Assembly (NCBI GenBank): GCA_934130595.1
Contig: CAKOYF010000001.1
Span: 68,290-132,289, forward strand
DNA: 64,000 nt
Source of the DNA: an uncultured Clostridia bacterium
Lineage (GTDB): Bacteria > Bacillota > Clostridia > TANB77 > CAG-465
Direction of reading: 5' to 3'
This document shows, piece after piece, positions 1 through 64,000 of the stretch. The notes beneath the pieces are model-generated. The model worked only from the letters and a program-made list of their open reading frames with translations. It did no database searches and had not been told where the DNA came from. Both the position numbers and the translations under genes were made by a program. Every line of letters begins with the position of its first letter. Positions within the stretch are counted from its first letter, which is position 1.

Positions 1-3000
1 GGATCGTCTGCTGGATGCTGAACAGGACAAAATTCATAAATTGTTCTTCCTTTAGGAACTACTATAATTCCTCCTGGATGTTGTCCAGTTGTCCTCTTTA
101 TTCCAGTACAACCAAGAGACAATCTATTTATTTCAGCCATAGGTTTACTAATGCCTCTTTCTTCAAAGTAGTTTTTAACAAAACCATATGCTGTTTTTTC
201 TGCAACTGTACCTATTGTTCCTGCTTTGTATGTTGTACCAGTACCAAAGATTACTTCTGTGTATTTATGTGCTTTTGCTTGATATTCACCTGAGAAGTTT
301 AAATCTATATCTGGTTCCTTATCTCCTTTAAATCCTAAGAATGTTTCAAACGGAATATCCATTCCATCTTTATCTAAATCTGCTCCACATTTTGGGCACT
401 TCTTATCTGGAAGGTCAAATCCATTAGCACATCCATTTTCTGAGAAGTCTGAATATTTACATACAGGACACCTATAGTGAGATTTTAACGAGTTAACTTC
501 TGTAATACCAGTCATATACGCAGCAAGTGATGATCCAACAGATCCTCTTGAACCAACTATATATCCATGATCGTTTGAATCCCAAACCAGTCTTTGTGCA
601 ATGATATACATAACCGAATATCCATTTGAAATAATTGAATTTAACTCTCTATCTAGTCTATCTTGTACTATATCTGGAAGTGGATCACCATATAATTTAT
701 GCGCTTTTTCCATTGCTATATTTCTTATATCTTGTTCACATCCATCTATATGTGGTGGACATTTCTCGTCTGAAATTGGGCTTATTCTATTACACCAACT
801 TGCAACTAGATTTGTATTTTCTACAACAACTTCATATGCTTTTTCTGGAGTCAAATAATCAAATTCTTTTAACATTTCTTCTGTTGTTCTAAAATACAAA
901 GGAGCTTGCATATCTGCATCATCAAAACCTTGACCAGCTTGAATTATTCTTCTATATATTTCATCTTCTGGATTCATAAAGTGAACATCACAAGTTGCTA
1001 CTACTGGTTTATTTAATTTATCTCCTAAATCAACTATATCTTTATTTATATCTATAAGTTGTTGATGTGTAAGCTTAATATACTCTGGCTCTTCATCTTT
1101 TGGTCTTTTTCCTTCTTTTTTTATTTTCTTTCCTATTCTTTCATAAAACGCATTATTACCTAATGGTTGTATTTCAAGATAATCATAAAAGTTAGCTATT
1201 TGTTCTATTTGACTTCCATCATTTCTACCAACTTTATAGTCTAAAATTTCTTGATATAATTCACCTTGTTCACATGCAGAACCTATTATTAGTCCTTCTC
1301 TATATCTTTTTAGCATTGAACGTGAAATTTTAGGCTTCTTATGGAAATTCCAAACATGTGAATATGAAACTAATTTATATAAATTTTTTAATCCAACATA
1401 GTTTTTAGCAAGTATAATTATATGATTTGCAGGTAAATTCTTAGATCTATCTGATATATTAGTAAACACATAGTTATTTATTTCTATTTTTTCTTTATCA
1501 CAATCCTGTTTCATTCTAATAAACATTTTTGCTGTTGCTCTTGTATCATTTATAGCTCTATGTGCTCCTTCAAGTGGTATTCCTAAATACTCAACTAAAG
1601 TACCAAGTTTATGGTTTTCTACCCCATTATATAGTTCTAGTGACATTTCATATGTATCTATTACTTGTGGCTTAAATTCTAGTCCTAATTTTTTAGCTTT
1701 GTTTTCAATAAAACTAACATCAAAGTGTGCATTATGTGCAACTAAGATACAACCTTTACAAAATTCTAAGAATTCTGGTATCATTTCACTCATTTTAGGT
1801 GCATCTGCAACCATCTCATCTGTAATATGAGTTAATTCTTGTACATTAAATGGTATAGGTTTTTCTGGGTTTACAAATGTTGTATACTCATCTATTATTT
1901 CACCATTTTTTACTTTACAAACTGCTACTTCTGTTATTCCATCAGTATCTGGATTAAATCCTGTAGTTTCCAAGTCAAATACGCAATATGTATCTAATTC
2001 AGGAATTTCTGGTTCTACATCTCTTACCAAATATCCCTCTACACCATAAATTATTTTTATTGGTGCAGCATCAAGTATATCTTGTGTAGTAATTTTTCCC
2101 TCTTTTTGTACTAAATTTGCATAGTTATCTACAATAACATGGTTAGCTTCTGGGAAAGATTGAACAACACCGTGATCTGTTATAGCAATTGCTGGTTGTC
2201 CCCATTTTATAGCTTGCTTAACTAAATCTGTTACTGATGTAACAGCATCCATTGCACTCATTTGAGTGTGAAGATGCAATTCAACTCTTTTATGCTCTGA
2301 ATTATCCATTCTTTCAGGTGGTTTTTCACCTTTACAAATGTTATTTACCATTATAGTTAGTTCATTCGAATATGCATCTATTTGTGGTCTTCCTTGAACT
2401 AATATATATGTATCTTTTTTTAATTTTCCGTCTACTTCTTCATATTTTTGCTTGTCCAAAAACATTTTACAAGATACTGTACTAGTTTTATCTGTAACAT
2501 CAATTGTTAATAATATTTTTCCACTTCTTAGTTCACGTTCTTCTTTATTTATTAACTGTCCATTAATACATACTCTATCTGATCCTGCAACTACCTCTTC
2601 AATTTTAGTTATTACTGGATTTTGAATATTTACTCCATAATATACGTTTTCTGGTTGAGGCTCTTTTGCCATTTCTCTTTCTTTCTTCTCTTCTTCTGTA
2701 AGAGGAGCTCTTGGAACAAACTTTGGCTTCTCCTTATTTGGAGTAGTAACATTATTAGTAGCACCACTTTGATCATGATTTTCTGTTTTAAATGCCTCAG
2801 CTAAATCCTCAAGTTTAACCATTTTTGCCTCAGAAGTATATGAATTTTTTGCACTTTCATCTATATCTTTAAACAATACTTTATATCCAGATCCAAATTG
2901 CTTATCTATACTATTTTTCATATATTCATCTAATCTTTTTATGTATAAAAAATTTGAATAAGGCTTTTCAAGCTCAATTTTTAATATTTTTTCATCATTG

Positions 3001-3332
3001 TCTATATTTATTTTACAATTTTCAAAAAGATCTTGAGTATAACTGTATTTCTTATTTATACAAGTAAGGATATCATACACATTTTGAATGTTTATATCTT
3101 TTGGTTTTCCTGTGTACTCATAATTTATTTTAAAACTAGATAATTCATATTGATTTCTAGCTAATCTTTCAAATTCTTCTATATCCGATTGAGGAATATT
3201 TTCTTGGCTATATGAATCTAGTATTACAGCGTTTAATTTTTTTGAAAATTTTATTTCTTTTACGTTAGCTATATTAAATAAATTTTCTTCTCTTACGCAA
3301 TTTTTAAATACATCTTTAACTATTTTATCCAA
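1..3332 (-). CDS. polC: DNA polymerase III PolC-type, N-terminal ~1100 aa. Partial: the C-terminus lies beyond the window start.
   Basis: Reading frame open on the minus strand from a TTG start at 3332 (RBS GGAGGAG, 7 nt upstream) to the window edge. Translation shows a PHP-domain region (HLHTQMSAMDAV..ITDHG) and a DnaQ-like exonuclease region (ILVAHNAHFDVSFI). The gene is absent from the ORF track because no stop codon falls inside the window. Confidence 0.8.
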   Translation of the reverse strand, partial: MDKIVKDVFKNCVREENLFNIANVKEIKFSKKLNAVILDSYSQENIPQSDIEEFERLARNQYELSSFKINYEYTGKPKDINIQNVYDILTCINKKYSYTQDLFENCKINIDNDEKILKIELEKPYSNFLYIKRLDEYMKNSIDKQFGSGYKVLFKDIDESAKNSYTSEAKMVKLEDLAEAFKTENHDQSGATNNVTTPNKEKPKFVPRAPLTEEEKKEREMAKEPQPENVYYGVNIQNPVITKIEEVVAGSDRVCINGQLINKEERELRSGKILLTIDVTDKTSTVSCKMFLDKQKYEEVDGKLKKDTYILVQGRPQIDAYSNELTIMVNNICKGEKPPERMDNSEHKRVELHLHTQMSAMDAVTSVTDLVKQAIKWGQPAIAITDHGVVQSFPEANHVIVDNYANLVQKEGKITTQDILDAAPIKIIYGVEGYLVRDVEPEIPELDTYCVFDLETTGFNPDTDGITEVAVCKVKNGEIIDEYTTFVNPEKPIPFNVQELTHITDEMVADAPKMSEMIPEFLEFCKGCILVAHNAHFDVSFIENKAKKLGLEFKPQVIDTYEMSLELYNGVENHKLGTLVEYLGIPLEGAHRAINDTRATAKMFIRMKQDCDKEKIEINNYVFTNISDRSKNLPANHIIILAKNYVGLKNLYKLVSYSHVWNFHKKPKISRSMLKRYREGLIIGSACEQGELYQEILDYKVGRNDGSQIEQIANFYDYLEIQPLGNNAFYERIGKKIKKEGKRPKDEEPEYIKLTHQQLIDINKDIVDLGDKLNKPVVATCDVHFMNPEDEIYRRIIQAGQGFDDADMQAPLYFRTTEEMLKEFDYLTPEKAYEVVVENTNLVASWCNRISPISDEKCPPHIDGCEQDIRNIAMEKAHKLYGDPLPDIVQDRLDRELNSIISNGYSVMYIIAQRLVWDSNDHGYIVGSRGSVGSSLAAYMTGITEVNSLKSHYRCPVCKYSDFSENGCANGFDLPDKKCPKCGADLDKDGMDIPFETFLGFKGDKEPDIDLNFSGEYQAKAHKYTEVIFGTGTTYKAGTIGTVAEKTAYGFVKNYFEERGISKPMAEINRLSLGCTGIKRTTGQHPGGIIVVPKGRTIYEFCPVQHPADD

Positions 3333-3439
3333 AAAAATTCTCCTCCTTCCTTTTTTCCTATCCCATTATACTATTTTTTTTCGATTTTGTAAACGAAAAA
3401 GAAGATTTCAAATGTGAAATCTTCTTTTTTTTATGTTAT

Positions 3440-3967
3440 CTAAAATAATTGATTTAAATATTCATCTGTAAAACAATCTAGCAATAGTTCAAAGTTTTTT
3501 TTCTTTAATTTTTCAAAATCATTTGCTATTGCACTTTTTTCATTTTCGTTAAACAAATACGTACAATTATTTATAATTACTCTACCAATTGAGTTATTAT
3601 AATACTCTGCTGTTGAAAATTCTTCTTCTATAACATAGCTTGGTGAACTTTCATTAAAATATTTTTTTATATTTACCGAATTATAATTTTCAACTGTTTG
3701 TTCTTTATCATTCATCCATTTTCTGTTTTTTCTAGATAGATTATATTCTTCTCTTACATCTTCTGAAACTTTTAGATTTTTATAATTTTTAGGTATATCC
3801 TTTAAATTATACACATAATCTAAAATACTTGTTTCATAATATATAGAATATAGTCTTAATTTATAGAATTTTAGATAGCTATTTATTAGTACAGATAATG
3901 CCATTTCATAATCTTTCAAATGCTTATGTGTACTAGTTGTAGTAACTACAATAAAGTATGATGTCAA
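3440..3967 (-). CDS. Hypothetical protein, 175 aa, TTG start.
   Basis: ORF track. No recognisable motifs. Confidence 0.35.
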   Translation of the reverse strand: MTSYFIVVTTTSTHKHLKDYEMALSVLINSYLKFYKLRLYSIYYETSILDYVYNLKDIPKNYKNLKVSEDVREEYNLSRKNRKWMNDKEQTVENYNSVNIKKYFNESSPSYVIEEEFSTAEYYNNSIGRVIINNCTYLFNENEKSAIANDFEKLKKKNFELLLDCFTDEYLNQLF

Positions 3968-4364
3968 TATTATCTCATGGTTATCTTTAGTATAGCAATT
4001 ATACTTATATCCTTTAGGCGTATTAACATCTATACCAACTTTGCTATATTTTAATAATGTTTCTTTAATGTCATATAAAGTTTTTTTGTTTTTTCTATAT
4101 CCGTAGCTGTATTAACTTTCTTTCAGCATCTAGCATTTTAGCTTTTGGATCATCTCCAATAGAATACTCAATTTTTAGTAGTTCTCCTGTAAAAAAATCT
4201 TTTTTTAGATTACTTCTTTTTAATTCACTCATAATCTAATCCTCCTTTTTAATATTAATTTTTATCTAAAGTAGTATATTTTAAATGTTTAAATATTATA
4301 CAAGACAAACCTCTTGATGTCAAGTGTTATGTAATCTATTTTCTTATTAGCTTATTTAACGACA

Positions 4365-4400
4365 AAAAAAGTTACCCAAATACAATGTAACTTTGGATAA
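4365..4400 (-). terminator. Weak intrinsic terminator downstream of mbl.
   Basis: Minus-strand hairpin AGTTAC-loop-GTAACT followed by a run of seven T. Confidence 0.35.
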
Positions 4401-4409
4401 CTTTTAAAC

Positions 4410-5429
4410 TTAATTTTTTCTAAATTTTATTGCATTACCTGATTCAAATAGTTCAACATGTTCTAATGCTTTACCTGTTCCTATTGCTACACAAGATTGT
4501 GCATCTTCAGCAATCATTACTGGTATTCCAGTTTTTTCAGCTATTAACTTGTCTAATCCCCAAACAAGTCCGCCTCCACCTGTTATATATATACCTCTTT
4601 CAGATACATCTGCAACTAATTCTGGTGGAGTCTCTTCTAAAACAGAATGAACACCCTCTAATATTTTTTCGGCACACTCAGATAAAGCATTATATACTTC
4701 ATCTGATGTTACTTCAATCTCAACTGGAAGTCCTGTTGTAATGTCTCTTCCTTTTACTAACATTCTCTCAGGCACTGATTTTGGATACATACATCCTATA
4801 TTTATTTTTATTTCTTCAGCTGTTCTTTCGCCAATTATTATATTTCTATTCCTCTTTATGTATTTTATTATTGCTTCATCAAATTTATCTCCAGCCATTT
4901 TAATAGAAGTACTTCTTACAGATCCTCCTAAAGATATTACCGCAATATCTGAAGTTCCTCCTCCTATATCTACAATCATGCTACCATATGGTTTAGTTAT
5001 ATCAATTCCTGCTCCAATTGCTGCAGCGATTGGTTCTTCTATTAAATATACTTTTCTTGCACCAGCATGAGTAGCCGCATCAATTACTGCTTTTCTTTCA
5101 ACTTCTGTTACTCGTGAAGGTACACATATCATGATTTTAGGAGAAAAAATAAATCTTCCACAAACTTTATTTATAAAATACTTAAGCATCTTTTCTGTTA
5201 TAGTATAATCAGATATAACACCATCTTTTAAAGGTCTAAGCGCAACAATATTACCTGGAGTTCTTCCAAGCATTTTTCTTGCCTCTTGTCCTACTGCTAA
5301 AACCTGATTTGTATTTTTATCTATTGCTACAACAGATGGTTCTCTTAATACAATTCCCTTACCTTTTACATATACAAGTATAGTTGCTGTTCCTAAATCT
5401 ATTCCTATATCTTGTCCGCCAAAAATCAC
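4410..5429 (-). CDS. mbl: Rod-shape-determining protein MreB/Mbl.
   Basis: DIGIDLGTA, actin-fold ATPase motifs (IGGGTSD, GGG). Start trimmed to GTG at 5429 (MIFGGQDIGIDLG) with an AGAGGGGA RBS; the ORF-track start at 5483 is an upstream TTG. Directly downstream of spoIIID, as in Bacilli and Clostridia. Confidence 0.85.
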   Translation of the reverse strand: MIFGGQDIGIDLGTATILVYVKGKGIVLREPSVVAIDKNTNQVLAVGQEARKMLGRTPGNIVALRPLKDGVISDYTITEKMLKYFINKVCGRFIFSPKIMICVPSRVTEVERKAVIDAATHAGARKVYLIEEPIAAAIGAGIDITKPYGSMIVDIGGGTSDIAVISLGGSVRSTSIKMAGDKFDEAIIKYIKRNRNIIIGERTAEEIKINIGCMYPKSVPERMLVKGRDITTGLPVEIEVTSDEVYNALSECAEKILEGVHSVLEETPPELVADVSERGIYITGGGGLVWGLDKLIAEKTGIPVMIAEDAQSCVAIGTGKALEHVELFESGNAIKFRKN

Positions 5430-5503
5430 TATACATTCCCCTCTTTCTGTTACAATTATATTACATTTAGGAACCTTTTGCAACCTTAAATCACAAGTTT
5501 ATA

Positions 5504-5752
5504 CTAACTTATCTTACTATATTTCATTTTTGTAGCCATTCCACCTCTTAAATGTCTTTCAGATTTGTTTATTTCTAATACCTTTCTTGCTTGTTCTGCT
5601 AGTGAAGGATTGAACTTTTTTAATCTTTCTGCTACATCTTTGTGTACAGTAGATTTTGAAATATCAAAAGCTTTTGCAGTTGCTCTTACAGTTGCATTAT
5701 TTTCTATTATATAATTTGCAAACAATTTTGCTCTATCCTCAATATCATTCAT
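5504..5752 (-). CDS. spoIIID: Stage III sporulation protein D (mother-cell transcription factor).
   Basis: Near full-length match to the SpoIIID pattern (..KSTVHKDVAERL.. HLRGG.ATK.KY). Start set at MNDIEDRAK. Confidence 0.85.
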   Translation of the reverse strand: MNDIEDRAKLFANYIIENNATVRATAKAFDISKSTVHKDVAERLKKFNPSLAEQARKVLEINKSERHLRGGMATKMKYSKIS

Positions 5753-5762
5753 AACTTTCCTC

Positions 5763-6587
5763 CTACTCATATAAATATGTTGGATTAATACTTTTTTCAT
5801 TTAGAAATAACATAAAATGTAAATGAGCATCATCTAAATATTCCCCTACTGATGTATTTCCTACCTTACCTATTTTCTGTCCTTTTACTACACTTTCTCC
5901 AACATTTACATTCACATTATTATCCAAGTTTGAATATTGACTTTTATATCCTTTTATATGCTCTATAACTATAGTTTTTCCATAAAAAGAATCATCATAT
6001 ATTTCTTGAACTACTCCTTTTTCTATTGCTTTTACATCTGTACTTTTTTTAGCTGATACATCTAGTCCATCATGTGTTTTCCATTGTGAAAGTGTTTTAG
6101 AATAAATAACTTTATCATTTGAATACATTTTTTGAATTTCTCCGTCTAAAGGTTTTCCAAATACTAATTTTTCTTCTACTTTTTTAGTAACCACTTTCTC
6201 AGTAGCTTTTGTCGCAAGAACAAGTTCTTCTTTATTACTAGTATCACTAGCATTATCTATTGAAGATGAAGTTGCCACACTGCTTGAATCTTTAGGATTT
6301 ATATCACTGCCATATTTTTTTATTCCATCTGTTAAGTCAAGACTTGCTGAAAGCATAAGCAGCAGCACCATAGAAGTTAAAACTTTTATTCCTTGTTTTG
6401 ATATTTTTTTCTCTTTTACTTTTTCCTCTGTAACACTTACGGCTCCTCTTCTAGTTTTTGCCTCTTTACTTTCTTCTACATTAGAATTTTCAAATTTTAT
6501 TACTTTTCCTTTTTCCTTTTTCTCTATACGTTTAAGTCCAAATTTACTCAATACCTTGTCTAAAACATTTTCAATTTTAATTTTCAT
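5763..6587 (-). CDS. spoIIQ: Bitopic M23/LytM-domain protein, SpoIIQ-like.
   Basis: N-terminal cytoplasmic segment plus a TM helix, then a C-terminal LytM domain with H..D and HLHF motifs. Lies between spoIID and spoIIID, as in Clostridia. Confidence 0.6.
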   Translation of the reverse strand: MKIKIENVLDKVLSKFGLKRIEKKEKGKVIKFENSNVEESKEAKTRRGAVSVTEEKVKEKKISKQGIKVLTSMVLLLMLSASLDLTDGIKKYGSDINPKDSSSVATSSSIDNASDTSNKEELVLATKATEKVVTKKVEEKLVFGKPLDGEIQKMYSNDKVIYSKTLSQWKTHDGLDVSAKKSTDVKAIEKGVVQEIYDDSFYGKTIVIEHIKGYKSQYSNLDNNVNVNVGESVVKGQKIGKVGNTSVGEYLDDAHLHFMLFLNEKSINPTYLYE

Positions 6588-6608
6588 ACATTCCCCTCTT
6601 TTCTTTTG

Positions 6609-7613
6609 TTAATTATTAATATTTGTTATCTCTACATCTGTATAGTAATGGTGTATTATCTCTTTATAATCTTTACCAGACTTAGCATCTTTATTTGCTC
6701 CAACTTGACTCATTCCAACACCATGCCCAAAGCCTAAAACGTGAAATTCAATATTTTCATTATTGACACTTAATGTAAAATTTGTTGAATTAATTCCAAA
6801 AAGTGTTCTTAAAGATTCAGCTTTTACATTGTAGTTTCCAATTGAAACATTCTTAACTCTTCCACTTTCTGTATATTCACTTATATGTATATTAAGGAAT
6901 TCTTCTTTGCTTAAATCATGTACATATCCTTTATCTATAAGTGTATTTTTAAAAGTTTCATAGCTTATTACATTAGTACTTTCTCGTCTTTCATAGTCTT
7001 CATCTTCTTCGTTTTCAACAGCTTTTAAGTACGGAACGTCTTCTTGCCCCCATATTGCACTTGCATTTTCTGTTCTTACTGGACTACTTGCATGAAATAA
7101 TGCATTAATAATCTCATTATTATATGTAATAATTTCTCCATCACTCTCAACTATAGCCTTTTTTATTTTTTCTTCTCCTTCAATAATTTCTTCTTGAGTA
7201 AAACCTTTTTTCTTCCATATTTCTTCTAAGTTTTCAATATCATTAAAAGCTTGACAATGTGCAAAACTATCACATACATCTCCATTTTCCTCATGATTGT
7301 TTTTCATCTTGTTAAACAAATATGTTCTAGCTACTACTGCTTGTGCCTTCAAAGCTTCATATTCGTATTTAAAAGGCATTTCGGAGGCTACAACACATAG
7401 TAAGTAGTAATTTAGATCTACGTTCTCTATTTGACCTTTTTGGCTTCTATAAAGACCAATTGTATTTCCAGACTCAAATTGTATTTTTTCCTCTTCAACC
7501 TTTTCTTGATTTTTTTCATCTTTCTTATTTATAGCTAGTACAATTATTACAATCACTAAAAAAGCAGCAAGTGCGTAAAAAAAAGCAAGTCTTTTCTTCA
7601 AGATAAATATCAC
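6609..7613 (-). CDS. spoIID: Stage II sporulation protein D (SpoIID/LytB-domain lytic transglycosylase).
   Basis: N-terminal TM helix. Conserved SpoIID-domain stretches (VVASEMP..KAQAVVARTY, HASSPVRTENASAIWG). Confidence 0.7.
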   Translation of the reverse strand: MIFILKKRLAFFYALAAFLVIVIIVLAINKKDEKNQEKVEEEKIQFESGNTIGLYRSQKGQIENVDLNYYLLCVVASEMPFKYEYEALKAQAVVARTYLFNKMKNNHEENGDVCDSFAHCQAFNDIENLEEIWKKKGFTQEEIIEGEEKIKKAIVESDGEIITYNNEIINALFHASSPVRTENASAIWGQEDVPYLKAVENEEDEDYERRESTNVISYETFKNTLIDKGYVHDLSKEEFLNIHISEYTESGRVKNVSIGNYNVKAESLRTLFGINSTNFTLSVNNENIEFHVLGFGHGVGMSQVGANKDAKSGKDYKEIIHHYYTDVEITNINN

Positions 7614-7757
7614 CCTAATATATATCTATTCACGACTTGCTAAGTTATTATTATTTTATGTTCAAACGACAAAAAAATATAAATCTATATATTATCTAAA
7701 TTATTTCGAAAAAAAACACACCAAAAAGTAATATTACTTTCTAGTGTGTTATTATTT

Positions 7758-10532
7758 TTATTGTATATCGTCGGCAGCTCTTGCATCAATATCATAAAGT
7801 ATAACTGTTCCTTTTACAAAATCATATAATTGTTGTGAATCAATTATCCATATTCCTTTTTCAAGTTGTATTCTTAAACTTGAATCTTTATTTACTTCTT
7901 GACCAGGATTTGAAAATCCTAAATATCCTTCATAATCCCACTGTGTTGTATTTACTGCTGAGCTTGCTGATTTATTAAGTGTATTGTATGATATTGTTTC
8001 ATTTAGTTTTGAATCATAACATGTAATCTCAAATTTTACACCAATATATCCATCTGTTAATGCATTTTGAATACTATCACCATTTTTTACAGCTATTGTA
8101 GTATTTGGTAGTTTAAATTCTCCAAACCATGTTTGAATGTAACCAGTATCATCTAGTGCCATCATATTATCTTTTAAGTAAAATTCACCTGAACTATTAC
8201 CAATATTTAAAGATTCTAATTTTTTAGATAAATATGATGTATTTGAAGCATATAGATCATTAGTATATCTACTTCCGTCATCTGGAGTAAAATATATATT
8301 ATATCCGCTTCCAACAAACTTTTTATATTTATCTGTTTCATCTTTATAATATAATGTTATATCTTTAATAACCTGAGAACCATCCTTAGATAAATAGTAA
8401 TACGTTGGTTTTATCTTTATTTTTCTAGCTTCTACACCACTATTACTTGGCATATAATATCCACTTGTTTTTACATCAAAGGAAAATCTATATCCAAGTT
8501 TTGGAGCATTTATATATCCTGCTGTAGTATGTTTATATGGACCTAATGGTAATGTTCTAGTTGAAGTTGTTCCGTTTATTTTTAAATTATTTCTATCTAC
8601 TAATGCTGTATATTCTTTATTTGCATTTGTATATATGTACATTCTTCTAATTCCAGAATAATATCCAGAGTTCTTATCTAAAACATTGGTATCTGATTGT
8701 CTAAATGCACTCTTATATGCTAAATCTGAGCAATCTGATATTTTAAAATCATATATTTTAGATGCTGTTCTTACTGCTATTGTTTTCATTGCAAAATAGT
8801 ATCCATCACCATACATCTTCACTCCTCTTGTGTAGTTTGAGTCTGTATGTGATTCAGAAAACTCAATATCGTTTGAAAAATTAGCAGTATTATCTCCACT
8901 ATCTGTTATATATTTTCTTGATGTAGCATCTTGTGTTTTATCCATCTGAATAGCTACTTCTTGATCTACCACATTATATAGCAATTCATCTGATGGCATA
9001 TTAGAAGCAGAAGCAAGTATTACTATTTTATGATTAGAAGAATCTCTAGATAATGTTTCATTAGGTGCTACTTGTCCTCTAAAATATGTATATCCATCAT
9101 TATATTTTGCTTGGTTAGTCATTCTTATTGCTGTACCTTTAGTATATGTTTTTCCATTATGTACAACATCAAAATCAAAAATCAAATAATAGTAGTTAAC
9201 AAATGCAGCTTTTTGATTTGCAGTTATATTATTGTAATATGTAAAATCTAAATCTCCACAGCTAAGCTTTATTTCAAAGTTTGCATCATCTGCAAGTATT
9301 ACAGTTGATGAATTTACAACAGAATGATCAATTGTTGAGTTACTTGTAGTTGTAATTTGTGGATCATTTAATTTTACAGGAGTATATACATTTATATAAT
9401 GTTCATTAGTTGATTCATATTCTCTTGTTCCACCATATTCACCATTTAAAACATTATATTCTTGATATATAACATTTCCTTTAGCACTTCTTAATCCATT
9501 TAATACATTTGATTGTATTATAATGTTTGCTAAGAAGTCATCTGCTCCTGCATCATCCCCATCTGTTTTATCTATATCATTTTTTCCAGGGATAACTGTA
9601 GTCTTTTTATCATTATAATTGCTAACTAATCCATTTAATATATCTGTTATACTATCTTTATTATTTATAAATATTGGAGATGTGCTTCCAATTCCTGTTA
9701 TAGCTGCTGCAGGATCAGTATTATCTACCAATTTTCCTGTTATTTCTATTTGACCATTAGTACCTTTATGTACTGATTCAGAAGATTTTAAGTATGCTTC
9801 ATTAAGTCTATACACTACAAAGTTACTAACTTTATAGCTTACCTTACCGTCTTCCATAACCTTTTCGTATGATAAATCTTTTATAACATATTTAGGTGTT
9901 TTAAAATATGGTTTTAAAGATCCACCAGCTGGTATATATGTAACATTAGATTGTAATCCTGCATCGTTTCCATTCCAAACGTTAGTATTACTATATAGCT
10001 TTGGAGATATGTTGTCTACAACATCTTCATTATAATAAAAATCTATTATTGTTACATCATTATTGTTAGACTGTATTGTTGTATATTGAGCATTTGCTTG
10101 ACTATTATTATATTCAACATCTAATTGTGATGTACCCGCTCTTACTGATGCTTTTTTTTGCTCCATTACTGAATATGCATCATCTAAGCTTGGCATAGTA
10201 CATATGTTATATCCCAAATAACTATATTTTTTACCATCAACTTGCATAACAAGTGTTTTAGTAATTTCCATAGTTGCTGAGACTGAATAATTATAATATT
10301 CACTATATGATATTTCAGCATCATCTGATGTAGAATTATTTAATAGTGTACTTTTTCCAGAAGACTCTTTTACTTCTTGAGTATTATTTTGCAATCCATT
10401 TATTATTTCACCATTTGCCTTATTTATATGTCTTACAAAAACTTCTCTACCATTTTCATATGCGTATATTTTAGGTGCTAATATAATGTTAAAAGCAATA
10501 AGCAAGAAGATTAATATTACTTTTTTATTCAT
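7758..10532 (-). CDS. Large secreted protein, 924 aa, Sec signal peptide, no LPXTG. Last gene of the pilus-like operon; candidate tip adhesin or secreted cargo.
   Basis: ATG with an AAGGAGGA RBS. Signal peptide MNKKVILIFLLIAFNIILAPKIYA. Translationally coupled to the upstream gene (stop at 10534). Confidence 0.5.
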   Translation of the reverse strand: MNKKVILIFLLIAFNIILAPKIYAYENGREVFVRHINKANGEIINGLQNNTQEVKESSGKSTLLNNSTSDDAEISYSEYYNYSVSATMEITKTLVMQVDGKKYSYLGYNICTMPSLDDAYSVMEQKKASVRAGTSQLDVEYNNSQANAQYTTIQSNNNDVTIIDFYYNEDVVDNISPKLYSNTNVWNGNDAGLQSNVTYIPAGGSLKPYFKTPKYVIKDLSYEKVMEDGKVSYKVSNFVVYRLNEAYLKSSESVHKGTNGQIEITGKLVDNTDPAAAITGIGSTSPIFINNKDSITDILNGLVSNYNDKKTTVIPGKNDIDKTDGDDAGADDFLANIIIQSNVLNGLRSAKGNVIYQEYNVLNGEYGGTREYESTNEHYINVYTPVKLNDPQITTTSNSTIDHSVVNSSTVILADDANFEIKLSCGDLDFTYYNNITANQKAAFVNYYYLIFDFDVVHNGKTYTKGTAIRMTNQAKYNDGYTYFRGQVAPNETLSRDSSNHKIVILASASNMPSDELLYNVVDQEVAIQMDKTQDATSRKYITDSGDNTANFSNDIEFSESHTDSNYTRGVKMYGDGYYFAMKTIAVRTASKIYDFKISDCSDLAYKSAFRQSDTNVLDKNSGYYSGIRRMYIYTNANKEYTALVDRNNLKINGTTSTRTLPLGPYKHTTAGYINAPKLGYRFSFDVKTSGYYMPSNSGVEARKIKIKPTYYYLSKDGSQVIKDITLYYKDETDKYKKFVGSGYNIYFTPDDGSRYTNDLYASNTSYLSKKLESLNIGNSSGEFYLKDNMMALDDTGYIQTWFGEFKLPNTTIAVKNGDSIQNALTDGYIGVKFEITCYDSKLNETISYNTLNKSASSAVNTTQWDYEGYLGFSNPGQEVNKDSSLRIQLEKGIWIIDSQQLYDFVKGTVILYDIDARAADDIQ

Positions 10533-10533
10533 A

Positions 10534-11856
10534 CTATTCCTCCTTACTAACTATACTACTACTTGTTTTTACTGTCATAGAATTAATAGGTAATTCTTTT
10601 ACAAATAGTGTTTGTGATGTTTCGTTTTTATTCATTACTGTATCTATATAAATTGTTATTTGATTGCTATTATAACTTACTTTTGCTCCAGACAAATCAT
10701 AAAGTAGAATATTGTCTTTTGTATCTGATGATTCAATTACTATTTCAAGCTTTGTTCTTACTCTATAATTTTCGCCATCAAAATATACACAAGGCATTTG
10801 AACTGTTGCTTTTCCATTTAGTTTTATATGATTTTGCTTAACATATTCAACATATTCATCTATCATATCTTCATCTAATTGCTCTAATACATATTTTTTT
10901 AGTTTTCTTTTTACTTGTTCTTTGGTTATTGTATTATAATCTACTGTTAAAATATAATTATAATAATTTTCGACATAACTTTTTATTTGACTATAATATT
11001 GTTTGTTATTAGGATAATACTCTATTGGAGATATAAACTTTTCATTATTTTCATTTTTAAGCTCTAATTCATATACATCTTTTTGAACACTTGCTAATGT
11101 ATATGGGTACATATCTGCATTAGTAGGTATTTTTTCTGAATTAATATTTATTTTTGAATTTCCTACTGTTATTGTATTGTATTTTTCAGCAAAATTTACT
11201 ATTAATTCATTTAATTTACCTTTATATAATTTTCTTTTTCCATCAATTCTTTTAGTGTTTACTTCTATTACTCCCGAATTTAACAAATCATAAATTGCTA
11301 GTTGTTGATCTGTGTTATATGCATTTATATCTTTTACATCATAATTTGCTGAAGTATCTGGTTCTATATCTAATATTTTAGCTTTAATGTTATATAACCA
11401 AACTAATACTTCTTGATATTTAACTTTTTCGTCTGCATTAGAAGCGTTAACTTCTTCTCTTGTTACAATTCCTTGTTTTATTGCATATTCTACCCATATT
11501 GCATTTGAGTATGTTTCCTGAGTTGGAAGTGCAATTCCATCTATAGTAGGAACATTGTATAAGCATGATAAAATCATTTTAATTGCTTCAGATTTTGTAA
11601 CTTTATCTTTTGTATTGGCATCCCCATCATTATATACTTGTGAAAAGCCATATATATCCATCTTTTGTTCGTATTTTTTATACTTATTATAATTTATATT
11701 AGCTAAGGTGTAACCTAAATATATCATTACAGCTATAATTATTGCTAGAATAACAGATATTATTGTTACAACAATTCTATGTTTTTTATTACTCTCTTTA
11801 ACTTTTTTCTGTTGTTCTTCTTGATTTTTGTATGACGGAACAAACCCTTCCTCCAT
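10534..11856 (-). CDS. Membrane-anchored extracytoplasmic protein, 440 aa (single TM near residues 28-50).
   Basis: ATG with an AGGAGG RBS. Lies inside the operon. Confidence 0.5.
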   Translation of the reverse strand: MEEGFVPSYKNQEEQQKKVKESNKKHRIVVTIISVILAIIIAVMIYLGYTLANINYNKYKKYEQKMDIYGFSQVYNDGDANTKDKVTKSEAIKMILSCLYNVPTIDGIALPTQETYSNAIWVEYAIKQGIVTREEVNASNADEKVKYQEVLVWLYNIKAKILDIEPDTSANYDVKDINAYNTDQQLAIYDLLNSGVIEVNTKRIDGKRKLYKGKLNELIVNFAEKYNTITVGNSKININSEKIPTNADMYPYTLASVQKDVYELELKNENNEKFISPIEYYPNNKQYYSQIKSYVENYYNYILTVDYNTITKEQVKRKLKKYVLEQLDEDMIDEYVEYVKQNHIKLNGKATVQMPCVYFDGENYRVRTKLEIVIESSDTKDNILLYDLSGAKVSYNSNQITIYIDTVMNKNETSQTLFVKELPINSMTVKTSSSIVSKEE

Positions 11857-11888
11857 TTAGATCACACCTCCTCTTTTTTTATTATACA

Positions 11889-13067
11889 CTATGGATTACA
11901 AATTGGACAAGGATAAAATCCTGTAAATGTTGTCTTAACACCATTTAGCGTACCTGTTGTTACAGATGTAGCCGCTTCTTGTCTAGATGTAACATATCTA
12001 GGTGACATATTCTTTATCTCACTTAGTTTATATTCTGGACAATTTATATCCTTATGATAAAGATTCATTTTTATTTGTGAATCTTTATTCGGTACTGTAA
12101 AGTAATATCTAGTTTTATTTTCTAATGTAGCTGTTCCAAAAGCTTTCGTATTTAGATATTTATTACCTACAGAAATACCTTGTACAAAAGCAATTATTCC
12201 TACACCATCTACCATGTTATATAGTTCATCTTCTGTTGTTGCTGGAAAAGAAAAAGAATATACCACTCCAGCTTGTCTAGCATATAGATTATTTTCATTA
12301 ACAGCATAAGACATCTCATTAGATACTACTTCTGCTATTATTGATGACCTTGTATCTTTCAAATGTGTTACTATTTGTGATTTTAAACTTTGTTTTACCT
12401 CACTATCTACAACACCTGCTACTAATTCATCATTATTATTTGAATCTCCTAAATAAAAACTTTGAGCTTCTATATCTTCATCATATAAGTAATTGTATCC
12501 TCTATGTGTTACTCTATCGTCCATAGTAAACTCAATAGTATGAATTGATACAACATTAGAAGTTTCTGTACCAGGTACCATCTTATACTCTCCATTTGAT
12601 CTTACAATTGAATATGTATATGTAAAATATCTTTTAGGTTTTAAAACTCTTTGAACTGAACTTGTACCATCACTAGCATTTACTGTTTCGTTTTTAGATA
12701 CTCGTACACCATCATATTCAACTACGGCAACAGCAGGAACAAAAAGGTTAAAATATGATTCTGCTGTTTCATTACCTTCTATTCCTAATGTATTATACAT
12801 AGCATTAAAGAAAGAATCTACTCCAACTTTTGCATTTACGTTTATCTTTTTATTGTTTGAATCTGAATATCCATAGTCTATGCTCTTATCTTGGCTTTCT
12901 ACTTGTTTCATTTCATATGCTGCATCTTCTAGAGCTGAATCTATAACTCTTTGATAATACATTTCCATTTCTTCAGCTTTTATTGTAAATGTAACATTGA
13001 TATATAACACTAACATAAACGGTAATATTATTGCTATAAAAACTAAAGCAAAATCTGTTATTTTCAC
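11889..13067 (-). CDS. Membrane-anchored extracytoplasmic protein, 392 aa, N-terminal TM.
   Basis: GTG start with an AGGAGGTG RBS. N-terminal hydrophobic segment ALVFIAIILPFMLVLYI. Confidence 0.5.
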   Translation of the reverse strand: MKITDFALVFIAIILPFMLVLYINVTFTIKAEEMEMYYQRVIDSALEDAAYEMKQVESQDKSIDYGYSDSNNKKINVNAKVGVDSFFNAMYNTLGIEGNETAESYFNLFVPAVAVVEYDGVRVSKNETVNASDGTSSVQRVLKPKRYFTYTYSIVRSNGEYKMVPGTETSNVVSIHTIEFTMDDRVTHRGYNYLYDEDIEAQSFYLGDSNNNDELVAGVVDSEVKQSLKSQIVTHLKDTRSSIIAEVVSNEMSYAVNENNLYARQAGVVYSFSFPATTEDELYNMVDGVGIIAFVQGISVGNKYLNTKAFGTATLENKTRYYFTVPNKDSQIKMNLYHKDINCPEYKLSEIKNMSPRYVTSRQEAATSVTTGTLNGVKTTFTGFYPCPICNP

Positions 13068-13078
13068 CTTTTCACCTC

Positions 13079-14083
13079 CTATATCTCTGGTATAGTAATT
13101 GAACTATTTATTTTTATTACTATTTCTTGTGAACTTGCACTTGCATTTTTAGAGAATTTTCCTTGAATAACATTAGCTGGTAAGAAACATTTAAAATTAT
13201 TGTATTCATTATTTAAGAAATATGTCTTACTCTTAGTGTCATCTAATGTAAATTTAACTATATATTCTCCCTCACCACTTTCTTCAATTGAAGAAGGAGA
13301 TACAAAGCAATTAGGTGCTGTTCCCACAAGTCTTATATTATCTCTTATTTTTCCTACAAGATTTGTATCGTCTGCATTTAATATTTGAACTTTGAATGTT
13401 AAAATTCTATCTTTAGCAACATCAAAACTATATTCTGGATTTCCATTTACATTTGGCTCATTTCCATCTTGTAAATTTATTTTAATCAATATATCACTTT
13501 GATATAATTGGCTTATTTCTGTGTTTTCCCAGTTGTTATTTTTAATAGTTGCTCCATAAGTAATGTTTATTTTTTCCTTACTTGCTCCTCCTACTATAAC
13601 ATTTAATAATGAAGAAGCCATTGTTGTATTAGTATTTTTTACTGTAACATAAAACTTATCTCCTACATCAAGGAAAAAAATATCATTTTTCAAACTATTG
13701 TCTTTGTCTATTATATTACTTGTTTTTCCAGTCTCATCATTAAAAATATCCTTGTTATAATATGATTTATACTGTTCTACATAAGTTTCATTTCCTTCAT
13801 CTGGATTAGTATTTGAAGGATCTACTGTTAATACTTTCTTTTTAGCCTCAACTTGAATATCATATGAGTTTCCAGTTGTACCAAGTCTTTGTATAAATTT
13901 ATCATACATATCTTGGTCTATATAACCATTTTGCGCTACTTCATCTACAAACATTGTAACTGTTTTTAAAGTTAAGTTATATGACATATCATCTTGTCTT
14001 TCAAAATAGTTATATAAAGGAAGAAGTACTAATAATATTACTAAAAATATTACAGCCACAATCATACTAAGTGTATCCTTCAT
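13079..14083 (-). CDS. Large pilin-like (pseudopilin) protein, 334 aa; paralogue of 14992..16563.
   Basis: ATG with an AAGGAGGA RBS. N-terminal hydrophobic helix IVAVIFLVILLVLLPLY, then the shared motif ..DDMSYNLTLK...NGYI..DMYDKFIQRL..T.NSYD seen in 14992..16563. Confidence 0.5.
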   Translation of the reverse strand: MKDTLSMIVAVIFLVILLVLLPLYNYFERQDDMSYNLTLKTVTMFVDEVAQNGYIDQDMYDKFIQRLGTTGNSYDIQVEAKKKVLTVDPSNTNPDEGNETYVEQYKSYYNKDIFNDETGKTSNIIDKDNSLKNDIFFLDVGDKFYVTVKNTNTTMASSLLNVIVGGASKEKINITYGATIKNNNWENTEISQLYQSDILIKINLQDGNEPNVNGNPEYSFDVAKDRILTFKVQILNADDTNLVGKIRDNIRLVGTAPNCFVSPSSIEESGEGEYIVKFTLDDTKSKTYFLNNEYNNFKCFLPANVIQGKFSKNASASSQEIVIKINSSITIPEI

Positions 14084-14098
14084 TTTATTCCTCCTTTT

Positions 14099-14563
14099 TT
14101 ACCACTGCTCTTCAAGTTCTTCATCTGTAGCTTTTATTATATTTATATAAGTTGTATTTTCATTAGTGCTCTTATCTACAGTAAGTATATATTTATTATT
14201 CATACCAATCTTATTTATTGCCTCTTTATATGTTAAAGTTTTGCTATCTAACATAAGTGGTGTTTCATTTTTTGTTGATAAATTAATATTTACCACAACA
14301 TCATTATTAACAGTATCGTCTGAATATCTGTCTTTTTTTATATAATTATAATAATACGATAAAACTTCTTGTCCTGTTAAAATCAAGTGCCTATTTACTT
14401 CTCCTGTTACAGTTACTGCATCATTAGATTGCTGATGCATGTAATCATAAGCTTCATCTGTATAATTCATCAGCGATGAAAATAAGAAAATAGTTAAAGA
14501 TAAAGCTATAACAAAAATCATAGTATATATACCAATGTAAATAGCCTCATTTGCATTTTCCAT
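14099..14563 (-). CDS. Small pilin-like protein, 154 aa, class-III-like signal peptide.
   Basis: ATG with an AGGAGGTG RBS. N-terminus MENANEA|IYIGIYTMIFVIALSL. Confidence 0.5.
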   Translation of the reverse strand: MENANEAIYIGIYTMIFVIALSLTIFLFSSLMNYTDEAYDYMHQQSNDAVTVTGEVNRHLILTGQEVLSYYYNYIKKDRYSDDTVNNDVVVNINLSTKNETPLMLDSKTLTYKEAINKIGMNNKYILTVDKSTNENTTYINIIKATDEELEEQW

Positions 14564-14574
14564 ATTTTCACCTC

Positions 14575-14979
14575 CTATATTTTAGTAAAACTAATTTTTG
14601 TTTTCATTAATCCATCATATTCAACTTCTTCAACTTTTGATTTATATTTGTCTTCATATTTTAAAATGCCATTATTATATTGGTCATTTAGATAATTTAT
14701 TCCATTTTCATCATTAACGCTAAATCCATTGTATTCAACTACAACTAAATTTTCTTTGTAATATTTATTTGCACAATTTATTACATCTAGTCCTGTAACC
14801 TCTGTGTTATCATAAGAAGCATACTTTCCAAATCTAGCTGTTATAGATGTGTCTGTTGAGTTTACTTGTTTATATACTCCTTTCATTTGGGAAAATATAA
14901 ACATTATTCCTGAAATTATAATAACTGTTACAAATATTCCAACGCCAAACATTAATGCTCTATTTGCTGATTCTCCCAA
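14575..14979 (-). CDS. Small pilin-like protein, 134 aa, class-III-like signal peptide.
   Basis: TTG start with an AGGAGGA RBS. N-terminus MGESANRA|LMFGVGIFVTVIIISG. Confidence 0.5.
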   Translation of the reverse strand: MGESANRALMFGVGIFVTVIIISGIMFIFSQMKGVYKQVNSTDTSITARFGKYASYDNTEVTGLDVINCANKYYKENLVVVEYNGFSVNDENGINYLNDQYNNGILKYEDKYKSKVEEVEYDGLMKTKISFTKI

Positions 14980-14991
14980 ATGTTTTTCCTC

Positions 14992-16563
14992 CTATTCTAT
15001 TCCATATCTTTGTTGATCTATTTTAAAGTTTTCTTTTATTTCTTCTTCTGTTAAAGCTCTATCGTATATTCTTACACAATATATAGTTCCTTTAAATTGA
15101 GTATTAGCACCAGCGCCTGCAAGTGGACTTCCACCAATTACTAAGTTAGTGCCTGTTGCAGCATTTACCATTTCAGTATTAAATGGTATACCATCAACAT
15201 TACCATTAATTCCTAATAATTGTGCACTAGTTTCATATGCAAATTTATCTCCACCTAAAGTTAAGTCCATCTTTCCTACAGATCCAGCTATTGAATATAT
15301 TTTATTAGCTTGCATTATTGTACCATCTGAAACAACTGAAGATAAATTATTTCCTGTTTTATTTGTATAAACATCAAAAGATATTTTTCCTCTTTTTGAG
15401 ACACTTGTAGAATTTAATTGGTTAAATACTATTCCAGCGCCTCCATTATTTAAGCAACTTACTATAGATTGTTCTGAAGTGTCAGGATCTGTTACACTAT
15501 CTAACTTCATTACAACTTCTATAGTCATCTCTGAGAAATTAAATTCTTTTAATGATACATACTCTTTTCCTGTAAAATGTAATCCATTGTATATCCATCC
15601 AGATTCATCATTAAAATCAAAACCAGATAATGTGGCATTATTTCCATTACCACTAAGATCTTTCCAAATATTAGCTGAATTTGAATGAACTGTTCCATCA
15701 TTATACTCACCATTTAATAGAACAACAAGTCCGTTTGTAATATATGAGTTAACTAAAGAACTTGTATTTTCAGAACCTGGTGTATTAGTGCTTTCGTTAT
15801 AGTTTTGGTTATCATCATTTACAGTCTTGTCTCTATATGTTTCAGCTTTTACAGTACCTCCGTAATTTACATATATTCTAGTATTATTTTGACTTGATGC
15901 TCCAAAAGTAATTAAATTATATATTACACTTGCCATAGTTGTATTTTTATTTTTTACTATTACGCTAAACTCGTCGCCTTCATTCATTGTATATACTTGA
16001 GTGTTACTTTCTGGCATATATATACTTGTAATTGCAGGTAAATTTCTAAAATCAATACCTTTATATACATCTAGTGATGTTTTTACAGTAAGAGTTCTAT
16101 CTGTTGAACTAATTACATCTAATATTTGCTTCTCATTATATTTTTTTTCAGATAAGTCATAAGCTAGTACTAAATTATTATATGTTCCTGCATTTACTCC
16201 TTCATTTACAACAATTTGGTTATTTTCATATTGTTCTTTATATAAATTATAATCAAATTTTGCTCTAATTGTAGATAAGTCATCTGTATATGAATATATA
16301 ACAGGATTATATTTTTTTGCTGTATGCTCCATATATACATCATAACTATTTTGAGTTACTGCTAGTTTTTTTATAAAATCACTGTACATTTCTGATGTTA
16401 TATAGCCTTTAGCATTAACATTATCAACAAAATCAGTTGTTATTTTTAGTGCTAAGGCATAAGATATATCATCTTTTTTTTCATAAGCTATATATACTGG
16501 CAATATAAAAAGTATAACAACAGCTATTAGTACTGAAACTACTTTTTGTAAAATTCCATCCAT
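14992..16563 (-). CDS. Large pilin-like protein, 523 aa, with a C-terminal LamG/concanavalin-like jelly-roll domain. Candidate lectin-type minor pilin or tip adhesin.
   Basis: ATG with an AAGAGGGG RBS. N-terminal helix VVSVLIAVVILFILPVY. The C-terminal half resembles a LamG-like domain (..WKDLSGNGNNATL.GF.F....W..NGL.F.G..YV...). Confidence 0.5.
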   Translation of the reverse strand: MDGILQKVVSVLIAVVILFILPVYIAYEKKDDISYALALKITTDFVDNVNAKGYITSEMYSDFIKKLAVTQNSYDVYMEHTAKKYNPVIYSYTDDLSTIRAKFDYNLYKEQYENNQIVVNEGVNAGTYNNLVLAYDLSEKKYNEKQILDVISSTDRTLTVKTSLDVYKGIDFRNLPAITSIYMPESNTQVYTMNEGDEFSVIVKNKNTTMASVIYNLITFGASSQNNTRIYVNYGGTVKAETYRDKTVNDDNQNYNESTNTPGSENTSSLVNSYITNGLVVLLNGEYNDGTVHSNSANIWKDLSGNGNNATLSGFDFNDESGWIYNGLHFTGKEYVSLKEFNFSEMTIEVVMKLDSVTDPDTSEQSIVSCLNNGGAGIVFNQLNSTSVSKRGKISFDVYTNKTGNNLSSVVSDGTIMQANKIYSIAGSVGKMDLTLGGDKFAYETSAQLLGINGNVDGIPFNTEMVNAATGTNLVIGGSPLAGAGANTQFKGTIYCVRIYDRALTEEEIKENFKIDQQRYGIE

Positions 16564-16564
16564 A

Positions 16565-17032
16565 TTATACCCCTCTTATTGTTATTACTTTAGATCCTAA
16601 ATCAGTATCTACATCTTCTACGCTAATTGTAAAATCCTGATTATCCATAATATATCTCAAAGCTCTATTATATGAGCTTTCTCTAATGTTCATTTCTTTT
16701 GAATCCATTACAACTGAATCTAATATTTGAATATTTCCATTTTTATCTAAATACTTAATATTATATGCATTAACGCTAACATTAACGTTATCCTCATAAT
16801 AATTAAAAAGATTAATTACACTAGTTCCTTTAATGTAATTTCCAGTATTACTCATAAGAAGAGTAGATTCAATATCATGTCTATAGATATTTCCAAAGTT
16901 TTTACCTGAACCAGCATTTTTTACTATATTTAAACTTGAATTAAAAAATATTATAATTGCTGATACAGTCATAACTCCAACTAATGTTGTAACACCTATC
17001 ATTATTGCTTTTGATAGATTGTCCTCATCCAT
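16565..17032 (-). CDS. Small pilin-like protein, 155 aa, class-III-like signal peptide.
   Basis: ATG with a GAAAGGAGGAG RBS. N-terminus MDEDNLSKA|IMIGVTTLVGVMTVSAIIIF. Confidence 0.5.
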   Translation of the reverse strand: MDEDNLSKAIMIGVTTLVGVMTVSAIIIFFNSSLNIVKNAGSGKNFGNIYRHDIESTLLMSNTGNYIKGTSVINLFNYYEDNVNVSVNAYNIKYLDKNGNIQILDSVVMDSKEMNIRESSYNRALRYIMDNQDFTISVEDVDTDLGSKVITIRGV

Positions 17033-17117
17033 TCTACTCTCCTCCTTTCGTTATATAAACATATGTTAAAGCATATATTTTGATACACTCTAAAATATGT
17101 CTATATATAATGTTCAA

Positions 17118-17143
17118 GGTATATAACTAAAAAATTATATACC
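17118..17143 (-). terminator. Intergenic stem-loop (9 bp stem) directly downstream of the first pilin gene. Possible partial terminator or attenuator.
   Basis: GGTATATAA-ctaaaaaa-TTATATACC. No clean U-tract. Confidence 0.3.
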
Positions 17144-17171
17144 CTGAAATTATTCATAATTTATATATCTT

Positions 17172-17660
17172 TTATTTTTCTCTAGTAAATAATATTCCTA
17201 ATACAACGTCTCCACTTGTGCTTTTAATAAGTTGTGCTTTATATCTGGCAGAAGCTGGTACATATGTAGAAGTGTTAGAGCTATCAGATAAAGTACTTAC
17301 TTTAGCTTGTGCATGACTTGAATCATAGCTTAAAGCTTTGTCTATTGAAACTGTTCCGTTTCCTCTAACTTTTCCTAGTTCAAGTATATCTCCACCAACA
17401 ATTGGTTGAACTTCAAGGATCATACTTTGATCTGTATTATATAATTGAACTGTAGAAACAACTTTTGCTCCTGTAACTACAACATCATCATATTCTTGTG
17501 TTAGTTGTTGTTGTAGTGCATCAGATAAATTTGTAACTTTGTTTGTTGCATTGTTAATTAAGTTTATAGCTGGATTAACTATTAACATTACAGCAGCTAT
17601 AATTAAAATTGTTACAAATAATCCAACACCTATCATTATTGCTTTTTGTGCATTATCCAT
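17172..17660 (-). CDS. Pilin-like protein, 162 aa, class-III-like signal peptide. First pilin gene after the platform gene, so a candidate major subunit.
   Basis: ATG with an AAGGAGGAATATAA RBS. N-terminus MDNAQKA|IMIGVGLFVTILIIAAVMLIV, archaellin-like (compare A.GIGTLIVFIA). Confidence 0.55.
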   Translation of the reverse strand: MDNAQKAIMIGVGLFVTILIIAAVMLIVNPAINLINNATNKVTNLSDALQQQLTQEYDDVVVTGAKVVSTVQLYNTDQSMILEVQPIVGGDILELGKVRGNGTVSIDKALSYDSSHAQAKVSTLSDSSNTSTYVPASARYKAQLIKSTSGDVVLGILFTREK

Positions 17661-17715
17661 TTATATTCCTCCTTTACACAATTATATTAAAACATCTTCT
17701 TTCAGATGGTTTAAA

Positions 17716-19770
17716 CTAAAACGCCATTTGACTAAAATAATTTAACATTTGTAGTATACTTACTATTAATAGTGGTGCTACTAAATATCCACCTATTAGC
17801 AAGACCATAGGAGTAAATCCTAAAACCTGTCCTATAGAAGCTTTTCTTTTAACTAGATTTTCATTTGCATCTTTTCTCTTTTCATAGAAAAATGCTCTTT
17901 CTGTTTCTAACTCATCAAAAGCTGCTTTTACAGGTATTCTTGTTACAGCAGATTCCAATTGTTCAATTATTCTCTGGAAATCTTTGTTTGGAACTGAATC
18001 TTTTAGCTCTTCAAGTGCTTCTTCAGCTCCTGCTTCATAGTTATTTAAGCATGTTGCTATTGGTTCTCTAAATGCGTATGAGAATCTACATAGCCACTCT
18101 AATATTGTCTGTACATCTACTCTATCAATGTGCATAAGCATTAAAATTATTGACTGAAATTGCATTATTTCATTTTCTTTATCCATTTTTCTTACACTAT
18201 TTTTTATAGTTAAGATTAAATTTGGTATATGATATGCTATCACTGCAACACCTAATGCTATTAAAACATGCCAAAACTTAATATATGAATCATTTATTGT
18301 TGTTATTTTATCATAAATTCTATCTACAGCATCAGTATCAACAGTTCCTGTAGATTTATCTGTTAGACTTTCAGCTAATTCTTCTTTAGATACATTTTTA
18401 TTCTTGTATTTTTGAATATATCCTAAGTCAAATTTTGCTATTTCATCTGCTGCAGCTTGATCTTCTGTACTTAGTTTTCCAAGAGATAAGAACTCATTAC
18501 TTAGTTTTGTATAAGCTGCATTTTTAGTTATAATATTCATATTTAATATTAAAAATATTGTAAGTACAAAACCTATAAGTGCATAAGTTAATTTATTTAC
18601 ATATAGCCACTCTATGGTTAAATATGAATTTGTATCTTTTATTAAATTAACTTCTTTTTTATATTTAGCTGTATGTTGCCTTGTTTTAAAAGCATCTACA
18701 ATGGTTCTTACAAAATTTATTTTATATAATTTTTCTTGCCATTTTACTTTTGAAACTCTATCAAATTTTATTTCTTCTCCATCTTCTCTTAAAACTCTAA
18801 GTAAGATGTATGACATAAATATTGATATTATAATTAATGATTGCATCACAAATCCTATACTACTACTATAAAAATTCGATAGTGCAGCAAAGTTATTTGT
18901 AGCCCATGATTCAATAGGTTTAATAAATATAAGTGGTATAACAGCTATTACTGTTAAACTTCTAAAAGTATTTTTTAATTTGTCTTGTTTTAATATTTCA
19001 AGATATATTTCATTTAATATATTATTTAGATTTTTTAGGTAGATAGATGTATCTTCTATTTTTCTATCACCTAATTCATATGTTAAAAATGAAATTCCTG
19101 CAAATAATTTTAAGAATCTATTTGGAGCAGTATCATAATATCTTTCAAGCTCAACTTCTGGCTGATCAGATATTATTGCTTCTCTTATTCTTTTTAGTTG
19201 TGGAGCAATTTCTTTCTCACTCATTTCATCTATAGTATCAGATAATGCTTCATCAACCATTCCATGCTCATGAAAAGCATGTCTTAGTGTAGTAAACGCT
19301 TCTGGCATCTGTCTTAATATTTTATTTGAAACAGATGTAATTGTTATATCTGTAACTTTTTCTACGACAATAATAAGTCCTATCATTATTATTAATGTCA
19401 TATATAAATCATTTACTACATTTACAAATATTGCTAAAGCCACAAACATAACAATCAACGTCAAAGTCATTAGTCTACCTGTATTTCTTCTAAGTTCATA
19501 CTCAGAATAATCATTTGACATTTCATATTTTAGTCTTATTTTTTTAGCATAATATTTGATTAACGGCATTTTTACAAAAGTCATATACATTACTTGGTAT
19601 AATTTATCAAAAGTCTCTTTAAAATTAACTTTATTTTTTACAACTAATGTATCTTTTGCTTGTAAAATTGAATTGTTACTATACCTTCTTTTTAATACAG
19701 CATAATAAATTAACAAACTTGCAAGGCCAATTACAGATACAACAACTAATGCAATTGCTATATTTGTCAC
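17716..19770 (-). CDS. Inner-membrane platform protein of the GspF/TadB-TadC family, 684 aa. Fused two-domain architecture, as in archaeal TadC/FlaJ.
   Basis: GTG start with a GGAGGTG RBS, 5 nt after the ATPase stop. About 7-8 predicted TM helices arranged as two blocks, each followed by a large cytoplasmic domain. Confidence 0.6.
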   Translation of the reverse strand: MTNIAIALVVVSVIGLASLLIYYAVLKRRYSNNSILQAKDTLVVKNKVNFKETFDKLYQVMYMTFVKMPLIKYYAKKIRLKYEMSNDYSEYELRRNTGRLMTLTLIVMFVALAIFVNVVNDLYMTLIIMIGLIIVVEKVTDITITSVSNKILRQMPEAFTTLRHAFHEHGMVDEALSDTIDEMSEKEIAPQLKRIREAIISDQPEVELERYYDTAPNRFLKLFAGISFLTYELGDRKIEDTSIYLKNLNNILNEIYLEILKQDKLKNTFRSLTVIAVIPLIFIKPIESWATNNFAALSNFYSSSIGFVMQSLIIISIFMSYILLRVLREDGEEIKFDRVSKVKWQEKLYKINFVRTIVDAFKTRQHTAKYKKEVNLIKDTNSYLTIEWLYVNKLTYALIGFVLTIFLILNMNIITKNAAYTKLSNEFLSLGKLSTEDQAAADEIAKFDLGYIQKYKNKNVSKEELAESLTDKSTGTVDTDAVDRIYDKITTINDSYIKFWHVLIALGVAVIAYHIPNLILTIKNSVRKMDKENEIMQFQSIILMLMHIDRVDVQTILEWLCRFSYAFREPIATCLNNYEAGAEEALEELKDSVPNKDFQRIIEQLESAVTRIPVKAAFDELETERAFFYEKRKDANENLVKRKASIGQVLGFTPMVLLIGGYLVAPLLIVSILQMLNYFSQMAF

Positions 19771-19774
19771 TTTA

Positions 19775-21673
19775 TCACCTCCAAGCCATATCTAAGAATT
19801 CATCAAAAGCTTTTATATCTTCTGCAGACATATTATCTCTCATTGCTTTAATGTTTTCTTCGCTAATAGGATTTTTAAATACATATTTTCCATCAACAAA
19901 TTCTACGATGTTTCTATATGTATAGTTTTTACTTTGTGTCATATGTTGAAAATATTCAACAGCATTATCCATAAACTTGTCTAGTTTTTGATTTACATCT
20001 TTTACTTTTCTATAATCATTATTATATGTATATGTTTGCTCTAATGGAATACATTCTGTTATTCTTTCAATGTATCTAGTACCATCTACAGCTCTTTTTA
20101 AATGTATATCAAAGTTTATAACTTGAACAACCTGTACTTCTGCAACTTGTTCAGAATTGAACATTCCAATTTTTAATAATGAGTTTCTAAGTGATGTTAT
20201 TAAGTTTGGAAATGTCTTTGCATGGTGTGTAAATAATGTAAATTTAGATGCAACCTGTGCCATCTGAATCATCCAAGCAGCAACTGGATCAGTTGCAACC
20301 TCTCCTAATATGTTTACACCACCATCTGTTTTCTTTTGAACATCTAGTCCTTCTTGTCCTGTTATAGTATCTGTTTCTCTTAAAGATAAGATGTTATGAT
20401 ATGGATAAATTTTTCTTAAGTGTAATTCGAATGCAGTTTCCTGTACACGAATTGTTATTGTTGGATATAAGAATTTCATTATAGCCATCAATAATGTAGT
20501 TTTACCACAACCCTGCTCACCAGTTATTGCAGTAACTCTGGCTCCTCTAATTAAATATTTTAATAACTCTACAACATTTTCTTTATTTTCATGAACAAGT
20601 AATTGTTCAGGTGAAATTAATGTAGGTGGAGCAAATTTTCTAACAAAAAAAGCCCAAGATTCAGAGAAGTTTGGTCTAAGAACAACAACTCTGGAACCAT
20701 CTTTCATTTCATTTATTTTATAACCAACAGACTCAGATAACTGTCCTGGGTTATTATATTTGTATATGTTTTGACATACTCTTTTTAACTCTGCTTCACT
20801 ACCAAAAGATAAGAAAGATAAATATGTAGCTTTACCTTTATAGAATATCCATACAGAATCATATGACATTGGTATTTTAGCTTCATTCATTTGTGTTAAG
20901 TAATCATCAATATCACTTAACTGATCTAGGAATGATGGTGGAATACCTGATACACCACCTGATACACCATCAATATTCATATCTCTTATATCATCTACGA
21001 CGCTATATCCTTTATATTCTTGGTATATTCTTTGTACTACTATCTCTAGCTTGTCTTCAAATGAAAGTGTTTCAGTTGAAACTTCATTTGTAAATATATC
21101 ATCAATCTCTTTTGCTGTAATTACATATGAAGGTACTGTAGCATCAAATTCATATTTTGGATAATCTAGAGCGTACTTTGTTATTATCTTTGTTAAAGCT
21201 TCTGCTTTATATGTTTTCTTGTAAATATGCATTAATATTTCAAATTTATCTTGTGATGTTAATTCATTAAAGTTATTAAATGGAATTGCATAGTTAATAT
21301 TAAAGTTATTTACTTTATAATCATTCTTTAGCAAATCAAACATTAATGATTTTACATACTTTTTATCATTTGAATCAGCATATCCGGCACCTTTTAAAGC
21401 TCTCTTTAATTCATATTTAACATTTTTTCTTCTTTCAAATTCTTCTTCAGATAATGCTAAATCATACAAATTCATTCTAGTAATTTCATCAAATTGCTTT
21501 TTTATATAATTTTGCATAGTAGAAAGACTATATGTTGTCTTTTCTCTTGTTAAACTATCTTCTACCATTTGGTCTGCACCAGATTTTTTTACTTTGTAAT
21601 AGAAAAACGCTGCTACAAATGCTAATAAAAGAAGTATTAACAAAATATTAAATACAAATGCAACTGACATCAT
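19775..21673 (-). CDS. Secretion/pilus ATPase of the TadA/CpaF/FlaI type (VirB11 superfamily), 632 aa, with an N-terminal TM anchor.
   Basis: Walker A GEQGCGKTT, Walker B and a His-box (THHAKT). No tetracysteine zinc motif, so not a GspE/PilB type. N-terminal helix VAFVFNILLILLLLAFVAAFFYY. Confidence 0.7.
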   Translation of the reverse strand: MMSVAFVFNILLILLLLAFVAAFFYYKVKKSGADQMVEDSLTREKTTYSLSTMQNYIKKQFDEITRMNLYDLALSEEEFERRKNVKYELKRALKGAGYADSNDKKYVKSLMFDLLKNDYKVNNFNINYAIPFNNFNELTSQDKFEILMHIYKKTYKAEALTKIITKYALDYPKYEFDATVPSYVITAKEIDDIFTNEVSTETLSFEDKLEIVVQRIYQEYKGYSVVDDIRDMNIDGVSGGVSGIPPSFLDQLSDIDDYLTQMNEAKIPMSYDSVWIFYKGKATYLSFLSFGSEAELKRVCQNIYKYNNPGQLSESVGYKINEMKDGSRVVVLRPNFSESWAFFVRKFAPPTLISPEQLLVHENKENVVELLKYLIRGARVTAITGEQGCGKTTLLMAIMKFLYPTITIRVQETAFELHLRKIYPYHNILSLRETDTITGQEGLDVQKKTDGGVNILGEVATDPVAAWMIQMAQVASKFTLFTHHAKTFPNLITSLRNSLLKIGMFNSEQVAEVQVVQVINFDIHLKRAVDGTRYIERITECIPLEQTYTYNNDYRKVKDVNQKLDKFMDNAVEYFQHMTQSKNYTYRNIVEFVDGKYVFKNPISEENIKAMRDNMSAEDIKAFDEFLDMAWR

Positions 21674-21683
21674 ATCACCCCTC

Positions 21684-22496
21684 TTACTCTTTTATTTTTA
21701 ATATTTTTACTATTTCCTCTACTATTTCTGTTGCCCTTAGCATAAACTCACCATTATAATCTTTTGCTGGAGCGTTTATATTTCTGTATAAAAAGTCTAA
21801 GACATTACCATCATTACATGCATCTGTAAATAAATAGTTATGTGGAAGTACGTAACATGGTTCTGGAATTTTGTACTTTAATTTAACATTAAAAATATTA
21901 TACTTAGATCCAGACTCATAATCTCCTAAAACAAATATTTTTTGTTTATCTTTTAAGCTATCTATACTATTAAGTTTCTTTAATACGTTATTCAATTTTT
22001 CTATTTCCTGAGGAATTACACACACTATAATGTCTGACTGTTCCATTACTCTTATTGCACTATCATCAGTAGTAGTCTTAGGTAAGTCTATAAACACTAA
22101 GTCATATACTTCATCTGCATTTTTAGCAATTAGTGGCATGCTAATTAAATTTTCTCTTTTTTCTGTTGTTGTATTAGCTATGGCACTATAAAGTATATCT
22201 AATCTTCCTTTTAATACAGGCTTTGAATAGTTTTGAATTATGTCCGGTGACAATTTATTACTCTTAATTAAACGCATTATTGCATTCATACCAAGATTAG
22301 TATCATTAAAACTATTTGCATTTACTAAATCATCATACATAGTAAATGATGAAGCTATTTTTTTAGCATTTGAATTTGCATCTATTAAAAGAGAAGATGT
22401 TTTATGTGTTATTCCCATTAGAGAACTAATAGCAATAGCAGTATGTGTACATCCACTTTTTCCCTCTTCTGGACTCCAAAATACAATCTTTGCCAT
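21684..22496 (-). CDS. ParA/MinD-family ATPase, TadZ/CpaE-like, 270 aa.
   Basis: N-terminal P-loop-like SPEEGKSGCT and Walker-B-like DLVFIDLP. RBS AGGAGGAG. Confidence 0.5.
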   Translation of the reverse strand: MAKIVFWSPEEGKSGCTHTAIAISSLMGITHKTSSLLIDANSNAKKIASSFTMYDDLVNANSFNDTNLGMNAIMRLIKSNKLSPDIIQNYSKPVLKGRLDILYSAIANTTTEKRENLISMPLIAKNADEVYDLVFIDLPKTTTDDSAIRVMEQSDIIVCVIPQEIEKLNNVLKKLNSIDSLKDKQKIFVLGDYESGSKYNIFNVKLKYKIPEPCYVLPHNYLFTDACNDGNVLDFLYRNINAPAKDYNGEFMLRATEIVEEIVKILKIKE

Positions 22497-23204
22497 TTAA
22501 TTTCTCCTCCTTTTTATTTCTTTTAATACTTCTTTAGAAGAAACATCTCCTAATATTCTAGAAATATACTCACATAAGTACAATATATATGTTTTTGTAT
22601 GTTTTCTTAAATCTATAAGTCCACTGAATTGTGAATCTATATTAACCATCATATCTTGTTCATCAGTACTAATATCATAAACCTCATCTGTCCACTTAAC
22701 TGCATAATTATTTATTTTTTCTTCTAAATAATTTGTTGCTGCTCTAGATAAGTATGCTCTATATAAAATCTTTGAAAATACTAATTCTTTATCTGGATTT
22801 TCTTCTCTCATTTTATGTACAAGTTCATCATTTTTTGTTACTGATATAACATTAGTATCTATATACATATATGATTTATCTACTTGTAAATCTTTAAATT
22901 TAGCGTACGTATTTGCATCCTCTATATCTATTAAGACATAATTATATAATTTAAGATCTATATTCTTTTCACTTAAATATTTTTCTAATGAATCGTATGA
23001 ATCAAACCCAACTGCAAAGTCTATATCCGCATATCTAGTTACATATTCTGAGCTATTATCTATAGTTGGTACTATACATTTATATTTTTTATCTGATGTA
23101 GCATCAATTACTAATACAGATTTTCCCATAATATTTAAAGCTCTAGCTGTTGCAATTACAAAGTCATATTTATCTACATATCCATACATTCCAATTACTT
23201 GCAT
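22497..23204 (-). CDS. ParA/MinD-fold protein with a degenerate P-loop (likely pseudo-ATPase), 235 aa.
   Basis: N-terminus VIGMYGYVDKYDFVIATARALNIMGKSVLVIDAT aligns to ParA-family architecture but lacks the GKT/S lysine. Confidence 0.4.
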   Translation of the reverse strand: MQVIGMYGYVDKYDFVIATARALNIMGKSVLVIDATSDKKYKCIVPTIDNSSEYVTRYADIDFAVGFDSYDSLEKYLSEKNIDLKLYNYVLIDIEDANTYAKFKDLQVDKSYMYIDTNVISVTKNDELVHKMREENPDKELVFSKILYRAYLSRAATNYLEEKINNYAVKWTDEVYDISTDEQDMMVNIDSQFSGLIDLRKHTKTYILYLCEYISRILGDVSSKEVLKEIKRRRN

Positions 23205-23219
23205 TTAAACTACCTCCTA

Positions 23220-24251
23220 CTATTTTCCTTCTAATAAGTTTTCTCTTTCAGTTTGTTGCATAATAATAGATTGTTGTGCTCCTGTAACTACATTTTCGTA
23301 ATCATCACTATTTTGTGATTTGTAGTTTTTGATTCCACTTTCTATTGTAGATCTTGACTCAGCATTTAATCTTGAAAGCTCAGTACTTGCATTTTTTAGT
23401 AAATATTGGTTTGATTTCATAGCACTCATAACATAAGTATTTGGTTGATAGTTTTGTGTTGTTTTTGTTGAAGCATTTGCAAAGTTTTTATATTTATATA
23501 TATAATCATATAATTTAGTTGCTGCTTCAGTTACATCCATCTTTTTAAGTTCATCCCAGTCTTTTTCAATAACTGTTTCAAGATATCCTTTTGTTTCACT
23601 TTCAATATCTGAAGATGTTTTAACTTGAGCATCACTATCTGTATATCTTAAAGCATATAATTTAGATCCACTGTTTAAGAAAGAATCAACTACTGCACTG
23701 TTTAATAGTTGGATTTCATCCTCAGATAATTTCATCCAGAAAGTTGTGTCATATATTTTATCTATGTTCTTTTGTGCAAGAACTATGTAATCTGTTCCAT
23801 TAGGATACATTATTCTAATATCTACAGTATCTCCCTCAACAAGATCACTAGGCATAAGAACTGTATTTATTTCAACGTCTCTTACATCAGCAGCTACAAC
23901 TTCATCACTTACCATATCTCCTGTAATAGGCACTTTTGCAGCTATATTATATTTTGCACTTAGTCCAACAACACTTCCTGAAGATACAACTCCTGTTGGT
24001 ACTGTATGATTGTTTACATTTACAGTTTCAATCATATCTGCAGTTATAATTTCTCCTTGTACAACGTTTCTTTTTAAAACAACTACTGGTGTAGTATAGT
24101 TTTTAATATAATTTTTGTTTGTTCCATCTTTATATGATTTTATAGTAAAGAAAGAAAATACACTTACACCAACGGCTACAACGATTCCAACACTAGCTCC
24201 AATCAATATACCTTGTATTGTTTTCTTTTTAATTTGACTCATTCCTATCAT
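23220..24251 (-). CDS. CpaB/RcpC-like pilus assembly protein (N-terminal TM plus SAF domain), 343 aa. First gene of the operon.
   Basis: TM helix ILIGASVGIVVAVGVSVFSFF followed by a SAF-like segment (VVVLKRNVVQGEIITADMIETVNV). RBS GGAGG. Confidence 0.5.
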   Translation of the reverse strand: MIGMSQIKKKTIQGILIGASVGIVVAVGVSVFSFFTIKSYKDGTNKNYIKNYTTPVVVLKRNVVQGEIITADMIETVNVNNHTVPTGVVSSGSVVGLSAKYNIAAKVPITGDMVSDEVVAADVRDVEINTVLMPSDLVEGDTVDIRIMYPNGTDYIVLAQKNIDKIYDTTFWMKLSEDEIQLLNSAVVDSFLNSGSKLYALRYTDSDAQVKTSSDIESETKGYLETVIEKDWDELKKMDVTEAATKLYDYIYKYKNFANASTKTTQNYQPNTYVMSAMKSNQYLLKNASTELSRLNAESRSTIESGIKNYKSQNSDDYENVVTGAQQSIIMQQTERENLLEGK

Positions 24252-24312
24252 TTGTTATCAACCTCCATAAACCAATCAAATTACTTATTTTTTCGGTTAT
24301 ACTTCTTAATTT

Positions 24313-24341
24313 AGTATATCTCTAAAAGCATAAAAAATCAA
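24313..24341 (-). promoter_or_regulatory. SigmaA-type promoter of the pilus-like operon (TTGATT-17-TATACT).
   Basis: Minus strand: -35 at 24336..24341, -10 at 24313..24318, with an AT-rich UP-like region upstream. Confidence 0.45.
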
Positions 24342-24430
24342 CCGCGAAAAAATAAAAAAAAGGTCACGTTTTGAATTGAAATATAAATGTAATTTATATG
24401 ACACTTGTTTGTATTTTATTTAGTTGTATT

Positions 24431-24473
24431 AAAAAAGAAAAAAATTTCTCTTATTGCTTTAAGAGAAATTTTC
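24431..24473 (-). terminator. Intrinsic terminator of the dacF-like gene.
   Basis: Perfect 12-bp palindrome AAATTTCTCTTA/TAAGAGAAATTT with a 6-nt loop, followed on the minus strand by UUUUUUUCUUUUUU. Confidence 0.7.
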
Positions 24474-25665
24474 CAAATATAAATTTTAGATAATCTGTTA
24501 TTCTTGATTTATTTATAGTATTATTAGCAACAATGTTAGTCTTGCCTATGCTTTCATTTGTATTTTTATCTATTATTTCTACACTTCCAATAATATCACC
24601 AGATTCTATTGGTGCAGATAGTTCTTCATTATATGTAACAATTTGATCTGTATCAACATTTTTGCCTCTTTCCACAAGACTATATATATCATCTTGTAAC
24701 CTTGTTTCTAGTTTTTCTGCTATATTTTTGTTGATTTGTAATTCCTCTAAAATAGTACTAGAAGAGCATATTTTTTTCGTTTCATACGTTGCAAATCCAT
24801 AATCTAGCAACGTTTTTGTTTCAGCAAGTCTTACATCTGAGCTTGGAGCTTTCATTACAACAGATATATACGTTGTATCTTTACGTGTTGCAGTAGCTAC
24901 TAAATTATATAACGCATTAGAAGTATATCCTGTTTTTAATCCTGTAGCTCCATCATAAAATCTAATTAGTTTATTTGTACTAGTAAGCTCTGTCTTTCCA
25001 CCTCTTAAGCTATCCATCCAAATTGAAGTATAATTTAAAATATTAGGGTGTTTAGTTATTAATTCTCGAGCCATAAGAGCTACATCTTTTGCACATGTGT
25101 AATGACCTTCTTCATCTATGCCATGACAATTCATAAAATGTGTGTTTTCCATTCCTAGTTCTCTTGCTTTAGCATTCATAGCAATAACAAAATTTTCTTC
25201 GTTTCCTCCAATTAGTTCTGCCATTGCAACGGTTACATCGTTTGCTGAAACTACACATATAGCTTTTAATGCCTCATCTATTGTTAATTGTTCTCCTTCT
25301 TCAAACCATATTTGAGAGCCACCCATACTTGCAGCATTCTTACTACAAGTTACTGTATCTGTATATTCTAATACTCCTGAATCTATCTGTTCCATTATTA
25401 ATAACAAAGTCATAACCTTTGTAACAGACGCCGGAAGCATTCGTTCATTTTCATTATTTGCATATAATATTCTACCAGTACTCGGTTCCATTAATATTTG
25501 CGCCTCAGATTCAAATGTAAAAGAAGGATTAGCAACTGTTGAAATACTACTTTCTTGCTTATCTTTTGACTTCTTTTCATATAAATAATTTGCACCAAAT
25601 ATATACTGTATATTCAACATATTAACTATTAGTAATGCAATTAGTATTTTATATAACTTATTCAC
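24451..25665 (-). CDS. dacF: Serine-type D-Ala-D-Ala carboxypeptidase (PBP5/DacF-like).
   Basis: SVTK (SxxK), SAND (SxN) and KTG motifs. Start trimmed to GTG at 25665 (GAGGTGGAATAT RBS); the ORF-track start is an upstream TTG that overlaps the likely promoter. Confidence 0.65.
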   Translation of the reverse strand: MNKLYKILIALLIVNMLNIQYIFGANYLYEKKSKDKQESSISTVANPSFTFESEAQILMEPSTGRILYANNENERMLPASVTKVMTLLLIMEQIDSGVLEYTDTVTCSKNAASMGGSQIWFEEGEQLTIDEALKAICVVSANDVTVAMAELIGGNEENFVIAMNAKARELGMENTHFMNCHGIDEEGHYTCAKDVALMARELITKHPNILNYTSIWMDSLRGGKTELTSTNKLIRFYDGATGLKTGYTSNALYNLVATATRKDTTYISVVMKAPSSDVRLAETKTLLDYGFATYETKKICSSSTILEELQINKNIAEKLETRLQDDIYSLVERGKNVDTDQIVTYNEELSAPIESGDIIGSVEIIDKNTNESIGKTNIVANNTINKSRITDYLKFIFGKFLLKQ

Positions 25666-25775
25666 ATATTCCACCTCAATATATTGTATTAAATAATATG
25701 TAAATTTATTAATTATATTGTATAAATATACAATCCTAGCTTTCAAATTTTTATACTAGTATATTGGAAATATAT

Positions 25776-25859
25776 ATAAATAAGGAGATATGATTTAACA
25801 TATCTCCTCTGTATTTCACAAACGTATATAAGACAAAAATTCCACAAATCTTATATACT
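25776..25859 (-). ncRNA. Candidate sRNA, unit A.
   Basis: Minus-strand promoter TTGAAT-17-TGaTATACT (-35 at 25889..25894, -10 at 25866..25871). Body has hairpin 2 (GUAUAUAAGA/UCUUAUAUAC) and terminator hairpin GGAGAUAUG/CAUAUCUCC (25784..25807) followed by a U-tract. Confidence 0.55.
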
Positions 25860-25895
25860 AACCATAGTATATCATAATTTTGCTTTCTATTCAAA

Positions 25896-25980
25896 TAAAA
25901 ATAAGGAGATATGATTTAGCATATCTCCCATGTATTTCACAAACGTATATAAGACAAAAAATTCACCAATCTTATATACT
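25896..25980 (-). ncRNA. Candidate sRNA, unit B.
   Basis: Promoter TTGAAC-17-TGcTATACT (-10 at 25987..25992). Terminator hairpin at 25905..25928 followed by a UUAUUUUUAUUU tract. Confidence 0.55.
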
Positions 25981-26015
25981 AACTATAGTATAGCATATTT
26001 CTGTTTTTTGTTCAA

Positions 26016-26101
26016 ATTAAATAAGGAGATATGACTTAACATATCTCCTCTGTTTATAACCAATGTATATAAGACAAAAAAATTCACCAATCTTATATAC
26101 T
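26016..26101 (-). ncRNA. Candidate sRNA, unit C.
   Basis: Promoter TTTACA-17-TGgTATACT (-10 at 26108..26113). Terminator hairpin at 26025..26048. Confidence 0.55.
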
Positions 26102-26132
26102 AATATTAGTATACCATATTTATATAAAAATG

Positions 26133-26210
26133 TAAAAGGAGATTAGAGCTCTCCTTTTACGTCATACAACAAAGATATATAGGTCTATAAAAACCCATTC
26201 CCTATATATC
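26133..26210 (-). ncRNA. Candidate sRNA, unit X (divergent body).
   Basis: Promoter TTGAAC-17-TGtTATAAT (-35 at 26240..26245, -10 at 26217..26222). Distinct terminator AAAAGGAG/CUCCUUUU at 26134..26158 followed by a U-tract. Confidence 0.45.
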
Positions 26211-26247
26211 AATTGTATTATAACATAATTTTGTTTTTGGTTCAAAT

Positions 26248-26331
26248 TAAAATAAGTAGATATGATTTAACATATCTACTCTGTTTGTAATATCATATAT
26301 AAGACAAAAAATTCCTCAAATCTTATATACA
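26248..26331 (-). ncRNA. Candidate sRNA, unit D.
   Basis: Promoter TGaTATACT with a weak -35. The terminator hairpin carries a compensatory double substitution (GUAGAUAUG/CAUAUCUAC at 26256..26279) that preserves pairing. Confidence 0.55.
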
Positions 26332-26669
26332 AGTATTAGTATATCATGTTTTAAAATAAAAATAAACAAGATATTATATCTTCTTTACTATTAGCACCAC
26401 ACCATAGCTTTCTTTATATTTAGTATTAAAGATTATTCTCCAAAATACTTTTTGATCTATTCGTCGCCTAAAACTTTACCGCCCACATAGACTATCTGGA
26501 GTTTTCTAATAACAAAAAATATGGAGAAAAATCTTCTCTTTTATTTAATATAATGAATCTAAATCATTTATATCTATACTATATAATTATATTCTACTTG
26601 TATAAGTTACAGTAGTTTTGGCACAGTTATTAAACTAAAAATTTTAATTCAAAAGCTCAATTTAAGCTA

Positions 26670-27056
26670 CTAATCTTTGCTAATTTTAGTTTTAATACAT
26701 TTTTTTATTAAATTTCCTACAAATATTCCAACTAAGGATATGATTCCAAATATAACAAATATACTTATATCGGGAATAACAAATCTCTTATATGCTAAAT
26801 CATACGTTATATAATCACATAACATAATAGAGATTCCAAAAAGTAAAACTAAAAGGTATTTACTTCTACCTCTAATTTTCAAACTATAAATTACTGATGT
26901 AATAAAAGTACTCAAAGGAAATAAATAAATAAAATATATTATACCGCCTAATCCTGTGCCCTCAACATCTTTATTACGCCAAAGTATTATTTCTGATATA
27001 ATCAAAATAATAAAATATATAATTATTGGTAAAAAATCCTTAATTTTTTTCTTCAT
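26670..27056 (-). CDS. Small polytopic membrane protein, 128 aa (about 4 TM helices), function unknown.
   Basis: ORF track. Hydrophobicity pattern. Flanked by direct copies of the sRNA unit. Confidence 0.4.
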   Translation of the reverse strand: MKKKIKDFLPIIIYFIILIISEIILWRNKDVEGTGLGGIIYFIYLFPLSTFITSVIYSLKIRGRSKYLLVLLFGISIMLCDYITYDLAYKRFVIPDISIFVIFGIISLVGIFVGNLIKKCIKTKISKD

Positions 27057-27537
27057 ATATACTCCACCTCTCTTATTTTAATATTATCATAAAAAAATAT
27101 ATTTACAATATCTAATATTACAATTAAGCATTTTTATCTACTTACATTTAAATTATTATTTAGATTTTAATTAAGATTCAATTTTATCTAAATTCTTCTT
27201 AATATATAGAAGTCTTATAACGCTTTTGGCTCAGTTTTTTCTTGGATCATGTATTACTCACCTATTCTACAATTTTAGGTAATTCTGTATATAATAGTTA
27301 TTTTCTAGTTCTAATATTGGTAAATATAAATCCTTTTTTAGATTTTCTAATACATTTACATGTACAATTGAAATTTCTACTTCTTTAAAATCAATTTTTA
27401 CAATTCTAAATTAAAATTTGGTTATATACTCATCTTCTTGCAGTTCTAACTTATTAAAATTTAATTCATATACTTTTTCTAAATCCAATTTAGCTATAAA
27501 CATTTTAAAATCATCTTTATTTGCTTTCTATTCAAAT

Positions 27538-27621
27538 TAAAATAAGGAGATATGATCTAACATATCTCCTCTGTATTTCACAAACGTATATAAGACAAAA
27601 ATTCCACAAATCTTATATACT
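27538..27621 (-). ncRNA. Candidate sRNA, unit E (solo copy).
   Basis: Promoter TTTACA-17-TGaTATTAT (-35 at 27651..27656, -10 at 27628..27633). Terminator hairpin at 27546..27569. About 95% identical to unit A. Confidence 0.5.
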
Positions 27622-27754
27622 AATATTATAATATCATATTTATATGAAAATGTAAAATGAGTCTTTTGTAATCTCTTTATTTACGCTTTTAGTTATATAT
27701 ATTATATTTATGTAATTTATTTTGTTCATATTATTGAATAAAAAGCGCTTTCTA

Positions 27755-27783
27755 TTGCAAAATTTCACTTTTTATGGTATTAT
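27755..27783 (+). promoter_or_regulatory. SigmaA-type promoter of the glycosyltransferase gene (TTGCAA-17-TATTAT).
   Basis: -35 at 27755..27760, -10 at 27778..27783. The 5' leader begins with the hairpin GGGTAAA/TTTACCC (27789..27809) followed by UUUUU. Confidence 0.45.
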
Positions 27784-27832
27784 TATATGGGTAAAAAATT
27801 GTTTACCCGATTTTTAATAAAGGAGGAATTTT

Positions 27833-29344
27833 ATGAGAATTTTACAAGTTACCGGATTTCCAAACAATGGTGCTGGTAGTGGTACTTTAATAACTACTCA
27901 AGCTGAGGGATTAGTAAAAAATAATCATGCAGTATGCTGCATATTATCTGAAAACAATACTAACTTTCCTAGACTTGCTGGTGTTAAATATCACATGATA
28001 CCTTTTACTGCTGAAGAAAACGCAGAAAAGATACCTGGTCAACTAGATTTTAACTTTCCTATGTTTACAACTCACACTAGATCAACAGCCACATTTTGGA
28101 ACATGGATCTCGATGAAATAAAAGCAATTGAACAAAAATATAGGGAGGCTATTGCACAAGAAATCGAAGAATTTAAACCTGATGTAATTCATGGTCAACA
28201 CAACTGGATTCATAACGCTGTTGCTACAGAATTTGATTTACCAGTAGTAGTTACAATCCATGGAACTGACTTAATGGGATATGAAAGAAGTCTTAACAGA
28301 TTAAAAGAACTTAGAGAGCTTGTACATTCTGGTACACTTTCAAAAGATGAACTTTTAAAATGTAAAGAAGAAGTGGATAAATATGCTCACTTTGTACAAA
28401 TGGCAAGAAAATCCGCTGCTGATTCTCAAGGAATAATTGTTATTTCAGAGGCTCAAAAGCAAAAATTCTGTCAATTGTTCCCAGATCAAGCAGATAAGGT
28501 TGAACAAATCACTAATGGTTATAACCCAGATGTATTTAAAGTTATGCCTGTAGATAAAAAAGATGTTTTAGCATCTCTTACAGCACAAAATACACCTGAT
28601 GGTAAAATACCTACTGACTATGATAAGATAGTTACTTTCGTTGGAAAGTTTGCAGATTTCAAAGGTATTGACGTAGCTTTAGACGCTGCTAAAAAATACG
28701 AAGAAGCTGCCGCAGAAAACGGCTTAAAAGTTGCAACTATTATTGTTGGTAGCGGTGCTTTAGAACAACAACTTAAAGCTCAAGCAAAAGATTTACAATT
28801 ACAACATACTTATTTTGTTGGAAGACAACAACATGATGTAATACGTAAGATTCAAAATGCTTCAGATGTTTCATTAGTTCCATCAAGAGAAGAACCTTTT
28901 GGTCTTGTTGCAATTGAAGCTACTGCATGTGGACATCCTGTAATAGCTACAAACAATGGTGGTCTTTGTGAAGTTGTTAATAACACAGGTAAAAGAATTA
29001 AAAAAGATTTTGATCCTTCTACTGATGCACAAGATCCAAGCATTCTAGCACCAGACGCTGGAACAACAGATGTTTACACTACACCTCTTGGTATATTAAT
29101 ACCTCAAGAAGATAGTGAAGCTTTAGCTGATGGAGTTATGGATATCGTTACTGGTAAAAAGACTTTCGATGGTCAACAAATAGCTGAATTTACAAAAGCT
29201 AATTATGATCAAGAAGTAATAAACCAAAAACTTCTTGCTTTATTCGGCAGAGTTTCTGAAAACTATGTATCTAAAGGCAGTGGGGCCAAAGGTAAATCAT
29301 ACACATTAAAACCACAAACTAGTGGGTTTGATCGTGAAGATTAA
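27833..29344 (+). CDS. GT4-family glycosyltransferase, 503 aa (retaining GT-B fold).
   Basis: Strong AAAGGAGGAA RBS. C-terminal GT4 signature EEPFGLVAIEATACGHPVIATNNGG and an N-terminal MRILQVTGFP..GSG motif. Confidence 0.7.
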   Translation: MRILQVTGFPNNGAGSGTLITTQAEGLVKNNHAVCCILSENNTNFPRLAGVKYHMIPFTAEENAEKIPGQLDFNFPMFTTHTRSTATFWNMDLDEIKAIEQKYREAIAQEIEEFKPDVIHGQHNWIHNAVATEFDLPVVVTIHGTDLMGYERSLNRLKELRELVHSGTLSKDELLKCKEEVDKYAHFVQMARKSAADSQGIIVISEAQKQKFCQLFPDQADKVEQITNGYNPDVFKVMPVDKKDVLASLTAQNTPDGKIPTDYDKIVTFVGKFADFKGIDVALDAAKKYEEAAAENGLKVATIIVGSGALEQQLKAQAKDLQLQHTYFVGRQQHDVIRKIQNASDVSLVPSREEPFGLVAIEATACGHPVIATNNGGLCEVVNNTGKRIKKDFDPSTDAQDPSILAPDAGTTDVYTTPLGILIPQEDSEALADGVMDIVTGKKTFDGQQIAEFTKANYDQEVINQKLLALFGRVSENYVSKGSGAKGKSYTLKPQTSGFDRED

Positions 29345-29350
29345 AAATAA

Positions 29351-29393
29351 AAATACGCTTAAAATGTAATTAATTTTTAAGCGTATTTTTTTG
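29351..29393 (+). terminator. Intrinsic terminator of the glycosyltransferase gene.
   Basis: ATACGCTTAAAA/TTTTAAGCGTAT stem followed by TTTTTTT. Confidence 0.65.
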
Positions 29394-29398
29394 TGACA

Positions 29399-29425
29399 TA
29401 AAAAAACCGCTACTAGATAGCGGCT
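29399..29425 (-). terminator. Intrinsic terminator of the convergent minus-strand gene 29448..29951.
   Basis: CCGCTA/TAGCGG stem, followed on the minus strand by UUUUUUUA. Confidence 0.55.
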
Positions 29426-29447
29426 TAAACAAAAAATTAAATAGTTA

Positions 29448-29951
29448 TTATTCAACGTCTTTTTTCTCTTCTTTTTCAGCTTTTCTTAATTTCGAATTAA
29501 TATCTGTTGTATTTCTACAAGTAATAATTTGAATTAACATGAATTCGTATGTTATTCTTATTATTAAATTTCCAAATATTAATAAAGCTACAGCTGATAT
29601 AATATTTACAGCAATTAGACCTAATGACAATAAAGTTACAAATATAGCAGCTACAAGATATGTTATTTTTAACAATGTTTCAACTACCATATTTTTAAAG
29701 CTTAATGTTTCATATAACCAGCCTAAAAATCCTGTGAACTTACCTTCATTCTTTTTACTTAAGAATGTAAAGTATAGTGCAATTCCCCCAACTATTGCAA
29801 CTATTAAAGCAATAATTGACCAAATTCCTAAAACAGCCATGCTATCAGCAGCTTTTGATACGCTGTTTAGAGAACTAGGACTATATAAACTTGAAGAACT
29901 CATAAAATCCCCTCCTATTAATACCATAACATAAACAAATAAATTATTCAA
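29448..29951 (-). CDS. Membrane protein, 167 aa, function unknown.
   Basis: ORF track. Three hydrophobic helices and a C-terminal KKDVE tail. Confidence 0.4.
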   Translation of the reverse strand: MNNLFVYVMVLIGGDFMSSSSLYSPSSLNSVSKAADSMAVLGIWSIIALIVAIVGGIALYFTFLSKKNEGKFTGFLGWLYETLSFKNMVVETLLKITYLVAAIFVTLLSLGLIAVNIISAVALLIFGNLIIRITYEFMLIQIITCRNTTDINSKLRKAEKEEKKDVE

Positions 29952-30633
29952 TATCTAGTTCTAAGTTTTCCATAGGTATCTCTACTTGAATTATTCCCGC
30001 AACATATGGGGCTATACTTTCCGGATTAAAAAATATAATAATATCTTTATCGTTTATTATATAATTGCTAAATGTATCTACATCTTTTACAAGACCTTTT
30101 GATATCCATGAATCATTTGAATATTGTTTAACTTTACTATTTTCTTTTATCTTTTCACCGCAAACATTAAAAAGTTTTTCTATTAACTCGGGATATTTTT
30201 CTATAATATCTTTCATTTCTATTACTTCATCTTCTTTAAAAACAATAGTAAAAACCTCATCTAAATCATGACCTATTCCAACGTTGCTTTTTATATTAAA
30301 TTTAAAAGATGTAATATCATTATGCTCAAATTCTTCAAATGAAATTGTCAGCTTCTTCTTTTGAGATATATACTCACTACTTTCTAATTTTTCTTTGTAA
30401 TAATCTATTTTTTCTTTTATCTTGTTATTTACTTTTTCATATTTTGTAACAGGATAAAAAATATTTATACTTTTATCCTTAGTATCTTCACATATACTTT
30501 CTATTTTATATTTGTCTATATTATTTGATACATCTTTAACACTCACTATATTATTACTTTCTATTGAGACGATTTTAGAGGAAAGTATCATAACAAAGCA
30601 TAAAAAAAGAGCAAGTAATTGTTTATGATTCAT
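29944..30633 (-). CDS. Secreted protein or lipoprotein, 229 aa, possibly of the DUF4163/DUF3298 (RsiV/PdaC-like) type.
   Basis: Signal peptide MNHKQLLALFLCFVMILSS. Domain call is from general composition only. Confidence 0.35.
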   Translation of the reverse strand: MNHKQLLALFLCFVMILSSKIVSIESNNIVSVKDVSNNIDKYKIESICEDTKDKSINIFYPVTKYEKVNNKIKEKIDYYKEKLESSEYISQKKKLTISFEEFEHNDITSFKFNIKSNVGIGHDLDEVFTIVFKEDEVIEMKDIIEKYPELIEKLFNVCGEKIKENSKVKQYSNDSWISKGLVKDVDTFSNYIINDKDIIIFFNPESIAPYVAGIIQVEIPMENLELDIE

Positions 30634-30677
30634 ATTATCACCTAAAACAATTATATGCTCACTCTATTTTTTTATTT

Positions 30678-31091
30678 CTATTTTTCATCTAAATCAAATG
30701 GAACATTTAAAAAATAGTCTACCTTTTTTACTACTTCTTTTCCATCTACATAACAAATTATATCAATATCTCTACACATATCTACAATGTATTGTAAACA
30801 TATTCCACATGGTATTAGTGTAGAATCAAAATCTTTAGCATCTCTTCTTTTTCCAGCAACTGCTATTGCAAGAAATTCTCTATCTCCATGAGATATAGCA
30901 GTTTGTATTGCATTTCTTTCAGCACACACAGATAAATTAGGGATTTTACTATCTTCTACATTAACACCAACATACACTGTTCCACTTTTAGCAAGTAGGG
31001 CAGCACCAACTGTATAGTCTGTAGAGGGTGTATATGCATTTTTAGAAATATTCTTAGCAATATTCATTAAATCTTCTTGTTTCATATTCAA
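30678..31091 (-). CDS. cdd: Cytidine deaminase.
   Basis: CAERNAI and PCGICLQ zinc-binding motifs; 137 aa. Confidence 0.85.
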   Translation of the reverse strand: MNMKQEDLMNIAKNISKNAYTPSTDYTVGAALLAKSGTVYVGVNVEDSKIPNLSVCAERNAIQTAISHGDREFLAIAVAGKRRDAKDFDSTLIPCGICLQYIVDMCRDIDIICYVDGKEVVKKVDYFLNVPFDLDEK

Positions 31092-31098
31092 TTCTCCT

Positions 31099-31905
31099 TT
31101 AAAAGCTTAGCTTTTTTAATATTTCAGGTCCTATTAAAACCAATTGGTATACAAATAATACAATAATTATACCTAGTAATGCACTATATATCATATTTAT
31201 TGTTCTAGCTTTTGTATGAGTAACCTTCATTCCAAATATCATTAAACTTAATATTCCACAAATTGCTCCAACAAGAAAACTTCTTGTTATTATGCATGCA
31301 TAAGTTGTAAGGCCAAATGCTAGTGCAATCTTTAAACTTGGTCCAGAATGTGCATATTCTTCTCCTCTGCCAAACATTCCCTTTAAAATGACTGTCAATA
31401 CAACTATCATAAATATAACAGTAAGTAGTATGTTTCCACTAGAAGAAAACACATTTGCTAATATACTACTAGTTGCAACTTTTAACTTGTCCGAAAAAAG
31501 AAAATATGCAACTATAACAGATATACTAGATGAAATAAGTACTCCACCTGCTGCAATATCTTTAGCAGCTTTTGCTCTGTCATCATATTTGTCTGTAACC
31601 AAATCAACAATATATTCAGCAACAGAGTTTATCATTTCAGAGAATATAACAAATCCAACTGTTAAGCACAAACAAACAAACTCTGTTTTATCTAATCCTA
31701 AGACTACTCCTGCAAGTAATACACATACAGCACAAAAGTAATCTATTCTTAAGTTTCTTTCTGTTTTAAAAGCTTTTATAACACCATCTATTGAATGGTG
31801 CAATGCTGTAGCAAAATTTTTGTTTTTAACATTTTTTAGTCTTTGTAAATTTTCTTCTCTTTCATCAAGGTTACTTTTTTCTACTTTTTCTTGATCTTTA
31901 TCCAT
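31099..31905 (-). CDS. dgkA: DgkA-family lipid kinase (undecaprenol/diacylglycerol kinase) with an extra ~110-aa C-terminal multi-TM extension.
   Basis: ALHHSIDG ... EMINSVAEYIVD motifs in the first ~150 aa. Total length is 268 aa versus ~120 aa typical. Confidence 0.6.
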   Translation of the reverse strand: MDKDQEKVEKSNLDEREENLQRLKNVKNKNFATALHHSIDGVIKAFKTERNLRIDYFCAVCVLLAGVVLGLDKTEFVCLCLTVGFVIFSEMINSVAEYIVDLVTDKYDDRAKAAKDIAAGGVLISSSISVIVAYFLFSDKLKVATSSILANVFSSSGNILLTVIFMIVVLTVILKGMFGRGEEYAHSGPSLKIALAFGLTTYACIITRSFLVGAICGILSLMIFGMKVTHTKARTINMIYSALLGIIIVLFVYQLVLIGPEILKKLSF

Positions 31906-32410
31906 TTACTTCACTAACTCCTATTTTACTTAATATCTTTTCTTCTAAAGCTCTCATTTCTTTTTTCTCATCTTCAACCATATGATCATATCCCATCAAA
32001 TGACATACACCATGTGTTATCATATAAAGCATTTCTCTTAATATACCTGTTTGATATTCTATAGCATGCTCTTGTAAAACATCAATACATATTATTATAT
32101 CTCCAAGTTCAAGTTCTCTTACTTTTTTATCTTCTTCAAGATTTGCAAAGTCATTTATTTCTTCTCTTGAAAATATTGGAAAAGATAATACATCAGTTGG
32201 TCTATCTACATTTCTATATTCTTTATTTATTCTATGTATTTCATCTTTATCTACAGCACTTATTGATATTGATACATTTTGATTTTCTATATTTTTCTCA
32301 GCTAATGCAGTTTGAACAATAGTATCAATATCTGATGTAATATCTCTATCACATTTTTCTTTAATATATTCAACAAGTCTTTCGTCTAAATCCACATTTA
32401 TTTTATTCAT
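31898..32410 (-). CDS. ybeY: rRNA maturation endoribonuclease YbeY.
   Basis: HGVCHLMGYDH zinc motif; 170 aa. Confidence 0.85.
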   Translation of the reverse strand: MNKINVDLDERLVEYIKEKCDRDITSDIDTIVQTALAEKNIENQNVSISISAVDKDEIHRINKEYRNVDRPTDVLSFPIFSREEINDFANLEEDKKVRELELGDIIICIDVLQEHAIEYQTGILREMLYMITHGVCHLMGYDHMVEDEKKEMRALEEKILSKIGVSEVNG

Positions 32411-32417
32411 TTTATTT

Positions 32418-33602
32418 TTAATTCCTTTCTCTAAAGTATCCTACTTCTTCTGATATTTGATAAACAATTTTTACTTCTATTTTTTCCTCATCTTCATATT
32501 CTATACTTATTTGTGAATCTAAAATTTTTCCATTTCTAACATTAGGCATTATTTCATTTTTTATATAGCTCTCTGCATCATTTTGTGCCTTCTGTAAAAT
32601 CTCTTCTTTAGTAATCTCTATATCAATTAAATCATATATTTTAAATTCATACCAGCTAATTCCTATATTATTACCAAATATTTTTACACTTTTGCTATTT
32701 TTTATTATATCATACTTTAAAGATTTATCCAAATAATTTATGTAATTTTCTTTTTTATTTATATCTATACCTATACTATATTTTGTTTTGCCAGTATAAT
32801 TTTTTTGCTGTATTAAATAGCTATATTCCTTTTCATATTCATACTCTGTTTTTAAAGTTATTACACCTTTTGCTGTAACGTCTTTTGTATCTACAGTATC
32901 GCTGTAAATTTTCCCTTCAATTAAAATTCTACCATCTTCTACATAATCTCCTGCTTTAGATATTGCTGTTCCATTTTCAACTACAATTTTTTCTATAATT
33001 CCACTTTTATCTGAAATTATATCTCCTATACTATTTGTATTTATTGCTCTATCTGGTAGTTTTGTCTTTTCAACAATATTTACATATACATTTGTTCCTT
33101 CTATATCTATTCCCACCCAAGCTATATCTGGTACCATTACTCTTAAATTATTTATAACCTTTTTAGTCTCTAATCCTATTTTGTTTTTTCCAACAGCTAC
33201 TCCTGAGCTTTCTAAAGCTTGTTTTATATCTTCAGTTTTTATGTAGTTATTTCCAGATATTTCTATATTCCATATAAATGTAGTAGATGCTATACAAAGA
33301 CTAAAAAATATTGCTAATAATATTATTACTAATCTTCTCTTTCTATATTTAAATAATTTAAAATATATTCCTTCTTTTTTTAAAATCTTAACTTTGCATT
33401 TAGTCTTTTTAGATATTTTTCTAAGTTTTTTAAAGTCTTTTATAGCAATACTAAACCTTACTATTCCGCCTCCAATAGTTTTTATATTCCAAATGTTTAT
33501 ATTATTTATTTTACAAAGATTTATATATCTTTCTGTAAAAAAGCCCTGCACCTCAACTTCTACAGTACCGCTTATTTTCTTTATTCCTTCCTCTAAATTC
33601 AT
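32418..33602 (-). CDS. yqfD: Sporulation protein YqfD.
   Basis: 394 aa with a central TM helix. Position yqfC-yqfD-(phoH)-ybeY-dgkA-cdd as in Bacillus. Confidence 0.6.
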   Translation of the reverse strand: MNLEEGIKKISGTVEVEVQGFFTERYINLCKINNINIWNIKTIGGGIVRFSIAIKDFKKLRKISKKTKCKVKILKKEGIYFKLFKYRKRRLVIILLAIFFSLCIASTTFIWNIEISGNNYIKTEDIKQALESSGVAVGKNKIGLETKKVINNLRVMVPDIAWVGIDIEGTNVYVNIVEKTKLPDRAINTNSIGDIISDKSGIIEKIVVENGTAISKAGDYVEDGRILIEGKIYSDTVDTKDVTAKGVITLKTEYEYEKEYSYLIQQKNYTGKTKYSIGIDINKKENYINYLDKSLKYDIIKNSKSVKIFGNNIGISWYEFKIYDLIDIEITKEEILQKAQNDAESYIKNEIMPNVRNGKILDSQISIEYEDEEKIEVKIVYQISEEVGYFRERN

Positions 33603-33610
33603 TATTATAC

Positions 33611-33949
33611 CTACCTATTTTGAAATCCAACATTACTTATTTTTCCTGATATAAGTAACTCTGAATCTGTAATCTCATTTATTTTCAAACTACTTCCATC
33701 TAGTATTACATATATATTTTGAGTTTGAATTTTTATATAATTATCATAATAATCTACAATGTTATTTTTTCCTTCTATTAATATCTGAGCATTTTCTATC
33801 ATTGTTATTCTTGCTAAATCTGATAACTCTTGTGGTAAATTTAACGTTTCTATAAATCTCTCTTTTACCTCTGAAACTTTTGATTTAAAGCTTATTTTTT
33901 TTAACATTTTTTTGCTATCCTTTTTTATTTTTTTCACGCTATTTATCAC
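33611..33949 (-). CDS. yqfC: Sporulation protein YqfC (YabP family).
   Basis: Small protein upstream of yqfD, YabP/YqfC-like. Start possibly at an internal Met. Confidence 0.5.
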   Translation of the reverse strand: MINSVKKIKKDSKKMLKKISFKSKVSEVKERFIETLNLPQELSDLARITMIENAQILIEGKNNIVDYYDNYIKIQTQNIYVILDGSSLKINEITDSELLISGKISNVGFQNR

Positions 33950-34029
33950 CTATCTTAAGTATATTTATACTTCTTATTTTTTATTACTTAGAAAAGAAAA
34001 TAGCAGAGAAAATAAACTTCTCTGCTATT

Positions 34030-34485
34030 TTAAATTACAAGAATTTCATGCTCGCTATCTTTTGTTTTAGCATTTAAATATCCTTTTATTCCTTTTCCTT
34101 CATCAGATAAAGAATACTTGTGTTCTATTTGATAATTAATTAATTTTGGAACATTATTCTCTATTACTAATTCTTTTAAGAATTTTTCTTTCTTTACATT
34201 ATATATTTTCTTCTTATATAATGCTACTCTTGCTGTAGATTTACTATTCATTTGTCTTGGTACAATGTATTGATTCTTTGATGTAATTATACTTACAGGA
34301 CCATTTTCATCATCAATTTTATCGTAAGAAAAAGATTTTATTCTCTCTCTTCCTCCTAGCCATATAAAATATCCAAAATGGTGTATTTTTCGTATTATTA
34401 ACATTTGTTCATACTTTCCGTATAAACTCCTCCTGTTCAATAATGCAAAGCTTTGTTGACATGTCCAGTATAGAATCATCTCCAT
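34030..34485 (-). CDS. Hypothetical protein, 151 aa.
   Basis: ORF track only. Confidence 0.3.
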   Translation of the reverse strand: MEMILYWTCQQSFALLNRRSLYGKYEQMLIIRKIHHFGYFIWLGGRERIKSFSYDKIDDENGPVSIITSKNQYIVPRQMNSKSTARVALYKKKIYNVKKEKFLKELVIENNVPKLINYQIEHKYSLSDEGKGIKGYLNAKTKDSEHEILVI

Positions 34486-34650
34486 AATAATAATCTAAAA
34501 CATGTGGAAACCTCATACTCAAAACCTCCTTTTTTTAATTAAAAATTAGTAACTATTTTTATGTACGACTACTATTATACTACTTTTGTGATTAAAAGTC
34601 AATTATGTAAACACATAATAAAAAACAGGTGGAATTTATCCACCTGTTTT

Positions 34651-36258
34651 CTATTGTTTTTCTAATATTGTTTTTCCATCAAATGTATAGTAACCTTTAT
34701 TTAGTTCTATAACATTTACTGTTTCGTCTCTGTTTAGATAATCTGCAACTGAATAAGAATAAGTCATTTTTCCTGTTTCTATACTATAAATATTTATAGA
34801 TTCTCCATTTTGAACTCCTATATATTTTTCTACACAGAATAATTTTGTACCTTGAGCTTTATCTACTTTTACTTTTCCATCTTTATCTACTACTGATACA
34901 ACATTTTCTTTTGTATTTTCTATAGTTAAATAATCATTTGTAGCATTTACTTCATCTTCTTGAGCTAATTCTATTTGAGAATTTTTACCTAATAATAATA
35001 GTTTTTGTGAAGTACTACCTTCAATGTTCTTTTCAACAGTAAGTCCAAATCCTTTAGATGAATATTCAACTATTCCATCCATTACTTTCTTACCTTTGAA
35101 AGTATATACTTCATATGATGAAACATCATTTGATGGATTTAATACAAGATATTGTAAATTGTTTATATTGTTTCCATTAAATTCACATCCTGAAACTTTA
35201 ACTGATTTTTTATTTTCATTTATTATTTTTACACCATCTGTTTCATTTTCTATGAAATATACATTTCCATCAATGTCTTGAACTGGATTTATTTTATTTT
35301 CTGATTCTAATACTTTTTTAAAGTCTGTATCATATACAGTATATTTGTATTTTCTTGTTCCTGAAGTTACATTCTTTTGTTCTACTACAACATATTTTTT
35401 GAAATATACTCTAGCATCAGAAGAATAATCTTCAGATGTATCTAATTCTGTTTTTAGTTTTCCTTTTTTATCATAAAAGCTTATCTTTCCATCAGATTTT
35501 AAAATATTGTATGATATATTAACATCTTGATTATCTTGGAATAATTCTTCTCCTGTTACTAAATCAAAATATTTCTTTTCTCCGTCAAAAGATATATAAA
35601 TTATTGTATCATATTCATCATTAAATTTATTAGCATATGAAATACTATGTAATGCAACTTCTGTTTCATAAAATTGTTTTCCTGATTCATTTATGAAAAT
35701 ATATTTTCCATCTTTTTGACATTCAAATACAACTTCTGTTGCTTCTTGAACTGTAGTAATTGATATATAACTATATTCTGGATTTATTATAACTTTTCCT
35801 TTATAATCTATTACTCCATATTTTCCATCTTTTTCAACTTTATAAAATTTTCCACCAACTACTTGTGTAAAGTTTGTATATTCACCAAATTTTACTACTT
35901 CACCTTTATTTTTATTTATAAGTGCCATTTGTGTAGTTCCTGTATCTTTATCTAGTTTAGATACACATGTAACATCGTAATAGAAGTCATCCATTGAAGT
36001 ATATCCTTCATATTCTTTAACTTTTCCATCTAAATCAACATATGTATATTTACTATCTGTAACATCAACTAGTTTTTGATATCCAACTAATGTTGTATCT
36101 TCTTTCTTTCCACTAGTTCCACAGTTTTTTACAACAACTACCACTAATATAATAGCAATAATTAATAAAGCTAATTTTACTATTGGTCTTTTTAATATTT
36201 TAGATAAAGTGGTACCTTTTTTTCCGGCAGCCCCACGTGAGTTTGTTTTCTTATCCAT
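34651..36258 (-). CDS. Membrane-anchored protein with repeated WG-type (KWG-like) beta-repeats, 535 aa.
   Basis: N-terminal TM helix. Recurring ..DGKYGVIDYKGKVIINPEY.. style repeats. Confidence 0.4.
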   Translation of the reverse strand: MDKKTNSRGAAGKKGTTLSKILKRPIVKLALLIIAIILVVVVVKNCGTSGKKEDTTLVGYQKLVDVTDSKYTYVDLDGKVKEYEGYTSMDDFYYDVTCVSKLDKDTGTTQMALINKNKGEVVKFGEYTNFTQVVGGKFYKVEKDGKYGVIDYKGKVIINPEYSYISITTVQEATEVVFECQKDGKYIFINESGKQFYETEVALHSISYANKFNDEYDTIIYISFDGEKKYFDLVTGEELFQDNQDVNISYNILKSDGKISFYDKKGKLKTELDTSEDYSSDARVYFKKYVVVEQKNVTSGTRKYKYTVYDTDFKKVLESENKINPVQDIDGNVYFIENETDGVKIINENKKSVKVSGCEFNGNNINNLQYLVLNPSNDVSSYEVYTFKGKKVMDGIVEYSSKGFGLTVEKNIEGSTSQKLLLLGKNSQIELAQEDEVNATNDYLTIENTKENVVSVVDKDGKVKVDKAQGTKLFCVEKYIGVQNGESINIYSIETGKMTYSYSVADYLNRDETVNVIELNKGYYTFDGKTILEKQ

Positions 36259-36345
36259 AATCTACCTCTTTTCTATCGTTTTTTACATGTATATCGTACA
36301 CTATTTTATATTTTTTGTCAATATTTTGCAGCGTATACGTTATTA

Positions 36346-37029
36346 CTATAGCTTAATTTTTATACCATCTTCGCTATCAATAAATACTAAATACATTTTA
36401 TTATTATTTTCATCTTCTAAATCAAATCTTGCAACTATATTTTTAGATTCACCTTCATCTAAAAATCCACTAACAAACTCTTCATCTCCAGAATATTGAC
36501 AATATTTCAAATCATAATTTGTAGCATTATATAGTCCTAAGTCATACAATGAAAAATATTCACTATCTTTTAAAGATTCAACATCTATATTTACATAGTA
36601 TTTATCCCCATCTATTGAAACATCATTTACTTTTATTATAAAAGATTCTCCAATTCTTACTTCATCATTAATATTATATTCTTTATAATCCTTGAATTTT
36701 TGTTCATAATAATTATCATAATCAACAACTTCATTATTAACAAATTCATCAAAGCATAATGCTATAAACTTATATGAGAATATATTTATTAATACGCAAA
36801 TAATAATTGCAATTATAGCAATTATTAGTGCTATAATTGATGCATCCTTTCTCTCTTTACCATCATTTTTCCTCATTCCTAATATAGCAAAAACTATAGC
36901 AGTTATCCCAAAAACAATAACAAATGGTATTCCAAATAATGGTGTTAAAGCACATACAAATGCGGCTATACTTCCAACTAATGCAGCTATATACATATTA
37001 TTCCCCCTATCATAATTTATAATCATCAA
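36346..37029 (-). CDS. Membrane protein with three N-terminal TM helices and an extracytoplasmic DUF4352-like beta domain, 227 aa.
   Basis: ORF track. Hydrophobic N-terminus followed by a D/E/Y-rich beta-type domain. Confidence 0.35.
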   Translation of the reverse strand: MMIINYDRGNNMYIAALVGSIAAFVCALTPLFGIPFVIVFGITAIVFAILGMRKNDGKERKDASIIALIIAIIAIIICVLINIFSYKFIALCFDEFVNNEVVDYDNYYEQKFKDYKEYNINDEVRIGESFIIKVNDVSIDGDKYYVNIDVESLKDSEYFSLYDLGLYNATNYDLKYCQYSGDEEFVSGFLDEGESKNIVARFDLEDENNNKMYLVFIDSEDGIKIKL

Positions 37030-37330
37030 AAATATAACAATTTTCTAATAACCAAGATATTTGATCTTTAGTGTTATACTTATCTGAATATAATACTTTT
37101 ATCATTTCATCTATATCTTTTCCATACATATCATTGTACAAATCTTTTATCTTTATTAAATAATCATAGAAAAAGTATGATTTATCGTATTTTTCTTTTT
37201 TATATTTTATCATTTTCCTAAATAGTTTTGTATACTCATTTAAAATTATATATTTAACATTGTCATAGTCTTTTTTTAATGTAGATTTTTCAATTTTCTT
37301 TTCTAATTTTCTTAGTTTCATAAATATCAC
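37010..37330 (-). CDS. Small hypothetical protein, 106 aa (K/Y-rich).
   Basis: ORF track only; overlaps the downstream gene by 20 nt. Confidence 0.25.
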   Translation of the reverse strand: MIFMKLRKLEKKIEKSTLKKDYDNVKYIILNEYTKLFRKMIKYKKEKYDKSYFFYDYLIKIKDLYNDMYGKDIDEMIKVLYSDKYNTKDQISWLLENCYIFDDYKL

Positions 37331-37405
37331 TAATTAAAATATATCATATATTTCTAATATATACAAGAAAAAAGCTCCGTATTAATACGAAGCTTTTTTT
37401 AATTC

Positions 37406-38308
37406 TTATGCTTTTTTATTTTTCTTTACTAATTTATCTATTGTATACCAAATATTTGTTGCAATAAATATAGAAGATAATGTACCTTCAGCAACACCTA
37501 TAGTAAGTGGTAAAGAGAATTGTTTTAATGTTTCTTGATCTTTTACCAATGCATATATTAATACAATGCAAATTGCTGTTAATGTTGTTAATGAAGTTAC
37601 AATTGTTCTATTTAATGTTTGACTGATACTTGTATTAATAACGTCTTTAACATCATTAGATTTTGTTACTATTCTTCTATTTTCTCTTATTCTGTCGTAT
37701 ACAATTATTGTATCATTTATTGAATATCCAATAATTGTAAGTATAACAGCTACAAATGTAGAGTTTATTGGGAATTTAAATACTCCATATACTGCTAATA
37801 AGAAACATACATCAAATATTAATGCAAGTACTGCAGATATTGCAGCAGTATATCCAAGTGCTTTAAATCTAATTGCTACATATACTAATAGTAAAATAAT
37901 AGAAACTACAACAGCTATTATTGCTGTATTTACTAATTCTTTACCATATGAAGCTTGTACATTTTTTACTGTAGCATCTCCCATATTTGGATATTTTTCT
38001 CTCAAAGCATCAACAATTGCATTTGATTCTTCTTCTGAAATAACTTGAGTAGTAATTGTAACAGTGTTATTACCTGAACTATTAGATTGAATTTCTGGTA
38101 CTTGTTTACATACTCCCTCAACTATTGATTTAATATCTGATACATTATACTCTTCGTTTAAATCTACTTGTATTCTTGTACCACCTTTAAAATCTATATC
38201 AAAAACATAGCCTGTTACAAATCCATATATTAAACCTGCAGCTACTATGATTAAAGAGATAGCTAAAATAATATTTTTATGCTTTAAAAAATCTAGTTTT
38301 ATTGTCAT
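37406..38308 (-). CDS. secF: Protein translocase subunit SecF.
   Basis: 300 aa, six TM helices. 4-nt overlap with secD. Confidence 0.8.
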   Translation of the reverse strand: MTIKLDFLKHKNIILAISLIIVAAGLIYGFVTGYVFDIDFKGGTRIQVDLNEEYNVSDIKSIVEGVCKQVPEIQSNSSGNNTVTITTQVISEEESNAIVDALREKYPNMGDATVKNVQASYGKELVNTAIIAVVVSIILLLVYVAIRFKALGYTAAISAVLALIFDVCFLLAVYGVFKFPINSTFVAVILTIIGYSINDTIIVYDRIRENRRIVTKSNDVKDVINTSISQTLNRTIVTSLTTLTAICIVLIYALVKDQETLKQFSLPLTIGVAEGTLSSIFIATNIWYTIDKLVKKNKKA

Positions 38309-39606
38309 TTTGTTTCTACCTCCTTCTTTATTCCAAATAAGAAAGTATTCTTGTTAGCAAGTGGCATAAATTGTTTTAAAATAAACTTAGATACTACAAG
38401 TGCAGTTAATAAACTTAACAATACACCTAGTGCTAGTACAAGTCCAAATCCTTTAACCATACCTGAACCTAAGAAATATAGTGTAAATGCAACTATTAAT
38501 GTTGTTACATTTCCATCTATAATAGTGCTCATTGCATTTTTAAAGCTCTTTTCAAAAGCTTTTCCTGATGCAACTTTCTTTGCAAGTTCTTCTTTTAATC
38601 TTTCAAATATAATAACATTTGCATCAACAGCCATACCTATAGATAGGATTAAACCTGCTATACCTGAAAGTGTTAATGATATTCCTGTATTTGAAATTAC
38701 TAATAATAATATTGAAACATATATAATTAAAGCAATAGATGCAACAACACCTGGTAATCTGTATATAATTAGCATTATTAAACAAATAACTACTAATGCA
38801 ACAATACCAGCTCTTATACTAACTTCTAGTGCTTGTTGTCCAACATATGGTCCAATATATTCTTTATTTACAATTTTTAAGTTAAATGGTAAACTACCTG
38901 AATCGATAAGCATTGCGTATTCTTCTGCAATTTGTTTCTTTTCTGCATAAGTTCCATTTCCAACTGTTATGATTGCTGTTGAAGAATCTATTTTAGAATT
39001 TACTGTTGGTGAAGTAATACATTCTTCATCTAAATATATTGGCATTGCTTTTCCAACCATTTTTTCAGTAGCTTCAGCAAATTTTTGTCTTCCTTCATCA
39101 CTGAAGTTAAGTACTACGTGTGGTGTTCCTATTCCTGTACTATCTACTGCGTCTTCACTATATTTTGCAGATTGAATGTCATCACCTTTTAATAATACAT
39201 TATTGTCTGAGTCTCTAAATTCAACTACTGCAGTTCTATCAAGTCCTTCAATTGCTGCTAGGGGATCTACTGATGTATCACTAGTATCTGTTGGTATTTC
39301 AACATTAATCTGATTTGTGTTAGAATCAACTCTAATAATATAATCATAGATGTTCTTAGCTTCTAATCTTTTTTCTATAACTGCCTTTGATTTTTCTAAA
39401 TCGTCTGCTGTAATTTCTTTTCCTTCTTCTGCTTCAGCTTGATATAATACAGTAACACCACCGCTTATATCCAAACCTGTTTTAATGCTTTTTGCGCCTT
39501 TAATTATAGTTTTATCTCCTACTTTAAGACCAAATATAGCAAGATAACCTAAAAGAAGCATTACTACAATAGAAATTACAATCTTAATAATATTGTCTTT
39601 CTTCAA
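38305..39606 (-). CDS. secD: Protein translocase subunit SecD.
   Basis: 433 aa. Periplasmic-type domain followed by an RND-like TM bundle. Confidence 0.8.
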   Translation of the reverse strand: MKKDNIIKIVISIVVMLLLGYLAIFGLKVGDKTIIKGAKSIKTGLDISGGVTVLYQAEAEEGKEITADDLEKSKAVIEKRLEAKNIYDYIIRVDSNTNQINVEIPTDTSDTSVDPLAAIEGLDRTAVVEFRDSDNNVLLKGDDIQSAKYSEDAVDSTGIGTPHVVLNFSDEGRQKFAEATEKMVGKAMPIYLDEECITSPTVNSKIDSSTAIITVGNGTYAEKKQIAEEYAMLIDSGSLPFNLKIVNKEYIGPYVGQQALEVSIRAGIVALVVICLIMLIIYRLPGVVASIALIIYVSILLLVISNTGISLTLSGIAGLILSIGMAVDANVIIFERLKEELAKKVASGKAFEKSFKNAMSTIIDGNVTTLIVAFTLYFLGSGMVKGFGLVLALGVLLSLLTALVVSKFILKQFMPLANKNTFLFGIKKEVETK

Positions 39607-39759
39607 TTAAATCCCTCCTATAATACTTGTAATTATACTATCTTTAAATATTATAGTCAATATTTATCTACAACTTTTGACAGCTATTATTTCATAATTT
39701 TAATGCAAAAAAAGAGACTCTTAAAAGATAAATTCTTTTATAGTCTCTTTGTTGTTAAA

Positions 39760-40428
39760 TTATTTATTTTCACTTATAGGGTTAATGTCATTTGATGCAT
39801 CTTGTGTATATTCTTCTACAGGATTAGTATTACTTATTTCATTATCTATTTCATCATTTTCTACTTTTATTGGTCCTGAAGAAATGTTTTTATTGTGTAT
39901 CAAACTTTCTATATTATTATATTTTTCTACAGTATTTTTTACTGCATATAATACAGTTGCACTTTCAAATGTTTTGTCTGCATTAGTATATATAATAATT
40001 ACTCCAAAATTCATTATTCTGTCTAAGAAAGTTCTTCTTATTTCTACCTCACGTATATTAGAGTATTCTATTGTTTTTTTAGTCTGGCTTAAAAAAGTGT
40101 TTTCACACACTAAGCAATCTTTATAAAACTTATACTTAATACCTTTATATTCTAATATTTGATATAAAACTCTTGCTATAAACACTATAATAAATACTAC
40201 CAATAATATAATTGCTATAACACTACATACACTATATATGTTTTTTATCATGATATTATTGGTATTTAAAATATATCCTTTACATATTCCCATTAATATA
40301 TTGATTATAACACCTACTATAGCTGCAATAAATGAAGATTTCATTTTTCTTCCCATAGGTGTTGTTAATTCGTATAGGAACTCAAACTTAGGACTTATTT
40401 CATATAATACTTCTCCTTTTTGTTCCAA
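39760..40428 (-). CDS. Membrane protein with a bacterial PH (bPH_2/YdbT-like) domain, 222 aa.
   Basis: Two TM helices then ..YSNIREVEIRRTFLDRIMNFGVIIIYT.. typical of bPH_2. Confidence 0.4.
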   Translation of the reverse strand: MEQKGEVLYEISPKFEFLYELTTPMGRKMKSSFIAAIVGVIINILMGICKGYILNTNNIMIKNIYSVCSVIAIILLVVFIIVFIARVLYQILEYKGIKYKFYKDCLVCENTFLSQTKKTIEYSNIREVEIRRTFLDRIMNFGVIIIYTNADKTFESATVLYAVKNTVEKYNNIESLIHNKNISSGPIKVENDEIDNEISNTNPVEEYTQDASNDINPISENK

Positions 40429-40449
40429 ATATATCTCCCCCTCTAATAA

Positions 40450-41166
40450 CTATTCCTTAATAATAGTACCTATTTTTTCACCATTTACTGCTCTTTTTAT
40501 AGAATCTTTTTCATTAAGTGCAAAAACTAAAATTGGAATTTTATTTTCCATACATAAAGTAATTGCTGTTGTATCCATAACTCCAAGTTTTTCATTAATT
40601 GATTGCATATAACTTACTTCATCATATTTTACTGCATCATCATATTTTTTAGGGTCTTTGTTATACACACCATCAACATTTTTAGCTAGTAATATAACAT
40701 CTGAATCCATTTCAACAGCTCTTAATGCAGCTGCAGAATCTGTAGTAAAGTATGGGCTACCTGTACCACATGCAAATATAACTACTCTACCTTTTTCTAA
40801 GTGTCTTACAGCTTTTCTTCTAATATATGGTTCAGCAACTTGTTTCATTTCAATTGCTGTTTGTACTCTTGTTTGTACATCTTTTGATTCTAGCATTTCT
40901 TGTAATGCTAATGCATTTAATGTAGTTGCTAGCATTCCCATATAGTCTGATGTTGTTCTTTTTATATAGTCACCGCCATATTTTCCTCTCCAGAAATTTC
41001 CTGCTCCTATAACAATAGCTACTTCTACTCCAGCTTTATTTAAGTCTACAATTTGATTTGCAACTCTTTCTAGTTTATCGCTATCTATTCCTCTTCCATC
41101 ATCTTGGCCTATAGCTTCGCCACTTAATTTAACTAAAATTCTTTTATACATTTTAATCTCCTCCAA
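40450..41166 (-). CDS. pyrH: UMP kinase.
   Basis: [10 protein letters not shown] and GAGNFWRG motifs. True start may be the Met at MYKRIL. Confidence 0.9.
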
Positions 41167-41220
41167 ATTATAAAAATTATATCATTTTAGATTTTGTGTG
41201 TCAATTTTATTATAATAGAT

Positions 41221-41255
41221 ATAAAAAAACTCGTAATAAAATTACGAGTTTTTCA
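41221..41255 (-). terminator. Intrinsic terminator of tsf.
   Basis: AAACTCGTAAT/ATTACGAGTTT stem followed on the minus strand by UUUUUUUA. Confidence 0.7.
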
Positions 41256-41259
41256 AAAA

Positions 41260-41907
41260 TTAGCCTTTGATTTGTTTCATTACTTCTTCAGCAAAGTTTT
41301 CTTCTTTTTTCTCGATTCCTTCGCCTCTTTCAAATCTAACAAATCTTCTGATTACTATATTTTCTCCAATTTTAGAGATTAATTCAGTTAATAGTTGTCC
41401 AACTGTTTTATCTGGATCTTTAACAAATGGTTGATCTAATAAACAGATTTCTGAGAAGAATTTGTCCATTCTTCCTTCAACTATTCTTTCAGCAATTGCT
41501 TCTGGTTTACCTTCAGCAATAGCTTTTGCTTTTTGTGCTTCTTTTTCTGCATCAACAATTGAAGCAGGTACATCTTCACGTTTTACATATTGTGGAGCAG
41601 CTGCAGCTACGTGCATTGCAATATCTTTAACAAATTGTTTAAATTCTGGATTGTTAGCAACGAAGTCTGTTTCTGAGTTTACTTCAACTAAAGCACCATA
41701 TTTACCATTGTGAATATAAGCTTCAACTAGACCTTCAGCAGCTATTCTTCCTGCTTTTTTAGCAGCTTTTGCCATACCTTTTTGTTTTAAAAGTTCTATA
41801 GCTTTATCCATATTTCCTTCTGCTTCTGTAAGTATTTTTTTGCAGTCCATTATACCTGCACCTGTTCTATCTCTTAATTCTTTAACTTGCTCGGCTGTTA
41901 TTGCCAT
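41260..41907 (-). CDS. tsf: Elongation factor Ts.
   Basis: [26 protein letters not shown]-type N-terminus; 215 aa. Confidence 0.9.
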
Positions 41908-41936
41908 TTAAAGCACCCCCTATTTATATATTAATA

Positions 41937-42809
41937 TTATTCTTGTTCAGTTTTTTCTTGCTCTGCTACTTCTTCTTTAACTTCAGTAGTTTCTTCTTTT
42001 CTGTTTTCTCTTTTTGTATAGTTTCTTCTGTTGTTTTGTTTTGGTTTTCTTTCTATTTTATCTACGCCTTCTTTGTCTACTAATTCTTGCATAGTTTCAA
42101 TATCTTCGTCGTCGATAGTAGTTAAGTTACCTTCTTTTGCTTCAACAACAGCGTCAGCTATTTTTCCAGCGATTAAACTTACTGATCTTACTGCATCATC
42201 ATTACCAGGAATTACTAAATCAACATCATTTGGATTACAGTTTGAATCGATTAATCCAATTGTTGGAATGTTTAATCTTCTAGCTTCTCTAGTACAGATA
42301 TATTCTTTTTTAGAGTCAGCTAAGAATATTAATGATGGAAGTTTTTCCATATCTTTAATACCACCAAGGTTAGTATTTAAGATTTCCATTTCTTTTCTTA
42401 ATTTAATAACTTCTTTCTTTGGTAAAACTTCGAAAGTTCCGTCAGCTTCCATTTTTTCTAATTCGTTAAGTCTAGCTATTCTAGTTTTAATTGTAGAGAA
42501 GTTAGTTAAAGTACCACCTAACCATCTGCTATTGATGTAGTACATTCCACATCTTTCAGCTTCTGTTTTAATAGTTTCTTGGATTTGTTTTTTAGTTCCT
42601 ACGAATAAAACAACTCCACCTTCTGCTACAACTTTTTTAGTTTCGTTGTAAGCTTCTTGTAATTTCTTTAAAGTTTTTTGTAAATCTAAGATATATATTC
42701 CGTTTCTTGCTGTGAATATATATGGAGCCATTCTAGGATCCCATCTTTTTGTTTGGTGACCAAAGTGTACACCAGCTTCTAGTAATGATTTCATTGGTAT
42801 AATTGCCAT
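41937..42809 (-). CDS. rpsB: 30S ribosomal protein S2 with a ~45-aa charged C-terminal tail.
   Basis: [23 protein letters not shown]. Start trimmed to the Met with an AGGAGGAA RBS; the ORF-track start at 42854 is over-extended. Confidence 0.9.
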
Positions 42810-43006
42810 TTTAAAAATTCCTCCTTCTTCAATATCCTCCACAGTCATCTTCATTTTATACGTCCATTTTTGGAAGAAGATTAAAACTCCGACTGTGTGT
42901 GTATTTGTATGTATACTAGATTTTACATACAGCGTTATTATTATAACATAAAAAAATTAAATGTGCAATGTTTTATGTAAAAAATAATGCTTTATTACAA
43001 GAAAAT

Positions 43007-43038
43007 AAGAGCTATGTTATCATAGCTCTCATTTTTTT
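43007..43038 (-). terminator. Bidirectional hairpin terminator downstream of ftsH.
   Basis: AGAGCTATG/CATAGCTCT stem with T-runs on both flanks. Confidence 0.55.
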
Positions 43039-43042
43039 AATC

Positions 43043-44857
43043 TTATTCTTTAAATATTGCTTCAAATTCTTCTCCAGTTATCTTTTCATTTTCTAGTAAT
43101 TTTTTAGCAACTTTGTGTAATTTATCTATATTTTCTTTTAGTATTCTTTCTGCACTTGTATATGCATTCATAACAATATCTTTTACCTCTGCATCAATTT
43201 GAGCAGCTGTATTTTCACTATAATCTCTAGTATGAGTTGCCATATCTTTTCCTAAGAATACTTCTTCCTCATTTCCACCAAAGCATATAGGTCCTAATTT
43301 TTCAGACATACCATATTTTGTAACCATTTCTCTAGCAATTTTTGTTGCTCTTTCAATATCATTAGATGCACCAGTACTGATATCATCTAAAACTAAATGT
43401 TCAGCAACTCTACCACCTAAAAGAGAAATTATATTTTCTTTCATTTCATTTTTAGAAGCATAGCTTTTATCTTCATTTGGTTTATACATTGTGTATCCAC
43501 CCGCCATACCTCTTGGTATGATTGAGATTTCATGAATATCATCATGGTTTGGTAAGCATCTTGCTACTACTGCGTGACCAGCTTCATGATAAGCTGTAAG
43601 TTTCTTTTCTTTTTCACTTATAACTTTACTCTTTTTCTCTGGTCCCATCATTACTTTTACCATTGCTTCTTCAACATCATTTATATCTATTGTCTTTTTA
43701 TCTTTTCTTGCAGCAAGTAAAGCTGATTCATTAATCATATTTTCAAGATCTGCACCACTAAATCCAGCTGTATTTTTAGCAATAACTTTAAAATCTATTC
43801 CTGGAACAAATGGTTTGTTTTTAGCATGTAATTGTAATATTTCTTCTCTTGCTTTTAAATCTGGTCTTCCTACAACAATTTGTCTATCAAATCTTCCTGG
43901 TCTTAATAAAGCAGGATCTAGTATATCTGGTCTGTTAGTAGCAGCCATAACTATAATACTTTCATGTGTGGCAAAACCATCCATTTCAACTAATAATTGG
44001 TTTAGAGTTTGCTCTCTTTCATCATGTCCGCCACCAAGACCTGCGCCTCTGTGACGACCAACAGCATCAATTTCATCTATGAATATTATACAAGGTGAAT
44101 TTGCTTTAGCCTCTTTAAACATATCTCTAACACGTGATGCACCCACACCAACAAACATTTCTACAAAGTCTGAACCACTTATGCTAAAAAATGGTACGTT
44201 TGCTTCACCGGCAACAGCTTTTGCAAGTAATGTTTTACCAGTACCTGGTCCACCAACAAGTAATATTCCTTTTGGAATTCTTGCTCCCATATCTATATAT
44301 TTTTTAGGATTCTTTAAGAATTCTACTTCTTCTTTTAACTCTTCTTTTTCTTCTTCTAATCCAGCAACATTATCAAAAGTAACTTTCTTAGGTGAATTTT
44401 TATCTATTTTTTGAGCTCTACTTTTTCCAAAGTCCATTGCTTTACTATTACTATCATTAGTTTTTCTTAATACAAACATAAGTATAAATAATGTTCCTAG
44501 TAATAATAAGATATTTGGAATGTATGGAGCCATTGCTTCAACAAAAGTCTCTTGAGCAACAGTAAGTTCAAATTCTCCTGATGTTACTCTATCTTGCACG
44601 CCTTCAATAAAGGTAGTTGATGATGGGATATCTACAACACGTATAATATTTTCCTCATCTTTTAATTTAACGTTTGCCGCTAATCTATCTGTAGACATTT
44701 GTATGCTTTGTACATCTTGTTCTTCTATCTTTTGCATTAATTCAGTATAAGACATTTCTTTAGTTTGATTAGAATCAAGTAATGTAATAGCATAAATAGC
44801 AATTGCAATTAAAATTGCATATACAGCTAGCGTTCTAAAAGCACTTTTTTTATTCAT
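43043..44857 (-). CDS. ftsH: ATP-dependent zinc metalloprotease FtsH.
   Basis: Two TM helices, AAA Walker A GPPGTGKT, SRH region and the HEAGHA zinc motif. Confidence 0.95.
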
Positions 44858-44875
44858 CTTTTTCTCCCTTCAGTT

Positions 44876-45859
44876 TTAGTATATAACAGCTATGTTTTTC
44901 TTAACTATTTCAATTGTAAATTTATTACCTATTATATACTTTTTTCCTTTTATATTATTATTTAACAATTTAATTATATCTAATACATGAACACTTTCTA
45001 TTCCGTCTAAATTAGATATTTCTCTTTCTATTATTTTTCTTACTATTCTATTTTTTATGCTACTATGTTCATTCATAAATACGGAAAAATTAAAAACAAT
45101 TTTAGAGTCATCCTCATTTATTATAACTTTATTAAAAATGTTTTCTGTATATTCCTCAATAAAATCATTGTCTTCTTTTAAAATTTCTCTCATCCTTTTT
45201 ATATTATTTACAAAATTAGGATTTAAACCTTGTAAATAAGGAATTAAAGTAAGTCTAATTTTATTTCTAAGATATATCTCCTCTTCGTTAGTTTTATCTA
45301 TACAAGGATTTAACTCTAGTTCACTATTATATAATAAAATATCTCTTTTTTCAATAGTAAGAAGAGGTCTAATAATCTTATTAAATCTGAAATCCATTCC
45401 TGTTAAGCCTTTTAGTCCACATCCTCTTATTTCATTTAGCAAGATAGTTTCTATATTGTCATTTAAGTTATGAGCTACAGCTATAAGATCAGCATTTTGC
45501 TCCTTTCTTACTTTTTCAAAAAATTCATATCTAACTTCTCTTCCGCAAGCTTCTTCAGACATTTTCTTTTCTTTTGATAGCATTGGAATATTTACTTTCA
45601 GATAGAAAAAAGGAATGTTTCTTTGTGTACAGTAGCTTTCAACATATATTTTTTCATCGTCTGATTCTTTTCTTATTCCATGATTTACATGAGCTACAAT
45701 TATACTAAATTTCAAATCGTTACTCAATTTATTTAGTACATCTAGTAAGCACATTGAATCCGGTCCGCCAGATACTGCAACAACAACCTTTTGTCCTTCA
45801 TTAATAAGTTTATTATCTATTATATTATTTTTTACAATACTTATAATATTATCAACCAT
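44876..45859 (-). CDS. tilS: tRNA(Ile)-lysidine synthetase.
   Basis: PP-loop SGGPDS. Start trimmed to the Met at 45859 so it does not overlap dnaB (the ORF track extends to 45907). Confidence 0.8.
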   Translation of the reverse strand: MVDNIISIVKNNIIDNKLINEGQKVVVAVSGGPDSMCLLDVLNKLSNDLKFSIIVAHVNHGIRKESDDEKIYVESYCTQRNIPFFYLKVNIPMLSKEKKMSEEACGREVRYEFFEKVRKEQNADLIAVAHNLNDNIETILLNEIRGCGLKGLTGMDFRFNKIIRPLLTIEKRDILLYNSELELNPCIDKTNEEEIYLRNKIRLTLIPYLQGLNPNFVNNIKRMREILKEDNDFIEEYTENIFNKVIINEDDSKIVFNFSVFMNEHSSIKNRIVRKIIEREISNLDGIESVHVLDIIKLLNNNIKGKKYIIGNKFTIEIVKKNIAVIY

Positions 45860-45860
45860 T

Positions 45861-47198
45861 CTATTCATTTCCTTTATATAAATTTGCAAATTTTGTATAT
45901 TTTCCAAGCCAAGCTAGCTCTACTGTTCCTGTCTCACCATGTCTGTTTTTAGCAACAATTACTTCTGCTACATTTTTCTTTTCTGTTTCTTTATCATAAT
46001 AATCTTCTCTATGTAAAAACATTACTATATCTGCGTCCTGCTCTATAGAACCAGATTCACGAAGATCACTTAACATTGGTCTATGATCTGCTCTTGCTTC
46101 AGTAGCACGGCTTAACTGTGATAATGCAATAACAGGTACATTAAGCTCTTTAGCAAGTATTTTAAGTCCTCTAGAAATTTCTGATATTTCTTGTTGTCTA
46201 GAACCATTTGCTGTTTTAGATTCCATTAACTGCAAATAGTCGATAATTATTAAGCCTATATTTTTCTCTAATTTAGCTTTTCTACATTTTGCTCTTATTT
46301 CAGATGGTGTAAGAACAGGTGTATCATCTATATATATTGGTACATCAGCTAATCTATTACTTGCATCAGCCATTTTTATCCAATCATCTTGTTCTAAATT
46401 TGCATTATTAATTTTCATGCTATCTATTTCGCTTTCACTACTTAGCATTCTTTTTACTAACTGTTCCTTTGACATTTCTAGGTTAAATATCATTACAGGA
46501 ACTTTATCATGCATAGCTACGTAAGACGCAATATTTAATACAAATGCAGATTTACCCATTGCAGGACGGGCTGCAACAATAATTAAATCTGAATCATTTA
46601 ATCCAGATATTTTTTCGTCTAAATCTATAAATCCAGATTCCATACCAGAAAGCTTTTCTTTGTTTTGATACATTTTTTCTATAGAGTCTAATGTATTAAC
46701 AAGTATCTCTTTCATTCCAGAATATGACTTACTATTTCTATTTTGAGCAAGATCAAATATTCCTTTTTCAGCTTGCTCAATTATAGCGTCTAACTCTTCT
46801 GTTTGTGCATATGAAACTTTCATTATATCACTGGTAACTTTTATTAGGTTTCTTGATGTAGCTTTTTGTTCAACGATTTCAACATATCTTTCAATGTTTG
46901 ATGTAGTAGGTACGTTATCTATTAATGTTGCTAAGTTTTGAGTTCCTCCAACTCTTTCTAGAGTTCCTCTTAACTTTAATTGTTCTGTTACAGTTATCAT
47001 GTCTATTTCTTTTCCGACAGAATAAATATCCATCATAGCTGCATATATTTCTTTATTATCTTCTCTATAAAAATCTTCTGGTTTTAAAACTTCTACTGCT
47101 GCTTGAACTGCATCTTTTGATACTAGCATAGAGCCTAAAACAGCTTGTTCTGCCAGAGTATCATTTGGTTGTACCTTATTTACTACTTCGTTTTCCAT
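45861..47198 (-). CDS. dnaB: Replicative DNA helicase (DnaB family; DnaC in Bacillus nomenclature).
   Basis: 445 aa, Walker A ARPAMGKS, RecA-like C-terminal domain. Conserved gdpP-rplI-dnaB order. Confidence 0.9.
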   Translation of the reverse strand: MENEVVNKVQPNDTLAEQAVLGSMLVSKDAVQAAVEVLKPEDFYREDNKEIYAAMMDIYSVGKEIDMITVTEQLKLRGTLERVGGTQNLATLIDNVPTTSNIERYVEIVEQKATSRNLIKVTSDIMKVSYAQTEELDAIIEQAEKGIFDLAQNRNSKSYSGMKEILVNTLDSIEKMYQNKEKLSGMESGFIDLDEKISGLNDSDLIIVAARPAMGKSAFVLNIASYVAMHDKVPVMIFNLEMSKEQLVKRMLSSESEIDSMKINNANLEQDDWIKMADASNRLADVPIYIDDTPVLTPSEIRAKCRKAKLEKNIGLIIIDYLQLMESKTANGSRQQEISEISRGLKILAKELNVPVIALSQLSRATEARADHRPMLSDLRESGSIEQDADIVMFLHREDYYDKETEKKNVAEVIVAKNRHGETGTVELAWLGKYTKFANLYKGNE

Positions 47199-47207
47199 TT
47201 GTTACAC

Positions 47208-47654
47208 CTACATTCCTACTACTGTTACCCTTAGTTTTGCAATTACTCCTTCATATAATTTTACGTTTACTGTATATGTTCCTAAATTTTTAATAGGATC
47301 ACTTATACTTATTTTTTTCTTATTTACCTCTATATTAAATTTCTCTTTTATTTTTTCTGAAATATCTTTTTCAGTTACACTACCATAAAGCTTACTTCCT
47401 TCGCCAACTTTATGTCTAAATTCTATTGATCCTCCTTCAATAATCTTTTTATCTTCATTAGCTTTTTGTAATTCTGTTTGCTTTTTGTACTTTTGAGCAC
47501 TAAGCTTTCCTTGTGCTTCATTTAAATTCTTGTTATCTGCTATTACAGCTAATTTTTTAGGTAATAAAAAATTTCTAGCATAGCCTTCACTAACTTCTAT
47601 TACTTGAAGTTTTTTTCCAACTCCCTTTATGTCCTTATTTAATACTACTTTCAT
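47208..47654 (-). CDS. rplI: 50S ribosomal protein L9.
   Basis: MKVVLNKDIKGVGKKLQVIEVSEGYARNFLLP. Confidence 0.95.
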   Translation of the reverse strand: MKVVLNKDIKGVGKKLQVIEVSEGYARNFLLPKKLAVIADNKNLNEAQGKLSAQKYKKQTELQKANEDKKIIEGGSIEFRHKVGEGSKLYGSVTEKDISEKIKEKFNIEVNKKKISISDPIKNLGTYTVNVKLYEGVIAKLRVTVVGM

Positions 47655-47679
47655 TTTTTACCTCCCATTAATTAATTTT

Positions 47680-49677
47680 TTATTTAGATAAATATTCATC
47701 AATACTTTCTAATAGTTTTTCTTTAGCCTCCTCAAGTGTTGAGCCTGCAATTTGTGCTCCAGCAAATGTTAGATGACCACCGCCACCAATTTTTTCAAGT
47801 ATTGCTTGAACATTTATATCTCCCATTGATCTTCCTGATATCATAACGATTCCATCAACCATACAAAGCACAAATGATGCTTGTATTCCAGATATTGAAA
47901 GCAATTCATCTGCAGCTTGAGCTACGATTATTGGCATATCTGGATGTGTCTCTGTTGTAACTGAAATTGCTATTTTATCATGGATAAATTCAGCATTTTT
48001 TACTATATTAACTTTTGCTACATAAGTTTCAAAATTGTTTTGGAATAATAATTTTATTTCAGCAACATCTATTCCAAATTTTTTCAAATATGCTGCAACT
48101 TCAAAAGTTCTAACTCCTGTTTTAAACATGAAGTTTTTAGTATCTACTACAAGTCCAGCATACATACATTCTGCTTCATTAGATGATATGCTGATTCCAT
48201 CCATGTACATAAGTAGTTCAACAACAAGCTCTGTTGCTGAAGAAGCATATATTTCATGATATGTAAGCACAGCATTGTCTATAAATTCAGGACCTCTTCT
48301 GTGGTGATCTATAACTGCTATACTTTCAAACTTATCTAAAAATTCTGGTTCTACAAGATAAGACTTTTTATGTGTATCTACTACGACTAGTAATGAATTA
48401 GTAACATCTTCGCTTTTTACATCTGCGTATGTTTTGAATACATCTTTGTAGTTTTCATCATATTTTATTTTTTCTATCAAAGCTTCAGTACTAGCATTAC
48501 ATTTAGCATCTACTACTATATTTACAGGTTTTCCTAAATATTTAGCTATTTTAACTATTCCTATTGCAGCACCAATACAATCTATGTCTGAATTTCTATG
48601 TCCCATAACATATACTTTTTCAGATTTTTCGATTAATTCTCTAATTGCTTGTGCCATTGCTCTTGCTTTTACTTTACTCATCTTTTCAAGACCTACATTA
48701 GATCCACCAAAGAAGTCGTATTTTTTATCTTTTTTTACAACAGCTTGATCTCCACCTCTTCCTAAGGCAATATCTAATGCTGATTGTCCTGCATTATATC
48801 TATCTTCTAGAGTTTCTTCTGAATATGAAATTCCCATAGAAATTGTAATTGGAAGTTTAGTAAGCTTAGTGACATTTCTTACTCTTTCAAGAATATCAAA
48901 AGACTCCTTTTCCATTTTTTCAACATATTTCTTTTCTATAAAAATAGCATATTTATCTTTGTCTAATCTAGCTAGCACACCTTTATTTTCTCTTGCCCAG
49001 CTTCTAATTTCTTTTGTTAAGACAGATGTAACTTCAACTTTTTGAATTTCATCAAGTCCTTGTAATGTTTCTTCATAGTTATCTATAAATAACATTCCTA
49101 TTGCTACTCGTGTATCTTCTAAACTTTGTTTTAAAGTGCTTTCATATGTTCTATCTACAAAAGACACTAACATGCAATCAAATTCTTCAAACTTAATTTG
49201 ATTGCACATTATATTATATACATCACCATTTCCTAGCTCTTCTAATAAGCTAGCTTTAGGATTTTTCTTTTTTAAAGATTCGAGTTTTAGTGTTGATTTT
49301 TCAATATAATCATCTGGTAGTATATGTTCAGCTGTGTTATTTTTCCAAATAACTTTTCCTTGCATACTAACTATAGCCATAGGGACATCTACTAAATCCA
49401 ATGACTCTTTAAAAATTAAATCAACATTTTTAGATAATTCATTCAATTTGAATTTTTTATCTTTTAACTCTTTAATACACATAATAATTGCAATAAGACA
49501 TAGTAGAAATATAGCGAATATGTCAATATAAATTGTAAGCGGTACTATTATAGATAGGAACGCTGCACATATAATTAATAAGGCAATTATTACAATTCTA
49601 AATGAAAAAGACTTAAAAAAACCAAACTTATTTCCTCTATCTTTATCCATAAAAACGAACTTCCTCTTTTCTTGCAT
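47680..49677 (-). CDS. gdpP: Cyclic-di-AMP phosphodiesterase GdpP (two TM helices, PAS, degenerate GGDEF, DHH/DHHA1).
   Basis: 665 aa with DHH motifs (HRNSDIDCIGAAIG, DHH) and a GGGH DHHA1 end. Position upstream of rplI-dnaB. Confidence 0.85.
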   Translation of the reverse strand: MQEKRKFVFMDKDRGNKFGFFKSFSFRIVIIALLIICAAFLSIIVPLTIYIDIFAIFLLCLIAIIMCIKELKDKKFKLNELSKNVDLIFKESLDLVDVPMAIVSMQGKVIWKNNTAEHILPDDYIEKSTLKLESLKKKNPKASLLEELGNGDVYNIMCNQIKFEEFDCMLVSFVDRTYESTLKQSLEDTRVAIGMLFIDNYEETLQGLDEIQKVEVTSVLTKEIRSWARENKGVLARLDKDKYAIFIEKKYVEKMEKESFDILERVRNVTKLTKLPITISMGISYSEETLEDRYNAGQSALDIALGRGGDQAVVKKDKKYDFFGGSNVGLEKMSKVKARAMAQAIRELIEKSEKVYVMGHRNSDIDCIGAAIGIVKIAKYLGKPVNIVVDAKCNASTEALIEKIKYDENYKDVFKTYADVKSEDVTNSLLVVVDTHKKSYLVEPEFLDKFESIAVIDHHRRGPEFIDNAVLTYHEIYASSATELVVELLMYMDGISISSNEAECMYAGLVVDTKNFMFKTGVRTFEVAAYLKKFGIDVAEIKLLFQNNFETYVAKVNIVKNAEFIHDKIAISVTTETHPDMPIIVAQAADELLSISGIQASFVLCMVDGIVMISGRSMGDINVQAILEKIGGGGHLTFAGAQIAGSTLEEAKEKLLESIDEYLSK

Positions 49678-49804
49678 TTTTTCCTATATTTTACTATCTT
49701 TGGTTTGAAATGTCAAGTAAACATAATATTTTAGTAACATTATTATGTGAATTTAAGCCAAAAAAAGAAAATATAATTTTTACATTATATTTTCTTTTCA
49801 ATTG

Positions 49805-50593
49805 TTATACAGCTACTTTTTCTGACAATCTAATTCTGTCTGCAATCATTGCTATAAATTCTGAATTAGTAGGCTTTCCTTTATTAGAATTTACAGTATA
49901 GCCAAATATTTTTTCATGCATTTCTATCTGTCCTCTATTCCAAGCAACTTCTATAGCATGTCTTATTGCTCTTTCAACTCTTGATGGAGTTGTAGAAAAC
50001 TTCTCAGATAATGTAGGATATAAAGATTTAGTAACTGAATTTAGTATTTCTTCGTTGTTTACTGCAAGTATTATTGCTTCTCTTATATATTGGTAACCTT
50101 TAATATGAGCAGGTACACCAACATCATGTATCATTTGAGTAACTCTAACTTCTAATGGTAAGCTTTTGTTACCATATGCAACCATGTATTCAGTTTTAAT
50201 TTCCTCTTCTTCCTTTAATAAATCTCTAACTCTATCTACAAGTGTTATCATATCAAAAGGTTTTACGACATAGTAAGTTGCACCTAAAGATATTGCTTTT
50301 TGTGTTACTTTTTCTTGTCCTATTGCAGACATTATAATAGTAACAGGTTTCTTTATTCCTACTTCATCTTTTAGATCTTCAAGGACAGATAAACCATCTT
50401 TTTCTGGCATAACTACATCTAGTAGCATAACATCAGGCTTAGACTGTTTTATAGCATCAATTACATTATTACCATCATATAATGGTTCTAGTGCAACCAT
50501 ATCTTTTTGAGAGTTTATGTACATATTTAATAATTTTACAAACTCTTTATTATCATCAACTATCATTACTTTTATTTTATCATTATTTTCCAT
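49805..50593 (-). CDS. spo0A: Sporulation master regulator Spo0A.
   Basis: Receiver domain (VDDN..D) plus the Spo0A-specific C-terminal domain (..KPTNSEFIAMIADRIRL). Confidence 0.95.
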   Translation of the reverse strand: MENNDKIKVMIVDDNKEFVKLLNMYINSQKDMVALEPLYDGNNVIDAIKQSKPDVMLLDVVMPEKDGLSVLEDLKDEVGIKKPVTIIMSAIGQEKVTQKAISLGATYYVVKPFDMITLVDRVRDLLKEEEEIKTEYMVAYGNKSLPLEVRVTQMIHDVGVPAHIKGYQYIREAIILAVNNEEILNSVTKSLYPTLSEKFSTTPSRVERAIRHAIEVAWNRGQIEMHEKIFGYTVNSNKGKPTNSEFIAMIADRIRLSEKVAV

Positions 50594-50635
50594 TTTACTT
50601 GCTCTCCTTTACAGCCTATCCTATAAAGCACCATT

Positions 50636-50664
50636 ATTATACAATTGTTTTAACAGAAAATCAA
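50636..50664 (-). promoter_or_regulatory. SigmaA-type spo0A promoter (TTGATT-17-TATAAT).
   Basis: -35 at 50659..50664 and -10 at 50636..50641 on the minus strand, about 40 nt upstream of the RBS AAAGGAGAG. Confidence 0.5.
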
Positions 50665-50684
50665 TATATTTATGTCTTTTTGAC

Positions 50685-50701
50685 TGTCAATTTTTGTCGA
50701 A
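50685..50701 (-). promoter_or_regulatory. Two adjacent Spo0A-box-like heptamers (TGTCAAT, TGTCGAA) just upstream of the spo0A promoter.
   Basis: Plus-strand TGTCAAT at 50685..50691 and TGTCGAA at 50695..50701; 0A-box consensus is TGTCGAA. Confidence 0.45.
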
Positions 50702-50780
50702 AAATGAATATTTCTCAATTTATATATAATTTTATATATTATATTTTTATAGTCATAATTACAAGTTATAATTCAAAATG

Positions 50781-50818
50781 CAAAAAACCCCTCCAAAGCT
50801 TGGCTGCTTTGGAAGGGT
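50781..50818 (-). terminator. Intrinsic terminator after the GNAT/trpS unit (GC-rich stem).
   Basis: CCCTTCCAAAGC-loop-GCTTTGGAGGGG followed on the minus strand by UUUUUUG. Atypically GC-rich for this genome. Confidence 0.7.
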
Positions 50819-50867
50819 GAATCTTTCTTATTTAACTAACCAAATTTGGTCAGATCGGATAGTAGTT

Positions 50868-51485
50868 TTATTTAGCTCTTACAACAATAACCTGTGCATC
50901 TCTTGCGTTTAAGCGCTTGAAAATGTTGGCAATCTTCTCATTTCTAAAAGTCTGTGCGATTTTCTCGTCCGGGTACGCTTCACGTACGATCAGATACTCA
51001 TCTGCGCTCTCGGTAAACTCGTTTTTCTTAACAAGTTCATAAATGCTTTCAGGAATGACATCATTGCTAACATTCGGATAGAATTCCTTAGAATCAATTG
51101 CAAATCTTGTCAGAGTTTCAAACATTCTAGGATTATGAGTTCTAGCAGAAATGAAAGTTAAATTATCACTTCCAAAAACTGTCTGAATCATCATAAGGCT
51201 AAGTCCTTTGCCCTGTGCTCTCGGATGTAATACAACTCCATGTAAATAGAGAGTACTAATATCTCTGAGCTTTGCAAAAACGGAAAAACCATCGAGGGAA
51301 CCGTCTTCATCGAACGCCAAACAAATCGTATAATCTTCGTTTCCAAACAGATGATCATATACATCCTTGTAATCTGTCGGAAAATGCGCTGCATTTGCAA
51401 CCTCTAAGCACTGCTTAGCGATTTCTTCCTTGTTTTCAAAGTCTGCAGGAACACCAAAACAAATTCGCCATCCATACCACAACAT
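50868..51485 (-). CDS. GNAT-family N-acetyltransferase, 205 aa, substrate unknown.
   Basis: ATG with an AAGGAGGTA RBS. GNAT acetyl-CoA motif HPRAQGKGLS. GC clearly higher than flanking DNA. Confidence 0.6.
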   Translation of the reverse strand: MLWYGWRICFGVPADFENKEEIAKQCLEVANAAHFPTDYKDVYDHLFGNEDYTICLAFDEDGSLDGFSVFAKLRDISTLYLHGVVLHPRAQGKGLSLMMIQTVFGSDNLTFISARTHNPRMFETLTRFAIDSKEFYPNVSNDVIPESIYELVKKNEFTESADEYLIVREAYPDEKIAQTFRNEKIANIFKRLNARDAQVIVVRAK

Positions 51486-51547
51486 AACTATACCTCCTTG
51501 TAATAATAATGTTAGGGTCTTTGTTACCTACTGAGTTGGCAGCTTGC

Positions 51548-52549
51548 TTATACTTTACTGACAAATCCGACAGCATCATATACTTGTGCAAGCTTGGTTT
51601 TTGCGGTTTCGTGTGCATTTCTAGCTCCTTTCGCATAGATTTCTCTGAGGAAGTCATCATACTCTTTAGAGTCTAATTCATGGTATCTCTCCTGAATCTT
51701 ACCTAAAGTGTCTGCGACAACTTCACCAACAGCTACCTTAAAAGTCCCGTATCCGACACCTTCAAATTCTTTTTCTACTTCTGCCACACTCTTGTGTGTA
51801 ATAGAAGAGTAAATATCAATGAGGTTACGAATACCAGGCTGCTCCTCTGAATATCTTACAATATTCATAGAATCTGTTTTAGCTTTTTTGAACTTTCTGA
51901 TAATGGTATCCTTTGAATCTAATAAGGAAACAAATCCGTTCGGATTCGGATCCGATTTAGACATTTTCTTCAAAGGATCTTGCAGACTCATAATTCTTGC
52001 GCCTGTTTCAGAGATGAAAGCATCAGGAATCTTAAAGATCTCACGTTTATAGGTAGAATTAAATCTCCTAGCAAGATCTCTTGTAATTTCAAGATGCTGT
52101 CTTTGATCTTCTCCAACAGGTACATAGTCCGGGTCATACAAAAGAATATCAGCTGCCATAAGAACAGGATAATCAAACAGGCCAACGCCAACGTTTTTCT
52201 GTTTCTGAGATTTGTCCTTAAACTGTGTCATACGGCTGAGTTCTCCCATATAAGTAGAACAGTTCAAAATCCAAGCCAGTTCGGCATGCTCATGTACATG
52301 AGACTGCACAAAGATAGTGTTAATATTTGGATCAAGTCCACATGCAATGTACTGTATAACAGCTTTCTTTGTGTTTTCACGTAATGCTACCGGGTCCTGT
52401 GGTACTGTGATTGAGTGTAAATCAGCAATAAAGAATTTGCATTCATATTCATGCTGAATGTTAACCCAATTCTTCAAGGCACCTAAATAGTTGCCAAGAG
52501 TGAGTACGCCTGAAGGTTGAATTCCGCTTAAGATGGTCTTTTTTTCCAT
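51548..52549 (-). CDS. trpS: Tryptophan--tRNA ligase.
   Basis: Class-I HIGH-region equivalent (SGIQPSGVLTLGNY) and KMSKS. Start trimmed to MEKKTIL with a GAAAGGAG RBS. GC about 40% versus under 30% elsewhere in the window. Confidence 0.85.
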   Translation of the reverse strand: MEKKTILSGIQPSGVLTLGNYLGALKNWVNIQHEYECKFFIADLHSITVPQDPVALRENTKKAVIQYIACGLDPNINTIFVQSHVHEHAELAWILNCSTYMGELSRMTQFKDKSQKQKNVGVGLFDYPVLMAADILLYDPDYVPVGEDQRQHLEITRDLARRFNSTYKREIFKIPDAFISETGARIMSLQDPLKKMSKSDPNPNGFVSLLDSKDTIIRKFKKAKTDSMNIVRYSEEQPGIRNLIDIYSSITHKSVAEVEKEFEGVGYGTFKVAVGEVVADTLGKIQERYHELDSKEYDDFLREIYAKGARNAHETAKTKLAQVYDAVGFVSKV

Positions 52550-52628
52550 GCTAAACGCTCCTTTCAATGGTGGTTATTTAGTTGTCAATGTGCGCCAAAC
52601 TACTTCAACTGAAATAGTTTACGGAGCA

Positions 52629-52658
52629 ATTATACATGCCGACACTCATTGTGTCAAT
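52629..52658 (-). promoter_or_regulatory. Consensus sigmaA promoter for trpS (TTGACA-17-TATAAT), short leader.
   Basis: -35 at 52653..52658 and -10 at 52629..52634 on the minus strand. Leader of about 55 nt with no T-box elements. Confidence 0.6.
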
Positions 52659-52669
52659 AGCAAACTCAA

Positions 52670-52715
52670 AAAAAGATGAAAAAAGTAGCTATTTTGTTGT
52701 AAATAGCTACTTTTT
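52670..52715 (-). terminator. Intrinsic terminator of the M20 peptidase gene.
   Basis: AGTAGCTATTT/AAATAGCTACT stem, with T-runs on both sides. Confidence 0.6.
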
Positions 52716-52728
52716 AGGCTTATTTTGT

Positions 52729-53760
52729 CTATTTTATACATACTTCATTAATTATATCTTTATATTGCTCTACTAATTTATTTAAGCTTTGAATTGTTAT
52801 ATGTTCGTCTACTTCATGGGCTGTTACAGGCCCTGCTCCTAAAATCATTCTGTTTCCTTTTAACATACTTGCTTCTGTAAAGTAATTTGCTGTATCATGT
52901 GTATTGATAAAATCAATATCGTTATACCAAGCATTAATTTGTTGTATAATATCTGCTTCACAATCATATTTTAAAGCAAGTTCTTCTACTTTATCTTTTA
53001 ATATTTTTATATGTTCATCTTTTGCAATTCTAAAATCTAAAGTTGCTTTACAATATGCTGATACTGAATTTATTGCACTTCCTCCATTTATTACTCCAAC
53101 ATTCATAGTTGTGTATGGAATTTCAAATTTCTCATTTATATCTTGCTTTATATTTTTATTGTAAAATTCATCTAATTCGTAAAGAAACTTTATACATGCT
53201 AGATTTGCACTCTTTCCTTTGGCAGGATTACTTGAATGAACTTTAATTCCTTTAAAGCTTAAATTATATGCTAGTAAACCTTTACAACCAGTAACAGTTA
53301 CATTATTTGTAGGTTCTCCAACTAATATATATTCAGGAAACTTCTCGTTTGTATCTAGAACTTCTCTTATTCCTTCAAAGTTTTGCTCTTCTGAGTAAGT
53401 AAAGTATGCTTTTATACCATGTTTTAATTTAGACAAATCAATTTCACTAACTGCTTTAATAAATGCTGCAATTCCGCTTTTCATATCACAGCTTCCTAGT
53501 CCATATAATTCTTCACCTTTTTGAGTTAACTCAAAAGGATTAGTTTTCCATCCATCTATGTATTCAACCGTATCTGTATGTCCAACAAATCCAAATTTAG
53601 GATTTTCACCATAAGACATAATCAAGTATTTTCCCTTACGCTCAGTTTTAAAATTTAACTTCTTCATTTCACTTTCAATATAATTTATTATTTTATCATT
53701 TTCTTTATCTTTAATTGTATTAAAAGATACTAGTTCTCTTAAAATATTTACGACTTCCAT
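52729..53760 (-). CDS. M20-family metallopeptidase/deacylase (ArgE/DapE-like).
   Basis: 343 aa with GHTDTV and ..GSCDMKSG.. metal-binding motifs. AT-rich like the host genome. Confidence 0.7.
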   Translation of the reverse strand: MEVVNILRELVSFNTIKDKENDKIINYIESEMKKLNFKTERKGKYLIMSYGENPKFGFVGHTDTVEYIDGWKTNPFELTQKGEELYGLGSCDMKSGIAAFIKAVSEIDLSKLKHGIKAYFTYSEEQNFEGIREVLDTNEKFPEYILVGEPTNNVTVTGCKGLLAYNLSFKGIKVHSSNPAKGKSANLACIKFLYELDEFYNKNIKQDINEKFEIPYTTMNVGVINGGSAINSVSAYCKATLDFRIAKDEHIKILKDKVEELALKYDCEADIIQQINAWYNDIDFINTHDTANYFTEASMLKGNRMILGAGPVTAHEVDEHITIQSLNKLVEQYKDIINEVCIK

Positions 53761-53907
53761 TATTATCTCCCTCGTTCATTTTTTCGTTATTGTATTTTAC
53801 AATATATCCAAAAATATGTCAACTATAACTTTATATTTATTATATATAGTTTATATACAATAATAAAAGAAGAGAGCATGCATAACATGCTCTCCTCGTT
53901 GACATCA

Positions 53908-54453
53908 CTATAAGTTAGATTTAAAAGATTTAAGATTAGAATGCAGTACCGTATTAAACTCCACTGCCTCGCCGTCTTCTCCTCTTTCAATCAATTTAGA
54001 AGTGATAGTATCTGTAGAAATAACACACTCAATAGAGGAATCTTCTGAAACATAAAAAACTACAATAACGTAATCCGTTAAAGAAGAACGGTTATGCACA
54101 GACAGCACCTGGATTTTCGTATCAGGCTCAATAGCCTTCAAGATCTCGGTACACTTACTATCTAAGAATTCGTCGTTTACAATGTCTGCTATTTTCTTTA
54201 ACAGCTCTCTTCCTTTACAATCAAGTTTCTCATCATTAAAAGATAATGCAATAATATATCTGTTGCTAGTACTACTGCTTTTGTTTCTTTCAATGAAGTT
54301 ATTAATTTTCAGTTTCATAAATCTGCTGCTTAATGCTTCACGGTTTTCAACATACGTGCTCACATCAAAGCATAAATCCGTTTTTGTTGCAAAAAAATCA
54401 ATAATAGAATAGATAAACCGAGTATACGTTGCCTTTGCTGCTTTTTTCCCCAT
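53908..54453 (-). CDS. Hypothetical protein, 181 aa, higher GC than its surroundings.
   Basis: ORF track. No recognised motifs. Confidence 0.35.
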   Translation of the reverse strand: MGKKAAKATYTRFIYSIIDFFATKTDLCFDVSTYVENREALSSRFMKLKINNFIERNKSSSTSNRYIIALSFNDEKLDCKGRELLKKIADIVNDEFLDSKCTEILKAIEPDTKIQVLSVHNRSSLTDYVIVVFYVSEDSSIECVISTDTITSKLIERGEDGEAVEFNTVLHSNLKSFKSNL

Positions 54454-54750
54454 AACTATACCTCCTAATTATAAGTGATAAAAAAAAGAATTGTTACAAA
54501 GTACAAATTTGTACTTTTGCTAAGCATACCAAACTAGTATAGTTCAATATTTCAGCTTTTTTTACGGCTGTTATTTTAACATTTTATTAGCAGATATTCA
54601 ATATTTTATATGCATTTATTTGATTTTTTCATGATTTTTTAAATTTCCAAAAATTTCCTGTATTATTTTTTCATAGTTACACAAATTAATAGTGTAAAGT
54701 GTAACAAACATAAAACACTTTAATACAAAAAAAACTGGAGGTGAATTTAA

Positions 54751-54966
54751 ATGGCTTCAACAAACAGCAAAATGACAAATAAACAAGCTAAAGCTGCTTT
54801 AGACAAATTCAAATATGAAGTAGCTAACGAAATCGGAGTTAACCTAAAACAAGGTTATAACGGTGACTTAACTTCTAAACAAGCTGGTTCTATAGGTGGT
54901 GAAATGGTTAAAAGATTAGTTGCTAATGCTGCTAACCAAATGCAATCACAACAACCTAACCAATAA
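54751..54966 (+). CDS. Alpha/beta-type small acid-soluble spore protein.
   Basis: MASTNSKMTNKQAKAALDKFKYEVANEIGV...SKQAGSIGGEMVKRLV signature. RBS GGAGGTGA. Confidence 0.9.
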   Translation: MASTNSKMTNKQAKAALDKFKYEVANEIGVNLKQGYNGDLTSKQAGSIGGEMVKRLVANAANQMQSQQPNQ

Positions 54967-54996
54967 TTTAGGTATAATTAGTGTTAGAAAGTTAAA

Positions 54997-55028
54997 AAGA
55001 TGGTGAGTTAATTCACCATCTTTTTTAT
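54997..55028 (+). terminator. Intrinsic terminator of the SASP gene. It overlaps the 3' end of the convergent gene and is likely bidirectional.
   Basis: AAGATGGTGA/TCACCATCTT stem followed by TTTTTTAT. Confidence 0.65.
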
Positions 55029-55390
55029 TTACCTATTTCTAAATCTACTGAATTTCCATGTAAGTCTGTACCTTTTCCAGTTTTGTAATCTAGATTATAT
55101 CTTTCTACATAGTCTGCATTTTCATCTGTAGAATCATATATTTCTATAATCATAACATCTTTATTATCTGAATATAATATAATATCACTTGCTGTATTTC
55201 CAGTTTCTTTTTCATAATATTTATTTGCACAATCTTTCCATTCTTGATTAGTATGCTCTACTATTTTTTCTTCTTGTTTTACTTCCTCTTTATTATCTAC
55301 TGCTTTATTTTTATTATTAATAACAACAAAAACAATTGATATTATTATTAAAACTAAAATTAAAAATACAATCAATCTTTTTTTATTCAT
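55025..55390 (-). CDS. Small secreted or membrane-anchored protein, 121 aa.
   Basis: N-terminal signal/anchor MNKKRLIVFLILVLIIISIVFVV. Confidence 0.4.
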   Translation of the reverse strand: MNKKRLIVFLILVLIIISIVFVVINNKNKAVDNKEEVKQEEKIVEHTNQEWKDCANKYYEKETGNTASDIILYSDNKDVMIIEIYDSTDENADYVERYNLDYKTGKGTDLHGNSVDLEIGK

Positions 55391-55455
55391 ATTAGCCTCC
55401 TATTAAATAACATTATCTACTATATAATATCAAAAAAAAACCAAAAAGTCTATTA

Positions 55456-57558
55456 TTATTCAAGATATTTACAGATATTATTAGTATATATTATTTCTAA
55501 CTTGTGCAAGGCTCTAGTCATGGCTACATATAATAATTTCATATCTAATAAGCTATCACTATTATAAACCGAATCATCAGCATCAGCTATTATTACAACG
55601 TCAAATTCTAATCCTTTAGAAAGATAAGATGTTAATATACATACACCACCGTCATATTTTTCTTGATCTTTATATATTATTTCTGATTCTATATTATTTG
55701 ATTTAAGTGTCTTATGTAGTTTAGCCATATTTTCCTGATTTTTATATATTATTGCAATTGATTTAAAACCATCATTTAAGTATTTTTTTACTTGATTTGC
55801 TATATATTCTTCTTTGTTACTATTAATATTACTTTTAATAACTGGTCCTGCACTACGTATAACAGGTTGTGCCATTCCAAGATTAATTGCATGAGATATT
55901 TTATTTGCTTCATTCATTATCTCCGTAGATGTTCTGTATGATTTTTTAAGATTAAGTAAATTAGCATCTGGAAGTACATTTTCTATTACCTCATTCCAAT
56001 TTGTTATAGCTCTATATGCATATATTCCTTGAGCCATATCACCAAATATAGAAAAATGAGCATTAGGAAAAAGCTTTCTTAAAATATAAAATCCAAACAC
56101 TCCAAAATCTTGAGCCTCATCTATAACAACACTTTTTATCCTCTTATATTCTTCGTTTCCAAATAAATATAATTTAATATACATCAGTGGAGCAATATCT
56201 TCATTTTCAATGATGTTTTTTTCTAGTGATTTTAAAGTATATTCTTTTATTTTTTGATCATCTGTAGTTTTTATAAATTTCTTGTAAATATTTAATACTT
56301 TAACATTACTTATACTTAAGAACTTCTTTATATCCTTTTCAAATCCGTTTGTTGTTAGCTCTTTAAGCATTGCTATTTCTTTTTTAGCAACTTTCTTTTT
56401 CATCTCAATTGTAGTTTGTTCTTTTTCTTTTTCAAACATTAATGTTTTTATTCTATTATATATATTCTCATCATTTTTTATTCTATTTGCAATTACTTTA
56501 GCAGTCATCTCAAGCTTTTGTGCAACACACTCACCTTGTATTTGATTATATACATCTAATATTTCATATTTAGACAAAATTAATATATCATTTAACACTA
56601 GTCCAGTATCTAATATTAAGCGCTTTTCAAGGTTATTTAGATATTTTTCTAACAACTTCATATAATTTAAGCTAGATTTAAATTTTAAATCTGAATTTTC
56701 TTTATTTCCATTTATTATATCGTTTAATTTCTTAGTTGAATCCTCAAATTTTAACTTTTCAACAGTATAATTAGAAGCCAATTCCTCAAATGTAAGTTGA
56801 ATAGCATTGCCAGCATCTAAATCTGGCAAAACATTTGATATATAATTAATAAAAAACTTATTTGGTCCTATAACCATAAATTGATTCGGTTTATATTTAT
56901 CCGCATTATTGTACATTAGATATGCAATTCTATGTAAAGCAACTGTTGTCTTTCCAGAACCAGCTACTCCTTGAACAATTATATCTTTTTCAATACTTTC
57001 TCTAATTATACTATTTTGCTCACTTTGAATTGACGCTACTATATTTTTAAGCCTACTATCTGCATTTGCACCTAAATATGGTTTTAATAGCTCATCATCT
57101 GATACTGAATCTACATCAAAGATTTCCTTTACTTCACCTTTATTTATAATGATTTGTCTTTTTAATGTAAGGTTTCCGTTAATCCTTCCTTGAGGTGCAT
57201 TATATCCGACTTTTCCTAAGTTACTATCATAGTACAATGAAGCCACAGGAGCTCTCCAATCAGTAACAACAACTTTTCCATCTAAATCAATTACCCCAAT
57301 TTTTCCTATATAAAGTTTATCTTTATATTTTCTGCTATCTTCTTTAAAATCTATTCTTGCCAAATATGGTTTTTCTTTTATTCTATTTATATTAGCAATT
57401 TTAGTAGCTGTTGAAGACATCAGATTTTCTAGTAGCACAGGATTGCTTCTGTACTTGCTTGGTAAAGTTTTTAATATTTCTTCTTCACCATTTTTTATAT
57501 AGCCTAACTCGTCAATTGTTTTTACTAGCTTTTGCTTTTCATATTCTAAATCTTCCAT
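55456..57558 (-). CDS. helD: HelD-like (UvrD/helicase IV family) DNA helicase, 700 aa.
   Basis: HelD-type N-terminal region (..VVTDWRAPVASLYY..) and Walker A GVAGSGKTT. UvrD-like C-terminal region. Confidence 0.7.
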   Translation of the reverse strand: MEDLEYEKQKLVKTIDELGYIKNGEEEILKTLPSKYRSNPVLLENLMSSTATKIANINRIKEKPYLARIDFKEDSRKYKDKLYIGKIGVIDLDGKVVVTDWRAPVASLYYDSNLGKVGYNAPQGRINGNLTLKRQIIINKGEVKEIFDVDSVSDDELLKPYLGANADSRLKNIVASIQSEQNSIIRESIEKDIIVQGVAGSGKTTVALHRIAYLMYNNADKYKPNQFMVIGPNKFFINYISNVLPDLDAGNAIQLTFEELASNYTVEKLKFEDSTKKLNDIINGNKENSDLKFKSSLNYMKLLEKYLNNLEKRLILDTGLVLNDILILSKYEILDVYNQIQGECVAQKLEMTAKVIANRIKNDENIYNRIKTLMFEKEKEQTTIEMKKKVAKKEIAMLKELTTNGFEKDIKKFLSISNVKVLNIYKKFIKTTDDQKIKEYTLKSLEKNIIENEDIAPLMYIKLYLFGNEEYKRIKSVVIDEAQDFGVFGFYILRKLFPNAHFSIFGDMAQGIYAYRAITNWNEVIENVLPDANLLNLKKSYRTSTEIMNEANKISHAINLGMAQPVIRSAGPVIKSNINSNKEEYIANQVKKYLNDGFKSIAIIYKNQENMAKLHKTLKSNNIESEIIYKDQEKYDGGVCILTSYLSKGLEFDVVIIADADDSVYNSDSLLDMKLLYVAMTRALHKLEIIYTNNICKYLE

Positions 57559-57671
57559 AATACCCTCCTTTTTTTGAAATGCTTTTTTATTATAACCTAA
57601 TATTATGTAATATGCAATAAAAGAATAAAAAAAGATGATACTAAATGTATCACCCTTTTAACTAAATAATA

Positions 57672-58985
57672 TTATCCTAAAAATCCTGAATAATTTCTGC
57701 TTACCATTTGTGTCTCTATTGTATTTAGTACTTCTAATCCAACACTTACTAAGATAAGTATTGAGTTACCACTAAATGATATAGATTGATTTGTGAAAGC
57801 CTGTAAAACTATTGGTAGAATTGCTATAGCAGCTAAGAATAAAGATCCTGCAGCTGTAATTTTTAATAATACATTGTTAATGTAATCTGATGTATTTTTA
57901 CCAGCTCTTATACCTGGAATAAATCCACCATTTTTCTTTAAATTATTAGCAATTTCTACTGGATTTACTATAAACATAGTATAAACAAATGTAAATAGTA
58001 TGATTAGTAACATGTATATTACTGCATATCCTACTAAGTAACCCCATGGACTACTTGAAGATGCTGTAAATAAAGTATAAACACCTTTCCAAAATCCTGT
58101 TAAAGAATTTACATCAGTTACTAGGCTTATAATTATACTTGGGAATGACATAAATGACATTGCAAATATAAGTGGCATAACGCCAGCCATAGCTAATTTT
58201 ATTGGAATGTGTGTACTTTGACCACCATACATTTTTCTTCCAACTACTCTTTTTGCATAATTTACAGGAATTCTACGTTCAGCTTTTTGAACAAATACTA
58301 CTGCAGCAACTACAGCTATTAATCCAACTATAAATGCAGCAAATATTAATATTCCAGTAAATCCGCTTCCAGCAATATTAGCAAATGCTTTTATTGTTGA
58401 TGGTAAACCAGCAACTATACCAAAGAAAACTATCATTGATATACCGTTACCGATACCATGTTCAGTAATTTTATCTCCTAGCCATGTTAGTAATGAAGTA
58501 CCAGCCATTAAAGAAATTATAAATAGGAAAAATCCTAGATATTTTCCAGCACCATATGTTAATGGTGTTAAAAGATATGCTTTGTATGTGAAGTATAATC
58601 CTAAACCTTCAATAAATGCAAACGCAATTGTTAAATATTTAGTATACTTACTTAATTTCTTTCTTCCGCTTTCTCCTTCTTTGGCTAAACGCTCTAAACT
58701 TGGTATTACAAATTGTAATAAGTTTAAAACGATAGATGCTGTAATGTATGGTCCTATTGTCATTGAAAAAATAGATAATCTGCTAAATGCTCCACCAGAG
58801 ATTAGGTTGATCATTGCTGATAATCCATTTGTTCCAGCACCTAATTGTTGATTAATTGTTATTTTATCTAGACCAGGAATTGTAATAAAAGTTCCTACCC
58901 TAAATAAAAGTAATATTAGAAAAGTAAATAATAACTTTTTTCTAACATCTTTGACTGAGAATATGCTTTTAATATCTTCTAACAT
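57672..58985 (-). CDS. secY: Preprotein translocase subunit SecY.
   Basis: 437 aa, 10 TM helices. N-terminus ..KLLFTFLILLLFRVGTFITIPG. Confidence 0.95.
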   Translation of the reverse strand: MLEDIKSIFSVKDVRKKLLFTFLILLLFRVGTFITIPGLDKITINQQLGAGTNGLSAMINLISGGAFSRLSIFSMTIGPYITASIVLNLLQFVIPSLERLAKEGESGRKKLSKYTKYLTIAFAFIEGLGLYFTYKAYLLTPLTYGAGKYLGFFLFIISLMAGTSLLTWLGDKITEHGIGNGISMIVFFGIVAGLPSTIKAFANIAGSGFTGILIFAAFIVGLIAVVAAVVFVQKAERRIPVNYAKRVVGRKMYGGQSTHIPIKLAMAGVMPLIFAMSFMSFPSIIISLVTDVNSLTGFWKGVYTLFTASSSSPWGYLVGYAVIYMLLIILFTFVYTMFIVNPVEIANNLKKNGGFIPGIRAGKNTSDYINNVLLKITAAGSLFLAAIAILPIVLQAFTNQSISFSGNSILILVSVGLEVLNTIETQMVSRNYSGFLG

Positions 58986-58986
58986 A

Positions 58987-59427
58987 TTACTTCACCTCAG
59001 TCTTTCCACCTACAGCTTGTATTTTTTCTTCAGCAGTTTTTGAAAATTTATTAGCTACAACAGTAAGTTTTTTAGTTAGAGTTCCGTTTCCTAGAACTTT
59101 AACTCCATCTAATTCATTTTTAATTATACCTTCAGACATTAATAGTTTGCTATCAACAACTGTACCATTGTCGAATTTTTCTAAATCACTTAAGTTAACT
59201 ATTGCGTATTCAGTTGCAAAGTGATTTTTAAATCCTCTTTTAGGAATTCTTCTATATAAAGGTGTTTGTCCACCTTCAAATCCTCTTCTAATGCTACCGC
59301 CTGTTCTAGCTTTTTGACCTTTGTGTCCTTTTCCAGCTGTTTTTCCAAGACCACTTCCAATACCTCTACCTACTCTTTTAGAGGTAGTTGTAGCACCGTA
59401 TGCTGGAGCTAATTCGTGTATCTTCAT
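58987..59427 (-). CDS. rplO: 50S ribosomal protein L15.
   Basis: [30 protein letters not shown]. Confidence 0.95.
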
Positions 59428-59472
59428 TCAAGCTTCCTCCTCTCTTATTAATTACTAGTAATCATTATATCA

Positions 59473-59982
59473 TTATTTAAGTATTTCTTCTACTGTTTTT
59501 CCTCTAAGTTTAGCAACTTCTTCTGGTGTTCTCATAGCTTTTAATGCTTTTATTGTTGCATAAACAACATTTCTGCTGTTACGAGAACCAAGAGTTTTAG
59601 CTGTTACGTTTTTAACACCTGCAAGTTCTAGAACTGGTCTTACTGCACCACCTGCAATGATACCTGTACCTTCAACTGCTGGTTTTAATATTACTTTAGA
59701 TGAACCAAAGTTTGTAGTGTACTCATGAGGTAAAGTACCATTTACTAATGATACTTCAACTAAGTTTTTCTTAGCGTCATCAGTAGCTTTTTTGATAGCT
59801 TCTGGAACTTCTGCAGATTTACCTGTACCAACGCCTACGTGACCATTTTCGTCACCAACAACTACTAATACACTAAATCTAAAAGTTCTACCACCTTTAA
59901 CAACTTTAGCTACTCTGCTTACATTAACAACTTTTTCTTTTAATTCAGTTTTAGTTTCTGCCATTTTAGTTTCTCCTTTCAT
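59473..59982 (-). CDS. rpsE: 30S ribosomal protein S5.
   Basis: ..[24 protein letters not shown].. Confidence 0.95.
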
Positions 59983-60341
59983 TAGAATTCTAATCCAGCT
60001 TCTCTAGCTGCATCTGCTAATGCTTTAACTTTTCCATGGTATAAGTAACCATTTCTATCAAAGACAACAGTGTTAATTTTTGCTTTTTTAGCACGTTCTG
60101 CGATTAATTTTCCAACTTCTGTAGCTGCTTCAACGTTAGATGCTTTAGCTTTAACTTCTTTATCTAATGTTGATGCTGAGCAGATAGTAGTTTGTTTTTC
60201 ATCGTCTATTACTTGTGCATATATGTTATTTAGACTTTTGAAAACACAAAGTCTTGGTCTCATAGAAGTACCTTGAACTTTAGTTCTAACTCTTTTTTGT
60301 CTAATAGTTCTTGTAACTTTTCTATCTGTCTTATTTATCAT
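59982..60341 (-). CDS. rplR: 50S ribosomal protein L18.
   Basis: 119 aa. ..[18 protein letters not shown].. Confidence 0.95.
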
Positions 60342-60369
60342 CTTAAGACTCCCTCCTTAACTTCTAAGA

Positions 60370-60906
60370 TTATTTCTTACCGCCAGCTTTTCCTTCTTTT
60401 CTTATTATTCTTTCGCCAGCGTATTTAATTCCTTTACCTTTATATGGTTCAGGTTGTCTCTTTTCTCTAATATTAGCAGCAACTTGACCAACTAATTGTT
60501 TGTCAATACCTTTTACTACTATTGTATTTGGATTTGGTACATCTATAGTTATTCCTTCTATTTCTTCAATTTCAACAGGATGAGAATAACCTAAAGTTAG
60601 TACTAATTTATTACCTTGTTTTTGTGCTCTATATCCTATTCCGTTTACTTCTAATGTTTTTTCAAAACCATTAGTTACACCTACGATCATGTTATGAATT
60701 AAAGTTCTTGTTAATCCATGAATATTTCCGTGCATTTCATTGTCTATAGTTACTTTAATTTCATTTTCTTCTTGTGCTATATTAACGCAAGGTAAGAATT
60801 CTTGTGTTAAAGTTCCTTTTGGTCCTTTAACTGTAACTGTGTTTCCTTCGATTTTTACTTCAACACCAGCTGGTATTGCTATAGGACTTTTACCTATTCT
60901 TGACAT
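60370..60906 (-). CDS. rplF: 50S ribosomal protein L6.
   Basis: [17 protein letters not shown]. Confidence 0.95.
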
Positions 60907-60940
60907 TTGGTATACCCTCCTTTATTTTTTAAATTCTATA

Positions 60941-61333
60941 TTACCAAATATATGCTAAAACTTCGCCACCAACATTTTCTTTTCTAGCAGCTTTATCTGT
61001 CATAATTCCTTTAGATGTAGAAATAATTGCTATACCTAATCCGTTTAAAACTCTAGGTAAGTCTTCTACATTTGCATATATTCTTAGACCTGGTTTACTA
61101 ATTCTTTTTAAACCTTGTAAAACTTTTACATTGTTTTGATATTTTAATGTAATTCTTAAAGTTTTGTGTGAATCTTCAATTATATCTGCTGACTCAACGA
61201 AACCTTCAGATACTAAAATATTTGCTATTGCTTCTTTTTCCTTAGAATAAGGAACGTCAACTGTTGCATGTCTTTGAGCGTTAGCATTTCTTATTCTAGT
61301 TAACATGTCTGCAATTGGATCTGTTGTATTCAT
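60941..61333 (-). CDS. rpsH: 30S ribosomal protein S8.
   Basis: [17 protein letters not shown]. Confidence 0.95.
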
Positions 61334-61352
61334 TGCCTTTATTCCTCCTTTT

Positions 61353-61538
61353 CTACCAGCTTGCTTTTTTTACACCTGGTATATCTCCTTGATATGCTAA
61401 TTTTCTAAAGCATAAACGGCATATTCCATATTTTCTCATGTAAGAATGTGGTCTTCCACATATTTTACATCTGTTATAATATCTTGTGCTAAATTTTGGT
61501 TCTCTTTGTTGTTTAGCTATCATAGATTTTTTTGCCAT
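61353..61538 (-). CDS. rpsZ: 30S ribosomal protein S14 type Z (zinc-binding).
   Basis: 61 aa with the CKICGRPHS...CRLC zinc ribbon. Confidence 0.95.
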
Positions 61539-61550
61539 TTCAAGTCCTCC

Positions 61551-62090
61551 CTACTTTTCAGCGAATGGTAAGCCTAATAATTTTAATAATTCATAAGCTT
61601 CTTCATCTGTTTTTGCAGTTGTTACAAATACGATGTCCATTCCTCTTACTTTATCTATTTTATCATATTCTATTTCAGGGAAAATAATTTGTTCTTTTAC
61701 TCCCATGTTATAGTTTCCTTTTCCATCGAAAGAGTGTGGATTAACTCCTTTAAAATCTCTTACACGTGGAAGTGCTACGTTAAAGAATTTAGTAGCGAAA
61801 TCGTACATTTTTGCATTTCTTAATGTTACTTTGCATCCAATATTCATACCTTCTCTTAATTTGAAAGCAGCTATTGATTTTTTAGCTTTAGTAACGATTG
61901 GTTTTTGTCCAGAAATCATTTCTAGTTCTCCCATAGCTACGTCTAAAGCTTTAGAGTTATCTTTAACTTCTGAAACACCCATGTTTATAACTATTTTATC
62001 TAGCTTTGGTACTTGCATTATTGATTTGTATCCAAATTTTTCCATTAATGCAGGAACAACTTCAGTTGTATATTTTTCTTTAAGGTTCAT
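61551..62090 (-). CDS. rplE: 50S ribosomal protein L5.
   Basis: [21 protein letters not shown]. Confidence 0.95.
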
Positions 62091-62108
62091 TAACTTTTTC
62101 CCTCCTTA

Positions 62109-62429
62109 CTACTTCATTTCGTTACAGCATTTGCAAAATCTTGTTTTAGTACCGTCTTCATTAACTTTAACTCCAAGTCTTACACCTTTTTCGCATTTAT
62201 CACAATAAAAGCTTACTTTAGATGCATAAATTGGACTTTCAGATTTAACGATTCCAGATTCTTGACCTTGCTTTCTAGCTTTAACATGTTTTGTTCTAAC
62301 GTTTATATCTTTAACAATTACTTTACCAGATTTTTTATCTATGTCTAGTATTGTTCCTTTTTTTCCTTTTTCAGCTCCTGTATTTACAATTACAGTATCA
62401 CCTTTTTTTAATTTCATTTTTGTTAACAC
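62109..62429 (-). CDS. rplX: 50S ribosomal protein L24.
   Basis: KKGDTVIVNTGAEKGKKG. Unusual C-terminal CDKCEK..CKCC zinc-ribbon-like extension. Confidence 0.9.
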   Translation of the reverse strand: MLTKMKLKKGDTVIVNTGAEKGKKGTILDIDKKSGKVIVKDINVRTKHVKARKQGQESGIVKSESPIYASKVSFYCDKCEKGVRLGVKVNEDGTKTRFCKCCNEMK

Positions 62430-62449
62430 TTTAATTTCACCTCCGTATA

Positions 62450-62818
62450 TTAAAGAACTTCAGGTGCTAGAGATAGTATTTTCATGTATTCACCATCTCT
62501 TAGTTCTCTTGCTACTGGTCCAAAAATACGTGTTCCTCTTGGTGTTTTATCATCTTTGATTAAAACAGCAGCGTTTTCATCAAATCTAATATAAGAACCA
62601 TCTTCACGTCTAAGACCTCTTTTACTTCTAACAATTACAGCTTTAACAACATCGCCTTTTTTAACTCCAGAGTTAGGTGCTGCTTTTTTTACAGATGCAA
62701 CGATAACATCACCAATGTTACCCCATTTTCTGTAAGAACCACCAAGAACTCTAATACACATTAATTCTTTAGCTCCAGTGTTGTCTGCAACTTTTAATAA
62801 TGTTTGTTGTTGTATCAT
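62450..62818 (-). CDS. rplN: 50S ribosomal protein L14.
   Basis: [27 protein letters not shown]. Confidence 0.95.
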
Positions 62819-62847
62819 GGATTAGTCCTCCCTTCAAATATATTTTA

Positions 62848-63123
62848 CTATTTAACTTTTTCCACAATTCTTACAAGTCTATATCTTTTATCTTTACTTA
62901 GTGGTCTAGTTTCCATTACTTCTACAATATCTCCGATATCACATTCGTTGTTTTCGTCATGAACTTTAATTCTTAATGTTTTATTTTTGATTTTGTTGTA
63001 AAGTGGATCTTTAACTTTGTCGTCTATAGCAACAACTATTGTTTTGTCCATTTTATTACTTACAACTTTTCCTTGTTTAGTTTTTCTTAAATTTCTTTCC
63101 ACGTTCTTATCCTCCTTTACCAC
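62848..63123 (-). CDS. rpsQ: 30S ribosomal protein S17.
   Basis: ..[16 protein letters not shown]. Confidence 0.95.
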
Positions 63124-63323
63124 TAATTATTTTCCTTTTCTGCTATTACAGTATTAACTCTAGCTATTTCTTTTTTTACTAAAGTTATTTTCTTAGGGTT
63201 ATCAAGGCCATTTAGAGATTTTTGAAATCTTAATTTAAAAAGTTCGTTTTTAAGTTCTTTCAATTCTTTTTGTAGTTGTTCAACTGACATATTTTTGTAT
63301 TCATTGATTTTACTAGATTTCAT
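63123..63323 (-). CDS. rpmC: 50S ribosomal protein L29.
   Basis: 66 aa. ..[14 protein letters not shown].. Confidence 0.9.
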
Positions 63324-63751
63324 TATTGTACTCCTCCTTCTTGATCTTCTCTTTTAACTATTTTACATCTTATTGGAAGTTTGTGAATAGCTTTAGCTAA
63401 AACTTCTTTTGAAGTAGCTTCGTCAAGACCTGAAATTTCAAATAATATTCTTCCTGGTTTAACAGCTGCTACGAAATATTCTGGATTTCCTTTTCCTGAA
63501 CCCATACGAGATTCAGCTGGATGTTTAGTTATAGGTTTATCTGGGAATATTTTAATCCAAGATTTACCAACTTTTTTAGTATATCTAGAAATAGTAACTC
63601 TGACAGATTCTATTTGGTTAGCAGTGATCCAAGCTGGTTCTAAAGCTTGTATTCCGTATTCACCATCTGTAACTTTAGTACCTCTTTGAGCTTTTCCTTT
63701 TAATATACCTTTTTGTACTTTTCTATATTTAGTTCTTTTTGGTGACAACAT
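63323..63751 (-). CDS. rplP: 50S ribosomal protein L16.
   Basis: [15 protein letters not shown]. Confidence 0.95.
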
Positions 63752-63753
63752 TT

Positions 63754-64000
63754 TTAGTTACCTCCTTCTTCAGTTTTTTTTGTAGGAAGTACTTCTCCTT
63801 TATATATCCAAACTTTAACACCTATAATACCATAAGTTGTTTTTGCTTCAGCAAATCCATAATCGATATCTGCTCTTAAAGTTTGAAGAGGAATTGTACC
63901 TTCATGATATGATTCTGTTCTAGCAATTTCTGCTCCACCTAAACGTCCAGATACAGCAGTTTTAATTCCTAGTGCTCCAGCTTTCATTGTTTTTTGCATT
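63754..64000 (-). CDS. rpsC: 30S ribosomal protein S3, C-terminal part. Partial: the N-terminus lies beyond the window end.
   Basis: ..[35 protein letters not shown].. Confidence 0.9.

Follow-up and report, generated by a model that had tools for sequence, protein, structure and literature searches.

According to published descriptions, the platform of a Tad pilus consists of two separate proteins, which originated when an ancestral gene with tandem domains was split. TadB and TadC carry one T2SSF domain each, and the Tad systems are, as a group, descended from Epd-like pili of archaea; in archaeal two-domain platforms the N-terminal domain resembles TadC and the C-terminal domain resembles TadB (Denise et al. 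2019, PMC6668835). A model of the Caulobacter platform has three CpaG-CpaH heterodimers arranged as a trimer (bioRxiv 10.64898/2026.02.24.707734), and a 2026 preprint proposed that platform fission let the ATPases of Tad and Epd systems invert and drive retraction.

We examined a gene at 17716..19770 of the window (the whole 64,000-nt stretch of DNA that was analysed; all features described below lie on its minus strand). Based on sequence comparison, we consider it probable that the 684-aa product serves as the inner-membrane platform in a divergent Bacillota Tad-like (type IVc-like) machine, in which a TadB-like module (approximately residues 1-335) and a TadC-like module (approximately residues 346-684) are joined head-to-tail, the most likely origin being a secondary fusion through loss of the stop codon that separated neighboring tadB-like and tadC-like genes.

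Integrity and distribution of the platform gene

The open reading frame is intact, with a GTG start (19770-19768), a stop codon at 17716-17718 and no internal stops. The junction with the upstream ATPase gene reads GGAGG-TGA-TAAA-GTG on the minus strand. A GGAGG ribosome-binding site (Shine-Dalgarno; 19778..19782) lies 7 nt 5' of the GTG and abuts the ATPase stop codon (TGA, 19777-19775), which is followed by a 4-nt spacer and then by the start of the platform gene. The initial annotation had given the distance from the ATPase stop to the GTG as 5 nt, which is correct when counted to the first base of the GTG. A platform start 4 nt past the ATPase stop is also the commonest spacing in related loci (33 of 62).

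The same long gene is found throughout the family. An identical protein is present in public data (P0001; its cluster has 90 members). Of the 120 best homologues, those that are full-length measure 684-687 aa. In an exhaustive search (E<=1e-3) the family profile was matched by 1025 cluster representatives at 50% identity; among the 150 of these that were listed, the full-length ones are about 640-700 aa and the shorter entries are partial profile matches only. The platform ORF spans 669-693 aa in the 62 related loci, and three finished plasmids of cultured isolates encode proteins of 690, 665 and 669 aa. Synteny of the cluster, determined by tblastn and a related-locus search, extends to 73 species-level genomes in addition to the three isolate plasmids. 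Gut Clostridia carry the family on their chromosomes, and plasmid copies are found in Paenibacillus, Lysinibacillus, Clostridium and Butyrivibrio; among plasmids, the same cluster was seen in Thermobacillus, Butyrivibrio and C. botulinum. Carriers that are tractable include Paenibacillus polymyxa M1, Lysinibacillus sphaericus C3-41 and Butyrivibrio proteoclasticus B316. Nothing relevant to a fused TadBC, or to the cluster on the named plasmids, was found in the literature searched.

With a protein of this length, one may ask whether two real genes were merged by an artefact of sequencing or assembly or by pseudogene-like read-through. The one point in favour of such an explanation is that the protein is unusually long for a bacterial Tad platform. 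Against it, the ORF is continuous across the family representatives, the 73 species-level genomes and the three finished isolate plasmids, and the junction between the two modules stays in frame across the family. We therefore rejected an artefact, the probability of which we consider negligible; the frameshift or sequencing error that the initial annotation had named among the things that would refute its reading is excluded by this family-wide continuity, and its description of a single 684-aa polypeptide stands.

Two platform modules in TadB-TadC order

Hydropathy analysis indicated about 8 transmembrane (TM) segments, including two hairpins at residues 97-145 and 394-523. Each hairpin is followed by a helical region of approximately 122 aa rich in K/R and D/E (residues 146-267 and 524-645). 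An AF2 model computed from a 107-sequence alignment (pLDDT 90.9) was all-helical with a dip in confidence at the junction; it was used instead of a model made with 13 close homologues as input, which was poor (pLDDT 61.5). Analysis of column entropy similarly resolved the family into two conserved blocks with a variable junction between them. The hydropathy, the model and the conserved blocks thus agree with the topology originally proposed, that of two TM blocks each followed by a large cytoplasmic domain.

The N-terminal module (approximately residues 1-335; 18766..19770) is laid out as TM1, a basic cytoplasmic stretch, the TM2-TM3 hairpin, a cytoplasmic helical domain and TM4-TM5. Its T2SSF-like helical domain (residues 146-267; 18970..19335) coincides with helices of the AF2 model and with a conserved block, and aligns to the T2SSF region of R. 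etli TadB. The junction (approximately residues 329-365; 18676..18786) is variable and basic, with a pLDDT of about 60 at residues 331-340 and raised column entropy over residues 321-380. The C-terminal module (residues 346-684; 17719..18735) consists of a cytoplasmic lead-in, TM6, a loop of approximately 80 aa, TM7, a second cytoplasmic helical domain and a long C-terminal TM. The loop, which is rich in indels and is probably extracellular, is an addition relative to bacterial TadB/TadC. The second T2SSF-like domain (residues 524-645; 17836..18201) is the most conserved block of the family.

Standard profile libraries did not recognize either module. Neither T2SSF nor TadB_TadC_N of Pfam/NCBIfam matched the whole protein or either half, even at E<=10, and the plasmid homologues of 690, 665 and 669 aa likewise gave no Pfam T2SSF match. 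The initial annotation had pointed to two T2SSF matches and to an internal repeat as signs of a double platform protein; the first were absent, and the second did not reach significance when the N-terminal half was compared with the C-terminal half (hhalign, P 0.003-0.08 across three designs). Profile searches of PDB sequences with shallow and deep alignments gave chance matches only, and Foldseek gave no match at E<=0.001 in a PDB that contains small GspF fragments and one PilC model and is without full-length TadB, TadC or FlaJ. Nor was the family profile significantly similar to E. coli GspF/HofC (E 0.085).

Profiles were also compared directly by hhalign. Against 14 TadB/TadC references, 9 of which are themselves Pfam T2SSF-positive, the family profile produced two non-overlapping matches, one over residues 65-330 (probability 97.6%, E 3.7e-12, 253 columns) and the other over residues 513-661 (94.2%, E 1.2e-7), the latter corresponding to TadB/C positions 124-274. 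A separate run gave 96.9% (E 1.5e-10). When the halves were tested apart against all TadB/TadC, the N-terminal half scored 98.1% and the C-terminal half 95.2% (E 2.8e-8), compared to 0.9% and 7.4% for reversed-profile controls; the E-values for residues 65-330 ranged from 4e-12 to 1e-13. Against the 9 Pfam-validated T2SSF proteins, the N-terminal half scored 96.9% (E 1.4e-10) and the C-terminal half 59.6% (E 8.9e-5), with reversed controls at 0.5-0.6%. Searches seeded with the TadB and TadC alignments returned almost only relatives from Rhizobium/Sinorhizobium and did not deepen the reference profiles. These data support the original proposal that two GspF-family modules lie in one polypeptide that serves as the platform of a Tad-like locus. 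Direct sequence support for assigning the C-terminal module to T2SSF is moderate, the assignment being partly transitive through Bacillota proteins that themselves escape Pfam.

The two modules differ in their affinities. In profile-profile comparisons the N-terminal half scored 81.9 against TadB and 36.5 against TadC, and the C-terminal half scored 51.1 against TadC and 41.4 against TadB; these profiles were small (4-6 seeds each), and the same direction of preference was obtained with diderm and actinobacterial seeds only. The closest detectable relatives are the split Tad-like loci of Bacillota plasmids, namely C. botulinum pOsaka2020-1 (proteins of 298 and 359 aa), Thermoanaerobacterium pTHETHE01 and a B. 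thuringiensis plasmid, most of whose platform proteins also escape Pfam T2SSF. The product of the first gene matches the N-terminal module (Cbot_1, 88%; Thet_1, 77%) and that of the second matches the C-terminal module (Cbot_2, 97.8%, E 6.6e-13, 324 columns; Thet_2, 78%), the match of the second gene to the C-terminal module being full-length (98.1%, E 6.5e-14, 321 columns). The cross-pairs, N-terminal half with second protein and C-terminal half with first, were insignificant. By these alignments the module order is TadB followed by TadC, as for the tadB and tadC genes of bacteria.

The lack of matches in Pfam, NCBIfam, PDB sequences and Foldseek, together with the insignificant internal repeat, could also point to an unrelated polytopic membrane protein encoded beside a CpaF-like ATPase, with the hhalign matches arising as an artefact of helical and TM composition. 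The matches, however, fall mainly in the soluble cytoplasmic domains, are in correct register with the flanking TMs and extend over 148-324 columns. Reversed controls of the same composition gave E-values of 0.005-0.13, compared to 1e-7 to 1e-13 for the true profiles; each module matches its positional counterpart only; and the gene occupies the exact position of a Tad platform gene and is translationally coupled to the ATPase gene. We consider an unrelated protein very improbable.

Neighboring genes and the archaeal comparison

The gene directly 5' of the platform gene (19775..21673) encodes a 632-aa CpaF/TadA-like ATPase that carries a TM helix at its N-terminus and an extension of approximately 270 aa. 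Its best match in the PDB is CpaF (E 1e-8, residues 274-549), an archaeal GspE-type ATPase being found at E 0.11. The match to Pfam T2SSE (E 6e-4) was below cut-off, as was that to TIGR03819; RefSeq homologues are annotated as TadA/CpaF. The TM helix is present in 58 of 62 related loci. Upstream of the ATPase gene, in the position of tadZ, are two adjacent ParA/MinD-like genes (21684..23204; 270 and 235 aa), syntenic in 68 loci, with a weak match to CpaE_hom_Actino (E 0.004) and a Thermobacillus homologue annotated as ParA. Farther upstream is a gene for a SAF-domain CpaB/RcpC-like protein with an N-terminal TM (23220..24251; Pfam SAF, E 3.7e-8; TIGR03177 pilus_cpaB, E 9e-6, below cut-off), whose position, like that of the ParA-like genes, is conserved.

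On the other side of the platform gene, at 14099..17660, are pilin-like genes encoding proteins of 162, 155, 134 and 154 aa together with one of 523 aa. The four small proteins share an N-terminus of the type M(D/E)NA(S/Q)KA(L/I)xIG followed by a hydrophobic helix, and the 523-aa protein, hydrophobic at its N-terminus, contains a LamG domain. In the 162-aa protein, cleavage is predicted to follow the Lys-Ala pair. The pilin-like N-termini have no Glu or Tyr at +5/+6 and no Flp G/XXXXEY motif, and no Pfam match to Flp or TadE was found among the locus proteins. Further conserved genes, identified by tblastn synteny, lie at 7758..14083 and encode proteins of 334, 392 and 440 aa with N-terminal TMs and a protein of 924 aa with a signal peptide, the last a weak homologue of a Thermobacillus DUF5704 protein. 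Pfam detected no prepilin peptidase (TadV/CpaA, Peptidase_A24) among the scanned ORFs of the window. The larger multi-TM ORFs were named SecD, SecF, SecY and DAGK by Pfam, and one of 128 aa had no A24 match.

The locus shares with bacterial Tad/Flp systems (TadB and TadC, or CpaG and CpaH; Pfam T2SSF, PF00482) platform modules that align nearly full length and in the same order, a platform directly 3' of a CpaF/TadA-like ATPase, and putative SAF/CpaB-like and ParA/TadZ-like genes. It differs in that tadB and tadC are separate genes in those systems, whereas a single polypeptide is found here and throughout the family; in being too divergent for any curated HMM; in the extra loop between the hairpin helices of the C-terminal module; in a partner ATPase that is membrane-anchored and approximately 200 aa longer; and in pilin-like proteins and a locus without the Flp motif and TadV, respectively. 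The split Bacillota loci have ATPases of 412-491 aa, in contrast to the ATPases of approximately 600-640 aa that always accompany the fused form. The fused protein resembles PilC/GspF (PulF) of type IVa pili and type II secretion in having two T2SSF domains per chain and in presumably acting as a trimer that partners a hexameric ATPase at the membrane, but PilC/GspF proteins are about 400 aa long, have 3 TMs and are without N-terminal regions of the TadB/C type.

The initial annotation had likened the protein to archaeal TadC/FlaJ. FlaJ/ArlJ and archaeal PilC/'TadC' are indeed single chains in which two T2SSF-like modules are combined with many TM helices, and this part of the comparison holds. 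It raises the alternative that the gene is an archaeal-type two-domain platform gene (FlaJ/archaeal 'TadC'-like), retained or horizontally acquired and never split. The archaeal Epd-like origin of Tad systems would be in keeping with this, as would the pilin-like N-termini, which are class-III-like, with a basic residue at -2, Ala at -1 and no Glu5; they resemble PilA3 and PilA4 of Haloferax, and filament subunits of archaeal two-domain systems likewise have class-III signal peptides without Glu5. PilA3 and PilA4 were found on Haloferax pHV4, and PilB/PilC were not found there.

Several observations stand against an archaeal-type gene. The TadB-then-TadC order is the reverse of the archaeal order as reported (PMC6668835); it also reverses a weak trend of E. 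coli GspF/HofC, too few sequences being available there to discriminate. The modules have the size of full-length TadB and TadC, and the relatives nearest to them are encoded by separate, neighboring genes on plasmids of Clostridium and Thermoanaerobacterium. The ATPase is closer to bacterial CpaF than to the archaeal GspE-type ATPase, the accessory genes are of bacterial Tad type, including that for the SAF/CpaB protein, and the family was seen in Bacillota only. We consider an archaeal-type gene unlikely, and the likeness to archaeal TadC/FlaJ one of architecture only. Given the module order, the split relatives and the CpaF-like ATPase, a secondary fusion within Bacillota is the more likely origin; the direction of the event, fusion as opposed to fission, was assigned by parsimony and by the archaeal domain order of one paper (PMC6668835).

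Proposed assembly and implications

Under secondary fusion, loss of the stop codon between neighboring tadB-like and tadC-like genes would have produced the fused platform and fixed a 1:1 stoichiometry of the two modules. By analogy with PilC, GspF and TadBC, three copies of the protein would present six cytoplasmic T2SSF domains that could dock into a hexameric ATPase; such a trimer would be equivalent to trimeric PulF or to the modelled trimer of Caulobacter CpaG-CpaH heterodimers. ATP-driven movements of the platform would then lift pilin-like subunits from the membrane into a growing filament, as proposed by the same analogy. Fusion together with the N-terminal membrane anchor of the ATPase should keep the motor permanently assembled, and we speculate that it would then run in a single orientation, that of extension.

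A large Bacillota family with rejoined TadB and TadC would show that platform fission is reversible. Structural and mechanistic studies would also gain a natural TadBC in one chain, useful for example where stoichiometry is to be fixed and for asking whether inversion of the ATPase and retraction depend on separate chains. A more far-reaching possibility, which we put forward tentatively and regard as somewhat doubtful, is that the cluster represents an undescribed branch of Bacillota type IV filaments, missed by Pfam/NCBIfam and presumably by the platform models of MacSyFinder, in which TadB/TadC fission was reversed, the ATPase gained a membrane anchor and the motor became locked in one orientation, and in which pilin-like subunits with archaeal-style ([KR]-Ala) class III signal peptides are processed by a non-canonical peptidase. 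If this is true, the cluster is a natural counter-example for the proposal that fission enables inversion and retraction. Because the fused family and several split Bacillota platform genes escape Pfam T2SSF, type IV filament systems of this kind in gut Clostridia and on plasmids of Bacillota are probably undercounted or mis-scored when surveys rely on HMMs.

The function of the machine can be considered only speculatively. Adhesion is a likely role in this gut Clostridia lineage, and the plasmid-borne cluster may mediate cell-cell contact; on plasmids the cluster adjoins transfer and cell-wall-hydrolase genes.

A single long platform gene behind the ATPase gene

The platform is encoded by an uninterrupted ORF of 684 codons with a GTG start (17716..19770, minus strand). 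Read on the minus strand, its junction with the ATPase gene is GGAGG-TGA-TAAA-GTG. The initial annotation had put the start just behind the ATPase stop codon, and direct reading of the sequence confirms this placement, the platform GTG (19770-19768) following the ATPase TGA (19777-19775) after 4 bases. A consensus GGAGG is found 7 nt upstream of the GTG and, together with the 4-base gap, gives good support to the start site. The two genes are predicted from sequence to be translationally coupled.

The proposal of a single 684-aa polypeptide is upheld by the intact ORF and by the lengths found across the family. Public data hold an identical protein, and full-length entries in the top 120 homologues measure 684-687 aa. 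When 1.84 billion representatives were searched exhaustively with HMMER, 1025 proteins scored E<=1e-3, 541 of them E<=1e-30; among the 150 matches listed, full-length proteins are approximately 640-700 aa long. In 62 related loci the ORF encodes 669-693 aa, the commonest start being 4 nt past the ATPase stop. An artefactual origin of the long ORF was ruled out by the identical public protein and the family-wide length.

Two divergent platform modules

We modeled the platform with AlphaFold2 from 107 diverse homologues (pLDDT 90.9, pTM 0.84). Both the model and hydropathy analysis describe an all-helical protein with approximately eight membrane segments, and bear out the suggestion of two transmembrane blocks, each followed by a large cytoplasmic domain. 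Two charged helical domains of approximately 122 residues (146-267 and 524-645) each lie behind a transmembrane hairpin. Based on the positive-inside rule, these domains would be cytoplasmic, as would the basic segments 29-96 and 329-393; the acidic segment 418-498, rich in indels, and the loop at 291-303, which is uncharged, would lie outside. Model confidence dips at the junction between the modules (approximately 329-365), and the family alignment is comparatively variable at residues 321-380.

Two T2SSF (PF00482) domains detectable as an internal repeat had been anticipated, and neither was recovered by direct searches. No T2SSF match was found in Pfam or NCBIfam for the whole platform or for either half, even at E<=10, and the two halves showed no significant similarity to each other. 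Searches of the PDB by sequence profile and by Foldseek also gave no match. The protein therefore lies outside the detection range of the curated T2SSF HMMs. For profile-profile comparison, we used 14 reference proteins from annotated plasmid Tad loci found via their ATPase; these comprised TadB/TadC pairs from Rhizobium etli, Serratia, Burkholderia and Cellulosimicrobium, and two platform-position genes each from Thermoanaerobacterium, B. thuringiensis and C. botulinum plasmids. Nine of the 14 are Pfam T2SSF-positive. A 107-sequence family alignment gave two independent, non-overlapping matches to the references, one at residues 65-330 (probability 97.6%, E 3.7e-12), which takes in almost all of a TadB over 253 columns, and one at residues 513-661 (94.2%, E 1.2e-7). 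The top match was reproduced by a second profile comparison (96.9%, E 1.5e-10), and the halves compared separately scored 98.1% (N) and 95.2% (C). Column-reversed reference profiles, which keep the composition, served as controls and scored 0.9% and 7.4%. When the references were restricted to the nine Pfam-validated proteins, the probability was 96.9% for the N half (E 1.4e-10) and 59.6% for the C half (E 8.9e-5); the controls reached 0.5-0.6%. By these comparisons the platform contains two predicted T2SSF-superfamily modules, which have apparently diverged beyond the reach of the curated HMMs and so far from each other that no repeat is recognized.

Split platform genes from plasmid Tad loci of B. 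thuringiensis (L079, 6058-7915) and C. botulinum (L080, 5855-7850) have no Pfam T2SSF match, nor does the second platform gene of Thermoanaerobacterium (L076, 6836-7759). For Bacillota Tad platforms in general, the curated model seems insufficiently sensitive.

Identity of the modules and origin of the fusion

The N half scored higher with TadB than with TadC (81.9 vs 36.5) and the C half higher with TadC than with TadB (51.1 vs 41.4); the direction was unchanged with diderm and actinobacterial seeds only (47.3 vs 38.8 for N, 34.7 vs 21.2 for C). Split platforms in Bacillota loci give the clearest evidence on module identity. In C. botulinum pOsaka2020-1, the match of the first gene behind the ATPase (298 aa) is restricted to the N half (88%); that of the second (359 aa) is restricted to the C half and is full-length (97.8%, E 6.6e-13, 324 columns). 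The same pattern holds for the two Thermoanaerobacterium genes. With small profiles, the C half matched gene 2 (E 6.5e-14, 321 columns) and the N half gene 1 (E 2.9e-5), the cross-pairs being insignificant. These half-specific matches indicate that the platform consists of a TadB-like unit and then a TadC-like unit, both full-length, in an order colinear with the tadB-tadC gene order.

The initial annotation had likened the platform to archaeal FlaJ-type proteins. The likeness stands insofar as the platform is a fusion of two modules, but an archaeal FlaJ-type origin is improbable. TadB and TadC have been attributed to fission of a tandem-domain ancestor, and in archaeal two-domain platforms the N domain is reported to align most closely with TadC, and the C domain most closely with TadB (Denise et al. 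2019, PMC6668835), an order opposite to that found here; a small test with E. coli GspF/HofC gave a weak trend in the same direction as the published order. In addition, the best solved relative of the ATPase is bacterial CpaF (E 1e-8, vs 0.11 for an archaeal GspE-type ATPase), and the platform family was confined to Bacillota in the matches found. Taking the archaeal order from the literature, we consider secondary re-fusion within the bacterial Tad lineage more likely than a retained or imported archaeal-type gene, because the module order is reversed, the ATPase is nearest to CpaF and the family is restricted to Bacillota.

Gene cluster, distribution and proposed mechanism

The platform gene sits in a conserved, co-oriented cluster that begins with a SAF/CpaB-like protein (343 aa). 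Next come two adjacent ParA/MinD-like proteins (235 and 270 aa; 21684-23204, minus strand) in the TadZ position, both scoring below the thresholds of all Pfam families, then the CpaF-like ATPase (632 aa; 19775-21673, minus strand) and the fused platform. Behind the platform, also on the minus strand, are four small pilin-like proteins of 162, 155, 134 and 154 aa (17172-17660, 16565-17032, 14575-14979 and 14099-14563), a LamG-domain protein with a hydrophobic N-terminus (523 aa; 14992-16563) and its paralogue (334 aa; 13079-14083). The cluster further encodes two proteins with N-terminal membrane segments (392 and 440 aa) and ends with a secreted protein of 924 aa. No Peptidase_A24 gene was found within the window.

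Canonical Tad loci have two paralogous platform genes and a Flp pilin, whereas this cluster has one fused gene and pilin-like proteins without the Flp motif; its ATPase also differs from the canonical one in carrying an N-terminal transmembrane helix (MMSVAFVFNILLILLLLAFVAAFFYY) and a ~270-aa extension ahead of the core. The helix is kept in 58 of the 62 related loci, and to our knowledge membrane anchoring is unusual among type IV filament ATPases. The RefSeq start of the Thermobacillus ATPase (L074, 11269-13101; 610 aa) is probably too far downstream, because a longer ORF of 637 aa adds a family-type N-terminal transmembrane helix.

The pilin-like proteins have a common N-terminus, M(D/E)NA(S/Q)KA(L/I)xI(A/G)G, followed by approximately 20 hydrophobic residues and lacking the Flp G/XXXXEY motif and Glu5. 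This N-terminus resembles the archaeal class III signal peptides of Haloferax PilA3/PilA4 ('...ESRA-VSPVIGVILMV') in its basic residue, Ala and hydrophobic stretch, and cleavage is predicted here. A related locus (L060, 12056-15960) encodes up to ~9 such paralogues. The 523- and 334-aa proteins have an N-terminal hydrophobic helix followed by P-x-Y...E(K/R)xDDxSY, a motif also present in a 184-aa Thermobacillus protein (L074, 16135-16689), and may be a cluster-specific class of minor pilins or adhesins.

The mechanism that we propose is based on the two T2SSF-like cytoplasmic domains per chain, the coupled CpaF-like ATPase and the pilus-type cluster. The platform is remotely homologous to TadB plus TadC and would work alike. 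By analogy with PilC, GspF and TadBC it would oligomerize, probably as a trimer; the Caulobacter platform has been modeled as a trimer of CpaG-CpaH heterodimers (bioRxiv 10.64898/2026.02.24.707734), and PulF is described as trimeric (PMC10790770). With six cytoplasmic domains facing the ATPase hexamer, a trimer would pass on ATP-driven movements, so that pilin-like subunits are pulled from the membrane into the filament. Fusion would guarantee equal amounts of both modules and, with a membrane-tethered ATPase, could yield a constitutively assembled motor. Because platform fission has been proposed to have enabled ATPase inversion and hence retraction (2026 preprint, bioRxiv 10.64898/2026.02.24.707734), we speculate that the fused, tethered motor may be extension-only. 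A review of monoderm type IV pili attributes two paralogous platform proteins to the Tad (type IVc) systems within its scope; the searchable literature yielded no account of either a fused TadBC or this cluster.

By tblastn, the same gene order recurs among uncultured gut Clostridia, in 73 species-level genomes that include Clostridium sp. CAG:921, CAG:1219, CAG:465 and CAG:452. The cluster is also present on finished plasmids of Thermobacillus composti (pTHECO01; platform 690 aa, 36% identical), Butyrivibrio proteoclasticus (pCY186; 665 aa) and C. botulinum (p12/29; 669 aa), and ATPase homologues of 49-65% identity occur on plasmids of Paenibacillus, Cohnella, Lysinibacillus, Sporosarcina and Alkalihalophilus. 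On the three large finished plasmids the cluster adjoins coupling-protein/relaxase genes or NlpC/P60, amidase and cell-wall-hydrolase genes, and these neighbors hint that the plasmid-borne cluster may act in transfer or in contact between cells. The cluster in the window is chromosomal, with a PBP5-type carboxypeptidase gene on one side and SpoIID, M23-peptidase and MreB genes on the other. Across the whole window (1-64000; GC ~28%), GC skew is negative and the minus strand carries almost every long ORF. The gene content is housekeeping (SecDF, SecY, FtsH, DnaB, EF-Ts, S2, YqfD, SpoIID). These features fit a leading-strand stretch of chromosome from a spore-forming, low-GC lineage of Clostridia.

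Follow-up and report, generated by a model that had tools for sequence, protein, structure and literature searches.

The minus strand of the stretch of DNA analysed here (64 kb, hereafter the window) carries a tandem array of five units and, apart from them, a sixth copy (Table 1). Each unit consists of an extended −10 promoter, an RNA of about 83 nt with two hairpins and an intrinsic terminator. This layout had been described in the original prediction and is borne out by the repeats, the terminators, a covariance model and the minimum free energy (MFE) structure, which is the two-hairpin fold in every copy. Tandem Repeats Finder returned a period of 121 bp with 2.9 copies and 87% matches (25774–26121), and a repeat search placed four copies in register with spacings of 121, 120 and 231. 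The covariance model, trained on 25 distinct copies and run over the window, found five A-type RNAs, all on the minus strand (88–105 bits, E ≤ 6e−15), as well as the divergent unit B (E 4e−4), and no further credible copy in the 64 kb. The five tandem units had been counted correctly, while unit F, which lies beyond the coordinates first given, had been missed. Between positions 25000 and 27200 there are nine terminator-like sites against 0.3 expected. A −35 element together with an extended −10 had been claimed for each unit, and this holds for the four units flagged with TTGAAC, TTGAAT or TTTACA, a spacing of 17 and TATACT or TATAAT with the upstream TG; unit A has the extended −10 alone.

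Table 1. Position of the small-RNA genes and of the remains of the p104 gene in the window.
Feature	Position	Strand	Details
Tandem array	25776–26372	−	five units (E, D, C, B, A), each about 120 bp
Unit E, A-type sRNA gene	25776..25894	−	104.8 bits; −35 TTGAAT at 25894; TGaTATACT ending at 25866
Unit E RNA	25858–25776	−	hairpin-1 arms 25858–25849 and 25833–25824; specificity loop 25848–25834 (UUUGUGGAAUUUUUG); specificity linker 25823–25810 (GUUUGUGAAAUACA); terminator stem 25809–25782; U tract 25781–25776
Unit D, A-type sRNA gene	25897..26015	−	102 bits; promoter 26015–25987; RNA 25979–25897; loop UUGGUGAAUUUUUUG; linker GUUUGUGAAAUACAUG
Unit C, A-type sRNA gene	26017..26136	−	100.2 bits; promoter TTTACA-17-TGgTATACT, 26136–26108; RNA 26100–26017; loop UUGGUGAAUUUUUUUG; linker AUUGGUUAUAAACA
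Unit B, divergent B-type sRNA gene	26126..26245	−	33 bits; promoter TTGAAC-17-TGtTATAAT, 26245–26217; RNA about 26209–26126; hairpin 1 GAUAUAUAGG/CCUAUAUAUC; terminator GUAAAAGGAGA/UCUCCUUUUAC
Unit A, A-type sRNA gene	26248..26346	−	88.3 bits; extended −10 TGaTATACT at 26346–26338; RNA 26330–26248; loop UUUGAGGAAUUUUUUG; linker GAUAUUACAAACA
p104 remnant	26355..26461	−	last ~28 nt of the ORF (stop codon 26435–26433), 3′ UTR and terminator (AAGAAGAUAUAAUAUCUUG plus U run); leads into unit A
Replacement segment, ~1.06 kb	26462..27519	−	in place of the leader and most of the ORF of p104 in the syntenic locus L013
Membrane-protein ORF, 128 aa	26670–27056		inside the replacement segment
p104 promoter stump	27520..27535	−	TTGAATAGAAAGCAAA; immediately follows unit F; homology with the intact L013 locus stops there
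Unit F, lone sixth A-type sRNA gene	27538..27656	−	104.7 bits; promoter TTTACA-17-TGaTATTAT; RNA 27620–27538

The AUG of GGAGAUAUG starts frames of 16 codons in unit E and 19 codons in unit C at the DNA level, so the earlier statement that no frame exceeds five codons does not stand. Since these frames read through the terminator and are not conserved, the units are best read as non-coding. A micropeptide reading was also considered and rejected, as frames from the hairpin-1 loop (UUG) or from GGAGAUAUG vary in length and frame across the copies. Rfam gave no match at gathering thresholds in the whole window, only chance-level matches to RatA, Ref66 and caiA at E ≤ 10 within 25600–26700, and a single kind of match, a tRNA, in six related loci. 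Searches with blastn against PLSDB and INPHARED returned AT-rich chance matches only, and IMG/VR had no match. The family is rare: pattern scans recovered at least three true loci in GTDB genomes and at least three in JGI metagenomes. The data support the view, already put forward, that the units are independent small-RNA genes, predicted to be transcribed from their own promoters, and form a multicopy family outside Rfam.

Selection acts on the stems at the level of the RNA. In the alignment 97.7% of the stem cells are paired, with nearly all of the unpaired ones in the outermost terminator-stem pair, and one-sided changes at core stem pairs lead to G·U. With the copy of locus L018 and the B unit added, both sides have changed in 11 of 21 pairs, and none of 500 shuffles reaches the observed values; distant copies retain the fold with different stem sequences, and the terminator of unit A has exchanged a G-C for a U-A pair (GUAGAUAUG/CAUAUCUAC). 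The substitutions are G·U wobbles or compensatory on the minus strand only, which supports the minus strand as the functional one, in agreement with the original assignment. The most variable columns are the unpaired ones, namely the hairpin-1 loop (13–17 nt) and the linker before the terminator (14–17 nt).

In related contigs the units sit after p104, a ~104-aa gene that is found in conjugative elements and in remnants of such elements. At least one unit lies directly after the p104 terminator in every p104 contig that reaches far enough downstream (L006, L011, L013 twice, L014–16, L018–26, L027, L028, L030 and L032), and p104 genes lacking a unit downstream were not seen among contigs long enough to tell, in a sample of limited size drawn from a single narrow lineage (9 clusters among 5.8 billion proteins). 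Orphan sRNAs, with no p104, occur in this window and in locus L008. The protein is predicted to be a soluble three-helix bundle of 104 residues (pLDDT 80), with no detectable relatives of known function and no DNA-binding fold in the predicted structure. Orthologues of the B unit (loci L009 and L033) are antisense to the start-codon region and position +30 of another gene, p59, whose 59-aa product is acidic and has no hydrophobic stretch, as judged by eye from the sequence. The p59/B system is chromosomal, with hisS and a TetR-family gene as neighbours and no conjugation genes, and homology between p59 and p104 is not detectable. Neither partner of the p104/p59–sRNA module is found in Pfam, Rfam, PADLOC, PHROGs or PDB.

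The variable segments of the RNAs match the variable segments of these genes. The linker is complementary to the start codon and codons 2–5 of the p104 mRNA, and the hairpin-1 loop to codons ~10–13. In 11 protein/sRNA pairs, which include homologues of about 30% identity and the p59/B-unit family, the linker pairs from +1/+2 over 7–14 nt in Watson-Crick register, or up to 17 nt in most systems when G·U is allowed, and the loop pairs at +27 to +33 over 7–9 nt. Linker pairing is weakest in L027, with two C·A mismatches within the site of the cognate pair, and in L032. The summed runs average 19.7 nt in cognate against 9.9 nt in non-cognate pairs, with duplex energies of −29.4 and −12.8 kcal/mol, respectively, and 100,000 random re-pairings never produced a sum as high as that observed. 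Among p104 proteins identity is low where the sRNA pairs (start site 0.45, loop site 0.61) and higher in the intervening DANV codons (0.98) and the remainder (0.80), and the N-terminus of p59 has the same hypervariability pattern. Two near-identical elements, L006 and L024, offer a natural experiment on loop pairing: their p104 proteins are 97% identical, the three differing residues all fall in the loop site, and the sRNA loops differ to match (UUGGCGAAA with UUUCGCCAA; UUUGUGGAA with UUCCACAA).

Because loop and linker are complementary to the first ~40 nt of the p104/p59 coding region, the RNAs appear to be allele-specific regulators of a mobile-element protein and not global siblings aimed at Shine-Dalgarno (SD) sequences. 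The original proposal had likened the anti-SD and anti-AUG terminator arm to streptococcal csRNAs and other translation-blocking sRNAs; in such a csRNA- or LhrC-like model, the sequence CAUAUCUCCUU would serve as the seed and block the ribosome-binding sites of many mRNAs. That sequence is indeed complementary to AAGGAGAUAUG-type ribosome-binding sites, and the tandem layout resembles lhrC1-4 (PMC4211561). However, in every copy it forms the 3′ arm of the 9–11-bp terminator stem, within the portion of the RNA that is conserved; the segments left unpaired vary and have no anti-SD character, nothing in Rfam links the units to csRNA, LhrC or another family, and a specific two-site target accounts for the variable regions. 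A regulon of this kind is therefore very improbable. The general expectation that the RNAs block translation most likely holds. Pairing of the terminator arm with the SD hairpin of p104 was tried and dropped, because the distant homologues L030 and L032 do not share the similarity to its anti-SD sequence (AUAUCUCC). Centromere or iteron, oriT/sso and CsrA-sponge ideas drawn from the sequence were likewise abandoned once the antisense relation explained the variable segments.

The p104 mRNA is predicted to fold into a terminator-like hairpin, a hairpin that sequesters the SD and a stem of 11–13 nt between leader and ORF with compensatory changes. A conserved SD/anti-SD hairpin and a leader/ORF stem of 11–14 nt with compensatory changes are predicted for both p104 and p59, and such modelled folding is typical of translationally inert toxin mRNAs. 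The genomic context of p104 could also speak for a conjugation function, with p104 a positive regulator or component of transfer, the sRNAs keeping the transfer genes off in the manner of FinP, and the chromosomal arrays silencing several element types. FinP alleles are plasmid-specific in the FinOP fertility inhibition of F-like plasmids, and the present RNAs, with two stem-loops and unpaired segments specific to each allele, are similar to FinP. In L006, L024 and L012 the module lies within the type IV secretion operon (relaxase, T4CP, TrbL, p104, one or more units, PrgI, VirB4), and the last unit is immediately upstream of prgI with a weakened U tract. Nevertheless, p104 and its sRNA remain intact in loci with decayed conjugation genes or none at all (L013, L018, L025 and L032), p104 lacks a DNA-binding fold, the analogous p59/B system is chromosomal, and the RNAs, each with a promoter of its own, are encoded in trans on the p104 strand, downstream of the gene, and not as cis-antisense transcripts. 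We consider fertility inhibition unlikely.

The units in the window differ in their predicted targets. The linker of unit E is complementary over 12 nt to MYFTS-type p104 alleles (L027/L029) and its loop over 9 nt to the L028 allele; unit D matches the L027/L029 allele with its linker over 13 nt and the L013a allele with its loop over 7 nt. Unit C is fully cognate to a P0005-type p104 (MFITND...), with 14 nt at the start codon and 7 nt at codons ~11–13. Unit A matched none of the sampled p104 alleles, and its target is predicted to begin with AUGUUUGUAAUAUC...UUCCUCAAA; the predicted target of unit B, AUGUCAUACAACAAAG...AAACCCAUUCC, does not occur within the 64-kb window. The specificity segments of unit F are identical to those of unit E, with the predicted target 5′ sequence AUGUAUUUCACAAAC...UUCCACAAA, and the unit is syntenic with the one that precedes the intact p104 gene in L013. 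The array thus holds four distinct A-type specificities and one B-type. Several array members have no match to any sampled allele.

In the window p104 itself has been deleted. The remnant next to unit A is supported by alignment and by blastn to positions 10287–10981 of L013, tblastn with p104 found no match in the whole window, and when the window was searched with the six sRNAs for possible targets, only the opposite strand of the sRNA genes themselves came up. The array is therefore an orphan. Both this deletion and the origin of the units in mobile elements had escaped the original prediction. Different strains carry 5, 8 or 13 units at this locus, with mixed specificities, and p104-type genes number 0–2 per locus against up to 13 sRNA genes. 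Contigs break within the array. Since no target remains in the window, the array could be what is left of a mobile element, without function, its promoter-terminator cassettes drifting since p104 was lost, to which the copy number varying between strains and the contig breaks would also conform. Against drift, all six units retain intact extended −10 boxes, both stems and terminators, the substitutions are wobble or compensatory, and the arrangement of B and A units upstream of dac is kept in a different species (L009), in which the dac protein is about 90% identical by eye from the translations. Moreover, targets may exist elsewhere in the genome, as the search covered the 64-kb window. Decay is thus an improbable reading.

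Taking these observations together, we propose, with a probability of roughly 0.7, that the units encode trans-encoded translational repressors resembling type I antitoxins, allele-specific antisense RNAs to p104 and p59. In the model, a strong extended −10 promoter would give an RNA that begins at the 10-bp 5′ hairpin, and two single-stranded segments, the hairpin-1 loop and the pre-terminator linker, would determine specificity, A-type units targeting the p104 mRNA and the B-type unit the p59 mRNA. Linker site and loop site would lie on either side of the conserved leader/ORF stem, in which the ribosome-binding site is already enclosed; binding of the sRNA would block initiation and probably trigger cleavage, keeping silent a tightly controlled and probably harmful protein, and for this reason the RNAs would behave like type I antitoxins. 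Toxicity of p104 is suggested indirectly, by the downstream unit present wherever this can be checked and by the multilayer repression of the gene. Covariation of target sites and sRNA segments would generate many mutually specific alleles, loops and linkers would be shuffled by recombination between units, and arrays would expand and contract, holding RNAs against alleles borne by other elements. The most plausible task of an orphan array would be to neutralise p104/p59 alleles that reside in other parts of the genome or enter with conjugative elements.

A broader and tentative extension, which we regard as possible and not as probable, is that chromosomal arrays form a heritable, recombination-shuffled antisense repertoire that immunises the host or a resident element against incoming p104/p59 'addiction' genes, an RNA-based anti-addiction or exclusion system with loop and linker as exchangeable modules in an arms race with the hypervariable N-terminal codons. 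If confirmed, the system would represent a new protein/sRNA module family with a mechanism readable from sequence, in which a two-part antisense code of loop and linker brackets a structured element of the mRNA, and a case of diversification of antisense specificity in which target coding sequence and sRNA covary at two short sites. It would also provide a natural set of orthogonal sRNA/mRNA pairs that could serve as programmable translational repressors in Clostridia. As far as can be judged from sequence, gut Clostridia appear to possess in this array a repertoire of antitoxin-like RNAs that has not been described before.

Several known systems share part of these properties. ToxIN (type III), which also resides on mobile elements, likewise combines a small protein gene with a neighbouring array of tandem RNA-antitoxin-like repeats. 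The 36-nt repeats of ToxI precede toxN and form one transcript that is cut by the toxin and binds the protein, whereas the 120-bp units have their own promoter and terminator, lie downstream of the gene and are complementary to its mRNA. LhrC1-5 of Listeria and csRNA1-5 of Streptococcus are likewise paralogues of about 90–100 nt, some in tandem, with their own promoter and terminator, that repress translation (PMC4211561); they differ in using a conserved, unpaired CU-rich or anti-SD seed on chromosomal regulons, while here a shared unpaired seed is absent, the unpaired segments vary and one gene family is addressed. FinP is an RNA of about 80 nt with two stem-loops that, on a conjugative element, represses translation of one protein, TraJ, through pairing around the ribosome-binding site and start (PMC9977716), but it is encoded in cis opposite the traJ leader and needs FinO, whereas the present RNAs are trans-encoded and survive without conjugation genes; no FinO-domain gene was seen among the partially Pfam-annotated flanks.

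The closest likeness is with trans-encoded type I pairs such as RalR/RalA (PMC4041452), ZorO/OrzO (PMC3919570) and TisB/IstR-1, in which an sRNA with its own promoter adjoins the gene and does not overlap it, and which are likewise associated with mobile elements. A sequestered ribosome-binding site in the target mRNA is predicted here too, and base-pairing between sRNA and mRNA is found in silico as the two-site cognate complementarity. OrzO and OrzP, duplicated loci told apart by a few nucleotides of the V1 region (PMC3919570), recall the array. Type I toxins are typically hydrophobic or transmembrane peptides of fewer than ~70 aa (PMC2887945), a description that the soluble p104 does not fit; RalR is a known exception, a type I toxin that is not a membrane peptide (PMC4041452). 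In other respects the systems differ: the protein and RNA families are unrelated, the 16–19 nt of perfect complementarity to the 5′ part of the mRNA are replaced by 7–14 plus 7–9 nt contributed by the linker and the hairpin loop, whose pairing sites lie to the two sides of an mRNA stem, the sRNA gene follows the protein gene on its strand, and a locus may hold as many as 13 sRNA genes that differ in specificity, most without a local target, for a toxin whose role is putative. Repetition within one intergenic region is known from ibs-sib and ldr-rdl of E. coli (Fozo et al. 2010, PMC2887945). In those loci the whole pair of toxin and cis-antisense sRNA is repeated, while here the sRNA gene alone is amplified. 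Each Sib sRNA reportedly recognises only its cognate toxin mRNA, by means of short recognition domains, and to our knowledge known type I loci duplicate whole toxin-antitoxin pairs and not the RNA partner alone. Amplification of only the RNA partner, to 5–13 differently specific genes and including orphan arrays, departs from this pattern. With it, the anti-addiction idea can be put to the test for the RNA antitoxins of uncultured gut Clostridia.

The array consists of five head-to-tail units of about 120 bp (Tandem Repeats Finder: 121-bp period, 87% matches), and a repeat search returned four in-register copies. Every array unit carries an extended −10 box (TGnTATACT or TATAAT), as originally predicted, but the −35 hexamer, at 17 nt, is present in only four. 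The unit contains a 10-bp hairpin 1, GUAUAUAAGA-N15/16-UCUUAUAUAC, a linker of 14-17 nt and a terminator hairpin of 9-11 bp followed by a U-rich tract; terminator-like sites in the 2.2-kb stretch of the array number 9, against 0.3 expected. Covariance model R1, which comprises 25 distinct copies, was run unfiltered on the whole 64-kb window; it scored five A-type RNAs at 88-105 bits and the divergent unit B at 33 bits, with no further credible copy. The tandem architecture of promoter, two hairpins and terminator is thus borne out by the repeat, terminator and covariance analyses; the count of five units holds for the array, but a sixth copy, unit F, lies outside it and had been missed. The statement that no ORF longer than five codons follows GGAGAUAUG was wrong at the DNA level, the frames being of 16 and 19 codons; they read through the terminator and are not conserved. 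The Rfam check suggested at the time was carried out: Rfam 15 has no family for the unit RNAs, and across positions 1-64000 no Rfam family at gathering score, tRNA, riboswitch, leader or other known RNA was found. In unit C the −10 box and the transcription start are covered by a perfect 18-nt palindrome, TATACTAATATTAGTATA, of which imperfect versions occur in the other units; it could be an operator, or could simply arise because the −10 TATACT is the reverse complement of the bases that open hairpin 1.

Pairing holds in 97.7% of the stem cells of the 25 distinct A-type copies, and nearly every exception sits at the outermost terminator-stem pair. One-sided substitutions in core stem pairs give G·U on the minus strand and would give C·A on the opposite strand, and one stem pair switches from G-C to U-A. 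With the distant copy of locus L018 and unit B added, 11 of 21 pairs have both partners substituted and the observed values are reached in 0 of 500 shuffles, in an alignment that was fitted to the model and in which a single sequence supplies most of the double changes. Distant copies keep the fold with different stem sequences (GCAUAUAAGA/UCUUAUAUGU, GAUAUAUGAG/CUCAUAUAU, GAUAUAUAGG/CCUAUAUAUC). The stems are hence the conserved part and the unpaired loop and linker the variable part, which is unusual among trans-acting sRNAs and does not support the csRNA-like model of an anti-SD terminator arm.

At other loci the unit always lies just downstream of an ORF of about 104 aa, p104. Comparison of each unit with the neighbouring p104 mRNA (RNAduplex) gave strong, localised signals, which on inspection corresponded to two antisense sites. 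At site 1 the start codon and codons 2-5 are complementary to the linker, and at site 2 codons ~10-13 are complementary to the hairpin-1 loop. In 11 protein/sRNA systems, including the ~30%-identity homologues P0010 and P0013 (L030, L032) and the B-type, the linker site begins at +1/+2 with 7-14 Watson-Crick pairs, reaching up to 17 pairs in most systems when G·U is included (the weakest are L027 and L032), and the loop site begins at +27 to +33 with 7-9 pairs. Cognate combinations have on average 19.7 paired nt and a duplex energy of −29.4 kcal/mol, versus 9.9 nt and −12.8 kcal/mol for non-cognate ones, and 0 of 100,000 random re-pairings attain the observed cognate sum. In the p104 alignment the hypervariable positions coincide exactly with the two antisense sites (identity 0.45 at the start site and 0.61 at the loop site); the intervening DANV codons hardly vary (0.98), and the remainder of the protein averages 0.80. 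The p104 proteins of L006 and L024 are 97% identical; the three residues that differ all fall in the loop site and are mirrored by matching differences between the sRNA loops, which constitutes, at the level of sequence, a natural experiment on loop-site pairing.

Orthologues of unit B (L009, L033) follow a different gene, p59, whose 59-aa product has no detectable relatedness to p104. Since the B linker is complementary to the p59 AUG and codons 2-4, and the B loop to +30 to +37, B represents a second subfamily of the same architecture. The nine known homologues of p59 are hypervariable at residues 2-9. L033 contains two B-type units of different specificities; the second linker would be complementary to the back-translated MVQHK N-terminus of p59 allele P0021, a match that is only suggestive. 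A conserved element of ~100 nt, CGATTCTAAGGCGCCCTAGAGATAATTCT...GTAGTCCAA..., ending in the terminator AGCTTAAGAGAAATCTTAAGCT and without Rfam match, precedes every B-type unit and in L033 is repeated together with it.

The p104 promoter is of the same extended −10 type as those of the units. Three elements are conserved in the p104 leader of ~115 nt: a terminator-like hairpin, GAGGUAUAAUUAC..GUAGUUAUAUC plus U6-7, a hairpin between SD and anti-SD, and a stretch of 11-13 nt that is complementary to ORF positions +16 to +31, the invariant D-A-N codons. Compensatory changes in this last pairing occur in the distant alleles L030 and L032, and the p59 mRNA has an analogous stem of 13-14 nt at the same position and of unrelated sequence. 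In the predicted leader/ORF stem, site 1 falls within the loop and site 2 directly 3′ of the stem, from which we infer that the sRNA-p104 mRNA complex would hold four helices, two intramolecular ones and, flanking them, two intermolecular ones.

Coordinates and sequences of the features discussed (window positions unless a locus is named)
Feature	Location	Strand	Sequence or remark
Array of five units	25776-26372	minus	
Unit F, sixth copy	27538-27656	minus	outside the array
Palindrome of unit C	26103-26120	minus	
p104 promoter stump	27520-27535		all that the window keeps of the p104 promoter and leader
Block aligning with L013	27889-27520		GT4 gene start, unit F, p104 promoter −35 region
Block aligning with L013	26461-25778		last ~28 nt of p104, 3′ UTR and terminator, array
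Replacing segment	26462-27519	minus	1.06 kb
Membrane protein ORF	26670-27056		128 aa
Tad/Flp-pilus-like cluster	19775-24251	minus	
p104 leader	L013:9856-10003; L006:5425-5544; L030:737-855; L032:2877-3003		
Pre-B element	L009:6340-6530	minus	
Pre-B element	L033:3185-3345 and 3455-3570		
Eight-unit variant	L002:10727-11641		
p104 and unit region	L013:9770-12609		
IS200/IS605-like transposase remnant	L013:10985-11250; L011:725-1000		between two sRNA arrays
p104-sRNA module and surroundings	L018:10444-11767		
Site 1	L006		CUUGUUAAAAGCAU with AUGCUUUUAACAAG
Site 1	L013 unit 1		AUUGGUUAUAAACA with UGUUUAUAACCAAU
Site 1	L013 unit 5 vs second p104		UUUGUCAUAAUCAU with AUGAUUAUGACAAA
Site 2			UUGGCGAAA with UUUCGCCAA; UGGGCGAUA with UAUCGCCCA

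The host belongs to an uncultured gut Clostridia lineage. The locus is identical in same-species metagenome contigs L001 and L003, L002 has eight tandem units, and unit number (5, 8 or 13) and order vary among strains. A contig end interrupts the array in L004, L005 and L010; because short-read assemblies break within it, the array is probably under-represented in published MAGs. Only a few genuine loci emerged from pattern scans of GTDB genomes, JGI metagenomes and IMG/VR, none of them viral, and searches of PLSDB and INPHARED gave no real match to the units. Loci L006 and L024 share the gene order MobC, relaxase, T4CP, TrbL, p104, one or two units, PrgI and VirB4, the gene set of a conjugative element; in L018 the prgI and virB4 following p104 and its unit are decayed. 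There the p104-sRNA module (L018/L019) also adjoins a GH25-LysM lysin and a Thoeris ThsA/ThsB pair, surroundings that look like a defence or mobile-element island.

The Hadza-metagenome contig L013 shares synteny with the window over the stretch that runs from GT4 to dac. Of its 13 units, unit F comes first, then an intact p104 followed by five units; beyond an IS200-like remnant lie a second p104 and the other seven units. Between the two blocks of the window that align with L013, a segment encoding a multi-pass membrane protein, which has no Pfam family, has taken the place of the p104 leader and of the greater part of p104. No p104 was found in the window by tblastn, and sites complementary to the six sRNAs are confined, within the 64 kb, to the sRNA genes themselves. 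For unit C the full cognate is the P0005 allele of p104, which L013 carries at this same locus. Units D, E and F are complementary to the MYFTS-type start region of P0003/P0006, with loops that match other alleles, and unit A has no match among the sampled p104 alleles. Loops and linkers are combined in many ways across arrays, indicating recombination between units. A Tad/Flp-pilus-like cluster downstream of the D-Ala-D-Ala carboxypeptidase gene encodes a 343-aa CpaB-like protein with a SAF domain, two ParA/MinD-like proteins and a 632-aa secretion ATPase; no connection to the sRNA array was seen.

The best-supported reading is that the units are trans-acting antisense repressors of p104 and p59 translation and that the arrays are repertoires of allele-specific repressors. 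The p104 protein is very rare (9 clusters in a set of 5.8 billion proteins; 6 representatives in one of 1.84 billion), no relatives were found in Pfam, PADLOC, PHROG or PDB, and its predicted fold, a three-helix bundle (pLDDT 80), matches generic helical bundles only. It is not a typical type I toxin; the main alternative to a toxin role is fertility control of the FinP type, with p104 as a conjugation regulator. However, p104 is predicted to be silenced at several levels, orphan sRNAs exist yet p104 lacking a downstream unit is not seen where the contig allows the check, p104 stays intact in decayed elements, and the target sites are diversified. These features fit better, and lead us to favour, a type-I-toxin-antitoxin-like addiction module with p104 as the putative toxin.

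Full-text searches of the literature found no description of a comparable system. The closest known ones are trans-encoded type I pairs: RalR/RalA, in which 16 nt are complementary and the toxin is soluble (PMC4041452), and ZorO/OrzO, with 18 nt, whose duplicated loci are told apart by a 3-nt variable region (PMC3919570). In contrast to these pairs, both gene families described here are new, recognition is bipartite, through loop and linker, only the RNA gene is amplified, and the arrays mix specificities and may be orphan.

Follow-up and report, generated by a model that had tools for sequence, protein, structure and literature searches.

The window (the whole 64-kb stretch of DNA that was analyzed) carries, on its minus strand, adjacent genes for a canonical bacterial tryptophanyl-tRNA synthetase (TrpRS), trpS (51548–52549; 333 aa), and for a GNAT-fold acetyltransferase of a small uncharacterized subfamily (50868–51485; 205 aa). 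Together with a promoter, a leader, a spacer, and a terminator they form a unit at 50781–52660, and the spo0A regulatory region lies directly downstream of the terminator. The other neighbors are a SASP gene, a minus-strand gene for an M20 (ArgE/DapE-type) deacylase (52729–53760) that has its own promoter and terminator and a host-like GC3 of 0.14, and hyp181 (53908–54453, minus strand), which encodes a 181-aa protein of unassigned function and has no match in Pfam, NCBIfam, PADLOC, or PHROG. The 64 kb hold no further trpS and no tRNA-Trp.

The promoter is of the sigma-70 type (52629–52657, minus strand) and matches the consensus at 12 of 12 positions, with TTGACA at 52657–52652, a 17-nt spacer, and TATAAT at 52634–52629, as had been claimed in an earlier note on this DNA. 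Three exact TTGACA-17-TATAAT sites occur in the window versus 0.05 expected, and the promoter is therefore real, yet not exclusive to the trpS–GNAT unit. The −35 hexamer, a TA(T/A)AAT −10 hexamer, and their spacing are kept in all five aligned copies of the operon. If translation begins at the ATG at 52549 and the transcription start is set from the −10 hexamer, the minus-strand leader (52550–52622) is ∼70 nt long, rather than the ∼55 nt first estimated. It has a predicted hairpin at its predicted 5′ end (∼52622–52596), a box GCACATTGACAAC (52593–52581) that seven of eight operon copies keep with little or no change, and the trpS ribosome-binding site GAAAGGAG at 52565–52558. The hairpin is predicted in eight copies, and changes among its 10 pairs are mostly absent or one-sided, with a single compensatory pair; for the window copy by itself, the calculated stability is unremarkable (z = −0.85). 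A riboswitch was rejected because the leader offers only a short hairpin, little covariation, and ordinary stability, and the hairpin reads better as a 5′ stabilizer or an operator.

Neither a T-box nor any other Rfam family was found in the whole window at the gathering threshold or in 50500–54900 at E ≤ 1, which agrees with the earlier description of the leader. The promoter is of a constitutive-type consensus, with no attenuator found. The same gene in Firmicutes can be T-box-regulated (RF00230), but the operon trpS is not. Absence of a T-box had also been taken as a sign of foreignness; this does not hold, as native trpS genes of the relatives examined lack one too, and the one T-box found among relatives, in L014, precedes an aminotransferase gene and a second trpS. 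Between trpS and the GNAT gene is a 62-nt spacer (51486–51547, minus strand; GC 0.387) that contains the GNAT ribosome-binding site and no terminator-like site, so the two genes are probably co-transcribed. The spacer, too, is homologous at the DNA level to that of the other operon copies. The 3′ untranslated part and intrinsic terminator (50781–50867, minus strand) include a stem at 50818–50787 followed by a T-run. The terminator is strong (−30.9 kcal/mol; z = −4.9), and its stem, which had been noted as GC-rich, has 13 bp, of which 7 are G-C pairs. A terminator hairpin is present at the equivalent place in all operon copies, with differing stem sequences.

The TrpRS is full length and resembles housekeeping bacterial enzymes. 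It matches Pfam tRNA-synt_1b (PF00579; 4.9e-77) and, over residues 3–329 of 333, NCBIfam TIGR00233 (364.9 bits vs. a cut-off of 176.75), and its best solved relatives match at 3e-120. Class I motifs (a TIGN-type HIGH motif and KMSKS) and tryptophan-specificity residues (M129 and D132 in Bs numbering) are conserved in an alignment to 1i6k, in which G17, N18, M129, D132, I133, V141, V143, Q147, and K192–S196 are all kept, and the pocket has the residues of the Geobacillus and Escherichia coli enzymes. With catalytic and pocket residues intact, catalysis is predicted to be canonical. Unlike a housekeeping trpS, however, this gene is in a strain-variable operon of foreign composition, has its own consensus promoter and a GNAT partner gene, and accompanies a native trpS as an additional copy in three related genomes.

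The acetyltransferase is assigned to the GNAT superfamily by its modeled fold and by an acetyl-CoA binding motif (Q/R-x-x-G-x-G/A), here QGKGLS in a conserved block. Its Pfam match to Acetyltransf_1 is barely above the cut-off (21.9 vs. 20.7 bits). The AF2 model (pLDDT 92.4) has 399 GNAT-type PDB matches in Foldseek at E ≤ 0.001, all to generic GNATs at a TM of ∼0.5, and comparison with solved structures aligned the generic core only, at E of at least 0.005. The fold and the acetyl-CoA motif are shared with small-molecule GNATs such as the arylalkylamine/serotonin N-acetyltransferase SPSE_0802, MccE/RimL, YncA/MnaT, and phosphinothricin acetyltransferases. In contrast to these, which have ∼140–190 aa, the operon protein has 205 aa and, of the motifs conserved in its family alignment (FPTDY, HG..L.P..QG.G, THNPR, AYPDEK, and DAQ), all except the second are extra. 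No specific similarity beyond the GNAT core was found to MccE (E = 0.048, core only) or to SpeG, YncA, and RimI, which are comparably weak matches. The family is very small, with 76 homologs in 5.8 billion clusters; it was not found in plasmid, phage, and IMG/VR collections, and searches with PADLOC and PHROGs, in which hyp181 was included, gave no match either.

Composition sets the unit apart. Its GC content is 0.386 versus 0.281 in the remaining window, or z = 4.8 relative to all nonoverlapping 1,880-nt windows, whose maximum is 0.329. The 200-nt GC profile rises at ∼50800 and drops at ∼52680. GC3 is 0.33 in trpS and 0.34 in the GNAT gene and is elevated for nearly all amino acids, whereas all other window ORFs of at least 120 aa range from 0.07 to 0.19, hyp181 being the single exception (0.32). 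The operon is compositionally foreign in coding and noncoding parts alike, the latter having 39–40% GC versus 21–25% in adjoining spacers. The estimate of ∼40% GC against <30% elsewhere was thus close (38.6% vs. 28.1%), and the proposed check of composition and codon usage does separate the unit from its host.

The operon varies among strains of the species. A segment (50888–52699) that comprises the promoter, trpS, and all but approximately the last six codons of the GNAT gene is absent from L126 and L127 of the same species. In a blastn comparison, the window matches L126 at 97.4% over 50887–47000 and at 89% over 53841–52700, with no match between. In these two strains the order is SASP–M20–spo0A and the flanks are 96–97% identical to the window; L126 retains a decayed remnant consisting of the last GNAT codons and the terminator. 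In the sister species (L116–L121), the SASP gene is directly next to spo0A, an empty site. Other strains, at 97.8–100% identity, have the operon in colinear position. Because some strains of the species lack it, the operon is best regarded as an acquired accessory element. Strains without the operon must still charge tRNA-Trp, which suggests another trpS elsewhere in the genome. The best candidate for such a trpS of the host among abundant TrpRS clusters (P0410; 581 contigs, among them a 1.82-Mb contig) was rejected, because it belongs to another species that has its own spo0A locus.

The variable DNA extends beyond two genes. The earlier note was correct that trpS and the GNAT gene look horizontally acquired, but it drew the unit too small, as hyp181 is a second strain-variable gene of higher GC, within a segment (53842–54610) that is also absent from L126. 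Homologs of hyp181 adjoin tRNA-Trp and trpS in L010, L013, L014, and L105. The M20 gene, kept between the SASP gene and spo0A in L126, lies outside the foreign unit but is a habitual, old neighbor of the GNAT family; over its segment, the window and L126 share just 89% identity.

At least six further gut Clostridia of low GC carry the same operon (∼75% nucleotide and 83% amino acid identity). The nucleotide identity of ∼75% extends from the leader to the GNAT stop codon in copies L009, L010, L089, L094, L103, L122, and L125. The copies retain the promoter, the leader hairpin, and the terminator and lie in different genomic contexts. All hosts are low in GC, with a GC3 of 0.10–0.20 in neighboring genes versus 0.26–0.43 in operon genes. 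In L089, L104, and L125, a native trpS (GC3 0.10) is directly upstream of the operon, so the suggestion that the operon gene is an auxiliary copy is correct for these genomes; for the species of the window, it may hold as well, judging from L126, which lacks the operon.

It is only outside this genome that the operon has mobile-element genes as neighbors, repeatedly those of conjugative or mobilizable elements, and the unit itself is without mobile-element hallmarks. Just 3′ of the GNAT gene are, in one context, an IS200/605 Y1 transposase, a relaxase, MobC, and TnpV, in another a VirD4-like coupling protein with conjugation genes, and in another TraG, TrbL, and a sortase; a large serine recombinase is 3 kb from one copy. 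In the window, no integrase, transposase, or recombinase gene and no target-site duplication was found, and direct and inverted repeats at the borders amount to weak AT-rich similarity.

Relationships among copies are also irregular. By TrpRS similarity, L010 groups with L094, and L089 with L103; by GNAT similarity, the pairs are, incongruently, L094–L103 and L089–L010. In a neighbor-joining tree (no bootstrap), the operon TrpRS is nested within TrpRSs of low-GC Clostridia with a native trpS as sister. The proposed origin outside Clostridia is therefore unsupported. Host-like composition and a TrpRS that groups with Clostridia had been named as jointly speaking against lateral acquisition; the grouping is what we found, and the composition is not host-like. 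Acquisition by lateral transfer is supported by presence/absence within the species, the empty site in the sister species, the varied contexts, and the mobile-element neighbors. The dS between operon copies in different hosts is ∼0.6–2, like that of the flanking native trpB and trpB2. Had the copies diverged together in place, simple amelioration ought to have removed their surplus of GC, so either transfers have been repeated or GC has been maintained. Within the species, GC-to-AT and AT-to-GC changes number 90:91 in host DNA and 20:13 in the operon, where the ratio has low power and does not differ significantly from 1:1; a stretch with 38.6% GC that decays under the host mutational bias is expected to show 1.6:1. 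All retrieved contexts of the operon are AT-rich hosts, and no donor genome of matching composition was found among them. That the GC surplus persists in each of these AT-rich hosts is a puzzle for models of amelioration.

We conclude that the unit is probably a laterally acquired, strain-variable two-gene operon, foreign in GC, that is exchanged among gut Clostridia. Counting against this reading are the dS values, the lack of a compositionally matching donor among the hosts retrieved, the missing target-site duplication, integrase, and transposase in the window, the absence of the GNAT family from the plasmid, phage, and IMG/VR collections, and the presence of a single trpS within the 64 kb. 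Transcription would proceed from the consensus promoter through the ∼70-nt leader, with its hairpin and without a T-box, to trpS, the spacer, the GNAT gene, and the intrinsic terminator, which would insulate the spo0A regulatory region just downstream. The operon would supply a TrpRS free of T-box control, as an extra copy in addition to a trpS elsewhere in the genome. Exchange among related gut Clostridia may occur by recombination or as cargo beside mobile elements, perhaps from a source reservoir of roughly 38–42% GC outside current sampling. The GNAT enzyme may act in the physiological context of TrpRS, where N-acetylation of a small amine or an amino-acid analog would be its most plausible activity. 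The core finding is unsurprising, given that lateral transfer and duplication are familiar features of aminoacyl-tRNA synthetase (aaRS) genes. What is new is that transfer involves a conserved operon in which a canonical TrpRS is joined to a very small undescribed GNAT family, that pairing of this family with trpS, and its association with M20 deacylases and pyridoxal phosphate (PLP) decarboxylases, is old in uncultured gut Clostridia, and that a strain-variable unit adjoins the master regulator of sporulation (spo0A).

The function of the pair could be more specific. It may serve as a tolerance module, directed at small gut molecules that target TrpRS (for instance, tryptamine or a related indole amine), with the GNAT enzyme N-acetylating the inhibitor and the T-box-free trpS raising the dose of its target. 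We consider this unlikely; it is compatible with lateral acquisition of the operon and could be a physiological role within it. The GNAT gene stays linked to trpS in different clades and gene orders. Distant, compositionally native GNAT homologs adjoin M20 deacylases (L107–L114) and in some cases trpS or PLP decarboxylases; they are directly downstream of the latter, which are of group II, and this decarboxylase–deacylase context resembles amine acetylation pathways. The neighborhood in relatives is centered on tryptophan, with tRNA-Trp, TrpB, a TrpB-like protein, and an EamA transporter. According to one paper, tryptamine inhibits TrpRS competitively (PMC12607914), and tryptamine that gut bacteria make at millimolar levels is inhibitory to certain gut species but not to others, for reasons that are not known (PMC12993505). 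Bacterial GNATs that acetylate tryptamine provide a precedent (PMC9992809). However, the decarboxylases are nearest to histidine decarboxylase, at ∼227 bits and under the cut-off of 305, and the amine may thus be histamine or another. The GNAT protein matches arylalkylamine acetyltransferases in the generic GNAT core only, and a substrate cannot be read from gene linkage alone. Were tryptamine or another TrpRS inhibitor indeed the substrate of the enzyme, the differing tryptamine sensitivity of gut species would be explained, and the pair would be a new kind of tolerance cassette, of target and modifier.

A broader form of this proposal, which we consider less likely still, is that trpS and the GNAT gene confer tolerance to competitive TrpRS inhibitors (tryptamine or another indole or imidazole amine) made by gut neighbors and belong to a wider exchangeable locus for tryptophan decoding. 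That locus would consist of hyp181, tRNA-Trp, EamA, TrpB, TrpB-like, trpS, and GNAT genes, which would circulate among AT-rich gut Clostridia at ∼10 points of GC above every host seen.

It is similarly improbable that the unit is a native housekeeping pair whose GC is kept by selection or local bias and whose absence reflects secondary loss compensated elsewhere. The nested position of its TrpRS, the old GNAT–M20–trpS adjacency at native composition in L107–L115, and the retention of a GC3 of 0.26–0.43 in several hosts despite a dS like that of native neighbors are consistent with such a history. Yet GC enrichment is equal in noncoding parts, and GC3 of host ribosomal-protein genes is 0.09–0.14, which indicates that expression-linked codon bias does not raise GC3 in this host. 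The empty site in the sister species, loss of the operon in a strain of the same species, the differing contexts among hosts, and the incongruent similarities of trpS and the GNAT gene also argue against it, and the 20:13 spectrum, at low power, fits decay.

More doubtful is the suggestion that the operon encodes an auxiliary, antibiotic-insensitive TrpRS of the indolmycin/chuangxinmycin type that spread as a resistance gene like mupA or Streptomyces TrpRS1. Auxiliary resistant aaRS duplicates have precedent in TrpRS1 of Streptomyces coelicolor, mupirocin-resistant IleRS2 (mupA), and albomycin-resistant SerRS2 (PMC9437257). The operon gene is similarly an extra, laterally mobile gene beside the housekeeping one in L089, L104, and L125, with mobile elements next to operon copies and predicted separate expression from its own strong promoter. 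Known resistant duplicates, however, are described as ∼30% identical and have altered inhibitor binding or inducible expression (PMC9437257), whereas the operon-type TrpRS is 77–81% identical to the native type and has an identical pocket and a constitutive-looking promoter. The Geobacillus residues that bind tryptophan, indolmycin, and chuangxinmycin (the V40 equivalent, H43, M129, D132, I133, V141, V143, and Q147; PMC8814664) are identical in the two types, as are all pocket positions compared (5, 40, 43, 129, 132, 133, 141, 143, and 147 in Bs numbering) and KMSKS. Only three clade-specific substitutions separate the types, none in the pocket, and no biosynthetic cluster is near the operon. 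With the binding pocket unchanged, insensitivity is unsupported. Resistance to indolmycin of the H43N type was rejected, as the histidine is conserved.

An artefact of assembly or binning in a chimeric contig is extremely unlikely even though one 3.6-kb copy (L009) was clearly misbinned in a "Lactobacillus johnsonii" MAG, because 53 collection blocks contain the exact protein, and the 24 contigs that were read, each the longest in its block, come from many independent samples and share identical junctions at the places grouped or shown.

The trpS-GNAT operon (50781-52660) appears from sequence comparisons to be an accessory, exchanged unit. The proposal of the earlier note that trpS was horizontally acquired and is possibly auxiliary is supported, all the more so because some strains of the species carry the operon and others lack it. 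Both genes are on the minus strand, trpS at 51548-52549 (333 aa) and the GNAT gene at 50868-51485 (205 aa), between a gene for an M20-family ArgE/DapE-type deacylase (52729-53760, minus) and spo0A (49805-50593, minus), which is followed by gdpP, rplI, and dnaB, all minus. On the other side of the M20 gene are hyp181, a 181-aa ORF (53908-54453, minus), and a SASP gene (54751-54966, plus). The trpS product is an intact, full-length bacterial TrpRS (TIGR00233, 364.9 bits versus a cut-off of 176.75) with best solved relatives scoring 3e-120. The GNAT product barely exceeds the Pfam Acetyltransf_1 threshold, has a confidently predicted GNAT fold (pLDDT 92.4), and is likewise intact, with an acetyl-CoA motif. 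Gene order across 47000-64000 is unusually compact. Directly after the ribosomal-protein operon and secY (57672-58985) come a UvrD-like helicase gene, a small ORF, the SASP gene, the variable locus, and then spo0A, gdpP, rplI, dnaB, tilS, ftsH, rpsB, tsf, and pyrH; the usual adk, map, infA, and rpoA are not seen after secY in the window.

An identical TrpRS is present in 53 blocks of the assembly collection, of which the longest contigs were read; sources are many gut metagenomes (Hadza and others). Gene order around it is identical at the places grouped or shown, and the operon is colinear in strains 97.8-100% identical to the window. Two contigs of the same species from other samples, L126 and L127 (L-numbers denote metagenome contig loci retrieved for comparison), have flanks 96.3-97.4% identical to the window and the order SASP-M20-spo0A. 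They lack 53842-54610, with hyp181, and 50888-52699, with the promoter, trpS, and most of the GNAT gene. Their junction retains a degenerate remnant of approximately the last six GNAT codons and the operon terminator, with mostly G/C-to-A/T changes, and its simplest reading would be a deletion of the operon. Whichever direction the event took, these cells live without the operon trpS and therefore must have another. In a sister species (Spo0A at least 90% identical; flanking DNA 76-82% identical), spo0A directly follows SASP without a trace of hyp181, M20, trpS, or GNAT. Identity of the window to L126 falls to 89% in the M20 segment (52700-53841), against 96-97% in both flanks, and within-species polymorphism density is 4-5% in the M20 and hyp181 segments versus 2.7% in host DNA, which suggests allelic replacement by recombination.

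The claimed jump in base composition is real. GC content is 38.6% in the operon versus 28.1% in the remainder of the window, 4.8 SD above other windows of the same size, and the step has sharp edges at ∼50800 and ∼52680. GC3 is 0.33 in trpS and 0.34 in the GNAT gene, versus 0.07-0.19 in other sizeable ORFs, ribosomal-protein genes included. The sole exception is hyp181 (0.32), the window's only other compositional outlier, which has no match in Pfam, NCBIfam, PADLOC, or PHROGs. Its homologues (35-49% amino acid identity) adjoin tRNA-Trp and trpS in L010, L013, L014, and L105, and it may be a further member of an exchangeable Trp locus. Codon choice is ruled out as the source of the operon's GC excess because its noncoding parts (promoter and leader, 62-nt spacer, and 3' untranslated region) are equally enriched, at 39-40% GC compared with 21-25% in adjoining intergenic regions, and GC3 is raised for almost every amino acid.

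The operon is predicted to be transcribed autonomously: a consensus promoter and a short structured leader precede the two ORFs, and a strong terminator follows them. The promoter (52657-52629) is, as had been reported, a perfect TTGACA-17-TATAAT. There are three such sites in the window versus 0.05 expected, the others at 4295-4323 and 41176-41204 (minus), so exact consensus promoters are native to this genome and used by its native genes too. The terminator, a 13-bp stem (50818-50787) with seven G-C pairs and a T-run (-30.9 kcal/mol, z = -4.9), is strong and, as described, GC-rich. Its end lies ∼100 nt before the promoter region of spo0A, and that region is conserved whether or not a strain carries the operon. 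The ATG at 52549 is preceded by GAAAGGAG, and with this start the leader is ∼70 nt rather than the ∼55 nt first estimated. An Rfam search of the whole window matched no family, T-box included, in agreement with the earlier note; the missing T-box is nevertheless not a mark of foreign origin, because only L014 among nine related loci has one. That T-box leader (L014 8400-8640; 96 bits) is upstream of a gene for a class I/II aminotransferase and of a second trpS (GC3 0.23), 3 kb from a native trpS (GC3 0.13); L014 is thus another lineage with two trpS genes, in a different regulatory arrangement.

DNA homology of ∼75% extends from leader to GNAT stop in L009, L010, L089, L094, L103, L122, and L125. 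The -35 hexamer, a TA(T/A)AAT -10 hexamer, and their spacing are kept in five aligned copies, a hairpin starts the leader in all eight copies folded, and the leader box GCACATTGACAAC is invariant or nearly so in seven of eight, being lost in L105. The RBS is conserved, and the terminator is at the same place in all copies with differing stem sequences. Hosts are all AT-rich (neighbor genes GC3 0.10-0.20 versus 0.26-0.43 for operon genes). The wider neighborhood in relatives is Trp-centered, comprising a hyp181 homologue, tRNA-Trp(CCA), an EamA transporter, TrpB, TrpB-like, trpS, and GNAT. The operon is downstream of trpB and a TrpB-like gene in L009, L010, L094, L103, and L122, and directly behind a native trpS (GC3 0.10), with a tRNA-Trp gene between, in L089 and L104; L125 has the same tandem of native and operon trpS. 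In one context an IS200/605 transposase immediately follows the operon, together with a relaxase, MobC, and TnpV element, and in others two different conjugation gene sets follow it. A large serine recombinase ORF with a C-terminal SpoIIID domain (L010 14583-16364), 3 kb downstream of the operon, resembles a sporulation-gene intervening element within spoIIID. TrpRS similarity pairs L010 with L094 and L089 with L103, and GNAT similarity pairs L094 with L103 and L089 with L010; this incongruence points to recombination among lineages. Searches of plasmids, phages, and IMG/VR contigs yielded no member of the GNAT family, and the window has neither a recombinase nor a target-site duplication.

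An origin of the operon outside Clostridia, which the earlier note had considered, is not supported. In a neighbor-joining tree of 85 TrpRSs from retrieved loci, computed without bootstrap support, operon-type enzymes form one clade with the native L089 enzyme as sister, within TrpRSs of other low-GC Clostridia (L011, L012, L013, and L014). TrpRSs of Acutalibacteraceae and Oscillospiraceae are only ∼55-62% identical. None of the retrieved loci is from a genome in which operon and surroundings are both ∼40% GC. That the excess GC persists is a real puzzle. The dS between operon copies is ∼0.6-2, comparable to that of native flanking genes in the same pairs of genomes (trpB 1.57, EamA 1.67, and TrpB-like 0.94), yet the copies retain the excess. 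Within the window's species, the operon has 20 GC-to-AT versus 13 AT-to-GC polymorphisms, too few to exclude maintenance; in host DNA the ratio is 90:91, and a stretch of 38.6% GC that decays under host bias is expected to have a ratio of 1.6. Repeated import from an unsampled reservoir would be the simplest account.

The suggestion of an antibiotic-insensitive TrpRS is not supported. In alignments to the Geobacillus enzyme (sequence verified against 1i6k), all residues reported to bind tryptophan, indolmycin, or chuangxinmycin (5, 40, 43, 129, 132, 133, 141, 143, and 147; PMC8814664) and KMSKS are identical in operon-type and native-type TrpRSs. Only three positions separate the types, none in the pocket. 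The types are 77-81% identical, whereas documented resistant aaRS duplicates are described as ∼30% identical to the housekeeping copy (PMC9437257). We see no sign in the residues compared that the operon TrpRS is special.

A laterally exchanged extra aaRS gene is a known kind of finding; distinctive here are the unexplained persistence of excess GC and a conserved, undescribed GNAT partner. The GNAT family is tiny (76 matches among 5.8 billion protein clusters), with invariant motifs FPTDY, HG..L.P..QG.G, THNPR, AYPDEK, and DAQ, and comparisons at the level of sequence, profile, and fold match nothing beyond the generic GNAT core. Distant members (38-43% identical) have native composition (GC3 0.09-0.16; 0.24 in L106) and adjoin M20-family genes, for ArgE/DapE-type deacylases in L107-L114 and a PepD-like dipeptidase in L106; they adjoin trpS in L113 (GNAT-M20-trpS) and L115 (GNAT-trpS). 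The window M20 gene, host-like in composition and also carried by L126, is therefore an old neighbor of the GNAT family, and the M20-trpS-GNAT order recreates an old association with foreign alleles. In L107, L109, L112, and L113, GNAT is directly downstream of group II PLP decarboxylases that are most similar to histidine decarboxylase, scoring below its cut-off. These apparent operons continue with an ArgE/DapE-type M20 gene and then either trpS or NTP_transf_2, TrpD-like phosphoribosyltransferase, and RibD_C genes, and suggest an undescribed pathway that modifies amines or amino acids.

Such linkage to decarboxylases fits amine acetylation, and a speculative role for the operon is to confer tolerance of amines that target TrpRS. 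Tryptamine is described as a competitive TrpRS inhibitor (PMC12607914), gut bacteria produce it at millimolar levels that inhibit some gut species and not others for unknown reasons (PMC12993505), and bacterial GNATs that acetylate tryptamine exist (PMC9992809). However, the linked decarboxylases are histidine-decarboxylase-like and the GNAT has no specific similarity, making this role improbable. As an accessory unit, the operon would express an additional TrpRS without T-box control, with a GNAT activity that may be tied to tryptophan charging.

The window has no tRNA genes at all. Eight related loci carry tRNA-Trp(CCA) linked to their trpS neighborhood (L089 9656-9730; L104 4595-4669; L010 6711-6785 and 6868-6942; L013 7044-7116; L014 4804-4876; L094 105-179; L105 2927-3001; L113 5553-5626), in two isodecoder types, A1-U72 and G1.U72, both present in L010. 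Between EamA and trpB of the L094 Trp locus is a 261-aa ORF (1338-2123) with a weak PemK/MazF-like toxin domain. Elsewhere in the window, a long run of genes (7758-25620, minus), possibly a cluster for a pilus or for secretion, encodes several small proteins whose hydrophobic N-terminal segments are pilin-like (for example, 14099-14563, 14575-14952, 16565-17032, and 17172-17660, all minus).
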